A DNA stretch of 64,000 nt, from positions 96,001-160,000 of IMG/VR virus record IMGVR_UViG_3300035498_000371. One strand, 5' to 3'. The position numbers and the translations under genes are program-made. The notes under the pieces were generated by a model. It had not been told where the DNA came from. It worked only from the letters and a program-made list of their open reading frames with translations, and made no database searches. Of the stretch, positions 1-64,000 are shown one piece after another. This stretch comes from a virus. Its lineage: Duplodnaviria > Caudoviricetes. Within the stretch, counting starts at the first letter, position 1. Each line of letters opens with the position of its first letter.

Positions 1-9295: not shown

Positions 9296-9685
9296 CTAAT
9301 TTAATAATTGGTCTAAGATATAAGTTGCTCCTGCACTCATATTATCATTATCTTGATCATACTCTAGGGTATAAGCTCCATCACCAGTGTTTATAATGAT
9401 TCCAAGAGAATGATTCTTCAATACGCCTACAGTGATATCTATAGGCTCTAATTCTGGCAAAAAATGTTCAATCTGATATTTAATATCAGATTTCAGATCT
9501 TGAAGCATATTCTCATCATTATTGTAACGGTATTTGGATCTTATTCCAACTCCCATAGTTGGATGAGATTGGAATTTGCCTGGTTCTAGATAGATTATAT
9601 ATATAATATGAATGTAAGCAGCATCAGAACTTTCAAATACCTTTGGCATTTTGAAAGCATTTTCAGATAATACATGAGCTTGCAT
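9296..9685 (-). CDS. Baseplate wedge gp25-like protein
   Basis: PGKFQSHPTMGVGI..IKYQIEHFLPE; start reset to ATG 9685 after AAGGAGG; late motif 9705-9717. Confidence 0.65.
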   Translation of the reverse strand: MQAHVLSENAFKMPKVFESSDAAYIHIIYIIYLEPGKFQSHPTMGVGIRSKYRYNNDENMLQDLKSDIKYQIEHFLPELEPIDITVGVLKNHSLGIIINTGDGAYTLEYDQDNDNMSAGATYILDQLLN

Positions 9686-9824
9686 GATTATACCTCCTTC
9701 ATCATTATTTAAAAGTTGTAGTAGTAAAAATTTACATGAAGGCAAATTGCGATTAAATCATATATTATAAAAATGATCATAATTTAGAATCAGAACAAAA
9801 ATTAAATTAAGGAGGTATAAAATT

Positions 9825-10439
9825 ATGATATTTAATTACATTACAGAGGAAGCTAAATTTATAACAGAGCAGGAAATACTTGATTGTATTTCTGAAGAAA
9901 GTGACGATGGCGCTATAGTTATCAATTCAATAATTATTGATGAAAAGCTAGTACTTGAAACTGTAAATTCTGGCGAAGTAAATATGCCAGTAAAGCGCAA
10001 TAATAGTAGGGTAATAATGATAGGTAATCAGACAGATCAACATGGTCCTAGAATGAAAGTATCTGCTTATGCTGGTAAAATTAGTAAAAGATCTAGCGAC
10101 GAAGATGACGGCAAGGGCTATATTAGTATATTTATGAGAAAGGAGCATGGTAAAGATGGTCTGCCTGTATTAGATCATAAGGGAAATATTAAAGATATCG
10201 ATATGAAGCAATCAGAGCTAAAATTATATTATGATTTCTTTGTTGATAATTATAATTTAATTAGGCTAGCGCGTGATAACGATAATAGTACGCTTTGTGA
10301 TAAAGCTCTAGTTAAAGATGCCAAATTACGTAAAGACGGAGTTAAGATTGAACGAGGCCGAAATGGAGATTTATATGTGTATGATAAGAATGGCAATATA
10401 GATTATAAAGAAAATTTGAAAGGTGAAGAAATATCATGA
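9825..10439 (+). CDS. Hypothetical protein, acidic xxE-rich leader plus HGPRMKV domain
   Basis: ORF, RBS AAGGAGG, early motif 9761. Confidence 0.75.
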   Translation: MIFNYITEEAKFITEQEILDCISEESDDGAIVINSIIIDEKLVLETVNSGEVNMPVKRNNSRVIMIGNQTDQHGPRMKVSAYAGKISKRSSDEDDGKGYISIFMRKEHGKDGLPVLDHKGNIKDIDMKQSELKLYYDFFVDNYNLIRLARDNDNSTLCDKALVKDAKLRKDGVKIERGRNGDLYVYDKNGNIDYKENLKGEEIS

Positions 10440-10870
10440 TGATATATCAAATAAAATTAGAGTGCTTAAGTAAACATGATAGTTTTGTAACTACTCATTC
10501 ACCAATGTTATTGCCAAATAGCATGATAGAAATGAGAAATAATATGCAATACCCTACAAAAGAAGCATTTGATTATGCTATAGGGGATTATATTAATGCA
10601 AAAGATGATATAATAAAAGCGGCAAAAAATGAAAATTGGAAAATGAGATTTCTTCCCAGAAATAAAATGCACGCTTTTATGCTGCTATATTTATTTTCCG
10701 AAGATAAAAATGGTAAAGTTCTAGTATATTATTACGATTACGATACAAAAACAATGCTTGAACTTTATACAATAAATACCGATTGGTTTACAAGTCCTAC
10801 TAAAGATGCTGAAGACTACCCATGCCTAAGTTATTTATTGGAGTCTGTTTACGGTATAAAAATTAAATAA
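10436..10870 (+). CDS. Hypothetical protein
   Basis: ATGA overlap with upstream gene; terminator 10878-10904. Confidence 0.7.
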   Translation: MMIYQIKLECLSKHDSFVTTHSPMLLPNSMIEMRNNMQYPTKEAFDYAIGDYINAKDDIIKAAKNENWKMRFLPRNKMHAFMLLYLFSEDKNGKVLVYYYDYDTKTMLELYTINTDWFTSPTKDAEDYPCLSYLLESVYGIKIK

Positions 10871-10926
10871 AAAGAATAGAGCATGGTTATTATAACCATG
10901 CTCTTACTATATTTATTTTTGCCCAA

Positions 10927-10939
10927 GACATCAAAGTAA
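10927..10939 (+). promoter_or_regulatory. Late promoter motif (also + 16811, 17412, 21971, 27464, 34133, 38716, 38931, 39619, 52246, 53811, 60965, 63591; - 9717, 54935, 55974, 60484)
   Basis: NAC(A/T)-N6-TAA upstream of structural operons; similar to AR9 late consensus AACA-N6-TA/G. Confidence 0.75.
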
Positions 10940-10966
10940 TTTATTAATAAAGGAGGTAGTTCGAAT

Positions 10967-13900
10967 ATGTCTACTAAGAAATATAAATGCCCATATTGCA
11001 ATGCTAGATTAGAGAGATCGGCATTAATTAAGCATGTAGATAAATTCCATCAGGAGTTAATTCCTGATGGGTTTACCTCAACTAGAATTGTTTATAATTC
11101 AGTTAATAAGACTGATGGTGGCAAATGTAGAGTATGTGGTAAACCTACAGAGTGGAGAGAAGATACCGGTAGATATAACGTTCTTTGTAAAGATCCAAAA
11201 TGCAAGCAGAAGATGAGGGATGATTATAAAAAGAATATGCTTCGTGTTAGAGGTACTTATAATATTCTTAATGATCCAGAGCAACAGGAAAAGATGCTTG
11301 CTAATAGATCCATCTCAGGAGAATATCAATTCTCAGATGGTGGTAAGGTAGGTTATACGGGAACTTACGAAAAGAAATGCTTAGAGTTCATGGATGTTGT
11401 TATGCAGATTAAATCAGACGATATTATGTCTCCAGGACCATCCATGGAATACACTTATAATGGCGCTAAGCATATTTATATTCCAGACTTCTATTATGTA
11501 CCATATAATTTAATTATCGAAGTTAAGGATGGTGGAGATAATCCTAATACTAAATTATCTCCAGGAATGAAGTCTTCAAGAGAACGTACTATAGAGAAAG
11601 AGCGTATGATTACTGATAAAGGAATCTATAATTATATCAGGTTAACCAATAACAACTTTCAGCAATTAATAGAAGTATTTATGGATATTAAATATGCTCT
11701 TATTGAAGGTGATCCTAGAAAGACTGTTAAGGTTAATGAATCATCAGATATTGATTTTTTTGAAGAATATGAATCTTTATCTGAGAATGGAATTATTACC
11801 ACTAAAGATTTGGAATATAATTTAGATCAATGGAAAATTGGTGGTAAGAATATTCTATTTATTACAGGCTTATCTGGTTCTGGTAAATCTACTAAGGCTG
11901 CTAAGTTGGCTAAAGAGAATAATGCTATTAATATAGAGATTGATCTCTTTGAGCATAACGATATTGTATTCGATAAGAATACAAATAATGATGATGGTAA
12001 TATTATTGTAAAAGAATACTTTGAAAAGAAATATGGGGGTGCTAGAAAGATGCCTCAGGGCGATCCTAAGTTGCCGCATATGCTTTATGATTTCATTAAA
12101 TATTGTATAAATTATGCTTCAAAGCATAAGGATCGTTTATTCATCATGGAAGGCATTCAGTTAGCAGATTTAGAGATGGCAGAAGAGCTTAAGAATTATC
12201 CTGTTATTATAGTAAATACCAGTATTATAAAATCAATGTATAGGGCAGCTAAGCGTGAAGGTATTAAGGATTATTTTAATTCTTTTAAATCATTCTCTGA
12301 TTTCTTAGGTTGGTTCAAATGGTATTTGCAGATGGATAAAAACAATAAGAAGTTTGCTAAAGATTTGAAAGAATCTACGTTTAATGAATCAACAACTCTT
12401 AAGAACTGTAAAAGATTAAATAATTATGGCGGTAATTTATATTTTATATCTCAAGAAGAATTAAACGGGAAAATATTATCTCCAAGAATACCGGATAATT
12501 ATTTTACAAAAAATAATTATGAAGATAACACTATCAAAAGAGTATGCTTTGCTCCATCTATAGATAAATGCTTAATGGGTTTATCTCAGAATCTTAAAGG
12601 AGAAGAACTTTATGTATATGAACCAGATGGGGAATATGAAATTTACAAACCAGATAAAAATCTTGTTCCCGATTCATCAATAACAGGAGAGTTATGGATA
12701 TTGAAACCTGTTAAATTGAAGAAGCTTGCCAAGATCAAAGTAATAGGTGATGCTGGAGAAGATGGAATACCTTTCTATTATGGCGATAATAAAGCTGAGT
12801 TATATAAATGGAATTATAAAATAATAGATGAATCTACGATTCCTGAAAAATGTAAGAAGTGCGGAGGAGATATCAAGGTTTATCTTAGAGGAGAACCAGT
12901 ATATCTTTGCTCCGATTGCGGGGAATATTATGGCACGGTTCCATTTAAAGAAGACGCTATATTAAAGTCTAAGAATGAACCGTTCTTTTTCTATCATCTA
13001 TTACCAAAAGGCGCTAGCATAACTAATGGTATTACAAGTTTGGAATATCAATATAATCATAATATGAATGATTTCCTGAAGAACTCCAATAAATACAGAA
13101 CCAGATTATGCGGCGGTTGGAATATTTACCCTGGCAGAAATCCAAACTCTTTATCTTCTGAAGAAATACATGAGGGTATAAATCAATTCAGGCATTCAAA
13201 TGGTGGTTGTAATAGAATTTATTTATTCAGATATGCCCCATATGAAAATCTTGGTTCTCAAATGAAGAAAATATTGGCGGGCAAAGATATTTATAGAGTT
13301 GATGTGAGTAAGCTTTTAAAAGATGGTATAATAATCGATATTGATTATGGTTATATAGATTCTAATACAGATAATGATAAATTAAGCGAGGATTGGTATA
13401 GAAATATATCCTATGATGATTATTTCAAAAACTACACAGAAGATAATCCTGATCGCCTGTTATTCAGTTATATGAACCATATAAGCGTTACTCCTAAGAA
13501 TGGGGTTATTCCTAAGAAATATTTAACGAAAATTGATAAGTCTAATTCATTATCTTTACAAGAAACTGATACTATATTAGAGCAATCAAACCCAGATAAT
13601 CTTGTTTTTATTGATATTAATAGAGACAAGAACACTACAGTTAAATATCTTAAGCAGAGGAATAGCAAGTATACAAATTATCTTGATAATTACATTGGAG
13701 AAATCATTGTAGATCAGGATAAAGATAAGCTTGCAGGCCAAGTATTTATTGGTAAGAAAGGAACGAAGGATGAAGGTTTCATTACAGGATTAGAAGTCTA
13801 TAAGCCTTATAAGAATAAAGGTTTAGGAAGTAAGTTGTTAGATGATGCTGTTAAGAAATATAATGGTATTGATCTTACAGTTTATAAGGATAATGATATA

Positions 13901-14257
13901 GCTATAAGAATGTATAAGAAATATGGATTCGTTATATTAGGTCCTGGAAATACCAAGAATAATGATTATTACATGAAGCTTAAGAGTAAGGTTTCTAAAT
14001 CAGACAAGAAATCAATCAAAGAATCTTCTGGAATGACTGCGGATCAGGTAGATAGATTTTATACCCTATTAAAGCAAAGATTAGACGAAGATGAGGAATT
14101 TGAGAAGTATGAATCTGCATTAACGCCATATAACAAAGATACAGATGGACCAAATGAGTTTCCTAAAGAAAAGTCTAACTTTAGTGCAGATGATCTTAGT
14201 AATACAGAGATCGATGATTTAAGTTTTGATGATTTAGACGACGATGAAGAGGACTAA
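10967..14257 (+). CDS. Multidomain protein: Zn finger + TnsA-like nuclease / P-loop kinase / ART-like / Zn ribbon / ART-like / GNAT / acidic tail
   Basis: YIPDFY..IIEVKD; GLSGSGKST; PRIP..RVCFAPS..ELW; CKKC..CSDC; FYHLL..GITSL; YKNKGLGSKLL..AIRMYKKYGF. Confidence 0.75.
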   Translation: MSTKKYKCPYCNARLERSALIKHVDKFHQELIPDGFTSTRIVYNSVNKTDGGKCRVCGKPTEWREDTGRYNVLCKDPKCKQKMRDDYKKNMLRVRGTYNILNDPEQQEKMLANRSISGEYQFSDGGKVGYTGTYEKKCLEFMDVVMQIKSDDIMSPGPSMEYTYNGAKHIYIPDFYYVPYNLIIEVKDGGDNPNTKLSPGMKSSRERTIEKERMITDKGIYNYIRLTNNNFQQLIEVFMDIKYALIEGDPRKTVKVNESSDIDFFEEYESLSENGIITTKDLEYNLDQWKIGGKNILFITGLSGSGKSTKAAKLAKENNAINIEIDLFEHNDIVFDKNTNNDDGNIIVKEYFEKKYGGARKMPQGDPKLPHMLYDFIKYCINYASKHKDRLFIMEGIQLADLEMAEELKNYPVIIVNTSIIKSMYRAAKREGIKDYFNSFKSFSDFLGWFKWYLQMDKNNKKFAKDLKESTFNESTTLKNCKRLNNYGGNLYFISQEELNGKILSPRIPDNYFTKNNYEDNTIKRVCFAPSIDKCLMGLSQNLKGEELYVYEPDGEYEIYKPDKNLVPDSSITGELWILKPVKLKKLAKIKVIGDAGEDGIPFYYGDNKAELYKWNYKIIDESTIPEKCKKCGGDIKVYLRGEPVYLCSDCGEYYGTVPFKEDAILKSKNEPFFFYHLLPKGASITNGITSLEYQYNHNMNDFLKNSNKYRTRLCGGWNIYPGRNPNSLSSEEIHEGINQFRHSNGGCNRIYLFRYAPYENLGSQMKKILAGKDIYRVDVSKLLKDGIIIDIDYGYIDSNTDNDKLSEDWYRNISYDDYFKNYTEDNPDRLLFSYMNHISVTPKNGVIPKKYLTKIDKSNSLSLQETDTILEQSNPDNLVFIDINRDKNTTVKYLKQRNSKYTNYLDNYIGEIIVDQDKDKLAGQVFIGKKGTKDEGFITGLEVYKPYKNKGLGSKLLDDAVKKYNGIDLTVYKDNDIAIRMYKKYGFVILGPGNTKNNDYYMKLKSKVSKSDKKSIKESSGMTADQVDRFYTLLKQRLDEDEEFEKYESALTPYNKDTDGPNEFPKEKSNFSADDLSNTEIDDLSFDDLDDDEED

Positions 14258-14261
14258 ATTA

Positions 14262-14285
14262 ACGGGCAGGATTATACCTGCCCGT
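14262..14285 (+). terminator. Intrinsic terminator
   Basis: ACGGGCAGG-attata-CCTGCCCGT. Confidence 0.75.
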
Positions 14286-14360
14286 CATCCTTTTATTTTT
14301 TAGTAATATAATATAGATTTGAGTAGTAGTATTAAAATATAATTTATGGAGGTGATTAAT

Positions 14361-14792
14361 ATGAACAGACGTTTAATTAAGCAGAAAGTTATCGAGGCAA
14401 TCAATCTTAGAGACGATCTTATTCAAGAGATGAAGAATTGTGGAATTCGTTCTGATTTTTCTGATAAGCCGTATCATAATGCCATTCGAGGACAGATAGC
14501 TGAGAATGCAGCGTTAGTTATCGAATACTATTACGGGCTACCAGCAAAAATATATACTCCTATAGGATATATATCAATCACAGGTGGTTATCACAGAGAA
14601 ACTATTCCTGGAGGATACGACAAAATTACCAAAATACTTGAAGAAAAATATGGATTTAAACTTGCACGCCCGGCAGAAAAATCAACTATAGGCGAGCTTG
14701 GTCCATGGTATTCTAAAGATGGAACTATGGTAATGGCTGAAGAGGAATTAGACAGCGATACCGCTAGGGAAATATTTGCATCATTAACTTAA
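14361..14792 (+). CDS. Hypothetical early protein
   Basis: RBS GGAGGTG; early motif 14307; hairpin 14799-14821. Confidence 0.75.
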   Translation: MNRRLIKQKVIEAINLRDDLIQEMKNCGIRSDFSDKPYHNAIRGQIAENAALVIEYYYGLPAKIYTPIGYISITGGYHRETIPGGYDKITKILEEKYGFKLARPAEKSTIGELGPWYSKDGTMVMAEEELDSDTAREIFASLT

Positions 14793-14852
14793 TACTTATG
14801 GGAAGCCTATATAGGCTTCCCTACAATTTTTGAAAATGGAGGTTAAAGAATT

Positions 14853-15548
14853 ATGTTTTTACCAATTAATGTTTTAGAAGATCCAATGAAATTAGTAGAT
14901 ATGTTTTGCAATAAGCAAGTGTTTAGAATACGAGTTTATGATATTCCAAATAATACAATTATAGACTACGCAAATGCTCAGCCAATGCACACTCCGTATA
15001 TACGTACAGCGCGAATATTTGAAGATAAACCTTCAACAGCAAAACTCAGCGTAGATTATAAGAGCGATATAAATAAATATATTCGTGATTGTTATAGTGC
15101 TGTAAGTTTGTTAGATATGGCTGTACAGATTATGTTTGAGTATAATGAACCTGTAGTAGAAAAAAGACGATTATATGCTGATGATAATATAAAAGCGCCG
15201 GATACGGGTAAACTAAGCACCGCATATTATCAAGATCTTTTTAGAAAGAGAACCGAAATACTTGGTTGCGTAAGATACACATGGAGGGATATAGTCAAAA
15301 TCAACGGTAAGGTATATTGTGAAGAATTTCCAATATCAGGTAAGAAAGATGCTGAAGATATTTATCAGATAGATGATTTCATCGAAGCAGTTGCTAAAAA
15401 GCATGGAGTTGATACAGATGATGTAGAAACTCTTACAATGAATAATAATCTTGATATCGGAGATATAAAAGATTTAGAATACGGGATAGAAAAATGCGGA
15501 TGCTATATTAATGGTATAGCGGAATGGTTGCTTCCTGTAAAAATGTAA
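14853..15548 (+). CDS. Hypothetical protein
   Basis: ORF with RBS GGAGG. Confidence 0.75.
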   Translation: MFLPINVLEDPMKLVDMFCNKQVFRIRVYDIPNNTIIDYANAQPMHTPYIRTARIFEDKPSTAKLSVDYKSDINKYIRDCYSAVSLLDMAVQIMFEYNEPVVEKRRLYADDNIKAPDTGKLSTAYYQDLFRKRTEILGCVRYTWRDIVKINGKVYCEEFPISGKKDAEDIYQIDDFIEAVAKKHGVDTDDVETLTMNNNLDIGDIKDLEYGIEKCGCYINGIAEWLLPVKM

Positions 15549-15610
15549 CTTTTCGGTGGTATAATATACCAGTGTAGTAGTAGAAGAAAACTTATATGGA
15601 GGTAAAAGAT

Positions 15611-16210
15611 ATGAAAGTTACTATTTTAAATGATGTTGAGGTTGAGCTTAATACGCATTCAGAGCTTGGTATTTTATATTGGTTCCTTGTTAGTAGGTAT
15701 GGAACCATGTACAAGCAGATCATGATCAATGATATTTATATTACCAGAGTAGAGACAGATCCAGATGCTGAAATTAGCAAATGTTCTATCTTCCGTCGTG
15801 ATGTTGACGAGAATGGTGATGAAGTATTACATGATGTTGAAATTGAATACAAGGCTTCGGAAGTAGCAGAAGAACTTAACAACCAGACAAAAGATGCTAA
15901 TCTTGATTATAATAAGGCCGGAGAATATTCAGCACTTGATTTCAAGGGTAGTTTACTTACCACATTGAATATCGGAGATCGTAGCGTGACAGCTAAGTTT
16001 CCTGCGCGAGTATTTACTCAGGCAGATGCGAAAGATTCAGATAAGCTTTACGTTGATTTGAATTGTTGTCCTGATATTGTAGCATGTGGAGCAGACGAAG
16101 CAGCAGAAGACGTATTCAATTATAGATTACGCTTCAAGCAGCTTGAACGTGATATCATTTATGAGTTGGATCTTGTAGATCCGATTTACTCAGTAGCAAT
16201 GGAAGTATAA
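15611..16210 (+). CDS. Hypothetical early protein
   Basis: RBS GGAGG; early motif 15560; hairpin 16216-16239. Confidence 0.75.
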   Translation: MKVTILNDVEVELNTHSELGILYWFLVSRYGTMYKQIMINDIYITRVETDPDAEISKCSIFRRDVDENGDEVLHDVEIEYKASEVAEELNNQTKDANLDYNKAGEYSALDFKGSLLTTLNIGDRSVTAKFPARVFTQADAKDSDKLYVDLNCCPDIVACGADEAAEDVFNYRLRFKQLERDIIYELDLVDPIYSVAMEV

Positions 16211-16271
16211 GTCTATAGGGTGGTTATTAAACCACCCTAAATTTTAATTAATGAAAGTGAGGAATAAAATT

Positions 16272-16715
16272 ATGTTTAACGAGAAAAGAGAAGTATTTGA
16301 TGATATAATGGAAAGGCTTGATGATTTAGCAGCAGGTCAGAGACCTAATCTGCTTAAGCGTTATCTTACAGATGACAATCGCGAGTTAAAGTTTGGTGAC
16401 TATCCTGTAATAGATGAGATCATCAATAATTCACTTGTAGATTGGACTATAGGAGAACAAATAAAAATTGACTTTAAGAAAAAGCTTACATTAAAGGGAT
16501 TCGTAGAAGTTGTCAGCATATCATCTTTGGATGCAGAAAATGGTTACAGGAAAACAGCAACTTATGACAAGAAAGAGTGGAAGTATTTTAGGAATCAAGT
16601 TGAAAAGCTTAGATCAAAACATCACAAAGAAGTTTGCAGAGAAGCATCTGAAAGAAACAAACTAATCATTACAGACCTTGCAAATTATAAAGATATCTTC
16701 GAAGCTGTAATGTAA
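16272..16715 (+). CDS. Hypothetical protein
   Basis: RBS GAGGA; terminator near 16743-16768. Confidence 0.7.
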   Translation: MFNEKREVFDDIMERLDDLAAGQRPNLLKRYLTDDNRELKFGDYPVIDEIINNSLVDWTIGEQIKIDFKKKLTLKGFVEVVSISSLDAENGYRKTATYDKKEWKYFRNQVEKLRSKHHKEVCREASERNKLIITDLANYKDIFEAVM

Positions 16716-16861
16716 ATACAACTGAATATTGAGAATAGATTAGCAGGATAGCAGAAATGCTATCCTGTATTTTCTATTAATATTTTTATTTTTTATATTC
16801 TGAACCTATAAACACGTAAATAAATTATGCACGTTAAAATTATTTTTAGGAGGTATTATTT

Positions 16862-17353
16862 ATGAAAGATTATGATGATGGAAGATGCTGCAAGGTTCTT
16901 ATCAAACCAATATGTTTTGATGCAAGAAATGTCATAGCTACCCAAGTAACACAAATTGGCGAAGAGCATGTTAATAATAGCATGGATGATGGGCGTGTTG
17001 TTGGGCTTGGAAGTGGTCAAAACGAGCTTGAAATTAAAACCTACGGAGATATTATTCCAGGTATCACTTTATCCACCGATAATATATTTAGATATCGTTG
17101 GAAAGACTGTAACGCAACCGATAATGATAATAGCTATGTACTGGAGCTATCATCAAATGATGATAATCAGTTTAAGCATATGATGAACTTTGTTCACAGC
17201 CAGTTTGATAGGCATAAATTTGTTAAAGACGGTAGAATTAAGATAGAGGACTGCGGGGAACGTAAAGCAAAGATTTCTATATCGTATGCTCTTAAAGGTG
17301 TTGTACCATTTTTTGTATTTATAGATGTGGATGATTTTGTTAAAAACAGGTAA
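16862..17353 (+). CDS. Hypothetical protein
   Basis: RBS AGGAGG; late motif 16811. Confidence 0.7.
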   Translation: MKDYDDGRCCKVLIKPICFDARNVIATQVTQIGEEHVNNSMDDGRVVGLGSGQNELEIKTYGDIIPGITLSTDNIFRYRWKDCNATDNDNSYVLELSSNDDNQFKHMMNFVHSQFDRHKFVKDGRIKIEDCGERKAKISISYALKGVVPFFVFIDVDDFVKNR

Positions 17354-17364
17354 TAACAATATAA

Positions 17365-17399
17365 GCGGCTAGGGATTTCCCTAGCCGTTATTATTTTTT
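17365..17399 (+). terminator. Terminator of the CGGCTAGG..CCTAGCC family (also 21921, 27407, variant 21498)
   Basis: GCGGCTAGGG-attt-CCCTAGCCGT then TATTATTTTTT. Confidence 0.8.
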
Positions 17400-17486
17400 A
17401 AATCATTCCTAAACTTTTAATTAACGATATATTATAGAGTTAAATACATAACGTATTTGAATGAAATTTTTAAGGAGGAAATAATA

Positions 17487-17921
17487 ATGGCTCATGATAA
17501 TCCTGTTGTAATAGGAATAATAAATTTTGAAGAAGATTTAAACGAAGCAGAAATAGGCGGAAATGATAGGTTTAGACCGTCTAAAATAGGAGTATGCAAA
17601 GTGGAAGTTTATGCAAATGAAGGGCAGAAGCCACATTTTCATTTATATAAATTAAATGGAAATGATGAGTTTGAAACTTGCATTTGTATTTATTCAAATA
17701 ATTATTTTTCTCATGGAGGAAAATATACTTCTAAAATGAATAATAAACAGTGTAAAGAATTAAATACGTGGCTTAATAAGCCAAATAAGAAAGATCCAAC
17801 TATAACAAATTGGCAAGCTGCTGTAAACCAATGGGAAATGGGTAATGGTGGCAAAAACTTTAAAGATAAAACCAATAATCAACCAGATTATGATAAAATG
17901 AATAGTTTTAGCGATAAGTAA
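17487..17921 (+). CDS. PHFH-motif (DUF4160-like) protein, copy 1, with LNE|A leader
   Basis: VYANEGQKPHFHL..ICIYSNNY..LNTWL..NW..WEMGN. Confidence 0.7.
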   Translation: MAHDNPVVIGIINFEEDLNEAEIGGNDRFRPSKIGVCKVEVYANEGQKPHFHLYKLNGNDEFETCICIYSNNYFSHGGKYTSKMNNKQCKELNTWLNKPNKKDPTITNWQAAVNQWEMGNGGKNFKDKTNNQPDYDKMNSFSDK

Positions 17922-17936
17922 TACGGAGGTATAATT

Positions 17937-18338
17937 ATGGTAGAAGGTCATGGAAGAGATGAAATGCTTGCTGGCGAATTACAGTTTAAAAGCATTGGTC
18001 TTGCTAAAATATGGGTATTTGGAGATGAGGGAGATATTGAACCTCATTTTCATATAATGAATGATGAAGGAATAAATATTGCTGTATGTATTTTTAGAAA
18101 TGAATGTTTATTGCAGCATTCAACTATGCTTAAAGCATTATATGCTAGCGATTATGAAATATTAAATAAGTGGTTAAATGAAAACGTATCGTATTTACCA
18201 TTCAAGGTCAATATGACTAATTGGAAGAACATAGCTTTTACGTGGGATTGCTGTAATGGTGGAAATACCGATATTGATAAACCACAGCCGCAATATTTAA
18301 TAAATATGCTATTACTGCCAGAAGATGGCATTAATTAA
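17937..18338 (+). CDS. PHFH-motif protein, copy 2
   Basis: IGLAKIWVFGDEGDIEPHFHI..AVCIF..LNKWL..NW. Confidence 0.75.
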   Translation: MVEGHGRDEMLAGELQFKSIGLAKIWVFGDEGDIEPHFHIMNDEGINIAVCIFRNECLLQHSTMLKALYASDYEILNKWLNENVSYLPFKVNMTNWKNIAFTWDCCNGGNTDIDKPQPQYLINMLLLPEDGIN

Positions 18339-18763
18339 AAATCTTAAAAGGAGTTATTTATGTTGGTGCAGCATGGAAGAGACGAAAAATTTGTTGGAGA
18401 ATTTAATTTCGAAAACATAGGATTTGCTAAAATATGGGTTTATGGAGATGAAGAAAATCTTCCTCCGCATTTTCATATTATAAACGAATCAACAGATTTA
18501 GCTGTATGCATTTTTGATAATGCGTATTTACCAGAACATTCTAAATATACAGAAATGCTAACTGATAAAGATTGTGAAATGCTGAATAAATGGTTTGCGG
18601 AAAATATATCAGATTTACCATTTAAGATTGATAACTGGAATGCAACTGCAGGATTATGGGAATCTAGTAATGGCTTATCTGGTAGAGAACGCAAGCAAAC
18701 TTATTATTCAGTAGATGGTTTGACACCAAAATAATTAAAATCTTAAAAGGAGGTTGTTATATG
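18333..18763 (+). repeat. Approx. 25-30 bp direct repeats flanking PHFH copy 3
   Basis: AATTAAAAATCTTAAAAGGAGTTATTTATG (18333) vs AATTAAAATCTTAAAAGGAGGTTGTTATATG (18733). Confidence 0.75.
18360..18734 (+). CDS. PHFH-motif protein, copy 3
   Basis: IGFAKIWVYGDEENLPPHFHI..AVCIF..LNKWF..NW. Confidence 0.75.
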   Translation: MLVQHGRDEKFVGEFNFENIGFAKIWVYGDEENLPPHFHIINESTDLAVCIFDNAYLPEHSKYTEMLTDKDCEMLNKWFAENISDLPFKIDNWNATAGLWESSNGLSGRERKQTYYSVDGLTPK

Positions 18764-19210
18764 AACAACAAATATTTCATCAAAATAGTAACACTTAACG
18801 AAGAGCTTTGCGATAAAGCATTACCTTCAGTAGAAAGAGAGGTGACGGATTTATTGCAGCTCAAAGGAAAGGCAGATATTACCGTAGAGGTAAAAAGATT
18901 AGAAAATAGCTTTATTATAGCCATGAATGAAAACATTGGAATGTATCCTACAATAAGTTTAGGACAGGAGCCTGGGATTCATACAGAAACTGAATTCGAT
19001 AAGGCTAACAACTTTGTTATTACAATTGATTGCGATAGCGAAGAAAATGCAAAGAAAGTCGCTACAAGAATTCATGAGAATTTTAGAGGAAATAGCGATT
19101 ATGTAGACTCAAAGATATTACTGAATTTTGACGGCACCAGTGTAACGATAGGAATTGGCGCTGAAACAGATTTTATACCGTTAATTAAATTTGTAGCAGA
19201 TAATCAATAA
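18761..19210 (+). CDS. Hypothetical protein
   Basis: ORF, RBS, terminator 19239-19257. Confidence 0.75.
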   Translation: MNNKYFIKIVTLNEELCDKALPSVEREVTDLLQLKGKADITVEVKRLENSFIIAMNENIGMYPTISLGQEPGIHTETEFDKANNFVITIDCDSEENAKKVATRIHENFRGNSDYVDSKILLNFDGTSVTIGIGAETDFIPLIKFVADNQ

Positions 19211-19333
19211 ATGCATTGTTGTCGGTCAAAAATTTATTAGGCGGGGCTCCCCCGCCTTTAATTTTTTCTTCAATTAATTATTACTGAACAATTAAGTGGC
19301 GCTGTTTAATAATACTATTTGGAGGAAGGTTCT

Positions 19334-19507
19334 ATGAAGGATAAAGGATTCGCTAGATTTGGGTATGTATTGAGAGGAGTAACTAATAAAGATATAAGGA
19401 TATTAGACGAGCATGAGATTAGATATTCTTTAAGAGGGCACGGTAACGCATATTTTGATTATTTGGATGAAAGGAATAAAGCAGCGAGGCTTCTAAATAA
19501 ATCATGA
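19334..19507 (+). CDS. Small hypothetical protein
   Basis: RBS GGAGG; late-like AACA-ATTAAG-TG at 19287. Confidence 0.55.
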   Translation: MKDKGFARFGYVLRGVTNKDIRILDEHEIRYSLRGHGNAYFDYLDERNKAARLLNKS

Positions 19508-19587
19508 TGAATACTATTCCATTTTAATTATATAATATAATCTTGTATGAATAATACAAGAATATATTTTTAAGGAGGAATAATATA

Positions 19588-19887
19588 ATGGCAGTATGCG
19601 AATATTGCAACAACGAGATGTGTGTAGGGGCATCATGTAAACCTACATTGATTATCAATGGTTCAAGATATCAGAGGATAAGATACGGAGATCCTAATGA
19701 CCTACATCCAGATCTTGCTGATGAAACAAGTTGCCCTGATTGCGGTTGCTTAAAAGGAATGTATCATCATTGGATGTGCGACATGGAGCGTTGTCCAGTA
19801 TGCGGAAATCAATTACTTATGTGCGATTGTGATATCTTTACAGACGCAGGAGTTATGTGCACCAAGATCTATGACAAGAAATCCTAA
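19588..19887 (+). CDS. Cys/His-rich Zn-binding protein
   Basis: CPDCGC..HH..CDMERCPVCG..CDC. Confidence 0.75.
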   Translation: MAVCEYCNNEMCVGASCKPTLIINGSRYQRIRYGDPNDLHPDLADETSCPDCGCLKGMYHHWMCDMERCPVCGNQLLMCDCDIFTDAGVMCTKIYDKKS

Positions 19888-19942
19888 TTTTAAAGAGCTG
19901 GAAATATTCCAGCTCTAAATTTATTTAAGGGAGGTAATTAAA

Positions 19943-20812
19943 ATGAAGCGTTATTTATTTTTGCTTTCATTATGCGTTCTTTTAGCAGGATGTGGAAAGC
20001 AACAGGAAATCACAAACGAGGATTACTACACTGAACTTGTAACAACAGAGAGTGAAACAACGACAGAAGAAATTACTACCGAAGATGAGACAGAAACAGA
20101 AGAAGATGGATGCAGTGAATCAGTAGAATCTAAAGATGAGTATGCTTATCTGGATGATAATTACGATTCTGAAGGTAATTATATTCCTGAAGGATATGCG
20201 ATGCTTGATGTAGAAGAAATTCTACAGAATCCAGAGTTACCTACAGGATGCGAATCTGTAGCTTTAACAGCTTTACTAAAATATTATGGATTCACAGATT
20301 TGGATAAGACTTACATAGCGGACAATTATCTTATCTATAGTTCTACAGGAGATTGTAAAGATGGATTTATTGGAGATCCTCATACAACTAAAGGAGCTGG
20401 ATGCTTCTCTAATGTAATGAGACAGGTTGCTGATAATTATTTATATGATCAGAACGCTAATCTTGCTGCATATGATTTATCTGGAGCTACGATAAATGAG
20501 TTACTTCAATCATTAGATTATGGAGATCCTGTATTGATATGGACAACTATTAATATGGTAGAACCATCTATAGATAAGAGCGATCTCATGGTGGGCGATT
20601 ATGAATTTTATCATAACGAGCACTGTGTTGTTCTTATGGGATATAATCTTGATGGCGAAAAGCTTTATATCATGGACCCACTTGAAGGTATTGTAGAGAG
20701 AGATTTAGACGATTTCTATGATATTTATAAGAAGATAGGAAAATATGCAGTAGTTATCTGGCAGGGTAAACCTGTACCATCATCTCAGAATGGATTCGGA
20801 TTGGAAGAATAG
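19943..20812 (+). CDS. Lipoprotein with C39-like cysteine peptidase domain
   Basis: Lipobox LLAG|C, Thr/Glu stalk, QNPELPTGCE..HCVVL..MDP. Confidence 0.8.
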   Translation: MKRYLFLLSLCVLLAGCGKQQEITNEDYYTELVTTESETTTEEITTEDETETEEDGCSESVESKDEYAYLDDNYDSEGNYIPEGYAMLDVEEILQNPELPTGCESVALTALLKYYGFTDLDKTYIADNYLIYSSTGDCKDGFIGDPHTTKGAGCFSNVMRQVADNYLYDQNANLAAYDLSGATINELLQSLDYGDPVLIWTTINMVEPSIDKSDLMVGDYEFYHNEHCVVLMGYNLDGEKLYIMDPLEGIVERDLDDFYDIYKKIGKYAVVIWQGKPVPSSQNGFGLEE

Positions 20813-20821
20813 AGGTGTTAT

Positions 20822-21490
20822 ATGAGAAATAAAGAATATTTAGAGTATACGTATAATCATAGAAAGGCAGTTATATTTGTCACAAATAAGTTTATCTCTA
20901 AAGGACTTATCACAGGAGATACGGCTTCTGCGATGATTAAAAGGGCAAAGAAGCATGATTTAGATAAAGCATTTTTATATACGCTTATTGATAAACCATT
21001 GGCTTCAAGATACCATAAGTTAACATCTTCGCACCACATGCAGGCAAACAATATTACTGATAAATGGATGCTGGATTATATCGAAGCAATAATCGATTAT
21101 GAGTCTTCGTATTATACGAAAGATGATAAACCATTAAACGCTTATGATACTATAATGAATGCCGAGAAGTATAATCTTGGTTTAAGAAACTGTGAGGAAA
21201 TGCTAAGAATTCTCAAGTCATTTGGAATGGATCGTTCATATACAGTAGATAGAAATAATCAAGAGTGGCAAGATTATTACTACGGATATATGGATAAATG
21301 CCCACCCACAGAAGAGAATATCTTATCTGAGATTTATACATATTTATTTCAGAATTTGACTACGGTACATTGTACGAATATCATTCAGGAGCTTGATCTT
21401 AAAAATAAAGATACTATTACAGCATCAATCGTAGAGAATGCTGTAATAAATAAGATTAGGCTTATGGAAAATCTACACAAAGCTAATTAA
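20822..21490 (+). CDS. HD-like domain protein
   Basis: H..HDLDK..H..SHH..EAIID. Confidence 0.55.
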   Translation: MRNKEYLEYTYNHRKAVIFVTNKFISKGLITGDTASAMIKRAKKHDLDKAFLYTLIDKPLASRYHKLTSSHHMQANNITDKWMLDYIEAIIDYESSYYTKDDKPLNAYDTIMNAEKYNLGLRNCEEMLRILKSFGMDRSYTVDRNNQEWQDYYYGYMDKCPPTEENILSEIYTYLFQNLTTVHCTNIIQELDLKNKDTITASIVENAVINKIRLMENLHKAN

Positions 21491-21553
21491 ATATATAAAG
21501 GCCAGGGTTAATTCCCTAGCCTTAAGATTTTTGTTTTTAAGGAGGGAAGTATT

Positions 21554-21910
21554 ATGATTAATGAAGGGACAGCTAGAAAAGCAGCAAGCTTATGTAGAGC
21601 AGAATATGAGGATTATTTAAATTCGTTATTAGAACGAATGAAGGAATCTAAGGTTAGTATAAATGAGAAGCAGTATAAGAATATTTATATGGCTATAAAA
21701 TGTGATATACGTAAACTAAATATGTTTGAAGGAGAGTTATACAATGAAGTATGCTCTTATAAAGAATGTGATGAAATAAAATTAGATGATATAGAACGTT
21801 ATGTTGCACGAGCCCTTAGTTTATATATCAAACCCAAAACGGCATATTGTATTGATTCATCTAATGGCATATATAAAATAATAGATGAAGGATGTGTAGA
21901 ACTTATTTAA
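21554..21910 (+). CDS. Hypothetical protein
   Basis: ORF with RBS, flanked by hairpins. Confidence 0.7.
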   Translation: MINEGTARKAASLCRAEYEDYLNSLLERMKESKVSINEKQYKNIYMAIKCDIRKLNMFEGELYNEVCSYKECDEIKLDDIERYVARALSLYIKPKTAYCIDSSNGIYKIIDEGCVELI

Positions 21911-22011
21911 TAAGTTTATTCGGCTAGGGTTCTCCTAGCCGTATTATTTTTTGCCATTTATATGAGCTAGAACTTAAATGTAATTAAAATCATTTAGGAG
22001 GTGCTTATATT

Positions 22012-22551
22012 ATGGATAAAACTGTAATTATAATCAACGGTAAAGGCGGTTGTGGTAAAGATACTTTAGTGAACTTTGTTAAGACTCAGATTGAAGATAC
22101 TTGGAATGTAAGCTCTATCGATCCTGTAAAGAAGATTGCTGCTCAGTTTGGTTATGATGAGAATAATAAGACTGATGAATGGCGCAAAGCTCTTTCTTTA
22201 ATGAAAGAAGCATTTATTACAGTAGATTATAAAGAGGTCACGATGTATCTCTTTAATAAGTTTACTTCATTTATTAGTGGAGATTATGGAGATCTCATGT
22301 TTGTACATATCAGAGAACCAGAGAATATAAAGAAGTTTATCAATGGTACTAAAGATATTGATCCAGAGCATACTTGTAAAGTTTATACTGTTCTTATAAA
22401 GAGGAAGGACACCGATAATAAAGTCTATGGTAATTCATCGGATGACGATGTAGAAAACTATGATTATGATTATACGTTTACCAATGAGGCAGGAGAGAAT
22501 ATTGATAAATATAGATTTATGATATTCTTATGTGAAGAAATACTTAAGTGA
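22012..22551 (+). CDS. P-loop nucleotide (dNMP-like) kinase
   Basis: IINGKGGCGKDT Walker A; HIREPE; YDYDY. Confidence 0.7.
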   Translation: MDKTVIIINGKGGCGKDTLVNFVKTQIEDTWNVSSIDPVKKIAAQFGYDENNKTDEWRKALSLMKEAFITVDYKEVTMYLFNKFTSFISGDYGDLMFVHIREPENIKKFINGTKDIDPEHTCKVYTVLIKRKDTDNKVYGNSSDDDVENYDYDYTFTNEAGENIDKYRFMIFLCEEILK

Positions 22552-22597
22552 AATTGCATACTATAATCTAAATAAATTAGATTGGAGGAATATATTT

Positions 22598-23329
22598 ATG
22601 GATAACAATGATAAGGTGGTAGTTACTATACCGATTCAAACGCTTTCCGAAAGTTTAAATAAGAGAACGTATGAAAGAGAACCGCTAGAGACACTATTTA
22701 ACAAAGCAAAAGAAACTTATAAATTTTATGGAGGAGTTCCTGTAGTTTATAAGGCAGAAGGCAATATGACAGCTGTTGTTGGCGTAATAAGCGATTTAGA
22801 TACTGAAACAATGCTTGGTAGATTCGGCATAAATAATGACAGCAAATATGGCAAATTTATTGCAGATAAGATCAGTAGAGGAGAACAGCTTTCATTTGAA
22901 ATATTAGCCATGGGCAAAGCAGTCATAGGAGAATCTGGATATGAAGGAATTGCTGTTGATAGAATTATGGCATTTAATATCAATGATAAAGATTTTACTA
23001 AACTTGGAAATGGTATTACTAAAGATTATGACCAAAGATCGGCAGAAATTCTTGAGCGCCTAGCTAATGAGCTTAGAAAATCTTGTCAAACTCAAAAATA
23101 TAACTTTAATGAATTTAAGGATTCTACAGGAGAATTATCTCAGCGAGTAGGCATTACGCTTAAGCGTTATGAAGATAATTGGAATGAGAATCATTCCTTG
23201 GATGAAAAAGTACATCTTGAAACTGTTACGGATGAAAAAGAAAGTACTGATAAGATTCTATCATATAATATCAAGGTATCAGGTCCTGGAGCTGATAAGT
23301 TTAGGCATGAAGTCTTTGAGGAGGATTAA
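22598..23329 (+). CDS. Possible degenerate prohead-protease-like domain plus C-terminal domain paralogous to next gene
   Basis: SLNKRTYEREPL..YGKFIADKISRGEQLSFEILAMG..IMAFNI; start reset after GGAGG. Confidence 0.5.
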   Translation: MDNNDKVVVTIPIQTLSESLNKRTYEREPLETLFNKAKETYKFYGGVPVVYKAEGNMTAVVGVISDLDTETMLGRFGINNDSKYGKFIADKISRGEQLSFEILAMGKAVIGESGYEGIAVDRIMAFNINDKDFTKLGNGITKDYDQRSAEILERLANELRKSCQTQKYNFNEFKDSTGELSQRVGITLKRYEDNWNENHSLDEKVHLETVTDEKESTDKILSYNIKVSGPGADKFRHEVFEED

Positions 23330-23331
23330 TT

Positions 23332-23628
23332 ATGCATGAATTTAATGAAAGTATAGTTCTAGATATGATGCGTGAATTAAATGATTATGCATTAATGAGA
23401 ATATTCAAGATGAAGCGTAATACTCGTATCCAGGATATTGGTAGTATATTATCTAAATATCAAGATAAATGGAACGATAATAATCCAAATGAGCAAGTTC
23501 GTCTTTTTCTTATAGGGCATGATGGATACTATAGTAATAAACCAATCATCTATAGTTTAAACATCAGTGGAGATGGAGAAAACAGATTTAAAGAATTACT
23601 ATTTGGGAAGATGTACCATTATAATTGA
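23332..23628 (+). CDS. Hypothetical, paralogue of the upstream C-terminal domain
   Basis: IGSILSKYQDKWN..V.L..YSLNISGDGENRF vs VGITLKRYEDNWN..V.L..YNIKVSGPGADKF. Confidence 0.7.
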   Translation: MHEFNESIVLDMMRELNDYALMRIFKMKRNTRIQDIGSILSKYQDKWNDNNPNEQVRLFLIGHDGYYSNKPIIYSLNISGDGENRFKELLFGKMYHYN

Positions 23629-23647
23629 TATAATTGGAGGTATGATT

Positions 23648-23842
23648 ATGCAAGATAATTCAAAGAAATTAATGTGTACAATTGTTTTACCAGACGGAGA
23701 TGAATATTGGAAAGATGAAGTTGGAGGATATCATTCTCCGCCAATAGGATGGAATCCACTAGGACGTAGTTGTGGAGAATGCTGTTCTATATCATGCATT
23801 GACTGCCCTGCAAAGGATTTGCATGAAGGAGAATATTTATAA
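23648..23842 (+). CDS. Small Cys-rich protein
   Basis: RBS GGAGG; CGECCSISCIDC. Confidence 0.6.
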   Translation: MQDNSKKLMCTIVLPDGDEYWKDEVGGYHSPPIGWNPLGRSCGECCSISCIDCPAKDLHEGEYL

Positions 23843-23859
23843 AAGAAAGGATAGATCTT

Positions 23860-24153
23860 ATGAATGATATTAATAATTATGAGAAGATATTTCACCAAAT
23901 CATACAAGATAAAGATGCTCAACCACCAGAAAATTTAATAGATTCTGTTAATTATGCTCTGAATTTTATTGACACTGAATTGCGCATAGCTTTGATTGAT
24001 CGTTATGGATTAAATTCTCATAAGCCTCATACTTATAAACAGTTAGCCGAAGAGCATAATATAACTTTTGATGTTGCTAGAGGACGCTGTGAACGAGGAT
24101 TACGAATGATGAGAAAACCACAACCATATCATGTAGTAAAATATGGACGATAG
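23860..24153 (+). CDS. Stand-alone sigma70 region-4-like HTH protein
   Basis: LIDRYGL..HTYKQLAEEHNIT..RGLRMMRKP parallels RpoD region 4. Confidence 0.7.
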   Translation: MNDINNYEKIFHQIIQDKDAQPPENLIDSVNYALNFIDTELRIALIDRYGLNSHKPHTYKQLAEEHNITFDVARGRCERGLRMMRKPQPYHVVKYGR

Positions 24154-24262
24154 AGGGAAACCTCTATCGTTTCTATTAAGCATTTTATTTTTTTAAATAT
24201 GGATTCGTTTATATATTATAATTATGCTTAAATAATCTTAGTAAAGAAAGGAAAATAAATTT

Positions 24263-24745
24263 ATGGCTATTAATTTTTATTTAACGTACAAAGATTCTAT
24301 GTTGTTGGAGGACGTGCTCAAGACAGAATTAGCAAAAGAGGTTGATGAGTACACTCTAAATAGAATCATTAACAACGACTACATTAATTTCATCAATAAT
24401 GTAGGTAGGAGGATATTATTAAATGGTGAAGATTATGCCGATTATTGCAGCGAAGAATCTTATCTTACTATAAGATATATGGGCAATGATTGCTATACAT
24501 TAATGGTAGAGCGTATTCCTAGTAAAAATGATGTAAAGAAAACTATGGTATTTGAAAATGTAAAAATTGCTACCAACACAAAATACCAATATCATTTGGT
24601 TATTCCTAAAAAAGATATAGTGTTAGAACAGGAAAATTGGTCTGAAGAGGAATGGAAAACAATACTTAAAGTTTTTAACGTTGATAGTGCAGGTGCAATA
24701 AAAGTTAGTTCATTTAAACTATTTGGCGCTTTGAAAGGAGAATAA
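24263..24745 (+). CDS. Hypothetical early protein
   Basis: ORF; early motif 24212. Confidence 0.7.
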   Translation: MAINFYLTYKDSMLLEDVLKTELAKEVDEYTLNRIINNDYINFINNVGRRILLNGEDYADYCSEESYLTIRYMGNDCYTLMVERIPSKNDVKKTMVFENVKIATNTKYQYHLVIPKKDIVLEQENWSEEEWKTILKVFNVDSAGAIKVSSFKLFGALKGE

Positions 24746-24752
24746 GTCGATT

Positions 24753-25157
24753 ATGATAATGAAAGGAAAATATGATTTTCTAAGTAATTTCTACCCATGT
24801 ACGTTACAGTACATGGGTATTACTTATCAAAATTCTGAAGCAGCATTTCAGGCACAAAAATGTCCTGAAAGAGCAATTGAATTTGCTAATCTTGATCCTA
24901 GTAGAGCTAAGCGTCTAGGAAGAAGAGTAAAGCTAAGGTCTGATTGGGAAGAAGTTAAAATACCAATTATGTATCAGATATTAGAGGCTAAGTTTTCCAA
25001 TCCTGAATTGATGAATAGATTACTTCAGGTTGAAGGAGAAATAGTTGAAGAAACTACGTGGGGCGATACATTCTGGGGAGTTTGTAAAAGTAAAGGAAAT
25101 AATATGCTTGGAAAACTTCTTATGGATATTCGTGATAGAAATAAAACAATGTGCTAG
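24753..25157 (+). CDS. NADAR (YbiA-like) family protein
   Basis: FLSNFY, SEAAFQAQK, AKRLGR, WGDTFWG, NMLGKLLM. Confidence 0.9.
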   Translation: MIMKGKYDFLSNFYPCTLQYMGITYQNSEAAFQAQKCPERAIEFANLDPSRAKRLGRRVKLRSDWEEVKIPIMYQILEAKFSNPELMNRLLQVEGEIVEETTWGDTFWGVCKSKGNNMLGKLLMDIRDRNKTMC

Positions 25158-25172
25158 AGGAGGGAACGAAAT

Positions 25173-25958
25173 ATGACAACAAATTCACTGTGGAACAAAA
25201 TGAAAGACAAGCTTGCGAAGGATATTGAATTCTATCAGTCGCAAGTTGTTACACCTAACGCTAATGTTGACCATCCAGAAGTTAGGTTATCAGAATGCAA
25301 ATCTCAGTTACAATTTATGATTAATACTGAGTGTGCAAATGATGTAAGAATAACCAAAATTAAAGAAGATTATAAGAATTCTGATATCGTAATGAGTGAG
25401 TTATTAAGAAATTCTTATCATAGCGAGCTTACAACAGATGAGATTAAATATCTTTTACTATGGTCAGGGGATTATGACGATATTACAAACGTCGATGAAT
25501 ATGTTTCAAGCATAGCAGCACCAGAAATTATTGTTATTGATAGCGATTATAATAAAGCTAGTGATTTAACAACGTGTCTTGATTTTATAATGCATGGAAA
25601 TTATAAGCTTCATAAAATTAGAGCTTATACCAATGCAGTTCTTTATTTTATCGATAACGTTATTACCACTGGCAATGCTCGTAACTGTATACTAATAATG
25701 GATTTAGATTTCTTTACTCATGAAGGAGGAGATCTTAAACGAGGAATTGGTTACAAGATGCTTACTGAACTTGAAAGACATGACGCTAATATTAGAACTA
25801 TTATCACATCTTCTTATGAACCTGAGAAGAGCATGATTGATTATCCATTTGTGGTTGGTAATATTGTATTGGATGAATCTTCTAATTTTAGAGCCTATCC
25901 AGAGAGCAAACTCAGAGAATTAATCAACAAAGCTTTGGAGGATAGAAAGAATGAGTAA
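25173..25958 (+). CDS. Hypothetical protein with receiver-like C-terminal domain
   Basis: IIVIDSD..LIMDLDF..GYKML..IITSS. Confidence 0.5.
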   Translation: MTTNSLWNKMKDKLAKDIEFYQSQVVTPNANVDHPEVRLSECKSQLQFMINTECANDVRITKIKEDYKNSDIVMSELLRNSYHSELTTDEIKYLLLWSGDYDDITNVDEYVSSIAAPEIIVIDSDYNKASDLTTCLDFIMHGNYKLHKIRAYTNAVLYFIDNVITTGNARNCILIMDLDFFTHEGGDLKRGIGYKMLTELERHDANIRTIITSSYEPEKSMIDYPFVVGNIVLDESSNFRAYPESKLRELINKALEDRKNE

Positions 25959-26532
25959 AATAATAGCTATAAGTCAAAGAGATAAAGATAGATATGGTTG
26001 CCCAAATTGTGGATGCGACGTTTCAATATGCAATAATTTTTATGGTATGGGAGCATTACCTGTAACATGCGAAGAATGCCATACAAAATATGTAATATTG
26101 GCTGATGATTTAGATAAATCTCCGATTGGATTTGGAACTGCTGATGGGAAAACTTATTACCCAGAGGTTGTAGAGCATCCTCGTAAGGGAATTCCATGGC
26201 ATCCATATGAATGGCCAGACCCCAGACCAGACGGCGAAGGAGAATTCTGTAGACCTAGAGGTATAGGATATGACTTGGCATGTTTTGTCAAATCAAAGAA
26301 GGCTGGAGAAAGACTGCTTGATATGGTAAAAGAAGTTCTTGGAAATGAGGAACCAAAGAGTTGGCTAGATTACAGGCCAAGAGAACCAAAATGGATTCAG
26401 TTTAAGTTTCAAAAAGAAGAGTTTGATCTTGAGAAACTGGAGAAACAGCTTACTGATAATAATCGTATAGTAACAATAGGTATTCTTAATGATTGTGCTA
26501 TTAAGGAGGTGAGTAATAATGAAGAGAATTAG
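25951..26532 (+). CDS. Zn-ribbon hypothetical protein
   Basis: CPNC..CEEC. Confidence 0.7.
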   Translation: MSKIIAISQRDKDRYGCPNCGCDVSICNNFYGMGALPVTCEECHTKYVILADDLDKSPIGFGTADGKTYYPEVVEHPRKGIPWHPYEWPDPRPDGEGEFCRPRGIGYDLACFVKSKKAGERLLDMVKEVLGNEEPKSWLDYRPREPKWIQFKFQKEEFDLEKLEKQLTDNNRIVTIGILNDCAIKEVSNNEEN

Positions 26533-27094
26533 AGCTATTGTTGCTGGAGGTAGAACGTTTAATAATTATCGAAAGATGTGCGAAATCTTAGATTCATATC
26601 TTAATCCTGAAGAAGATTATATAACGATAATCTCTGGTATGGCTAAAGGAGCAGATATCTTAGGAGAGCAGTATGCCATAGAGCATAATATAAATCTAAT
26701 TCAATGCCCAGCATTATGGGAGAAGAATGGTAAATATGCTGGGTATATGCGCAATAAGCAGATGGCAGATATTGCTACAGACGAACCAGATTGTGAAGCA
26801 ATATTATTTGCTTTCTGGAATGGTAAATCTAGAGGAACTAAAAACATGATAGATCTTGCCAATAAATACGGTATGAGGGTAATAATTACAAACTATATTG
26901 ATGATTCTCAATCTCTTAAGCATTTTGAACCTAAGAATCATAAGTACACATATGATTTTGTACTGTTTAAGATTGCTGAAGGAAGATTTAGCTATGGTAA
27001 GATCAAGAGCAGAAATGAAGATGGCACTTACGACATAGAGACGTATAACTATCTATTCACTAGTGTACCAGAAGAAGATTTATTTCCAGTGTAA
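26519..27094 (+). CDS. SLOG family (YspA-like) protein
   Basis: IVAGGR, IISGMAKGAD, AGYMRN, FWNGKSRGTKNMI. Confidence 0.85.
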   Translation: MKRIRAIVAGGRTFNNYRKMCEILDSYLNPEEDYITIISGMAKGADILGEQYAIEHNINLIQCPALWEKNGKYAGYMRNKQMADIATDEPDCEAILFAFWNGKSRGTKNMIDLANKYGMRVIITNYIDDSQSLKHFEPKNHKYTYDFVLFKIAEGRFSYGKIKSRNEDGTYDIETYNYLFTSVPEEDLFPV

Positions 27095-27108
27095 GAAAGG
27101 AGTATATT

Positions 27109-27396
27109 ATGAAAGAAGTAACAGTTCATTTAGAAGAGCATCTTGTAAAGACTTTTAAAGTTGAAGTAGATACTGATGATTCCGATGAAGCTATGGATAT
27201 AGCAGAACAAGCAGTATTAAGAGAATATGATGATGGTAATATCGTGCTCACAGCAGATGATTACAATAATACTACATTGATTCATGCAGAGATAGATGGA
27301 TTTGATACTGAATGGAGAGAAACATATCGGGTTAAAGATGATTCTTATACCAAAGAACAGCTTAAAGAGATGTGCAAGATACGAGAAGATAAATAA
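27109..27396 (+). CDS. DpnD/PcfM-like protein
   Basis: V.LEEHL..F.VEV..EA..Y..G.IVLTADDY. Confidence 0.6.
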   Translation: MKEVTVHLEEHLVKTFKVEVDTDDSDEAMDIAEQAVLREYDDGNIVLTADDYNNTTLIHAEIDGFDTEWRETYRVKDDSYTKEQLKEMCKIREDK

Positions 27397-27498
27397 AAAA
27401 TATATACGGCTAGGCCATTGTGCCTAGCCAATTTATTATTTTTTTGCTTAATCTTACTCCTCGGACAATAAAATAATTAATGAAAGGAGGCTAAGTAT

Positions 27499-30288
27499 AT
27501 GGCTTTAGAAGATTTTAAGAACAATAACTCTCCATCAGATAAGAGAAAGTTGTTGGTTAGAATAGCAACTAATGTACTAAATATATATGGAATAGAGTAT
27601 AATATTGCCAGTGGAGATAGAGAAGACTTCATAGATGGTAAAGAGAATAAAAACTTTAATTCCATTTGTCTTTGCTTTAGTCTTGGTAAGAACGTTGGTA
27701 AGGCTTGTAAAGTGGTTAATAGAGAAATTAAGCAGTATGGTGGAAAGTTTAAGCATGATGAGCACGGTATTGGAATTCTCTATCTTAAAGATGATATCGG
27801 GGCAAATGAATTAGATCTACCAGATGTACAAGATGATATTCATTATATATTGGATAATACTCCTGATGATAGAATCTTTCTTACAACTGACTGGCATATC
27901 TTTGGTCATTACTACGGTAAAGGTAGAAATCCTGTCAATATACAGGAAATTGTTTCATGGTGTAAGAAGAATATTAAAGATGAAGATGTTCTTATAAACT
28001 GTGGAGATTTGACTCATAGATATGCTAATAAAGAGCATCAAGAAGAAGCAGCAAAGATTTATAGAAGTCTTCCTGGGATAAAAGTTCTTATTCTTGGTAA
28101 TCATGATATTGCTACCGGGGAAGATTTCTACACTAATTGCGGATTTGATTTTATATTCAAAAGATTGGTTCATAACGGCATAGTTTATAGCCATAGACCA
28201 GAGAATATCGAAGCCGATCCAGAATTATGGTTTAATATTCATGGGCATAAACACGATGTTCAGACTTATAACGTTACTAGTGGAGAAAATAGTGTAAACG
28301 TTTACCCAGCATTCTTCAATAATAAACCAACAACGCTGGATTATGTATTAAATCATAGAGATAAATTGACTAAAGATAACGTACAGGATTTCTGGTCTAA
28401 TTATACAGAGAGTGCATTAAATGAAACGAAGAGATCTGAACTTCCAGATTCTTCATTTGGTATTCCTGAAGATCGAAAGTTTCCATTAGATACAGAGCAG
28501 CATGTAAAATCTGCAATAAAATTATTTGGTCATGCTGAAGAATCCAAGAAGAAACAACTTGCACAAAGAATATCTACAGCCGCAAAAAGATATAATGTAA
28601 AGATCTCTGATACATGCCAGATTAATAAGTACTTAACAGAATCTGTTGAGCATATTATTCCTAAAGATATTGATACTCTTATCTTTGATATGGGTAAAGT
28701 ATTGGTTGGAGATACGACTAAAGATATGCTTACAGCATCTGATATGATTCCTAATGATGAAGTTGAAGGAATTTATAAATCTGTCGGTAAAATTCTCTTC
28801 ACAGATGAATCAGAGAATATGACTAAAGATGAAGCCATGCAGGAGTTCTACAATAAAGCTCCAGAGAAGTATAAGAAATATACTTCTACAATATTCCAGT
28901 GTATTGCTAATGGATTGAAGATTTATTCTTATACTTACGAGCTTCTTGATAAGCTTAAAGGAATGGGTTATAGAATCTATTACTTATCAAACTGGGAAAG
29001 ATGGACTTATGAGATAGAAGAAGATATATTTAAACCATTGCTTGATAAGTTCGATGGAGGATTATTCTCATTTTCTGAAGGCTGTAAAAAACCAGATGCA
29101 GAATTCTATATAAGATTGCTTGATAAGTATTCTTTACAAGCAGAGAGATGCGCTTTCTTTGATGATAAAGCAGAAAATCTTGCTGGAGCAGAATCTGTTG
29201 GTATAAAAGCCGTTCCATTTAATTATGAGAATACTTATAAGATGCTGGTAAGCGATATATCTGTAACTACAGAAGCTGCAGATGTGGCTTACGATAAGAA
29301 CACCATTCTTATCAATAAAGATAATGAATTAACTACGGTGGATATTAAGAATATTCCTCATTGGCACGTATGTGAATCAAGATACCCTGGAGAGATGAAT
29401 GAAGATTGTTATTATAAATCTCTTATTGAAGCAATAGAGAATTGCGGAATAATGGATAATATAGAAGATTCTAAACAAGCTTATGTGTTCATATGCAATG
29501 GTTTAAGACAGGATTGCGATGATTGTTTTCATCCAGTATGTGTTGGTATCATTAACGTAGATTCTAATAAACAATATGAATGGGTTATTCAGTATCCTGT
29601 AACGGTTGAGGGTGGTGTATACAAGAACGTTGTTTCTGCATCTGAATGGGCTATGGCTTCGATGAATCCTATAAAGCCAATTGCTAAACCATTCATATTA
29701 AAAATATCTCCTCAAGATGAGACTATAAGAACCAAGCAGTATTTATTCTCCCCAGATGTAATTGCTGATAAATATTTAGCAATATCTGAAGATGGTAAAT
29801 TATCTGTATTAAATCATAAAGACGTTGAGAATTTATATATTGAAGCCGAGTATAGATTCGTCGGTGATTCTCGTAGAATTAATAAGATTCGTGAGGCTTT
29901 AAAGAGTGGTAAGATTGTAGATAATACATTCTTCTATACTGCTCTTACTGGAAAACCATTACTTACAGAGGATCAGATTGATTTTGATTCTAATTTTGTT
30001 AAGATCGACTTCAGCAGAATGAGGAACAATATCTTATCCAATCTTGCTACAAATGAGTCTAAGTTTAATACTCTAATTGACAGTAATACTAATGGAGTAC
30101 TAATTACTGAAGGTTACAAATATGGATCTCTTAATGATAAATATGGGTTAAGGATTATGTATTCATTGGAAGGTTATTATGTAGAATCTTCTGTTCTTGG
30201 ATATAAGAGCCCATATTTTAATTCTGTTGATGAGATAACAATAGAAGTTGTAGAAACAATGCTAAATAAGAAACTGGAGGTGATGTAA
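27499..30288 (+). CDS. Multidomain protein: metallophosphoesterase / DUF6582-like / HAD phosphatase / unknown domains
   Basis: TDWH, GD, GNHD, SH, HGHKH; LPDSSFGIPEDRKFPL..HVKSAI; IFDMGKVL..KKPD..FFDD; late motif 27464. Confidence 0.8.
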   Translation: MALEDFKNNNSPSDKRKLLVRIATNVLNIYGIEYNIASGDREDFIDGKENKNFNSICLCFSLGKNVGKACKVVNREIKQYGGKFKHDEHGIGILYLKDDIGANELDLPDVQDDIHYILDNTPDDRIFLTTDWHIFGHYYGKGRNPVNIQEIVSWCKKNIKDEDVLINCGDLTHRYANKEHQEEAAKIYRSLPGIKVLILGNHDIATGEDFYTNCGFDFIFKRLVHNGIVYSHRPENIEADPELWFNIHGHKHDVQTYNVTSGENSVNVYPAFFNNKPTTLDYVLNHRDKLTKDNVQDFWSNYTESALNETKRSELPDSSFGIPEDRKFPLDTEQHVKSAIKLFGHAEESKKKQLAQRISTAAKRYNVKISDTCQINKYLTESVEHIIPKDIDTLIFDMGKVLVGDTTKDMLTASDMIPNDEVEGIYKSVGKILFTDESENMTKDEAMQEFYNKAPEKYKKYTSTIFQCIANGLKIYSYTYELLDKLKGMGYRIYYLSNWERWTYEIEEDIFKPLLDKFDGGLFSFSEGCKKPDAEFYIRLLDKYSLQAERCAFFDDKAENLAGAESVGIKAVPFNYENTYKMLVSDISVTTEAADVAYDKNTILINKDNELTTVDIKNIPHWHVCESRYPGEMNEDCYYKSLIEAIENCGIMDNIEDSKQAYVFICNGLRQDCDDCFHPVCVGIINVDSNKQYEWVIQYPVTVEGGVYKNVVSASEWAMASMNPIKPIAKPFILKISPQDETIRTKQYLFSPDVIADKYLAISEDGKLSVLNHKDVENLYIEAEYRFVGDSRRINKIREALKSGKIVDNTFFYTALTGKPLLTEDQIDFDSNFVKIDFSRMRNNILSNLATNESKFNTLIDSNTNGVLITEGYKYGSLNDKYGLRIMYSLEGYYVESSVLGYKSPYFNSVDEITIEVVETMLNKKLEVM

Positions 30289-31775
30289 TGGATAAGAATA
30301 TTCAAGCAATGATAGAATCATTTAAAGAGTCTAATCCATCATCTTCTAAAGATATTAAATTTGTATTTGAAGGATATATTTGCCCTTACTTTACAATGGA
30401 TGAAGTTGCTCAACTTGAGGGCTATTATTCTGATAATGTAAACAAAGAGTATAGAGCTCTATATGAGCATATCGCTTGTCATGATACAAACTTTGGTAAA
30501 TCATGGGCTTCTAAAGTTGTAGAATTACAGAATCAGCTTAAAGTTGTTACAGAGCCAGAGCATATTGATCAGATTAAGCAGGAGCTTATAGATCTTGGTT
30601 GGAATCCTGAAATTGAGTATACTGCGGAGAATCAGATTAAAGCCAAGAAGAGATATGAAAATATATTAAACGAGAGGTACAATAGGTTTAATATTGTGGA
30701 TTGTACTAATATAAATATTTCTGATGTATTGGAAGAATCAAATGAATATGGAATTCTATATCCAATACATATTGTCTTGGTTAAAGGAGATCATCTTATA
30801 TCCAACGTTATTACTAAAGTAACAAATGGGGATTTCTCTCATTCTGGTTTGGCGTTGGATAATGATCTTAATAAGATTTACAGCTTTAACTTTGATAACA
30901 AATTCAATACTGGCGGTGGATTCTCTTTAGAGTCTATAAAAGAATATCCTAAAAATAATAGGCTTGCTGTTTACACAGTATTCGTTACTAAGCAGGCTTA
31001 CGACAAGGTATCAGAAAATCTTCAAAACTTCATGAATAATATAAAGAAGACTGGATATTCTATAGTAAATCTTGTTACGTTTCCATTTAAGAATATCAAG
31101 ATCAATATGAGTGACAATATGATTTGCTCTCAGTTTGTTGATTATATTCTTAATATAGCAAACGTTAATATAACAAAGGATGATGCTTCTAAGGTTTCTC
31201 CTAACGGATTATACTTTGCTATAAAATCAAATCCTAAAGCATATAAAGTCTTTGACGGTGAAGTAAAAGACTTTGATGCTAAGAAAATAAATAAGACTGT
31301 TAAGAAGATTTCTAAAACAGCTTCCCCAGCTAACGAAATACAGCAGTTGGAGCAAGCAATATTTGAAGCCAGAAAGATTCCAGTCGAAATTAATGCAGAT
31401 GGTGACGTATTACTCACAAATCCGTTTCCTGACTACTCTGCTGAATATTTCGCTTCTCATAAATTACTGCTTAATTATGAGAAGACTGGAAATATTGAAG
31501 GGATGAAATACGAGCTTGCTAGGCTCTATTATATGAATTATATTATAGAGAAGAAATTATATCATAATAAGAATCTTAAGAATAAGCAGGAGAACATCAA
31601 GACCAGAGCTAGAATTCTTAATGATTTCAATAAATATCTTAAATACGTTCTTTCTAAGGATAAGAATTTTAATTTCTCTGAGTATTATGAGGGTTCACCT
31701 TTCTATGCCCATACAATAGAAATTAAATCATCAACCATAGGCAAGATCAAAGATATTATAAGTTATATATTATAA
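30288..31775 (+). CDS. Protein with inserted permuted papain-like (YiiX/NlpC-P60-like) domain
   Basis: ITKVTNGDFSHSGL..GYS..MICSQFV..VSP. Confidence 0.7.
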   Translation: MDKNIQAMIESFKESNPSSSKDIKFVFEGYICPYFTMDEVAQLEGYYSDNVNKEYRALYEHIACHDTNFGKSWASKVVELQNQLKVVTEPEHIDQIKQELIDLGWNPEIEYTAENQIKAKKRYENILNERYNRFNIVDCTNINISDVLEESNEYGILYPIHIVLVKGDHLISNVITKVTNGDFSHSGLALDNDLNKIYSFNFDNKFNTGGGFSLESIKEYPKNNRLAVYTVFVTKQAYDKVSENLQNFMNNIKKTGYSIVNLVTFPFKNIKINMSDNMICSQFVDYILNIANVNITKDDASKVSPNGLYFAIKSNPKAYKVFDGEVKDFDAKKINKTVKKISKTASPANEIQQLEQAIFEARKIPVEINADGDVLLTNPFPDYSAEYFASHKLLLNYEKTGNIEGMKYELARLYYMNYIIEKKLYHNKNLKNKQENIKTRARILNDFNKYLKYVLSKDKNFNFSEYYEGSPFYAHTIEIKSSTIGKIKDIISYIL

Positions 31776-31880
31776 AACAAACGAGGAGCCCCATAGTCTT
31801 TCGACTATGGGGTTGAACTCGCGGAAGAACGATAAGTGTTTTGAAAGTAGTCATTTATGACTTATGGCAGTTTATCTTTA
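31772..31880 (-). ncRNA. Candidate ~105-nt small RNA
   Basis: Minus-oriented terminator (CCCCATAGTC-GAAA-GACTATGGGG..TTTGTTTT) between two + genes; near-late motif upstream. Confidence 0.4.
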
Positions 31881-31947
31881 CTTATTATGTTATCAAATTA
31901 AATCTGTTGTACCATTTAAGTAAGGAAATTTAAGGAGGAATAAGCGA

Positions 31948-32871
31948 ATGAACGGAATTAAAGTGTATAAGTATGAAGGCGATGAATTACAGACTTATAG
32001 AATTATAAAATCTAAAGAAGATAATGTCTATCTTCAGTCTTTGGATAAAAAAGGAAAGCTTGAAGTTGTAACAAATGACCAATTAAATAGCCAATATGTA
32101 CAGCTCACTCCAGATGCGTTTATGAATATCATGTCTACAACCTCTAAAGGACCTAACGGAGACGATATTAAAGATGTATTTGTTTGTATCCATAAATCAG
32201 CAGAAATGCTAAAGAATCCAGATCCGCATATGGTTATAAGACAGAATTGCCTTAGTAATTCTAAAGGCGGTTTCGTAAACACTATGGATGTTTATGTAGG
32301 AGATTGTTATCGTGATGATGCTCTTATGGCTGGAACCACAATGAGAGATATTATGGAGTTCGATAAGATTGAGAATACATTCTCTGTAGGTTTATACGTA
32401 GATGATACAATGACCACAATTTTTAAATGTATTCCACAAGAAATCGATAAGAAGTTTGCTGATATATTGAAAGGCATCAAGGCATCAAATAAGAGTAAGA
32501 TGGTTAAAGGCTTTAGCCTTACATTGACGGAGCTCTTAAATGATAATAATTTCATGCTCAATTATAGAGCGTTGTTTAATATCCTACAGGTTGACTTTCC
32601 TATAGTTATAGATGAAAGATCAACTAATCATGAGGGTAATATTGTACTCAATAAGAAGCAGCAGAAAAAGCTTGAAGACGCTATAGGACAATATATCAAG
32701 GTTATAGCTGTAATCAAGTATGATAGAGATATCGATATAGCAAAGATCGTATCTTATAATCACATTATGATTTCAGATAAATCTGGTATTATTTATCTTA
32801 TAGCTTACCAGAAGATTGGAGATTATAAAGTAGATAACGATATTGCCGATGCTTTAGGGATCACGCAGTAA
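31948..32871 (+). CDS. Hypothetical protein
   Basis: RBS AAGGAGG; late-like ACCA-TTTAAG-TAA 31911. Confidence 0.75.
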   Translation: MNGIKVYKYEGDELQTYRIIKSKEDNVYLQSLDKKGKLEVVTNDQLNSQYVQLTPDAFMNIMSTTSKGPNGDDIKDVFVCIHKSAEMLKNPDPHMVIRQNCLSNSKGGFVNTMDVYVGDCYRDDALMAGTTMRDIMEFDKIENTFSVGLYVDDTMTTIFKCIPQEIDKKFADILKGIKASNKSKMVKGFSLTLTELLNDNNFMLNYRALFNILQVDFPIVIDERSTNHEGNIVLNKKQQKKLEDAIGQYIKVIAVIKYDRDIDIAKIVSYNHIMISDKSGIIYLIAYQKIGDYKVDNDIADALGITQ

Positions 32872-32980
32872 TGTGTAATTTTATAATTTACCAAACAGAT
32901 TTATAATTATATATCATTACTATGATATGAGCAAGGAAACTTGTTTATATAAAAAATATTTTATAAGGAGGAACACCGAT

Positions 32981-33838
32981 ATGGGTACCTTAAAAAACGT
33001 AACAACTTCAGCAGAGACTGAAGAGCAGAACACACAGGCAACAGAACAGCAGCAGGAGAAGATGGTAGGTTCTATCCCTGCAAATTCGGCTTTCGAGTTT
33101 GAGCCGACACCGTTTGAATCTTTCGGTAATATTACGAGGATTACAAACAAAGAGCTTTGCGAGATCATCAAAGCAAAGTTCGGAGCTACATTCCATGATC
33201 TCAGGGGTGTAATGATTCATTTCGTCAATGGTCAGTGGATTACAGAAATGTATTTCGAGGAGAACGCAGATCAGATCAAGCCAGGACAGATTAAGAATTT
33301 GGTAAGCCTTACAACAGGAAACACCAAAAACGATAAGTCTTTCCTTCCGGGTCAGCAGCGTATCTACAGCAAGCTTAATGGCAAGCTGTATACGATCAAT
33401 GATGAAACAAAGTTACTTCTTTCAGACTTCATGTATGGTGGTCGCAAGGCTAACAACGTGAATGATAGAAAGAAATGGGATCAGAATATTCATCCGATTG
33501 ATATCGGTATGAGGGCTGGATATGGACAGCATCCGTTCTATCCGACCAACGCACATCAGGTATTCATCCAGGTCACGGGACTTGATTTGCGTAAGTTGTT
33601 AAGAGATGCAGTATTTGGACCAAGCATGGTGACAAAGACCGTAACAAATGGCGATGGTACAATGGGCAACGTAGTAAGCAAAGCTTTCTATGAGCCGAGA
33701 TACATTAAGCCACTTCCTGGCGTAAACGAAGTATTCGTAATGAATATCGAGCAGTTCGACAAGGATGCCGTTGAGAAATACGTAGCGATCGAGAATCCTA
33801 TGGTCTATGCAGCGCCGAATGGCGTAAGGTTCTTCTAA
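32981..33838 (+). CDS. Hypothetical protein, codon usage suggests high expression
   Basis: RBS AAGGAGG; TTC/AAC/ATC-rich; long terminator 33855-33902. Confidence 0.75.
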   Translation: MGTLKNVTTSAETEEQNTQATEQQQEKMVGSIPANSAFEFEPTPFESFGNITRITNKELCEIIKAKFGATFHDLRGVMIHFVNGQWITEMYFEENADQIKPGQIKNLVSLTTGNTKNDKSFLPGQQRIYSKLNGKLYTINDETKLLLSDFMYGGRKANNVNDRKKWDQNIHPIDIGMRAGYGQHPFYPTNAHQVFIQVTGLDLRKLLRDAVFGPSMVTKTVTNGDGTMGNVVSKAFYEPRYIKPLPGVNEVFVMNIEQFDKDAVEKYVAIENPMVYAAPNGVRFF

Positions 33839-33932
33839 AGAACAATTCGTAAGAACCAAGTTGCTGGGATGAGCAATAATGCTCATCCTGGCGTTGGTTT
33901 TTATAAAATTTTTTAATGGAGGCAAATATATT

Positions 33933-34112
33933 ATGAGCGTAATAATATCATTAACATTTTCTGGAATTGCTTTAATTATTGACGTATTAGTATTAGTTAA
34001 ATTAGTTAAAGCAACTAAAGCATTAGAAGATATCAAAGACTGTTATATTGACGTTAATATGGATACTTTAATGAGAGATAATGAAGATCCATTTATTGAC
34101 CCTACTAAGTAA
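33933..34112 (+). CDS. Small membrane protein
   Basis: RBS GGAGG; N-terminal hydrophobic helix. Confidence 0.55.
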   Translation: MSVIISLTFSGIALIIDVLVLVKLVKATKALEDIKDCYIDVNMDTLMRDNEDPFIDPTK

Positions 34113-34180
34113 TATAATTTAACAAATTAGATTACTTATTAGTAAAATATTATATCCCAATTTTAAGGAGGAACGAAGCG

Positions 34181-34564
34181 ATGGCAAGAAACAATGGAAA
34201 TAGTGATGATTTTTCTTATGAGGTTAACGGAGATTTTGACTTCGTATTAGAGGAAGGGCAGAATTCTTCTGTAAGATTAAGAAAGATATCATGGAATGGC
34301 AGACCTGAGAAAGTAGACATAAGAAAATATGCATATGAAGAAGGTAAAGAGAAAATGCTTAAAGGTATTTCTTTATCTGATGATGCCGTAGATGAAATGA
34401 CTGGAGTATTGGTCGAAAACGGCTATGGAGATACAAAGAGAATTCTTCGTGGGTTAAGCGAGCGCACAGAGTTCCAGGATTCGCTCGATACAATGAACGA
34501 AGATGATGATTTAGACGACGATGGGTCGGAAGAATACTATGATCCTTCGGAGTTGCTAGGTTAA
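34181..34564 (+). CDS. PC4/YdbC-like ssDNA-binding protein with acidic tail
   Basis: LRKISWNGRPEKVDIRKY..KGISLS. Confidence 0.75.
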   Translation: MARNNGNSDDFSYEVNGDFDFVLEEGQNSSVRLRKISWNGRPEKVDIRKYAYEEGKEKMLKGISLSDDAVDEMTGVLVENGYGDTKRILRGLSERTEFQDSLDTMNEDDDLDDDGSEEYYDPSELLG

Positions 34565-34577
34565 GGAGGAAACTAAA

Positions 34578-34940
34578 ATGCTTGGAAGAGATACAATTCC
34601 CAAAAGCAGTCCGATTAAAATCGAGCCAGTGTATGACACTGGCTCTCCTGTAAAGGAGAATTTAATTATTGCATCAGATGCCGTAACTACAACTGAGGAG
34701 ATTAAAACTTTTACTGAAAGCAATAGTGCATTCAATGATGTAATAGTGACAGCGCCTGCAAAAGAAGAACTTAAGGATACTGGAACCATAAATATAGGTG
34801 ATAAATCTGGTGGTTTAGATATCAGTACCGCTACAGATTGTATGATTTGTGGTAATGCATTCATGCAGGATTGGCAGCATAAAGAATACAATACATGCCC
34901 TAAATGCAGGGAGAAGATTAAAAATCTTATAGGAGTGTGA
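34578..34940 (+). CDS. Hypothetical protein with C-terminal Zn ribbon
   Basis: CMICG..CPKC. Confidence 0.65.
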   Translation: MLGRDTIPKSSPIKIEPVYDTGSPVKENLIIASDAVTTTEEIKTFTESNSAFNDVIVTAPAKEELKDTGTINIGDKSGGLDISTATDCMICGNAFMQDWQHKEYNTCPKCREKIKNLIGV

Positions 34941-34945
34941 TAGGT

Positions 34946-36007
34946 ATGGCGCAAGATTATAGAGTAAACTTAGAGGGTTTATTATACAGCCATTATATAA
35001 AGTATGATAAGCTTACTGAGTTACTCAACTCTATACCTGACAATATAGAATCTGATAAGGTAGATATCTATATTGACGTTTATGATATGCTTAAAGCGAT
35101 GTATACTAGAAATATCTATGCTGAAAAGCAATATCTAATCGTATCGGCTGTAATTAATATTGCAGCACATATGCGAGGTTATTTTTGGACAAGGTTCGGA
35201 ATGCTTACAAGAATATATCTTGTATATGGAGAAGACTTAACGATGAACCATAAGCAGTTTTATCCGACTTTTGGTGATGAGAAATTTAAAGAAACGTTGG
35301 ATTATGATAAGAATAATGCAGTCGTTACCACTCAGCTTGAGATGGTAAGACTTCTTTGTGCTTATATAAACGGAGTATACTTTATAAAGAGATCAACAAA
35401 CTTTGCGATGTTTACTTACGATAATATCATGAAGAATAGAGAGATCCCGTCCATTATAATATCAAAGTCTAAATATGCTTACCAATTACCAGCGTTATTT
35501 AATAACGTTTATCTCTTAAGACCCCAGAAGGGTAATGGAGAAGATGTATCATATTTAATCTATCATAATATAGCGATAACTAAATTTTTTAGTAAGAGTA
35601 TAAATCAGAAGACTATAGAGAATTTAGTTAAGATCAATCCTGAACTATTGAGTGTTCTCATTGCTCTTACAGGATTTCCATCTTATAATATGAAAACAGT
35701 TTGTAATATTACAGTAGCATCTAGAATGCTTGCAGATGCTGTAACAAGCGGTAGGATTATTAATCGTTATAATACTGATATAGATTATGTGTATAATGCA
35801 TTAGAAGGATTAGATAAATATATCGATCCTGTTACATTTAAATACCGATTCAATGCAGTGGATTTAGTATTCCAGCATAGGATTTATAATTCATCTGCAG
35901 AGGCAAGAGACATAACGTGGATAGTAGATCTTGAAAATAAGTTTGAAGTCCAGAGGATTAACAATCAGTATTTCATTGATAATCCTTTAGATTTAAATAA
36001 TCTTTAG
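34946..36007 (+). CDS. PIN/5'-3' exonuclease-like fold protein (possibly inactive)
   Basis: DIYIDVYDML strand, NIAAHMR.YF, IALTG H3TH-like; acidic active-site set looks incomplete. Confidence 0.45.
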   Translation: MAQDYRVNLEGLLYSHYIKYDKLTELLNSIPDNIESDKVDIYIDVYDMLKAMYTRNIYAEKQYLIVSAVINIAAHMRGYFWTRFGMLTRIYLVYGEDLTMNHKQFYPTFGDEKFKETLDYDKNNAVVTTQLEMVRLLCAYINGVYFIKRSTNFAMFTYDNIMKNREIPSIIISKSKYAYQLPALFNNVYLLRPQKGNGEDVSYLIYHNIAITKFFSKSINQKTIENLVKINPELLSVLIALTGFPSYNMKTVCNITVASRMLADAVTSGRIINRYNTDIDYVYNALEGLDKYIDPVTFKYRFNAVDLVFQHRIYNSSAEARDITWIVDLENKFEVQRINNQYFIDNPLDLNNL

Positions 36008-36024
36008 AAGGGAGAAATGCATTT

Positions 36025-36339
36025 ATGGTTAAATTTAAATATAAGATAGACAATGGCTTATTACCATTGGTTCAGAATCTTATAATCGATTTCTATGACA
36101 ATACGTTCACAGGATATCTTCCTGAGGGATTATCTGGTCAGATGCAACATTGTACGTTATTTATTGTATGCGAGTTTGAAGAGATTAATTCGACTCAGGT
36201 TTATAAGAATCCTATAGTAGTAGTGGCAAGGAATGATGGGCAAGCAGTTCAAATCTATCAGGAGGTTACCGGAAATATAGGTTTCGTTCTGCATAGAATT
36301 TCTGAAGACTGCTCAAAGATCAAAGTTGAAGTAGAATAA
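36025..36339 (+). CDS. Hypothetical protein
   Basis: ORF with RBS in operon. Confidence 0.7.
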   Translation: MVKFKYKIDNGLLPLVQNLIIDFYDNTFTGYLPEGLSGQMQHCTLFIVCEFEEINSTQVYKNPIVVVARNDGQAVQIYQEVTGNIGFVLHRISEDCSKIKVEVE

Positions 36340-36353
36340 ATGGAGGAAGAATA

Positions 36354-36938
36354 ATGACAACCAATTATTTAGTTACACAACAAACAAACCTTATTACGTT
36401 TGATGATATCAATATTACATGCTTTCTTAAGAGAACAGAAGAAGAACAGAAGACTGGAGAATCTTATACAGTATTTAAGAAGATTTCTAATCTTGCAGCA
36501 TTAACAAACGAGAACAATTTTTTTAATATTGCTTCCATTGTGTCTTCTGTAGAGATTGCTTGTACATTGCCTGACGGGGCTAATATCAATACAAAAGATT
36601 CTGAAAGCTTGGATAAAGCATTTGGTCTTATGTATAAGAAGGTATCAGATGAGGATAATAAGTTCTATATTGAGATTCTTATCGAAAGCGATATTGCTGC
36701 AGCAAGCAATATATTCAATGAGAGGATTAAATCATATGAAGATGTAGATGAGAAATCTGTTTCTGTATTCCAGATCGGCTCTATCATGAAGACTGATGCT
36801 AATGAAGAGTTTCTCAATAATAAGAAATTTAGTATCTTAATCAAAGAGCAGAAGATTTCTAACCTCTTCATCAAGAAAGGCTTAGACTCATTCAAAGAGT
36901 TCAACAGAAAAGTCTACGGCTGTGTATTGGAGGGTTAA
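36354..36938 (+). CDS. Hypothetical protein
   Basis: ORF with RBS in operon. Confidence 0.7.
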   Translation: MTTNYLVTQQTNLITFDDINITCFLKRTEEEQKTGESYTVFKKISNLAALTNENNFFNIASIVSSVEIACTLPDGANINTKDSESLDKAFGLMYKKVSDEDNKFYIEILIESDIAAASNIFNERIKSYEDVDEKSVSVFQIGSIMKTDANEEFLNNKKFSILIKEQKISNLFIKKGLDSFKEFNRKVYGCVLEG

Positions 36939-36940
36939 TT

Positions 36941-37378
36941 ATGACTGATGCAGAAATGGAAGAACAGAAGAAAGCAGCTAAGTTTGTATTAGACTGTGAG
37001 TTATGTGGAATAAATATTATATCTGCAGACGAATGCGGCTCTGGTATATTAGATCGTTATCTTACGGTGAAATTTACCATACCAGAAAACTTTTCAGTTG
37101 ATACCAAAATCTTAGAAGAAAGTTTTGGCCATGCAATTGCTGCTCCAATGCAATTAAGTCAGCAAGATCTTATAGATCACGTCAAGAATTACTTTTATGA
37201 GACAATTGCAGATGATAATGGTACTATTGACGAGAACGATAAGAAATTCTTTAAGTTCTTATGTAAAGTTCGTGAGGGAGAAACATGGACTGCAGAATCT
37301 CTTATAAATAAATTAAAAGAACTTGAAGAGAAGGAAAAACAAATACGGGAAGCTGCAGAAGGTTGGAAGGATGTGTAA
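36941..37378 (+). CDS. Hypothetical protein
   Basis: ORF with RBS in operon. Confidence 0.7.
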   Translation: MTDAEMEEQKKAAKFVLDCELCGINIISADECGSGILDRYLTVKFTIPENFSVDTKILEESFGHAIAAPMQLSQQDLIDHVKNYFYETIADDNGTIDENDKKFFKFLCKVREGETWTAESLINKLKELEEKEKQIREAAEGWKDV

Positions 37379-37381
37379 TAT

Positions 37382-37648
37382 ATGAATGAGATAATTGAAA
37401 AGAAATCATGGGAAGAGTTTCGTGATAACGGCTTCATATGGTTTGTAAACACTCTTTTGCATATATTTGGTTGGTGCCTTGTGGTGGAGATGGGCGACGA
37501 AACAGATAAGACTAAAATTACATCAGTTTACCCAGCAAGAACCAAATTTAGAGGATTCAATGAAAAGTCTAATGAGGCAGGTTATATTAAACTCAGTCAA
37601 TATATGAAAGAGAATGCTGAAAAGCTATTAGAGGAAGCTAAGGATTGA
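37382..37648 (+). CDS. Small phage hypothetical protein
   Basis: WEEFRDNGFIWFVNTLLHIFGW; hairpin 37655-37680. Confidence 0.7.
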   Translation: MNEIIEKKSWEEFRDNGFIWFVNTLLHIFGWCLVVEMGDETDKTKITSVYPARTKFRGFNEKSNEAGYIKLSQYMKENAEKLLEEAKD

Positions 37649-37736
37649 TAATGTACGCTAGAGGAATTTTCCTCTAGCGTTGCATTTTTTGATCATATAT
37701 TATATCTTAAATAAATTGAAGGAGGTTATAATTTTA

Positions 37737-38630
37737 ATGAGCAAAATTGACGAACAGACAAGAATTCATATCGAAAATTCTCTTCGAAGAAAGAACGGTC
37801 TAAGTAAAGTAAAGATTGCTGAGAAGTATGGTGTATCTTATAATACCGTTTCTAGAGTAGAAGAAAGTATTGGTTTGAGAGGTGAAAGGAAGCACAGTAG
37901 AAAGATAGCAAAAGATGAAACAAATACTCAGGAAAATCAGAGTATTGAAAATGAACCTACAGTAATTGATGCTAGTTTATCTAGAATTGATTTAGAGGTT
38001 GGCTTAATAGCCGATAGGCATAATATGCCTGTAAATAAGTATGTATTCAGCAGAGCAATGGATTCAAAAAGTATGTTTGATTATGGGTTTATGGATTCAG
38101 TAGTATCTAAATTCTTATTAGAGAATATGTACGACGATAGTGGTAAAGTAAATAAAAATCTCATACTTTATACAACTGGATTAACTTCAGCAACATCATC
38201 TGTAATTAAAATGTGCTCACAGATGGGTATTAATTTAACGATTAAGCATTTTAACACAGATACAAGAGATTATGAATCTCAGATAGTTTTTAGAGATTAT
38301 GGTAAAGATCCAATAACAGCAACATTTCCATGCGCTAATGATAAGATTTACTTCTATGATGGAATTGATACAGATTACATAAATAAAGCCTATAGAGGAG
38401 ATGATGTTTTATTTGTGGTTAAGGATATTAACAAAGATGATTCTATTGTTTCTATTCATGTATTCAAAAATATGGATAAAGCAAAAGAGATATTCTTAAC
38501 TCTTGCAGGAGAATCTTTAGGAATTAATAATAAGAAATGTCTTACATTGGAATATGGAAATATCGGCAGGAAGGGATCTTATGGAAGAAAATCTATTTGT
38601 TTAAGATGCTGTAATTTTGCCGAGTATTAA
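37737..38630 (+). CDS. HTH protein with Rossmann/CARF-like YxTGLT domain
   Basis: SKVKIAEKYGVSYNTVSRV; GLIADRH..LYTTGLT..HFN; early motif 37696. Confidence 0.55.
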   Translation: MSKIDEQTRIHIENSLRRKNGLSKVKIAEKYGVSYNTVSRVEESIGLRGERKHSRKIAKDETNTQENQSIENEPTVIDASLSRIDLEVGLIADRHNMPVNKYVFSRAMDSKSMFDYGFMDSVVSKFLLENMYDDSGKVNKNLILYTTGLTSATSSVIKMCSQMGINLTIKHFNTDTRDYESQIVFRDYGKDPITATFPCANDKIYFYDGIDTDYINKAYRGDDVLFVVKDINKDDSIVSIHVFKNMDKAKEIFLTLAGESLGINNKKCLTLEYGNIGRKGSYGRKSICLRCCNFAEY

Positions 38631-38744
38631 TTTGGATTTTTATAATGATTGCAGGGAGCTATTATAAGCTCCCTGTAGTATCTTTTCATTTTATTTTTTA
38701 ATTTATAGACGTTCCTACATTGACGTAATAGGAGGTGTTTAAGA

Positions 38745-38915
38745 ATGGCTACTAAGACATATAAGAAAAAAGAAGACTTTTTAGATAAACTGATGTCGAT
38801 GACTGATACTGAACTAAATGACTTCATTAAGAAGTATGGTAAACCACCGAAGCCATGTATAATGTGCTCCATAGTGGATAAAAACAAGCCTAAAAGGGTA
38901 TCTGAGGGTGTATAA
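38745..38915 (+). CDS. 56-aa basic protein
   Basis: Not in ORF track: MATKTYKKKEDFLDKLMSMTD..GKPPKPC; RBS AGGAGG; late motif 38716. Confidence 0.65.
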   Translation: MATKTYKKKEDFLDKLMSMTDTELNDFIKKYGKPPKPCIMCSIVDKNKPKRVSEGV

Positions 38916-38998
38916 AAATATACCCTATAATACATATGCATAAAGAATATACGGAACTATATATTCTAAAATATTTCATTTTTAGGAGGTAAATTAAA

Positions 38999-39550
38999 AT
39001 GAGCGATGTTGTAAGAGTTATGGAGCTTGTAAAGACTATTGACCAGAATAGATCACAGGCTTCTGCATCAGCAAAGGACGAAGTTACAGTAATGAGAGCG
39101 ATGCTGAACGATGATTCATATAAGGTAGACGTATATGGTCGTTCAGGAATCGAAGGGCAATTCTGCCCTTACGAAGAAGCAAGAACACTGGCTTCTAATA
39201 TTATTAAGGGCGCAGCAAATATTAGCGGTAATGAAGCTACAGAGCTTGCTAATAACTATGAGTTTGGTAAGCAGGATGCTACTATCATGGTTGGGCTTTC
39301 TAAGGAATTCGTTAATACATACTTAGAGACTGGAAGAAAGCTTCCTCTTGGCGGAAGAGCAACCTCTAATATTTCTATCCAGAAGAAGGTTAAAGAAGAA
39401 ACAGTAAGCAGCTTCCCTGTTAAGGTTGGCGTGAACAGCGACGGAACGGATAAATATGAGCATAGTGCTGGCAAGGTTATTCCTGCGCATGGCAGTCTTA
39501 AAGTATCAAGCCCTGCACCATCATGGTTAAAGCCAGAGGCTAAGAAATAA
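38999..39550 (+). CDS. Hypothetical protein (possible HU-like DNA-binding fold)
   Basis: RBS AGGAGG; YLETGRKLPLG..beta arm..LKVSSPAPSW; hairpin 39576-39599. Confidence 0.5.
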   Translation: MSDVVRVMELVKTIDQNRSQASASAKDEVTVMRAMLNDDSYKVDVYGRSGIEGQFCPYEEARTLASNIIKGAANISGNEATELANNYEFGKQDATIMVGLSKEFVNTYLETGRKLPLGGRATSNISIQKKVKEETVSSFPVKVGVNSDGTDKYEHSAGKVIPAHGSLKVSSPAPSWLKPEAKK

Positions 39551-39657
39551 TATAAAATAAGATTGAATAAGTTAGCCCCCATGGAGAAATCCATGGGGGT
39601 GTATATTTGCAAGTTTGTGACATAATAGTAATTCAAGCAATAAGGAGGTGAACCAAA

Positions 39658-42600
39658 ATGAAAGGTGTCACAAACTATCTTAAGAATGTAACTAAATCTG
39701 TTGCTTTCTCAGCGATGGACGTAGCTAAATCAGATATGGCACCAGATGTCATTGATTTCGCCGAAACTAATAAAGAGCTATTCGTATCAACTTATGCTGC
39801 TCTTAAGAATCCTAAGACTGCTGTAAAGAAATCAGTACAGGCTATTCAAAGTTCTAAAGTTTATCAGGCTGTAGATTATGGAACCAAAAACTTATTCCAA
39901 GATTTAAGGACTGGTAATTTCTATAACAAAGAAAGAATGGCTAGAGACGAGGCTCGTCTTGCAGGTCTTGACGTTGATGACTGGAACGATCTATCAGAAT
40001 TTGGTGTTGATGATGATTGGGAAAGTAAATCCTCAGGAAGCAGTAAATCTGCTTCCGAAGTTACTGCTGGAGATATGGCAATCGTATCTTCTATAGAGGG
40101 TTCTAATGCTGCATTAGCAAATGCTACAGTAAATGCTGTTGTTGGTAGTGCTGATAGTATTAATAAGAATGCTCGTATTAATACAGCTATGCTGTATACT
40201 CAAAATGAAAAACTATTTAATGGTCTTAATAATAGTATTGGTGCTCTTAATAGTACCATGAATGCTATATTTAAGGTTCAATCTCAGGCGCTGCAGAATA
40301 TGGATAAAAACATGTCTACATATTTCACAGAGTCTGTTAAATTAGATACTGAAAGAAATGCTATAATGAAAGAGATGCTGGAAATGCAGAGGAATATGTA
40401 TAAATCAGCATCTGACAAGGAGAGGGAAGCTGCTAATAAACGAAGCGGTTCTAAGAAAAAGTTCCGTTGGGGAGATATTTCTAGCAGCGGTATGCCTGAT
40501 TTGGATAATTATATCTCTTCTGTAAAGAAGAATATTAATGATCAGATTTCAGGTATGGGAATTCCTGGATTCTCTGAAGACTCTAATATGCTAGCATCAA
40601 TGATGGTATCACCAATGAAGTATGTTACCGATTACGTTGTTAGTGGATTAATCCCTGCAACTATCAAGGAAGCTACTAAAGAACTTAACGATTCTATTAC
40701 TGGCATCTTTGGTAATATTATTGGTATGCTCGGTAATGCCAGAGCTAATAACGATGGTGGTATCATGGGCATGATAGCCAAAATATTTGGTGTAAATACT
40801 AGTGTAAACAGAACCATCGATGCTACAAAGTATGAGAAAGGCCCAGTTCCATTTGATGGTCTAACTCGTAAAGCAATTATTGATGTTATCCCTGCGCATC
40901 TTAGAAGAATTGAGGCTGCTCTTACAGGAATGCCAGAGCAGATGTTTGACTATAACTCTGGTAAATGGATTAAAGCCAGAGATGTAAAGAAGCAGTATGA
41001 TGATATTCGTAAGAATGCCATAAGGAGTGGTACATCTGATTTACGTGCTCAGATGAATCCTGCATTTAGAAAAGTTGCAGCAAGTAATAAAGCCGATAGA
41101 GAAGATCTTAATGAAGCATTCAACGAATTAATGGAGTTTATCTATGATAATAATGGTAGATTTAATCCTAATATATCTGCTGCTAAGAATAAAATAGATC
41201 CTGTAAAGTATAGACATCTTGCAAATGATAAGATTTATCCTATAATATGCACAGTATTTAAGAATTTTGCTTCTACTACAAATGAGCGTGGAGAGCAACG
41301 TACAGCGTTCTCTAAAATGCTCGGTATTTCAAATAAAGTTCTTTCTGCTAAAGACGCTGAAGAGAAGCAATATAGAGATATCGAAAATTCTGCTACTAAT
41401 GTAATTAAGCAGCTCATTTCTGAAGGCGGATTCGCTAGTTCAGATAAACATGGAGCTTGGAAGGTTAAGGATAAATCTCATCCAGACAAAGAAACTTTTG
41501 AAGCCTATAATAGTCTTACAAGAGTTAAAGATAGATACGATAATACTGTATTTGATTATTTACAGAATGTAAATAAAGAACTTACATGGATGCGCTTAAA
41601 CTGGGCTCATTCTATTAATATTAATGGGGGAGGAGGATATTCTTCACGTTCTGGTAGAGGTAGAAGAAGTGGTAGAACTGCTTCTCCTATAGTTAATAAT
41701 TCCCCTATGGTTAGCTTTGATAAGATAGATATTCGTAATGCTAATTATAAAGCACCTACAGCTAATAGCAATTATGGAAATGCTGCAGATACAAGAGCAA
41801 CAAATGAAGCTATAAGCAAGATCGAAAAAGGAACTGCTGTTGATTTTAGAGATTTCTCTGTTGATGAACAGCAAGCTTTATTACATTTAGCAGCTCTTAT
41901 TAGAGATAATAATACGAGTGAATATAATCAAGCTACAAGAAATGCTATAGATTCTAATGCCATTTCTAAATTCATCGATCAGCACTTCATTAAAACTGAT
42001 ACTACTACTTTAAGAGATATCGAAAGACGTAGTAGAAAAGCTGATGAAGAAGGTAAGAATACTGATGAGATTGATTACGGTGATGCTAAAGAGAAGAATT
42101 TCGTTACCAAGATCAAAGAAGTAATTGGTCAGTATGGTTCTCTTGGAGGCGCTATCGCTGGTGCTGGAACTGAAGCTTTTAGAAACGTTTTATATACTGC
42201 TGATAAAGCTATATATGAAATGATGTATAAAGCAGAGCTTAAAGTAGACGGCGAAGATGGAGCAAAGAAATATGAAGGTTTCATGGATATGATAGCTGGT
42301 AAAGCTAAAGAAACCTTCGATGGCATAAAGAAATATGCCGAAGATAATATCTTAAAACCATTTAAAGAAAAACTTGGCATTGGTGAAGACTTCAAAGACC
42401 GTTTCAAGAATTCATTCAAGAACATGGCTAAGGCTGGCGGGAAAATGTTTCTTGATGCCAATAAAGAAGTTTATAGACCTCTTTACAATGCCACTATTGG
42501 AGACTGGAAACAAAAGAGCCAAAGCAAAGTAGCAATGGCTACAACCAAGAAGAGGTTGCAAAATAAATACTATAAAACTGGTAATAAAAATTATAAAGAC

Positions 42601-45600
42601 TCAGATGATGAGTATGAACTTGAACAAAGAGCAGCTGTAGTTGGAGCAACAGCAAATGATCTTGCTAGGTTTAGAGATCAAGCTACGACTGAAGATGGTC
42701 AGTATTATCCTCAGATGTATATTGCACTGCTTAACGATTTCTGTAGAAAACACGCTAAGGATGAATATGCAAAAAGAGCAAATACAGACGTATTCGCCAC
42801 TAAAGAAAAACGAGATGCTCGTAATAGAGCAGCTGCTGGCGGTAGAACAAGCATTGATCAAGATGGTAACGTTACTACTAATCGTAAAATAGATAGAGCT
42901 GCAGAGGCTAAATCATTAATTAAATGGGGTAGAGAAAACCGTATTTATGAATATGGAGATGAAGATGGATCAAGTATTATTGCTCGTCTTCAGGCTAATG
43001 GAGTTTCTAATGAAGAAATTGATAAAATGCGTGACGCAGCTTATGTGAAAGTAAATGCTGTAGATGCTAATGGTAAACCTATAGTAAAACGTGAATATAA
43101 TCATGATTTATTTATAGCATCCTTGATCAAGAAATATGAAAGATATGAGCATAGCCTTCATGCTAAAGGAACCATGGGCAAACCATTCATGGGTAAATCT
43201 ATGCTTTCCAAGGGTGAATTGCTATTCAATTCTAAAGGAATGAGTTTAGTAAACAAGACCGATGCTTATAATGTAAATGAACCCACTCATATCTTAAATA
43301 CAGAAGACTCTCATGATTTATTATCAATATTGGGAGCTAAGAATTTAGGACCTAAAACATCTATTCAACAAGCTCTTGGTAAAGAGAAACTTGCTAAGAA
43401 GAAGATTTTCGGTAAAGATAGCGTTGCTAATAATGCCGAAGGTAATATGAAGATAGATGGTAAGGATATATCTCCTAACGATTTAATAGAAACTGGAAAG
43501 AAATACCTGCCTGAAACCCTTGCTGGTAGTAGTATTGGAGGAATTATAGGATTGCTCTTTGGTGCTCCTATATTGGGTGCTGGTATTGGTAGTGCTGCTA
43601 GTATGATTAGCAGTAGTAATACTCTTAAAGATAAATTATTCGGTCAAGTAGGAAAAGACGGAAATAGAGCTGGTGGTATCATATCTAAAGCCACTCAGGA
43701 TACTGTAAAGAAATATTTGCCTGATATGGCTAAATATGGTTTAGCTGGTATTATTCCTGGACTTCTTACTCCACTTGGACCTATCGGTGGTTTGCTTGTT
43801 GGTGGAACCATTGGTATGCTTAAAAATAATGAAAGATTCACTAATAAATACTTTGGAGAAAATGGTAAACTTACCATCGGATCTAAAGAGAAAGAAATAA
43901 TTCAGAAAATGTTCCCATCTGCAGCTAAAGGTGCTGGAATCGGAGCTATTGCTGGATTATTTGTACCTTCACCATTTGGTATTCTTGGCAATGCCGTTGT
44001 TGGTAGTGTAGTTGGAATGATGACTACTACTGATGAGTGGAAAGAAATGATCCTTGGAACTGATATTGGTGGAGTTCGTGAAGGCGGTCTTGTAGGTGTA
44101 CTTAAAGACGCACTTAAACCTATAACTGATGCTTTGACTAATCTTAAAGATAAGGTTGCTCAGGCTGTAGATAATAATATAGTAGATCCTCTAAAAAGAT
44201 TCATGACTCCAGCTATTCATGCTTTACCTAAATTATTAGGCAAAATACCTGCTAAGATTAGTGATAAGCTTGAAGACCTTTATGGAACTTCTGCAGGTCA
44301 AAAAATAAAAACAGCATTGAAACCTGTATCATTCGTTGGCTCTAAAGTTATTGGCGGTGCTGGTAAAGTATTTAATGCTGCTACGACTCCAATGAGGCTT
44401 ATAGGAAAAGCTGGAGATAAAATCAGAGAGAACGCTATTTTAAATAATGAAGCTGAATATATGACAGCTCAAGAACGTATACAGTTCATGAGTGATAAAG
44501 GTAAAGATTATTTAAATAGCGACTTCGATAAAATGCTTGCAGATATTGGCAAGGGTAATGGTGCTATGTCTGTTGATCAGGCTAAAAGCTTAATGAATAA
44601 CCTTAATGTATTAAGGGATAGCGAAGCTGGAATTTCGTCTGCTCAAAATAGAGCATTTAAAGATATTCGTAAAAATCTTGAGAATTATAAAATGGGTAAT
44701 GGTAAATCATTATCTAATACTACTTTAAAGACAGTTAATGATGCGTTAAAGTATAATAATACTGATAAAGCGATTAAAGCTCTAGAAAACTCTGGAATGT
44801 CTAAAGAAGAGTTTAATGCTCTTATGGATGGCGACGCTGGCTTAAGAGGCAAGCTTACAAATTATAGTGATCTCAAAGAGCGTAAGAGAAGACTATTAGA
44901 TACTGATAAGAATGAAGCTAGTAATAAAGTGCAAGAGCTTCTTAAAGAATTTGGCATGGATAACATTGACGTTAGAAATAAACGCGATGTTGAGAAAATG
45001 GCTAAATTATTAAATACTGAAATTGTGAACCGTGAAGCGAATCCTGAATCTATTGAGGGTAAAGAATTATTGCTTAGCGAAGATCGAAATAAGAAGCTTC
45101 AAGAATTACTTGATTCCTTTGAAGAAATGAAAGAAATCATGAAGGGTAATGTTGAGGGTGCTGGTGATAGTACTGCTCAGAACTTCAAGGCTAACGTTAC
45201 TGATAAAGTAAATAACGCTGTTGACGCTTCTAATGAGAAATTCGATAAAGTTTCAGAAAAGGAAACAGCAAAATTTGAAGGTGAGGCATCAGATGAGCTT
45301 AAAGATGAAATGAGTCGTCATTCTGCAAATCCTGTAAAGAATATTGTTAATTCGGCCAAGCATACATCTCAAGCTAAAACTCTAAATGCTGAACAAGCAT
45401 CTGCAGGTTTAGAAAATCTTAAGAGGACTAAACAGTTCATAAAAGCAGGTTTCCCGCTTGAGAATGAAGGAGAAATGATAGGTTATGTAAAGAATCTTAC
45501 TCCTGTTAAATTTACCTCACTTATGAGGATTAGCAAATCTGGAAAGGTGTCTAGATATTTAAAGAGCCCGCAGTGCAATATAAAACTCACTAAGGAAGAT

Positions 45601-48600
45601 GTAGATACAATTACTTCTTTGAATAATAACGAGTTTGCTAAACTTGAATCAAGATGCGCTGGTTATCTCGAAGCTGGTAGATTTGAGTTCAAATCTATTA
45701 AAGAAATTCTTGAATCTGAATATGCTAATGATGGTTATACGAGTTTCGGCAACATGGTTAAAGGCAAGGTAGGTAAAGCCGCAAGCGGTGTTGCTGGGTT
45801 TGCTGGAAAAACTGTAAGCGCTTTAAATCCATTTACTTTAAAGAGTAGGATTAAGAAGAGCTACAGTGATTACATGTCTGATGGCCTGAATGCCGAGCAT
45901 GTTGAAAGTGAAACTGGAGCTGAACCTGTAGCTCAAAATGGTTTAGGAACAATGCTTCTTAAGGGTGTTGGTTCTGTAGCTAAAGGAATTGGAAGCATTG
46001 CAACTAAAGGTATTAAATCTTTATTTGGTGGCGGCAGTGATAGTGAAGGTAGTTCTAAGGGAGCTGCTGGAAAAATGGCTGGAATTCTTTCCATGCTTGG
46101 AGCTAAAGGTCCTGATGCTGGTGGAGGAAATAACTCTATCGGCGATACTAATGAAACTGATAAAGAAGGAGACGGTAGAGATATAACGCAGACTTCTGAA
46201 GGTCCTGCATTTATTAAGCGTGGTACTGATGGAAGTATCGATTATGATACTACTGACTCTAAGACTAAGCAGGTAGTAGAAAAACTTACTGCTAAAGAAA
46301 AGCTAAGCCAGAAATATATGGAAGCCCAATCTAAAGTTGGCGAGAGCTTAAATAAATTATTTGGTGAAGCTGAAGAGGAGAAGAAGACTACTAAGCTTTC
46401 TATGTTATCACTCTTATTTGGTGGTGCTTTGTTAGCTAAGTCTGGTATTCTTGGTAAAATCTTTAATAACGTTATTAAACCTCTATGGGAAGATCATCTT
46501 AAACCATGGATTACTGATACTGCTATCCCATGGATCATCGATACTGGTATTCCTATGATAACCAGTGCCATATCATCTTTAGGTAGTGTAATTGTTGATG
46601 GTATTAAAACCTTCTTCACAACTACTGGAGATGGAGGTTTCTGGGGCATTCTTAGTACAATCTTAAATGTCGGTAATACTGATGGCGATGAGAAAGATTT
46701 GGTAGTGGATACATCTACTAAAGACTCCAGTGAAATGACTGGCATGAAGGATGAGAGTGGTAATACTCTTACATGGGGTGATATCCAGAATCATAATTAC
46801 CAGAAACTCTACAGTAATGATGGAGAGGAAATATACGTAGATGAGAATGGTAATGTAGTTAATGAAGCAGAGAATAATTACGCTGCTAAAGTTGCTGGTA
46901 AGGTTGGTAATGCCGCAGCTCATGCATTTGCTCAAGGCGGAGTTCCACTCGTTAGCACTGCATCTAAAGGCTTATCATTCCTTAGTAAGCATGGCGGTAT
47001 TGCTGGTAAGATTATTGGTACCACTGGTAAGGCCATTACATCCACAGTAGAAGCTGCAGGTAAAGCTGGTTCGGCTGCAACTACTCTTGTAGCAGAGCGT
47101 GCAGCAACTCGTCAAGCTAATAAAGCATTATTATCTGCAGGAGGAACAGTTGCTGAAGAATTACCTACAGTGGGTAGCAAAGTAGTTAGCGCTGTTAAGA
47201 CTGCTGCTACTAATAGTAAAGTAGGTCAATGGATTCAGACTGGTAAAGATCTTAATAAAGCTAAAAGTTTAGGTGGCATGTTTGTAGACAGCGCTTCGAC
47301 AAGTCAAAAGGTTGCAGCTAAAGTTGCTACAGCTACAGAAACTGTTAGTAGTAAGGTAAGCACTATTATTAGTAAATTAGCAGGTGTAATTGATGATTTA
47401 TTCAGTAATAGTACAGTGCTTAAGAAGTTGAAATCTGTTGCAGAAGTGTTGCATATAGATGATGTAACTTCATGGATCAGCAAATTTAAAGATAAGGTTA
47501 CTAGCGTATTCGATGATGCCATTACTAAAGGTGCTGAGAAGGCTGGTTCTGAAACTGTAAAGAAAGCTGCATCAAAATTAAATCTTATTATGACAATTGC
47601 ATTTATAGTTAAAGACTTCCTTACAGGATGTGATCAAGCTGAATCTATACTCGGTGTAACTAACAGTACTATTGTAGAAGAGTTAGTTTCTGGTATCGTA
47701 AATGCATTGTGTAACTTGCTTATTATCCCTGCAATATTCCCTGGAGTTAGCAATATAGCTCAGCTCTTACTTGAATTCTTTGGAGACGATCTTGAAGAGC
47801 GTCAAAAAGAAGCAGATGAAGAGTTAGAAGAATACAGAGAGAAGAATGGTAGCGATATAAGTAAAGAGGATTATCTTAAACAACAATACTCTGTTACTGG
47901 TAAAGTTGGTGCATGGTTTAAGAAAGGCGTAAGCAATATTAAACAGGGTGCTAAGGATCTAGTAAGTGGAGCTAAAGATAAAGTATCTGGAGCATTAAGC
48001 ACTGTTAAAGAAAAAGCAAGCAATGTAAAAGATGCTGTTGTCGATAAAGTTAAGAGCGCTGCCTCTGCAGTTACCAGTGTAGCTAAGAGTGCTGGTGGGT
48101 TTGTAAAGGAGAAAGCTACTAAGACTATAGACTTTGCTAAGGAATTAGGTAGTAAAGTTACATCTGGAGACATCCAGGGGTTAATATCTTATCAAGCTGC
48201 TGGAGAAGATGAAGAAGGCGGAGTAATGAATACTGTCCAGAATATGGCAGGAAATGTAGCTAAGGTTCCATTACTTATTCCTACAGTAATATCCGCCGGA
48301 ATCCATAAAGTAGCAGACTTTGTTACCAATATAGTAGGTAAGGCTAAAGATACTGGTAGCAACTTATTAGATCTTGGTAAACAACTTAGCACTTATATCT
48401 CATCTGGAGATGTAGTAGGACTGATGGGCTTCAATAGTGGAGTTGAAGATACTGAAGATTACACTGGAAGTTTATCTAAATCTACTGTAGGTGGTGCTAA
48501 GCTCTTAGCCTTTATACCAACTATATTATCTATGGTTGGAGGCAAGGTAGGAGAAATAATTGGTAATATTATAGATAAAGCCAAGACAGCTGGTGGTGCT

Positions 48601-51600
48601 ATTGGCGATACAGTAATGACCATGAAAGATTACGTTATCAGTGGTGACGTAGTTGGATTAATGACTCATAAAGTCGATGAAACCGATGATTTTGCTGGAA
48701 AAGTATCAGCAGTAACCGTAGGAATATCTAAAGGTATTATGTTTGTACCAACAATGCTCTCTTCTGGTGTTCATAAAATTGCTGATGCTGTAGAAACTAT
48801 ATTCGGTGGTATCAAGACAGCTGGTGGTGCTATTGCAACAACTGTATCTTCTATGCAAACTTTTGTTACCAATGGCGATATTACAGGTCTTATTAATTAT
48901 GCACCAACAGTAACCGATGATTTTGCAGGTAAAGTATCATCAATAACATCTGTTGTTGCTAAGGGAGTTATGTTTATTCCTACATCTGTATCTGCAGGTG
49001 TTCATAAGATTGCTGATGTTATAACAACAGTAGTTGATGGTATTAAAACTGCTGGAACATCTACTGTAGATACATTACTACAAATGAAAGATTATGTAGT
49101 TGCAGGCGACCCTGATGGATTATCAGCATTCCAACCTGCTACAACTGAAGGTTTAGCTGGAGGTGTAGCTAAAGTAGTATCAGGTGTTGGTAAAGTAATA
49201 CTTACTCCTGCAACGTATATTTCACTAGGCGTTCATAAAGTTGCTAGCGGAATAGAATCTATTATAGAAACTGGACAAACGATTGCCGAAGGTGTTGCTA
49301 ACGTTGGAAGCGATCTTATTGAATTCGTCAAAGAGGGTGATACTGATGGATTATCAGCATACACAATTGGCGAAGGAGATGATTTCTTATCTAAAGCAGG
49401 AGGAGTTGTAACGTCTGTTGCTAAAGTAATTGTTACTCCTGCAACATATATATCTAAAGGCGTACATGCAATATCTGATACATTCCAAGATATTGTAGAT
49501 GAAATCATGAGCGTTAAAGATGATACCGATACTGTAATTCAGCAAGCTAAGGATGGAGAAGTATCTCTATTCTCTAGTGATTATTGGGGATCAAGCGATA
49601 GTAGTAGTTCTGGATTTGTTGGTGCTATAGGTAAGGTATATGGATTTATTACCAAGGTTATAAATGCACCATTCGTTCTTGTATCTAATATCATTAATAA
49701 GGTTGCTGATGCATTCTCTAATATAAAGGATTGGATCGAAGAGAAGTTCTCTGGAGTTAAAGAGTTCTTCGAAGATCCATTATCATTTGTATATAAGAAA
49801 ATTACAGGTAAAGGAACTGTAGAAGCAGATGGTTCATTTGAGAAAGTAGAAACAGATGATACTGAATCTGCTAGCGGTTCTTATGGTAGAGGAATCTATG
49901 GTCGTGGTTACAGTAAACAAATAGATCCTAGTATAAAGAACTATCGCTTTAATAAGAAAGGTGATAGCGAAAAACAAACCATTGGAGATTCTGCATGTGG
50001 TCCAGCTGCAGCTGTAAATGTAATCGAATCATTACATGGTCGCGGAGCTTATGGACGTGGCGGATCTGCTGTATTAAATGCTGCAGGATATGCGCTTCGT
50101 AATGGTTATAAAGAAACTAATGGAGGAACCAAGCCAGGATTCTTTAGCGATTATTTCAATAAGAATGGTTATGGTTCTCAAACAACTTCAAGTCGTTCTC
50201 AGTTATTGAATAATATCAATAACGGGATGCCTACTGTGCTTATGGGTAGAGATGCTAGAGGCGTTTCTTCTTCTACACCATTCGGAAAGACTCCTCATTA
50301 CGTTACCGTTACAGGAACCGATGGTAAGGTAAATGCTATAGTTCAAGACCCTGAGTCTAAAGTAGATAATCAATTATATCCTACAAAATCATTATTAAGC
50401 AAGAGCTCATTAGGTGTATCTGCTTACGGTAAAGGATCAAGATATGGTAGAGGAACCATGTATGGTAGAGCAACTTCTACAAATATTGACAGTATGGTTA
50501 CTGGCAATAATGGATTAGATCTTATTAAATCATGCGAAGGATGGAGATCTACAGCGTATAAACTTGCTGGAGAAACATATTACACCATAGGATATGGTCA
50601 TCATGGAGCAGATGTAAGCGCAGGACAGACAATAACTGAGGCTCAAGGCTTAGCACTTCTGAAAAGTGATCTTGGAACATATGAGAAATCAGTTAGAGAT
50701 AACTGTAAGAGCATAGGATTTACTCCAAATCAAAATCAGTTTGATGCGCTGGTATCTTATACCTATAATAGAGGTACCGGAGGAGCAAAACAGTTATATG
50801 AAAACTGTAAAACCGCCGATCAAATTTCTGATGGCCTTGTTACGTATTGGGGATCTGCTACTAGATATAAAGATTCTCTTATCAATAGAAGGAAGAAAGA
50901 ACAGACGCTGTTCAATTCAACAAGCGAAAACTCAGTTGATTATTCTTCAGTTTCTTCTTCATCTAGTAGTATATTATCTTCAGATAGTAGCAGTTCATCA
51001 TCTTCTTCTGATGGATCAGTTACCAATTCGATAGTTAGCATGTTTGGTAACCTGTTGTCTAACTCTAAGATCGGTAAAGCATTATCGATATTCTCTGGAA
51101 GTTCTAGTAGCAGTAGTAGTTCTTCATCATCTTCTTCTAGCAGTAGCGGAGATTCAACAACTGCATTTACTGGAGGAGAGCCATACACTGGAAATGCTGG
51201 CGGTCAGATTAAGAAACTTCTTACAGCTGCTGCTGGCGAGATTGGTTACCATGAGACTGGTGATAATATCACTAAATATGGAGCTTGGTATCCAATGAAT
51301 GGTCAGCCTTGGTGCGCTATGTTCGTTTCATGGGCAGCAAATCAGGCTGGTATACCAGAATCAATTATTCCTAAATATTCATATTGCCCTACAGGTGCTG
51401 ATCAATTGAAACAGCTTGGAGGTCAAGAAGTATCTGGTGCTAATGCTGGACCTGGAGATATCTTATTCCATTATAATGGATCTAGATATTCGCACACTGG
51501 TATCGTTGAAGACGTATCAGATGGTAAAGTTCATACCATTGAGGGTAACAGTAGCGATCAGGTTATTAGAAGATCTTATGCTACTAGTGCATCTTCTGAG

Positions 51601-52203
51601 CATTATATCAGACCTAAATATACTGATACAACCTCTGGAGGAAACTATGGATCAAATACGACTACGTTTGCAGAGACTGGTCATGATACAAGCGATTCCA
51701 ATACTAGAGGTGGAAATAGCGATAAACCATTATCCAGATTTGGAGTGTATAAAGAGAATCTCGATAGCGGCACTGGATCAACTGGAATCCGCCATATGGT
51801 TAAGACGTCAGACGGTTACGTCAAAACAGAAGAACCAGAAGAGGCTCCAGAGATTCAACGCTTACAGAAATCTGCTAATAGGAAGTATGTTTACTTCGGT
51901 AAGGGTACCACTGATAGCACAAATGATATGCTCGATGCAATTATTAATGTGCTAATGACTATAGCAGATAATACTGATAAACTAAATACGATTGTTGCAA
52001 TATTAAATCAGAAGTTAGGAGTTAATATAACTGCCGATGATATTGCTAATAATACTGGTAATACTAGCACACTGAAACAGCAACTTAGTGGAAGTCTTGG
52101 TAGGGGTACTAGTAATAGTAAGATGAGTAGTATTCAAGATTCTATAGATAATAGTTCTATAAACGCAATTATGAATGCTATGGATTCTATTGCAGCAGAA
52201 TAA
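39658..52203 (+). CDS. Giant tape-measure-like tail protein with C39-like peptidase, GH24 lysozyme and CHAP domains
   Basis: Helical Gly/Ala repeats; ACGPAA..HYV..QDP; LIKSCEG..TIGYGH..NQFDALVSYTYN; PWCAMFVSW..HTGIV..TIEGN; late motif 39619. Confidence 0.85.
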   Translation: MKGVTNYLKNVTKSVAFSAMDVAKSDMAPDVIDFAETNKELFVSTYAALKNPKTAVKKSVQAIQSSKVYQAVDYGTKNLFQDLRTGNFYNKERMARDEARLAGLDVDDWNDLSEFGVDDDWESKSSGSSKSASEVTAGDMAIVSSIEGSNAALANATVNAVVGSADSINKNARINTAMLYTQNEKLFNGLNNSIGALNSTMNAIFKVQSQALQNMDKNMSTYFTESVKLDTERNAIMKEMLEMQRNMYKSASDKEREAANKRSGSKKKFRWGDISSSGMPDLDNYISSVKKNINDQISGMGIPGFSEDSNMLASMMVSPMKYVTDYVVSGLIPATIKEATKELNDSITGIFGNIIGMLGNARANNDGGIMGMIAKIFGVNTSVNRTIDATKYEKGPVPFDGLTRKAIIDVIPAHLRRIEAALTGMPEQMFDYNSGKWIKARDVKKQYDDIRKNAIRSGTSDLRAQMNPAFRKVAASNKADREDLNEAFNELMEFIYDNNGRFNPNISAAKNKIDPVKYRHLANDKIYPIICTVFKNFASTTNERGEQRTAFSKMLGISNKVLSAKDAEEKQYRDIENSATNVIKQLISEGGFASSDKHGAWKVKDKSHPDKETFEAYNSLTRVKDRYDNTVFDYLQNVNKELTWMRLNWAHSININGGGGYSSRSGRGRRSGRTASPIVNNSPMVSFDKIDIRNANYKAPTANSNYGNAADTRATNEAISKIEKGTAVDFRDFSVDEQQALLHLAALIRDNNTSEYNQATRNAIDSNAISKFIDQHFIKTDTTTLRDIERRSRKADEEGKNTDEIDYGDAKEKNFVTKIKEVIGQYGSLGGAIAGAGTEAFRNVLYTADKAIYEMMYKAELKVDGEDGAKKYEGFMDMIAGKAKETFDGIKKYAEDNILKPFKEKLGIGEDFKDRFKNSFKNMAKAGGKMFLDANKEVYRPLYNATIGDWKQKSQSKVAMATTKKRLQNKYYKTGNKNYKDSDDEYELEQRAAVVGATANDLARFRDQATTEDGQYYPQMYIALLNDFCRKHAKDEYAKRANTDVFATKEKRDARNRAAAGGRTSIDQDGNVTTNRKIDRAAEAKSLIKWGRENRIYEYGDEDGSSIIARLQANGVSNEEIDKMRDAAYVKVNAVDANGKPIVKREYNHDLFIASLIKKYERYEHSLHAKGTMGKPFMGKSMLSKGELLFNSKGMSLVNKTDAYNVNEPTHILNTEDSHDLLSILGAKNLGPKTSIQQALGKEKLAKKKIFGKDSVANNAEGNMKIDGKDISPNDLIETGKKYLPETLAGSSIGGIIGLLFGAPILGAGIGSAASMISSSNTLKDKLFGQVGKDGNRAGGIISKATQDTVKKYLPDMAKYGLAGIIPGLLTPLGPIGGLLVGGTIGMLKNNERFTNKYFGENGKLTIGSKEKEIIQKMFPSAAKGAGIGAIAGLFVPSPFGILGNAVVGSVVGMMTTTDEWKEMILGTDIGGVREGGLVGVLKDALKPITDALTNLKDKVAQAVDNNIVDPLKRFMTPAIHALPKLLGKIPAKISDKLEDLYGTSAGQKIKTALKPVSFVGSKVIGGAGKVFNAATTPMRLIGKAGDKIRENAILNNEAEYMTAQERIQFMSDKGKDYLNSDFDKMLADIGKGNGAMSVDQAKSLMNNLNVLRDSEAGISSAQNRAFKDIRKNLENYKMGNGKSLSNTTLKTVNDALKYNNTDKAIKALENSGMSKEEFNALMDGDAGLRGKLTNYSDLKERKRRLLDTDKNEASNKVQELLKEFGMDNIDVRNKRDVEKMAKLLNTEIVNREANPESIEGKELLLSEDRNKKLQELLDSFEEMKEIMKGNVEGAGDSTAQNFKANVTDKVNNAVDASNEKFDKVSEKETAKFEGEASDELKDEMSRHSANPVKNIVNSAKHTSQAKTLNAEQASAGLENLKRTKQFIKAGFPLENEGEMIGYVKNLTPVKFTSLMRISKSGKVSRYLKSPQCNIKLTKEDVDTITSLNNNEFAKLESRCAGYLEAGRFEFKSIKEILESEYANDGYTSFGNMVKGKVGKAASGVAGFAGKTVSALNPFTLKSRIKKSYSDYMSDGLNAEHVESETGAEPVAQNGLGTMLLKGVGSVAKGIGSIATKGIKSLFGGGSDSEGSSKGAAGKMAGILSMLGAKGPDAGGGNNSIGDTNETDKEGDGRDITQTSEGPAFIKRGTDGSIDYDTTDSKTKQVVEKLTAKEKLSQKYMEAQSKVGESLNKLFGEAEEEKKTTKLSMLSLLFGGALLAKSGILGKIFNNVIKPLWEDHLKPWITDTAIPWIIDTGIPMITSAISSLGSVIVDGIKTFFTTTGDGGFWGILSTILNVGNTDGDEKDLVVDTSTKDSSEMTGMKDESGNTLTWGDIQNHNYQKLYSNDGEEIYVDENGNVVNEAENNYAAKVAGKVGNAAAHAFAQGGVPLVSTASKGLSFLSKHGGIAGKIIGTTGKAITSTVEAAGKAGSAATTLVAERAATRQANKALLSAGGTVAEELPTVGSKVVSAVKTAATNSKVGQWIQTGKDLNKAKSLGGMFVDSASTSQKVAAKVATATETVSSKVSTIISKLAGVIDDLFSNSTVLKKLKSVAEVLHIDDVTSWISKFKDKVTSVFDDAITKGAEKAGSETVKKAASKLNLIMTIAFIVKDFLTGCDQAESILGVTNSTIVEELVSGIVNALCNLLIIPAIFPGVSNIAQLLLEFFGDDLEERQKEADEELEEYREKNGSDISKEDYLKQQYSVTGKVGAWFKKGVSNIKQGAKDLVSGAKDKVSGALSTVKEKASNVKDAVVDKVKSAASAVTSVAKSAGGFVKEKATKTIDFAKELGSKVTSGDIQGLISYQAAGEDEEGGVMNTVQNMAGNVAKVPLLIPTVISAGIHKVADFVTNIVGKAKDTGSNLLDLGKQLSTYISSGDVVGLMGFNSGVEDTEDYTGSLSKSTVGGAKLLAFIPTILSMVGGKVGEIIGNIIDKAKTAGGAIGDTVMTMKDYVISGDVVGLMTHKVDETDDFAGKVSAVTVGISKGIMFVPTMLSSGVHKIADAVETIFGGIKTAGGAIATTVSSMQTFVTNGDITGLINYAPTVTDDFAGKVSSITSVVAKGVMFIPTSVSAGVHKIADVITTVVDGIKTAGTSTVDTLLQMKDYVVAGDPDGLSAFQPATTEGLAGGVAKVVSGVGKVILTPATYISLGVHKVASGIESIIETGQTIAEGVANVGSDLIEFVKEGDTDGLSAYTIGEGDDFLSKAGGVVTSVAKVIVTPATYISKGVHAISDTFQDIVDEIMSVKDDTDTVIQQAKDGEVSLFSSDYWGSSDSSSSGFVGAIGKVYGFITKVINAPFVLVSNIINKVADAFSNIKDWIEEKFSGVKEFFEDPLSFVYKKITGKGTVEADGSFEKVETDDTESASGSYGRGIYGRGYSKQIDPSIKNYRFNKKGDSEKQTIGDSACGPAAAVNVIESLHGRGAYGRGGSAVLNAAGYALRNGYKETNGGTKPGFFSDYFNKNGYGSQTTSSRSQLLNNINNGMPTVLMGRDARGVSSSTPFGKTPHYVTVTGTDGKVNAIVQDPESKVDNQLYPTKSLLSKSSLGVSAYGKGSRYGRGTMYGRATSTNIDSMVTGNNGLDLIKSCEGWRSTAYKLAGETYYTIGYGHHGADVSAGQTITEAQGLALLKSDLGTYEKSVRDNCKSIGFTPNQNQFDALVSYTYNRGTGGAKQLYENCKTADQISDGLVTYWGSATRYKDSLINRRKKEQTLFNSTSENSVDYSSVSSSSSSILSSDSSSSSSSSDGSVTNSIVSMFGNLLSNSKIGKALSIFSGSSSSSSSSSSSSSSSSGDSTTAFTGGEPYTGNAGGQIKKLLTAAAGEIGYHETGDNITKYGAWYPMNGQPWCAMFVSWAANQAGIPESIIPKYSYCPTGADQLKQLGGQEVSGANAGPGDILFHYNGSRYSHTGIVEDVSDGKVHTIEGNSSDQVIRRSYATSASSEHYIRPKYTDTTSGGNYGSNTTTFAETGHDTSDSNTRGGNSDKPLSRFGVYKENLDSGTGSTGIRHMVKTSDGYVKTEEPEEAPEIQRLQKSANRKYVYFGKGTTDSTNDMLDAIINVLMTIADNTDKLNTIVAILNQKLGVNITADDIANNTGNTSTLKQQLSGSLGRGTSNSKMSSIQDSIDNSSINAIMNAMDSIAAE
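48163..49560 (+). repeat. Six tandem 77-80 aa repeats in the tape measure
   Basis: xGDxxGL units start at 48163, 48403, 48640, 48871, 49102, 49333. Confidence 0.85.
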
Positions 52204-52218
52204 AAATCTTAAAATTAA

Positions 52219-52248
52219 GTTGGAGTGGTCAAAAACGACCACTCCAAC
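52219..52248 (+). terminator. Hairpin overlapping the next late promoter motif
   Basis: GTTGGAGTGGTC-aaaaac-GACCACTCCAAC; no U-tract. Confidence 0.55.
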
Positions 52249-52276
52249 AATATATTAAAATTAGGAGGTGATTTTT

Positions 52277-53800
52277 ATGGCAACACCATCTAGTAGTAAT
52301 TATACTACAGAAACTACTAACGCCGATGGAGCATCAGTATCAATATCTGATGGAGATACTTATATTGATGACCAATTTCTTGTTAGTTATAGTGCTAGTG
52401 GAGACATGAGTGATTCAAGTTATACATCTCAATTAGAGAGTGGGCTAAGAGTAAAAGATCTTAGAGGTATACTAGGTATGCCTCCGCAATTTTTGCCAAC
52501 AGCAGATCCAAGAATTGATACAACCGATGGGGTTGGAAATTATGATAGTTTTGGAAGAGTATATTCAGAAAAAATTATAAAGAATATTCCATTATTATTA
52601 ATAACCCCAGGAGTTCCGGCATTCATGTCAGAATTTTCATCATCACAAAAGAATATTGTGGCTCAAGCATTCTTAGGAAATAAAACTGGAGATTTTGATA
52701 GTTTGATGGAAAGTGGTAGTGGTAAATATTATTCGTTAAAATATAATTATACTGATTATTTTGGATATGTGAATACCATGTGTAGAGCTGCGGCGTATTT
52801 TTTAGATATACAGAATGAGACTGTAGACGGCAGTAAATTAGGATCTAAGAATTGGTTATATAGTTCAGAAAGTGGAGATATATTTGGTCATAAAGGTTTG
52901 AAGAGATTTTTAGGACCATATGCTGGATGTATAGCAATGTACGCAGATTGCGGTACTGATACTAGTGATAGTTTCAGTAACTCAACCACTCAATCTTCTT
53001 TATCATCAAGTATTAACTCATTATCAGATCAAGCCAGAGAATTAAATTTCTTAGTTGGAGCTGCTGGTACTGAAGCTGGAATATCTGGATTAGATAAACT
53101 TGGAATGGAAGATCTTGAAAGTAATATTGAGAATATGACAAGTGCTATAGATGCAGTTGGATTGGGATCTGGAAATATTTTCAATAAGATTATAAGCCAA
53201 GCTACTACGATTTTAGCAGGTGGCAGGCTGGTATTTCCAGAGATATGGTCTGATTCTTCATTCGGTAGATCTTATTCATGCAGAATGAAACTTGTTGCTG
53301 TATCTGGAGATAAAATATCAGTATACCTTAATATACTCGTACCAATATATCATTTAATAGGGATGGTATTACCTAGACAATCTAGCGGGCAAGCTTATTA
53401 TTCTCCATTCTTAGTAAGATGCTATTATAAAGGTTTGTTTAACGTTGATATGGGTATTATAACAGACTTAAGTGTTACTAAGGGTGCTGAAGGAGAATGG
53501 ACTCTTGATGGCATTCCTACAGTGGCAGAAGTATCATTCTCTGTAAAAGACATGTATGACGGAATGTTTATGAGCAAAGATTTAGGTTTATCAAATGCTA
53601 TTCTTAGCAATGTAACAGAACTTGATTATATTGCTAATAGTTGCGGTATAAATATAAACGATCAAGAGGTTGCACGTACATTTAAGATATATGCTGGACT
53701 TACTGCTGGCTCTATTAAAGATAGAGTAACAAATGGTATCTTCGGTAATGTCGCTCAGTTCTTCAATCAAAAGATGGCTAATATATTCGGTGTCTTTTAA
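52277..53800 (+). CDS. Virion structural protein (baseplate/tail-tube initiator-like)
   Basis: Follows tape measure; FPEIWSDSSF..SPFLVR..GIITDLSV..P..AEVSFSVKD. Confidence 0.6.
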   Translation: MATPSSSNYTTETTNADGASVSISDGDTYIDDQFLVSYSASGDMSDSSYTSQLESGLRVKDLRGILGMPPQFLPTADPRIDTTDGVGNYDSFGRVYSEKIIKNIPLLLITPGVPAFMSEFSSSQKNIVAQAFLGNKTGDFDSLMESGSGKYYSLKYNYTDYFGYVNTMCRAAAYFLDIQNETVDGSKLGSKNWLYSSESGDIFGHKGLKRFLGPYAGCIAMYADCGTDTSDSFSNSTTQSSLSSSINSLSDQARELNFLVGAAGTEAGISGLDKLGMEDLESNIENMTSAIDAVGLGSGNIFNKIISQATTILAGGRLVFPEIWSDSSFGRSYSCRMKLVAVSGDKISVYLNILVPIYHLIGMVLPRQSSGQAYYSPFLVRCYYKGLFNVDMGIITDLSVTKGAEGEWTLDGIPTVAEVSFSVKDMYDGMFMSKDLGLSNAILSNVTELDYIANSCGININDQEVARTFKIYAGLTAGSIKDRVTNGIFGNVAQFFNQKMANIFGVF

Positions 53801-53852
53801 TAGACCAATTTACATCATAGTAAATTAAGCAATATATAGGAGTGATGCGACT

Positions 53853-54590
53853 TTGAAAAATAGAAAAGAAAAAATGCTAGAGTACTCTGAAAAGTACTCT
53901 GGCATTCCTAAAGATTACAGAGAGCGATTAAATTATCTTTACGAAACGTTAAAGATTGATGATGCAAAATCGGATGAAATAATTGCAGCAAGACAAGCAT
54001 TTATAGATTCCACATATTATGAGACAATAAGAATAGTGTTGTACGAGATTCCTGAGTACACCCCTAGACCTAGAGCTAGATTAATACACAAATCGGGAAT
54101 ATTGAATGCCGTCAGTGGAGGCGATACGTTCATTCAGGTATATTCAATTACAGGAAGACAAAATAGAGAATACATGAAAATGTTTACCCAAGAGAATTTA
54201 CAATATCTTGAACAGCTATTATGTACTCCTTGCGATATTGAATATAAGACTTATTTCCCTACACCGGCTTATTATAATAAAACAGATATCTTCTTAGCAG
54301 AGATAGGAATCCATAGGCCATTAATAAAACCAGATTTCGATAATATCGAAAAGAGTTATGCTGACTCATTTACTGGAAACGTATGGATAGATGATATCGT
54401 TGTAGTAGATGCAACAATAAGGAAATATTACTCAATTCTTCCTAGAGTAGAAATAGATCTTAAATATGCCAACCAATTATCAAATTATCATCAATATAAA
54501 GCTATGATAAGAAGAAAAGATTTTACCGACGAAATGAAAGTAAATTATTTTGGAGGTAATAACGATGGGAATATTAAAAGAAATTTATAA
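53853..54590 (+). CDS. rusA: RusA-like Holliday junction resolvase
   Basis: PRPRAR, KPDFDNIEK..D, WIDDIVVVD..KYYS..PRVEI. Confidence 0.8.
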   Translation: MKNRKEKMLEYSEKYSGIPKDYRERLNYLYETLKIDDAKSDEIIAARQAFIDSTYYETIRIVLYEIPEYTPRPRARLIHKSGILNAVSGGDTFIQVYSITGRQNREYMKMFTQENLQYLEQLLCTPCDIEYKTYFPTPAYYNKTDIFLAEIGIHRPLIKPDFDNIEKSYADSFTGNVWIDDIVVVDATIRKYYSILPRVEIDLKYANQLSNYHQYKAMIRRKDFTDEMKVNYFGGNNDGNIKRNL

Positions 54591-54849
54591 TTATAGACAG
54601 AGTGTAAACTCTAAAGTTCATGTAGATGAATTGGTAAATAGGATGTCTTCCTCTACCAATTTCAAAGTAATAAAAAATGATGATACCTCTCTGGGTATCA
54701 TTCATGAAGATTATACTAAAGATGAAATGATTAATAAATTAAATAAAGTTATTAGTCAAATTGTTGGTATTGATTCTTCATTAGATCCTTCAATGTTTTA
54801 CCATATCTATGAAGTTAATGGCTCCCACACTATAGTTAAATTATTTTAA
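54565..54849 (+). CDS. Hypothetical protein
   Basis: RBS GGAGG within rusA 3' end. Confidence 0.65.
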   Translation: MGILKEIYNYRQSVNSKVHVDELVNRMSSSTNFKVIKNDDTSLGIIHEDYTKDEMINKLNKVISQIVGIDSSLDPSMFYHIYEVNGSHTIVKLF

Positions 54850-54925
54850 AAGACACGAAAGCCACCCGACTGCTATAATGCAGTCGGGCAACCTTCTTTA
54901 TATATAAAGGCAACTCGGACCCTCA
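54850..54925 (-). ncRNA. Candidate ~75-nt small RNA or long terminator
   Basis: Late motif 54935-54923 right after a stop codon, then a 17-bp stem with minus-strand-specific G.U pairs. Confidence 0.3.
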
Positions 54926-54939
54926 ATATAATGTTGTAT

Positions 54940-55935
54940 TTATTTCTGAAGAGCTGCAATATAATCGCTTATGAACTTTTCATCCATATTTACAATCTGA
55001 GTTGTATTTACCATCTCAAGCATTGTATACATAAGCTGCGATGTATTGACTATAGATTCCATATCAACCTTGGCTTCTTTTACATATCTTTTAGATAACT
55101 CAGGATCTTTAAATACAGACTTAGTCAATGCTTCCACAATACAATGGAATACAGATTTCTCTCTAGCAGCTTCAAGTTCTACGATTTCACGCTGAGCCAT
55201 AGAAGAGATTTCTTCAGCCTGAGATTCTGTAGTTGCTTTGTCAATCTGATCTTTAGCAGCATCGAGCACTTCCTGATATTCCATTCTTGATGCCAAGTTT
55301 GAATCAATGAATTCTGATACAGAATCGGCAACTCTATCCTTAATCATCTTAGCAGCATCATCGCAATCCAGATTTTCAAGCTCTTCATAGAATTCAGTTC
55401 CGATAGTATTATTAAGCTTAATAGGCTTTCCTACCAAGAAACCGAGCTCATCTGTCTCGTTCTCCTTATCTTCGCATTCTCCGCATTCAAGCATCTTATT
55501 ATAATACTTATCACAGATTCTGCTAATCTCTGAAAGCACATAATTCTTAGTGGCGAAATCACTAATAAGATTGCTAGCTCCATTCTCTTTAACGAATCTA
55601 ACGATAAGATTTCTTACAACCATATCATCTGATTTAGTTAATGGAGTTACTGAAGATTCTTTATACAGCTTACGAAGACACTCACTAAGCATAGCAGTCT
55701 TCACATTCTGCAAATATTCTGAATGCCTAGCATCATCTGCATATGCTTCACTAATGTAATTAGCGTAAGCTGCTCCAGCCTCATTCTGCTCTTTCTGTAT
55801 GGCTGTCTGTTCTCTCTGAATAGCATCCTGCTGACGGTCATACTCTTCTACACGCCCTTCATGAATTCCAGCATATATATCAGCAGCGCTATAGGAAAGC
55901 CCACCAGCTAAGGGTTTTGTTTCACTTGTATACAT
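54940..55935 (-). CDS. Probable virion/head protein
   Basis: Late motif; xxE|S/A/G motifs (IHEG, ISEA, YKES, TTES, VKEA). Confidence 0.6.
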   Translation of the reverse strand: MYTSETKPLAGGLSYSAADIYAGIHEGRVEEYDRQQDAIQREQTAIQKEQNEAGAAYANYISEAYADDARHSEYLQNVKTAMLSECLRKLYKESSVTPLTKSDDMVVRNLIVRFVKENGASNLISDFATKNYVLSEISRICDKYYNKMLECGECEDKENETDELGFLVGKPIKLNNTIGTEFYEELENLDCDDAAKMIKDRVADSVSEFIDSNLASRMEYQEVLDAAKDQIDKATTESQAEEISSMAQREIVELEAAREKSVFHCIVEALTKSVFKDPELSKRYVKEAKVDMESIVNTSQLMYTMLEMVNTTQIVNMDEKFISDYIAALQK

Positions 55936-55975
55936 AATACAATACCTCCTTGATTGATAATTTATTAAAATGTTT

Positions 55976-58900
55976 TTAGTATACAGTTATTGTGATATCT
56001 GGAGTCATTGTTACATCATCTGTAGTTGCTACATTAATAAATTCAGGAACCAAATCAGCTTCAATACTTTCATCGAAATATAAATGCTGACACATTGGTC
56101 CATATTCATTAACCCCAAGATATTCAAAGTATTTAATTCTATCTCTATAGTTATTTGTAATAAGAGTGATGATATTAGGAACGTGTATCTCATTAATTTC
56201 ATTGATCGTTTCAATATATTCCTTAATATCTGGGATGATACCATCAACCACAGTCTTATCTCCTATAGCTGTAGGCTCGAGAGCAAACTTAAGACTTATA
56301 GCAACGTTATCGACATAACTTACACATCTTGACGTATCGTCGAGCCTAATATAGCCAACGTAAGGATACTTAATCTTACCCCATATACCGCTTTCTTTTG
56401 TTACGCTTACAATTGTTCCAAGAGCAAGAGTTCCTACAACTTCTTCTGATCCTAAATCGGCATAAACGTCCAGTTTCTTAGTAGTAACTTTAACGTTGTA
56501 CGTAAGCTCTGTAGGTAAGATATAATAGAATCTCTTAGATGGACCATAAGTATTAACAAATTTGAAGTCAATACCAAATGTATCTTCTAATACATCTAAG
56601 CACTCTTCTATATATTTACGACGTTCTTCAAGTACTTGAACAAAATCCTGCATTGAGGTTTCTGATGCTAAGAATCCATTCTTTATCATAGGTATTCTAT
56701 CAATAGAATACTTGTAATATAAACCCCCAGTATCATTCTGTTTATAAATAGGTTTGTATTCGCTATAGCCCATGCCATAAGAATCAGTCCTCTTAACCTC
56801 TTTATAGAGAAGATTACCATTTTCGTCAGAATCCTGGATGGGATTAATAACCACAGAGCTCGTCATCATGCTTGAATAATCATAATAGAAGTCTATTCCG
56901 TCATCTACAGATAAAACGTTGCATAAAGTATATCTAGAAAGATCAAGATAGCTGTATTGGTTTATAACCTTAAGAGCTTCTTCGTCATTAAGTAGTACTT
57001 CTTGAACAAATTTGGAGTCGGTATTATTCCTAATATACTTAAGAATTGCAGATTCGGTATTTAACTCATTCTGATTATAATCATATACATATTGCATATA
57101 TGAAGCATGTTTCTTCATTATCGTAATTATATTTATATGCTCTTCAGAATCTTCATAAGAGATATTATTGTTAAGAAATTCTGATACAATATCACTCTTT
57201 GTAGGGACAATAGCTTCAAGCTCAGACCTATTACCAATACCATCATCCCCATAGAGAATCACTTCAGCAGTTTCTTCAGTAATTTTCTCTCCATTCTCAT
57301 CCAAATCGCCAACAGATAAACCAAAGTCTGCTAAAATGTATAATTTAGCGTAAGTATTTTTATTCATATACCCATGAGATGATTCTATAGATTCAAGCTC
57401 TTGTAATGCCTCTGGTTTGGCATTATAAATTCCAGTAATATTGATTCTATTATTAAGATCCATATAATCATCTGTACCCATTTCAAACTGGAATGTGTAT
57501 AAATCGTCCTGTTGCTCATAATCAGTAAGGGTCCCTTCAAGATATCTATATGGATTCGTTTCTGTGTCATCAGCATACATAACCAAAATGGCTCTAATTT
57601 TAATATTGGTAAGAATTTTATCATTATTAGCATCATTGGTTACTGTAACTAAAGCTTTAGCATCATCGTTGGTATTTCTGATCATATCAAGCGTCATAAT
57701 ATACTTATAATCATAAGTCTTTTTATCACCATTATTATCAGTATAAATAAACTTACGAGTCCAGTTCATATTAGTTGTAATGAACTGAGTATCTGATGCT
57801 GTATTAATAGAATCAAATTTAAACGTTTTATCTTCATTCATTACTGTAAGAAGATAAGAGGAAATAAGATCATCGTCAATAGTAATCAAGAATGGGCAAA
57901 TGTATTCAAATACCCTCACAAGATTACCGTCTATATTGGTTGTCATAGGATATGGGTAATCATCCTCGTCCAATCCTTCAACATATTCTGGAGGGGTTAA
58001 CGTGGCATACGCTTTATCGGTATCTGTTCCATGATCATAATAGTAAAATACAGTTCCTGGAGATAGGACTAGGTTGTTATTTCCAGCAAAACCTTTAAAA
58101 TCGTTTTGCTCAACCATTAATGGTAATGTGTTTGTAGGATATACAGTATCATTCTTCTTGGTTATCATATAACCATAATACAATCTTTCAAATGGATTAT
58201 CTCTCTTTTTATAGAAATAAAGATAATTGGTGTCATCATTGATTGAATTAAAGAAATTATTTAAATCTGTAGTATTAATTACAGATCCTCTAGACTGAGC
58301 CTCACGAGGGATAATCTTTTTAAGATCATCTATAGACTTCTTATCTCTACCACCATTTGAAACACCATTAAGCAATGGATAAATAATGGCATACATACCG
58401 TTATAATTGCTATACGCATCACTAATAAGACTTATACGAAACTCCTCATTATAAGTAATATTACCGTTATAACCATCACTCAATACTACGTTGATAGTTA
58501 CAGTAGCGTTAAGCTTTGGCACGTAAGAATCTCTAGAGAATATTATTCTGATGGTATTCTCATCCAGATATTCATAATAACACCATTCGCCATCCTCTAC
58601 AGTATAATCCAATAAACCAGAATAAATTGGAGTGAGGTGTCTTGTTTCTCCATTAGATTCTGTCACATCTATATCAAAATATGATAATTGATCATCAAAC
58701 TCAAACGTAAATGTCTTATTTTCAATATCATTATCTGTTAATACATTACGCTCAATCTCGACTAAAGTAACCTGATGCAGCCTTGCAGAGAATGCCACAT
58801 AATCAATGCCGTCTCTATTAGTCTTAATCAACGTAGTAATGTATGGATTAGTAATATCGGATATTGGATTATCTTGCTTAATGGTGGTAGTACCATCTTC

Positions 58901-59407
58901 AAACAAATCATACATTGCGGTGTATACATAAGCGCCTTTAGTATTCCTTGTTCTATTTATGATTACATCATAGTCAAGATGAAATTCTATATCATCTATT
59001 CTTACTGGAACTCTATGATCAAGAATAAATTTAGCCCTTCCAGTAGTAACGTTAATTTCAGCAAAATTCTGTTCCATTTCTGATATTGGGAGATAAATCA
59101 TCATTGTCATAGTTGCTGGTTTAGCATTAATATCTGAAATTGCTAAATTCATTGCATGGGCTAAGATATTCTTATGAAACTTTGCTCTTGTTGGCAAAGT
59201 CTCATTGGTTGTTTCTGCTACAGATATAAGGGTATTTTGTAATGACTGAGATGCAATTTCTGTTATATATCCAAAGATACCTACCATAGCTGTAGTTTCA
59301 TCTAAGTCTGTTATTGTATCTTGTCTGATTTTATCTATAAACGCTGCGACATCATAAATATCAGTACTAAGAGTTACGCTATCTGTATTTAAATTAGTTG
59401 AAGCCAT
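55976..59407 (-). CDS. Baseplate wedge protein (gp6/J-like) with SH3b-like insert
   Basis: NETLPTRA..SNGGRDKKSIDDLK..INTTDL; SH3b pattern near the C-terminus. Confidence 0.7.
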   Translation of the reverse strand: MASTNLNTDSVTLSTDIYDVAAFIDKIRQDTITDLDETTAMVGIFGYITEIASQSLQNTLISVAETTNETLPTRAKFHKNILAHAMNLAISDINAKPATMTMMIYLPISEMEQNFAEINVTTGRAKFILDHRVPVRIDDIEFHLDYDVIINRTRNTKGAYVYTAMYDLFEDGTTTIKQDNPISDITNPYITTLIKTNRDGIDYVAFSARLHQVTLVEIERNVLTDNDIENKTFTFEFDDQLSYFDIDVTESNGETRHLTPIYSGLLDYTVEDGEWCYYEYLDENTIRIIFSRDSYVPKLNATVTINVVLSDGYNGNITYNEEFRISLISDAYSNYNGMYAIIYPLLNGVSNGGRDKKSIDDLKKIIPREAQSRGSVINTTDLNNFFNSINDDTNYLYFYKKRDNPFERLYYGYMITKKNDTVYPTNTLPLMVEQNDFKGFAGNNNLVLSPGTVFYYYDHGTDTDKAYATLTPPEYVEGLDEDDYPYPMTTNIDGNLVRVFEYICPFLITIDDDLISSYLLTVMNEDKTFKFDSINTASDTQFITTNMNWTRKFIYTDNNGDKKTYDYKYIMTLDMIRNTNDDAKALVTVTNDANNDKILTNIKIRAILVMYADDTETNPYRYLEGTLTDYEQQDDLYTFQFEMGTDDYMDLNNRINITGIYNAKPEALQELESIESSHGYMNKNTYAKLYILADFGLSVGDLDENGEKITEETAEVILYGDDGIGNRSELEAIVPTKSDIVSEFLNNNISYEDSEEHINIITIMKKHASYMQYVYDYNQNELNTESAILKYIRNNTDSKFVQEVLLNDEEALKVINQYSYLDLSRYTLCNVLSVDDGIDFYYDYSSMMTSSVVINPIQDSDENGNLLYKEVKRTDSYGMGYSEYKPIYKQNDTGGLYYKYSIDRIPMIKNGFLASETSMQDFVQVLEERRKYIEECLDVLEDTFGIDFKFVNTYGPSKRFYYILPTELTYNVKVTTKKLDVYADLGSEEVVGTLALGTIVSVTKESGIWGKIKYPYVGYIRLDDTSRCVSYVDNVAISLKFALEPTAIGDKTVVDGIIPDIKEYIETINEINEIHVPNIITLITNNYRDRIKYFEYLGVNEYGPMCQHLYFDESIEADLVPEFINVATTDDVTMTPDITITVY

Positions 59408-59427
59408 TATCTTTTTCTCCTTTCATT

Positions 59428-60450
59428 TTATTTAATCCATCTAAGCCTATAATCATAATAATTTCTAGACCCTTCTGGAGATCTTCTTTTAGATCTTGCA
59501 TCCTGTGCTATCTTAACTATAGGAAGTTTTACCCATTCATTATTAACAGCATTGATCTTGGCATTCCACGTATCGGCGAGAGTATAATTACTGCCAGCAT
59601 AGGATTCTACCAATCTATTAAATTCTTTTATATCCAATGGATTATTATCTTCAACAAACTGAGCATGAAATGATAAAGAAAATTTACCAAAATCAGTTGG
59701 ATCACTAAAGTCACTTCTTGGAACTCCAGTAAAATAAACTCCTGTAAGCTTAGCGAAATATAAAATTGTTTCGCCGTCATCTCCAACCAAGAATTTATAT
59801 ACAGAGAACTGATCTGAAACTATATTAGATTCGATGTATTTCTTAAATGGTGAATGCTCTCCAGTTTTGGTTCTTCTTACGTATTCATCATAAGCCTTAA
59901 CCAAAGAATACACTTCAAGATATGCAGTATCATTAATGCTAAGAGTAAAATCATAGCCATTATCTGACTTATAACTATGACCCCTCAAAGTTAATTCTAC
60001 ACCCATAATATTAGATGTAGTATTTTGAGACTCCGCAGATATATCTGGAAGATCTAGCTTAGATGTTACTGCATTACTAAGCAATACCATAAATGGGCTT
60101 TTAATTGCTGAAGGGCAATAAGTTTGTTGTAGTTGCCATAAAGCATAAGTATGACGATTTCTACCGTCCACAAAATATGGTATTTGAGATAGGTTTGTTG
60201 TAAGCTCTGAATTGCTATTACTGAAGATATTAAGATCTGGTTTGGTAAAGAACAGATATTCTCTAATTACATTCTCTTTATCAAACGGATCTAAATATCC
60301 AAACCTATTAAATTTAGTATACCATTTTATAGCGTCTTTTGAAAAGAACTGATTGGCAGCAAGAACTTTACTTGAGTCTTCTATGGTAAAACTTTTATTG
60401 TCATATGAAAAAGTTCCGTTGCCATTTAATGGGTCCATCTGTTTAGACAT
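59428..60450 (-). CDS. Virion structural protein (tail-tube/baseplate-like)
   Basis: YLFFTKPDLN..LPD..FAKLTGVYFTGVP; late motif 60472-60484. Confidence 0.55.
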   Translation of the reverse strand: MSKQMDPLNGNGTFSYDNKSFTIEDSSKVLAANQFFSKDAIKWYTKFNRFGYLDPFDKENVIREYLFFTKPDLNIFSNSNSELTTNLSQIPYFVDGRNRHTYALWQLQQTYCPSAIKSPFMVLLSNAVTSKLDLPDISAESQNTTSNIMGVELTLRGHSYKSDNGYDFTLSINDTAYLEVYSLVKAYDEYVRRTKTGEHSPFKKYIESNIVSDQFSVYKFLVGDDGETILYFAKLTGVYFTGVPRSDFSDPTDFGKFSLSFHAQFVEDNNPLDIKEFNRLVESYAGSNYTLADTWNAKINAVNNEWVKLPIVKIAQDARSKRRSPEGSRNYYDYRLRWIK

Positions 60451-60652
60451 AATTTACGCCTCCTCTCTAAATTACAATAATGTTTCAGCCATGGGGTTTT
60501 ACACAATCAATATAAAAGATTTTATAATAATATATTATAAAATCGAAAGGAGTTCTACAATTTAAAATAAGAAGGGGTTACGTTATCATGAAAAGAAATC
60601 ATCTACCTGCACATGCAAGTCGTAAGTTTTACAAAATCTTAATTAAGGAAGG

Positions 60653-60898
60653 ATGATTTCAAATAAAATGAGTGGTTACAGCAAGTATACAACATTAGGT
60701 GGACTAAATCCATATTACGTAAATGATCAGTGCGAGGAGACTGATAGAAATTCCAACTTATCATATATCTATGATGCGACTAGAGCGCATCAATTAGCGA
60801 CATATGAATCACGATTAGAATTTTTACAGCTTCATAGCAGTTCTACTGACGAATACGAAATGGCTAAAGCCGTGCTAGGTATACAAGAGCATAAATAG
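60653..60898 (+). CDS. Small hypothetical protein
   Basis: ORF coupled by ATGA overlap to a 22-aa upstream ORF (60588-60656); early motif 60531. Confidence 0.45.
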   Translation: MISNKMSGYSKYTTLGGLNPYYVNDQCEETDRNSNLSYIYDATRAHQLATYESRLEFLQLHSSSTDEYEMAKAVLGIQEHK

Positions 60899-60999
60899 AA
60901 ATTTATCTTAAGAAACTAATAAATATAAGAGCGTAATCCCTTTTCTTATATTTTTTTACGTTAAAACATAAGATTAAATACCGAAAGGAGGTTAAATTC

Positions 61000-62445
61000 A
61001 TGATTAACGAGAGTCAAAGAATACATGAGACGATTGTTAGGGATGTCTATGATGTAATTAATAATGTAAAAGACTTTGATGAAGTTGAGTGGGTTCGTAA
61101 AAGAAATAACACTGGATCGATCGCTCGTAGAGCATCAAACTTAGTCTTAGTCTTCCCAGTGATTGCATCAAGTTCTCTGTCAATACAGACAGCTACAATA
61201 ATTTCGAAAGCAATCGAGAGGAAGTGTGTATCACTTCTTCAGATTCTTTTCAGTTCCATGCAGCTCTCTGATGCAGATAATCTATATGATTACCTGAAGC
61301 AGTTCCATACAAATCTTGATCTTAGATCAGGATTAACTCTTGATGACTTCATTAGCACAATAGATACTCTTGCTGATGAGGGAGCTATCACTATTACTGA
61401 TAGAGAGGCTTATGAGGCTGTTAAAGAAGATATGCATAATATCAACTTCTATCTTGATACGGAATATAATCCTAGAGCTATTAGCGATTATCGTGTTAAG
61501 AAAAATATCTATGGAGAATCTACAGTTGCTCTTAACGAAGAGACTTGGAAACCGAATGCTCATACAAGAACGACTGGTGTTGGGGCTACTGTTACGCCGC
61601 CATTATCAACTCAACCACCAACAGAGGTTCGCAATGTTGCAACTGCAGCAAATGTAAATCATGCAAGTATCAAAGAAAAGCTTATGGGTAAAGCTGCTAG
61701 CAGTGGTGCTGGTGGGGGAAGTGGTAGCAGAGGTAGTTCTAAAGTTAATCTTGCGAACAAGGATACGACTGATTACTTTAGATTCCAACTTACGCAGGCA
61801 GACATTGATAAGGCTAATGAGCTTATGCCTACAACGATGATCGTAAACTTCATTTCTTCTAAAGACGGACAGAAGATTCAGATGGCAGGAGTTATTGGAG
61901 TTAAAGCAAAACTCTATCCAGTTGATTCAATGGATATTGTAACAAGAGTATCTTCTAAGTATAAAGATTCTAACGGGTTATTTAATCTCGTTAGAGCATC
62001 TACTCGTGAGATTTCTTTTTTCAAAGATTTAGCATTTGCCATTGATAAGGCTAAAATCGATGCTATTAATATGGCTAGAGAGTCTAACAATGCTAAGATG
62101 TTTAAAGTCCTTGAGAGAAGAGCTGCAAAGAACAGATTTTCAACTCTGTTGAAGAAGAATGATGCTTCTCCAATCACTTCTCTTGTAATTTCTCAAGAGG
62201 AAGTAGAGTACTTAAAGAAGTATAATTCTATTGATATGGAGAAATCTTATGTAACAAGAAGTATTCTGGAGAGATATAATCTGATGGATATTGTTATCGC
62301 AGATGAATCTCTTGAGACTGCAAAATTCTTATTTGATGATGGTGATAGCGTATTCGAAACGTTACCGTTTGATGCTTTAGAGAAACAGGCTAAAGATTCA
62401 TCATATAAGAAAGTAATAAATCTTATGAGCAGGTTAAATCGTTAA
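61000..62445 (+). CDS. Virion structural (head-associated) protein
   Basis: Late motif 60965; INE|S, IHE|T, LNE|E motifs. Confidence 0.6.
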   Translation: MINESQRIHETIVRDVYDVINNVKDFDEVEWVRKRNNTGSIARRASNLVLVFPVIASSSLSIQTATIISKAIERKCVSLLQILFSSMQLSDADNLYDYLKQFHTNLDLRSGLTLDDFISTIDTLADEGAITITDREAYEAVKEDMHNINFYLDTEYNPRAISDYRVKKNIYGESTVALNEETWKPNAHTRTTGVGATVTPPLSTQPPTEVRNVATAANVNHASIKEKLMGKAASSGAGGGSGSRGSSKVNLANKDTTDYFRFQLTQADIDKANELMPTTMIVNFISSKDGQKIQMAGVIGVKAKLYPVDSMDIVTRVSSKYKDSNGLFNLVRASTREISFFKDLAFAIDKAKIDAINMARESNNAKMFKVLERRAAKNRFSTLLKKNDASPITSLVISQEEVEYLKKYNSIDMEKSYVTRSILERYNLMDIVIADESLETAKFLFDDGDSVFETLPFDALEKQAKDSSYKKVINLMSRLNR

Positions 62446-62463
62446 GGAAGGAGGAATAAAACA

Positions 62464-63579
62464 ATGAGTTCAAATAACCAATATGTTTCTGGTGTATTTA
62501 CTGGAAACGTTGTAGAGCAGGCTAACACTTTAAAGAGTTTTGATCCTTCAACCATATATAGATCTAAGCAGTTCAATGAAGCTATGGAATATTTCGATAA
62601 GACTGATGATCTTACAAGGAATATTCTATTATCTGTAAATGAAGCAGATCAAAATGCTGTAATGACTTCTCTGTCTAATAAACTCTATCAGCATATCGTT
62701 GATAAAGTTGATGATATCGATTTTGGTACAATTCCTTTATCGAAGGGAGATATTACTCAGATTGATAATTATGACAAGCTGGTTGATTGTATCGATATTA
62801 TCACAAAGATATTGGTAAGTTATCATCAGCCTACAGAACCAACCATTGGCGTTGTAAGTATGGCTTTACAGAATATGATCGATAGAACCGACATGTTCAC
62901 TAAGGCTTATAAGCTTAACGTTGAGATGCCTATAATCATTTATAATACTATTGCTTTATCTATCGTAAGCTCTGTATCATTTATGATTTCTTCATGCATC
63001 GAATTCATTAAGCTCCCAGATGATGAAGGGTTCTCTTTAGCAGTCGATAAAGCTGCTTTGAATAAATCTAAAGACAATCTCTTATTTACAGATCTTGCTA
63101 AATTCAACAAGATGTGTGGAAGCGGTGAACTTGATAAGGCTATGGATTTCATCTTTACAAACAATGCTAAAGGCTTAACAGGAAGTGGAGCTGTTTTGGC
63201 GTTCAACGCTAGCTCTGTTGCAGTATCATTAGGATTAGTTCTTTTGATTATTCCTGTAATAAGAGAGTTAATCTTCTTCTTCTATTACAGTCGTACTAGA
63301 GTAGCAGATTACTTTGATGCTCAGGCTTCATTGCTACAGATGAATGCTTATAATGTAGAGAATAATCTCTCTAGAGAACCAAAGACAAGAAAAGAGATTG
63401 CTGCAAAGCAACGTAAAGTGGCAGACTTCTTTAAGAAGATTGCTAATACTATCAAAATCCAGAATAAGTCTGGTGAGAGAGACGCACAGAAAGAGATTAA
63501 AGAGTTGAATACTAAAAAATATAAGCATAATGAAGTGCTTGATTCTATCCCAGATTCATCTAACTCTGTTCTTTTTTAG
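62464..63579 (+). CDS. Virion structural protein
   Basis: Same operon; FNE|A, VNE|A; hydrophobic segment LVLLIIPVIRELIFFFY. Confidence 0.6.
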   Translation: MSSNNQYVSGVFTGNVVEQANTLKSFDPSTIYRSKQFNEAMEYFDKTDDLTRNILLSVNEADQNAVMTSLSNKLYQHIVDKVDDIDFGTIPLSKGDITQIDNYDKLVDCIDIITKILVSYHQPTEPTIGVVSMALQNMIDRTDMFTKAYKLNVEMPIIIYNTIALSIVSSVSFMISSCIEFIKLPDDEGFSLAVDKAALNKSKDNLLFTDLAKFNKMCGSGELDKAMDFIFTNNAKGLTGSGAVLAFNASSVAVSLGLVLLIIPVIRELIFFFYYSRTRVADYFDAQASLLQMNAYNVENNLSREPKTRKEIAAKQRKVADFFKKIANTIKIQNKSGERDAQKEIKELNTKKYKHNEVLDSIPDSSNSVLF

Positions 63580-63685
63580 TTAAATCCTATAACATATAAA
63601 TAATTTATAGGAATCTTCAGCCTTTTCCTATATAATTTAAACTTCGTAAAAGAAAATATATAAAAGATAAAGGAGGTTTATTGCT

Positions 63686-64000
63686 ATGATTTTTAGTAAT
63701 AACAGTACTGCTCTGGGTGCTGGAAGCATTCCTATGGCAGAAGGTTACGATTGTTCTTTCGGACCTGCACTTGCCCTCGTTGAAGGAGCAAGAAATGATT
63801 ATGCAATGTTCCGCGCAATGCTTAATGTAGAGTCCCGTGAGTTGCAGATTAGAAATGAATCTGCTGGTTATGTTACTGAGGGTGAGATTGCTGCTCTTCA
63901 GGAAGCTACAGGATCTGGCATCTGGACTAAGATCAAAGAGCTTTTCAGCAAACTGGTTGCCAAGATTAAGGCAATCTTCCATAACTTTATGGCTAAGCTT
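63686..64000 (+). CDS. Internal head protein-like, truncated by window edge
   Basis: Manual translation MIFSNN..LVEG..RNES..VTEG..LQEA-TGSGIWTKIKELFSKLVAKIK: propeptide plus amphipathic helix as in phiKZ-type inner head proteins; late motif 63591. Confidence 0.7.
   Translation, partial: MIFSNNSTALGAGSIPMAEGYDCSFGPALALVEGARNDYAMFRAMLNVESRELQIRNESAGYVTEGEIAALQEATGSGIWTKIKELFSKLVAKIKAIFHNFMAKL

Follow-up and report, generated by a model that had tools for sequence, protein, structure and literature searches.

A candidate cargo polyprotein of an uncultured AR9/PBS1-like jumbo phage carries head-protease-like motifs at its module joints

We describe a single open reading frame (10967-14257, plus strand) that encodes a candidate cargo polyprotein of 1096 amino acids, all six joints of which carry a hydrophobic-x-Glu motif, as a match in sequence and not as an observed cleavage. 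Positions refer to the window, that is, the whole 64,000-nucleotide stretch of phage DNA that was analysed. Among relatives of the chain the modules are exchanged and the motif recurs at the joints. We consider it probable, at roughly 0.6, that the chain is a late polyvalent cargo polyprotein that would be loaded into the prohead, cut by the S77 protease and injected as separate enzymes.

The phage, whose 239 kb genome has capsid, protease and RNA polymerase genes, is an uncultured AR9/PBS1-like jumbo phage of the two-RNA-polymerase type. Strong ribosome-binding sites of the form AAGGAGG make a Gram-positive bacterium its likely host. A search of sequencing runs gave word shares of 5-7% in two gut metatranscriptomes, values that ground no claim of habitat or expression.

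Module architecture of the chain

Module 1 (aa 1-245; 10967..11701; this and all features below lie on the plus strand) combines a C2H2-type zinc finger with a PD-(D/E)xK nuclease and is the constant module of the family. It matches phrog_15137, 'endonuclease', with E 9.8e-43 (aa 5-241 on profile positions 3-234 of 236), is 38% identical to AR9 g233 and 30% identical to phiR1-37 g237, and has D174, K187 and D188 of the PD...E-V-K motif nearly invariant. Against cultured phages, megablast gave no match and tblastn recovered the nuclease module only, plus the zinc ribbon in Lak phages. Module 2 (aa 270-465; 11774..12361) is a kinase-like P-loop NTPase with the Walker A sequence GLSGSGKST; its Pfam scores for AAA_22, AAA_18, AAA_33 and APS_kinase all fall under the cut-off and its PHROG matches to ATPase and polynucleotide kinase are weak. 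A P-loop module occurs in ~98/150 relatives, at varying positions.

Module 3 (aa 478-622; 12398..12832) has the ADP-ribosyltransferase (ART) fold, as confirmed at fold level by an AF2 model (45 sequences; pLDDT 96.7) and structure searches whose scores are moderate and whose matches are consistent. The best Foldseek match was Arr 2hw2 (probability 0.98, TM 0.41), with toxin ARTs next, and in VIA 50/50 of the matches listed belonged to the ART superfamily (Z 5.0-6.7, rmsd 3-4 A, 100-111 residues aligned); a profile search of PDB sequences gave no match. Residues Y15, S18, R48 and E98 (module numbering) are conserved and may include members of a catalytic triad (H-Y-E or R-S-E); at the His position of the first strand, this protein has F and some relatives have H. 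Module 4 (aa 624-659; 12836..12943) is a zinc ribbon with the pattern CxxC...CxxC, which recurs as a separate module of ~40 aa in 16 relatives.

Module 5 (aa 664-860; 12956..13546) is conserved (FYFYH...KYRxRLC...NHIS), with 24 invariant columns among the 19 sequences of alignment A3. Searches gave no Pfam match and no PDB sequence match, only spurious pilus-chaperone matches, and the sole lead is a language-model similarity of 0.89-0.90 to DarT/PARP and Arr clusters. By hhalign, modules 3 and 5 have no profile similarity (probability 1%); a combined MAFFT alignment of modules 3-5 was discarded because it placed fragments of module 3 on module 5. Module 6 (aa 880-1010; 13604..13996) is a GNAT acetyltransferase that exceeds the Pfam cut-offs for Acetyltransf_1 (PF00583; 39.9 bits against 20.7, aa 909-988), Acetyltransf_7 (31.0 against 27) and Acetyltransf_10 (27.2 against 23.6), and a GNAT is present in 32/52 relatives scanned. 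The tail (aa 1021-1096; 14027..14257) forms a helix and then an acidic, D/E-rich end closed by the stop codon.

The nuclease, GNAT and zinc ribbon calls of the first-pass annotation thus stand; its P-loop call also stands, with 'kinase' plausible, its first ART-like call holds at the level of the fold, and its second, for module 5, is tentative. Modelling of the whole chain by AF2 from the single sequence reached pLDDT 31, of no use for mapping linkers.

Joints of the chain and of its relatives

Junction 1 is V-N-E|S (aa 256-259; 11732..11743). Junction 2 is a tandem of L-K-E|S (12365) and F-N-E|S (12380; together aa 467-475, 12365..12391), followed by I-D-E|S at junction 3 (aa 620-623; 12824..12835), F-K-E|D at junction 4 (aa 660-663; 12944..12955), L-Q-E|T at junction 5 (aa 864-867; 13556..13567) and I-K-E|S at junction 6 (aa 1017-1020; 14015..14026). 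The earlier claim of a hydrophobic-x-E|small motif at each domain boundary was borne out at every site listed, with one adjustment: F-N-E|S begins at 12380, and the 12391 given for it is the last base of the site. The strict form [ILVMF]-x-E-S occurs at five sites in the chain, 5/5 of them between modules, against 1.2-1.6 expected (shuffle fraction 0.004, with the motif picked post hoc); a loose form has 14 sites, of which 7 lie within modules. The enrichment in this one protein is modest. Across the proteome of this genome (G000), the motif is not in excess, either overall (266 forward against 248 reversed) or at N-terminal sites (24 proteins against 21 expected); it is a signal of cargo-type proteins, of no use genome-wide.

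At E<1e-30, 908 relatives were found, with lengths of 287-2042 aa; the nuclease is kept, and the cassettes, which include GNAT, HAD, NUDIX, SNF2 helicase, transglutaminase, Gln deamidase and Metallophos domains, vary in kind and order. The motif statistics below cover about 150 relatives. Hydrophobic-x-E is present at junction 1 in 142/145 homologues, with N at P2 in 109/141 and S at P1' in 72/141, and homology stops just past it; the stand-alone nucleases of AR9 and phiR1-37 end ~12 aa before this position. In the parts of 142 homologues that follow the first junction, there are 135 copies of NES where 34 would be expected, and 161 of I.ES where 38.5 would be. Overall, the relatives hold 578 forward motifs against 188 reversed, and motif sites coincide with breaks in homology at 2-4 times the rate of reversed or random sites. 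On these counts, chance matches, which the first-pass annotation had allowed for, are excluded across the relatives, and its expectation that the motif would be concentrated at linkers proved right.

For six module types, the motif follows 68-81% of internal ends (P-loop, 68% of n=63; GNAT, 81% of n=53) against 10-22% of random windows, and is found at only 2/17 terminal module ends. Module 3 in relatives ends in W-x-W-x-W-I-E-K, with the motif within ~10 aa; where this module is C-terminal, the motif is missing in 5/5 cases. The position of junction 4 is occupied in relatives by FKE|S, MNE|S, MTE|S or YDE|S, and module 5 is followed by IDE|S, IIE|S, INE|S or VTE|S. As had been predicted, indel breakpoints lie at x-x-E| sites: L019 has a P-loop cassette whose insertion point lies precisely between two E| sites of L018, and L028, L029 and L030 likewise differ at such sites. 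Comparison of the relatives shows, at the level of sequence, that the motif follows the joint rather than the module. A further expectation, constant termini around a variable interior, held in part for the family: the N-terminus is constant, although the nuclease is internal in some relatives, and the inner cassettes vary. The acidic tail is not constant. With a net charge of -13 in its last 25 residues the present tail is the most acidic of the set, and tails of -6 or lower occur in 14/164 relatives, against 2.3% of random windows; a constant acidic C-terminus was dropped as a family feature.

One explanation for a motif at shuffled joints is a scar of recombination, either a DNA-level shuffling signal or a gene-fusion remnant moving with the flanks of the cassettes. 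The cassettes clearly shuffle, and L028 has the same 12-residue junction twice (V-K-V-N-E|S-T-L-L-E). The two copies, however, have different codons and differ at most synonymous positions, the reverse of the nucleotide conservation that such a signal would leave, and the spacing from module end to motif ranges from 0 to ~30 aa in unalignable sequence. Junction serines are encoded by TCN in 32 cases and AGY in 9, and junction glutamates by GAA in 31 and GAG in 10; the use of both Ser codon families and both Glu codons points to selection on the protein and not to a DNA recombination signal, which we rejected on this codon evidence. A scar of any kind is highly improbable.

The residues around the junctions look like a protease rule, Glu-specific with an aliphatic P3. 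Enrichment at P3 is 4.2x for I, 3.6x for V and 3.5x for L; at P2, 11.8x for N and 8x for T; at P1, 3.8x for Glu and just 1.1x for Asp; and at P1', 3.8x for S, 2.4x for A and 2.2x for G. A rule of the phiKZ type (S/A-X-E), which the first-pass annotation had entertained, does not describe the joints; the profile is instead T4-like.

The motif might alternatively be a conserved linker or domain-capping element of a polyvalent protein that stays uncut, as one multi-enzyme chain, packaged or not. Virion RNA polymerase of phage N4 is packaged unprocessed. Two of the junctions lend this some substance: the P6-P2 residues of junction 1 are also present in the stand-alone proteins L023 and L024, which terminate near that position in ...YRINK-stop, so that part of the junction 1 motif is domain structure, and in the AF2 model the last predicted strand of module 3 ends in P3-P1 of I-D-E|S at junction 3, so that access for a protease may be limited. 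Intact transfer of polyvalent proteins is on record (PMC5512222). A passive linker, however, would not be expected to favour Glu over Asp, an aliphatic P3 and a small P1' in this manner. The motif is also lost where a module ends the protein, closes the leaders of single-module proteins and flanks the catalytic domain of the protease, as described below. We regard an uncut chain as unlikely.

Leaders, promoter and head protease

Stand-alone module 3 proteins, and relatives without an N-terminal nuclease, have leaders of 8-17 aa that close in the motif and resemble the capsid-targeting sequences (CTS) of T4. A paralogue family adjoining virion genes opens with M-I-F... and then hydrophobic-x-E. 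A second polyprotein of 929 aa in the window (27499..30288), delimited by PHROG and Pfam boundaries, comprises a phosphoesterase, DUF6582, a HAD hydrolase and a further C-terminal part, and has Y-T-E|S and L-N-E|T (aa 302-310) and L-T-E|S (aa 379-382) exactly between its three modules.

The gene upstream of the 1096-aa chain is closed by a hairpin and T-run (10878..10920; 12-bp inverted repeat at 10878-10904, T-rich run after it), so that the polyprotein gene would open its own transcription unit. A late-promoter-like motif, GACATCAAAGTA (10927..10938), lies 40 nt 5' of the ATG, and its first base is the start that the first-pass annotation had given to the region; a Shine-Dalgarno sequence, AAAGGAGG (10949..10956), follows, and AAGGAGG forms the leading class of upstream 8-mers in this genome. 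The promoter motif was drawn from the consensus in the AR9 literature and then checked by conservation of its position; an 8-mer search for promoters recovered the ribosome-binding site only. Orthologous loci have [AG]ACAT-N5-TA at -36 to -46, the late-type motif of AR9 g233 is AACAATATTTTA, and AACA-N6-TA stands 5' of the capsid gene and virion genes of the present phage genome, where it occurs in 50/236 upstream regions (53 sites against ~22 expected). The copy in the window has its first A replaced by G. The late motif that had been noted for the gene is an AR9-type motif, kept in the family and also present at the capsid gene.

A T4 gp21-type protease had been anticipated in the same genome and was found there: the S77 protease matches PF03420 at 44.5 bits (cut-off 27) as well as phrog_207/3014, and the Pfam S77 match exceeds the cut-off in 5/5 related genomes too. 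Its GHP and FSLRA motifs (His, Ser) are invariant in the six genomes, as is I/L-x-E12|G/S/T near its N-terminus, which corresponds to LIE-9 of T4 gp21. Directly past the catalytic domain, IVSE|A, IVTE|S or VINE|S is present in 4/6 genomes, with loose counterparts in the other two; gp21, phiKZ gp175 and SPN3US gp245 cut themselves at that position. The capsid protein gives no calibration of the protease rule, since its presumed site, an M-x-E near residue 97 that is conserved in the six genomes, has A, M, L or Q at P1' and not a small residue. A complex prediction for the protease catalytic domain with the junction 1 peptide scored 0.01, which counts neither way.

Cleavage could also be the work of another Glu-specific protease, of phage or host, that acts in the cytoplasm either ahead of packaging or once the chain has been injected, as the motif defines just a Glu-specific endopeptidase rule. 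The chain is without an N-terminal targeting leader, opening directly with the zinc finger, and DdrB of phage P1 is processed prior to packaging (PMC5512222). Set against this, the chain has no peptidase domain in Pfam or PHROGs, the S77 protease is the sole Glu-specific protease identified in the six genomes and has the motif at its own processing positions, and the late promoter motif points to the virion, as does the module 1 homologue phiR1-37 g237, which is marked in its record as 'phage structural protein'. Cytoplasmic cutting seems to us very unlikely. The missing CTS-like leader nevertheless counts against the cargo polyprotein as well, as does the measured rule of phiKZ-like S77 proteases, which is S/A/G at P3 and not aliphatic.

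Discussion

The known kinds nearest to the chain are polyvalent proteins and T4 CTS/gp21 processing. Polyvalent proteins unite 2-15 unrelated conflict-type domains per polypeptide, among them ART, GNAT, nucleases and zinc ribbons, are highly mosaic, and are predicted to be packaged in the head and co-delivered with the DNA (Iyer, Burroughs, Anand, de Souza, Aravind 2017, PMC5512222; jumbo-phage survey, PMC7824862). The present chain is similar in having unrelated enzyme domains in one phage protein and mosaic architectures among its homologues. In contrast to the embedded peptidase domains (MPTase and others) proposed for those proteins, it has at every joint a motif that fits a separate head protease. 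In the literature searched on polyvalent proteins and head processing, we found no description of joints punctuated in this way. The homologues of module 1, AR9 g233, PBS1 gene 124 and phiR1-37 g237 (phrog_15137), are single-module proteins of ~236 aa, unlike the chain.

T4 gp21 cuts after L/I-X-E, is blocked by Asp at P1 and has its own site near its N-terminus; its substrates IPI-III and Alt have leaders of ~10 aa that end in the site, and Alt is a packaged, processed and injected ADP-ribosyltransferase (PMC9026906). A strict Glu behind an aliphatic P3, leaders that end in the motif, a motif near the N-terminus of the protease and an ART-fold protein among the candidate cargo are common to T4 and the present family. 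However, the T4 proteins are encoded by separate genes with one removed leader each, whereas this chain has many enzyme-like modules, a candidate site per joint and no leader at its N-terminus. In phiKZ, 201phi2-1 and SPN3US, which are likewise jumbo phages with a virion RNA polymerase, an S77-type protease (gp175/gp245) cleaves many of the head proteins behind a Glu, at sites of which several may stand in tandem within one propeptide (PMC5694885, PMC10052503), and gp245 of SPN3US favours Ser at P1' (PMC10052503). Tandem sites and Ser at P1' are found here too. In those phages, however, the rule is S/A/G-X-E and N-terminal propeptides are removed; the release of multiple enzymes from a single chain is unreported there.

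We propose the following model for the cargo polyprotein. The chain would enter the prohead, perhaps by way of its nuclease module, and the S77 (T4 gp21-type) head-maturation protease would cut past the Glu of each junction. Six or seven separate proteins would then be ejected with the DNA and, early in infection, would target nucleic acids and proteins of the host. New cassettes could be added through one more copy of the cut site. The sequence-level predictions of the first-pass annotation held up; that the chain is taken into the prohead, cut by the head protease and injected is an inference.

A broader form of this proposal, to which we give a little less than even odds, is that several jumbo-phage clades use a general plug-and-play cargo, with enzymes spliced in via the protease's own cut site. 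The motif would then read out the specificity of each clade's protease and the cassettes would list its injected effectors; here, the nuclease would be the handle for capsid loading, replacing a leader of the T4 type.

Were the joints cut in the capsid, a single gene would supply, just as the DNA enters, a customisable enzyme set that includes a nuclease, an NTPase, an ART-fold protein and an acetyltransferase, among others. The existence of several hundred relatives makes this hypothesis directly testable. If true, the specificity of uncultured head proteases would be readable from sequence alone and the packaged effectors of metagenomic phages could be listed. It would also point to a design rule, taken from nature, by which foreign proteins could be loaded into phage heads, as an extension of the CTS approach of T4. 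For the jumbo phages themselves, it would explain how first-strike counter-defence may be diversified cheaply.

A probably late multi-enzyme gene in a jumbo phage

The phage record (238,843 bp, 34% G+C in IMG/VR) encodes pieces of a multisubunit RNA polymerase, GroEL, a 616-aa major capsid protein, a head protease of the T4 gp21 type and a 4181-aa tape-measure/lysin protein, and on the strength of this gene set the source of the window is an AR9/PBS1-like jumbo phage. The 4181-aa ORF (window 39658-52203, + strand), in which tape-measure-like regions are joined by two lysin domains close to the C-terminus, is unusually long even among jumbo phages. The polyprotein gene is a single + strand ORF of 1096 residues (window 10967-14257), preceded by a terminator hairpin read from the sequence (10878-10904), by GACATCAAAGTA, which resembles a promoter (10927-10938), and by a strong ribosome-binding site; no DNA-level match to it was found among cultured phages. 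A few genes upstream lies a full-length RtcB-type RNA ligase (window 4837-6048, + strand; phrog_1075, E 4e-135), which hints at a role of this region in repairing tRNA or RNA.

We take the AR9 late-promoter consensus to be AACA-N6-TW. Matching sites occur upstream of genes of this phage, capsid and virion genes included, at about twice expectation. The form AACA-N6-TA lies 20-60 nt 5' of many genes for structural proteins; over the whole genome it occurs in 50 of 236 upstream regions, with 53 sites where about 22 would be expected. This is consistent with an AR9-type late promoter that would be read by the non-virion RNA polymerase. In orthologues of the polyprotein gene, [AG]ACAT-N5-TA keeps a constant distance (-36 to -46); the copy in the window begins with G, and AR9 g233, a stand-alone homologue of the nuclease module, also has the motif. 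On this indirect evidence it is reasonable to regard the gene as late.

Modules of the 1096-aa chain

Residues 5-241 match the 'endonuclease' family phrog_15137 (E 1e-42), and this nuclease module, with its nearly invariant PD...E-V-K motif, is 30-38% identical to the zinc-finger endonucleases of AR9 (g233), PBS1, Staphylococcus jumbo phages and phiR1-37 (g237). A Walker A P-loop lies within residues 293-410, where kinase and AAA matches are all sub-threshold. Module 3 (residues 478-622) was modelled from a 45-sequence alignment with a pLDDT of 96.7; Foldseek placed the rifampin ADP-ribosyltransferase Arr first (probability 0.98), followed by the ADP-ribosyltransferase (ART) domains of the pertussis, cholera, typhoid and CARDS toxins, while VIA-align gave Z scores of 5.0-6.7, with the ART superfamily filling 50 of 50 rows among the matches listed. 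As a prediction from the model, the ART fold is sound. Clear relatives of this fold in BFVD (TM 0.63-0.72, E 1e-6 to 1e-7) are uncharacterised proteins of ~230 aa from the jumbo phages vB_KvM-Eowyn, Stratton, Ea35-70 and Noxifer, so the cassette extends past the AR9-like clade.

The CxxC...CxxC ribbon at residues 624-659 is a separate module in 16 relatives, and the zinc ribbon of ~40 aa (aa 621-671) has tblastn matches at 47-56% identity in Lak megaphages of Prevotella; judged by this similarity, it is a module common to very distant huge phages. Module 5 (residues 664-860) is well conserved and gave no family match; its reading as a second ART-like module is a lead whose sole basis is a language model. 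A GNAT domain at residues 909-988 scores above the Pfam cut-off, and the final 76 residues close with an extremely acidic run.

A protease-like motif at the module joints

The first-pass annotation had proposed that the domains are punctuated by hydrophobic-x-E|small motifs, the bar marking the presumed cut, and every site that it named is present where it was placed. Matches to this loose motif number 14 in the chain, half of them within modules. The strict form (aliphatic or aromatic-x-E-S) occurs five times, always in the short inter-module gaps, which make up about one-tenth of the chain if module limits are estimated from Pfam, PHROG and AF2 and from where homology ends. Against the five sites 1.2-1.6 would be expected, and the signal from this single protein, for a pattern picked after the fact, is modest.

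It is much stronger in the family. Searching exhaustively with a profile gave 908 relatives at E<1e-30, of 287-2042 residues, and in 142 of the 145 that align over the nuclease the end of this module is followed by [IV]-[RKH]-[IV]-[NH]-E-[S/A/G]. Homology ends at this motif, and the modules beyond it differ and are unrelated between relatives. Constant termini had been expected, which holds for the nuclease end and fails for the C-terminal end, where the acidic tail is not conserved. With the first junction left out of an unbiased k-mer count, NES ranked third among over-represented tripeptides (135 against 34 expected), and I.ES, L.ES and V.ES were among the top gapped words, alongside Walker A. 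The motif outnumbers its mirror image by 578 to 188, and its sites fall on homology breakpoints 2-4 times more often than mirrored or random sites do. Across six module types it lies within 15-35 residues after 68-81% of internal module ends, against 10-22% for random windows of the same proteins, and it accompanies only 2 of 17 protein-terminal modules. Module 3 behaves likewise: when last, it stops a few residues past W-I-E-K; when internal, N-E-S follows within ~10 residues. Compared with locus L018, L019 has an additional P-loop cassette, placed exactly between two E| sites, and among three other loci (L028, L029 and L030) cassettes are exchanged between repeated V-K-V-N-E|S-T-L-L-E junctions. 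By these comparisons, the motif at module joints is confirmed. All the sequence tests proposed at the outset came out as predicted, with corrections to the constant end, the tail and the protease rule.

The presumed rule can be read from residue enrichment: at P3, I (4.2x), V (3.6x) and L (3.5x); at P2, N (11.8x) and T (8x); at P1, Glu (3.8x) and hardly Asp (1.1x); and at P1', S (3.8x), A (2.4x) and G (2.2x). The preference for Glu over Asp fits a Glu-specific protease and is not expected of a flexible acidic linker. T4 gp21 cleaves after L/I-X-E, and Asp at P1 stops processing of the IPIII leader (PMC9026906); the SPN3US counterpart, gp245, favours Ser at P1' (PMC10052503). A T4/phiKZ-type rule had been proposed, of which the T4-like profile is borne out and the phiKZ-like rule, measured as S/A-X-E for phiKZ and SPN3US, is not. 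That the motif is instead a scar of DNA recombination is hardly credible: at the junctions P1' Ser is encoded by both TCN and AGY and Glu by both GAA and GAG, and two identical junction peptides in L028 differ at most synonymous positions, which places selection on the peptide.

The head protease and its possible substrates

An S77 (T4 gp21-type) protease above the Pfam cut-off and a capsid protein homologue are encoded by this phage and by five of five related genomes searched. In the alignment of the six proteases the catalytic His and Ser are kept and Glu-12 is invariant, lying in I-I-L-E|G, I-L-N-E|S, V-I-I-E|T or I-I-C-E|S, a parallel to LIE-9 of T4 gp21. Immediately C-terminal to the catalytic domain, at the self-cleavage position of gp21, phiKZ gp175 and gp245, four of six have I-V-S-E|A, I-V-T-E|S or V-I-N-E|S; the other two, from G005 and G003, have loose counterparts (G-V-T-E|N and D-D-A-E|K). 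All six capsid proteins share an M-x-E around residue 97, but the residue at P1' is not a small one, and the site is therefore unusable for calibrating the rule. We consider it quite improbable that the chain is cut by another protease or elsewhere.

The protease ORF as listed has 362 aa (genome C1:73479-74567, L005:13479-14567, - strand). Relatives start at a Met that would make the protein 276 aa long (M-S-N-K-V-I-G-N-I-I-L-E; C1:73479-74309, L005:13479-14309), and the longer frame, which overlaps the neighbouring gene, is probably not translated. Divergently adjacent lies an 864-aa protein (genome C1:74415-77009, L005:14415-17009, + strand) with five hydrophobic-x-E-S sites, four within residues 160-330; it is a candidate for a protein of the scaffold or core that would be cut into pieces.

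Leaders, packaging candidates and a second polyprotein

Stand-alone module 3 proteins carry N-terminal leaders of ~10-17 residues with the motif at the leader end, and one such gene in a related phage adjoins homologues of family-less genes of the present phage. Of 12 relatives that have no nuclease at their N-terminus, 8 likewise begin with a leader that ends in the motif. Four paralogues of 345-485 aa and a neighbouring 435-aa protein (window 63686-64000 onward; genome C1:159686-165995, L007:686-6995) begin M-I/V-F-x-N... and have hydrophobic-x-E at residues 15-19. All these leaders follow the pattern of the T4 capsid-targeting sequence (CTS). The cluster adjoins virion structural genes and precedes an RNA polymerase beta-type subunit, one paralogue has a weak 'internal head protein' match (phrog_6807, E 5e-4), and from their sequences the paralogues look like analogues of T4 internal proteins (IP) or of the phiKZ inner body.

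A second multi-enzyme chain of 929 aa (window 27499-30288, + strand) joins a calcineurin-like phosphoesterase, DUF6582, a HAD hydrolase and an unassigned C-terminal part of 350 aa. Its motif sites fall exactly on module boundaries, with Y-T-E|S and L-N-E|T between phosphoesterase and DUF6582 and L-T-E|S between DUF6582 and HAD. Relatives of the 1096-aa protein, too, include DUF6582 among their cassettes. The next protein (495 aa, window 30288-31775, + strand; phrog_1128), with a ClpP/crotonase-like region, begins with a leader-like stretch in which two sites stand in tandem (M-D-K-N-I-Q-A-M-I-E|S-F-K-E|S) and is a candidate for packaging.

The 1096-aa chain has no N-terminal leader ending in the motif. 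To be packaged, it would have to be carried in by the nuclease module; the sole support for this route is the structural-protein annotation of the stand-alone phiR1-37 nuclease homologue.

A model for delivery

The 1096-aa protein falls within the definition of polyvalent proteins (PMC5512222) and might work as one uncut, which we think rather unlikely. The paper that defines the class invokes an embedded peptidase for processing, whereas this protein contains none. Full-text literature searches turned up no account of phage polyproteins that are punctuated by sites for the head protease. Based on our observations, we propose, with a probability of roughly 0.6 for the whole sequence of loading, cutting and injection, that the chain is loaded into the head and cut at its joints, and that the enzymes are then injected. 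The cut-site logic would be that of the T4 CTS and gp21 and of phiKZ-type head maturation, with the sites separating enzymes instead of following a leader.
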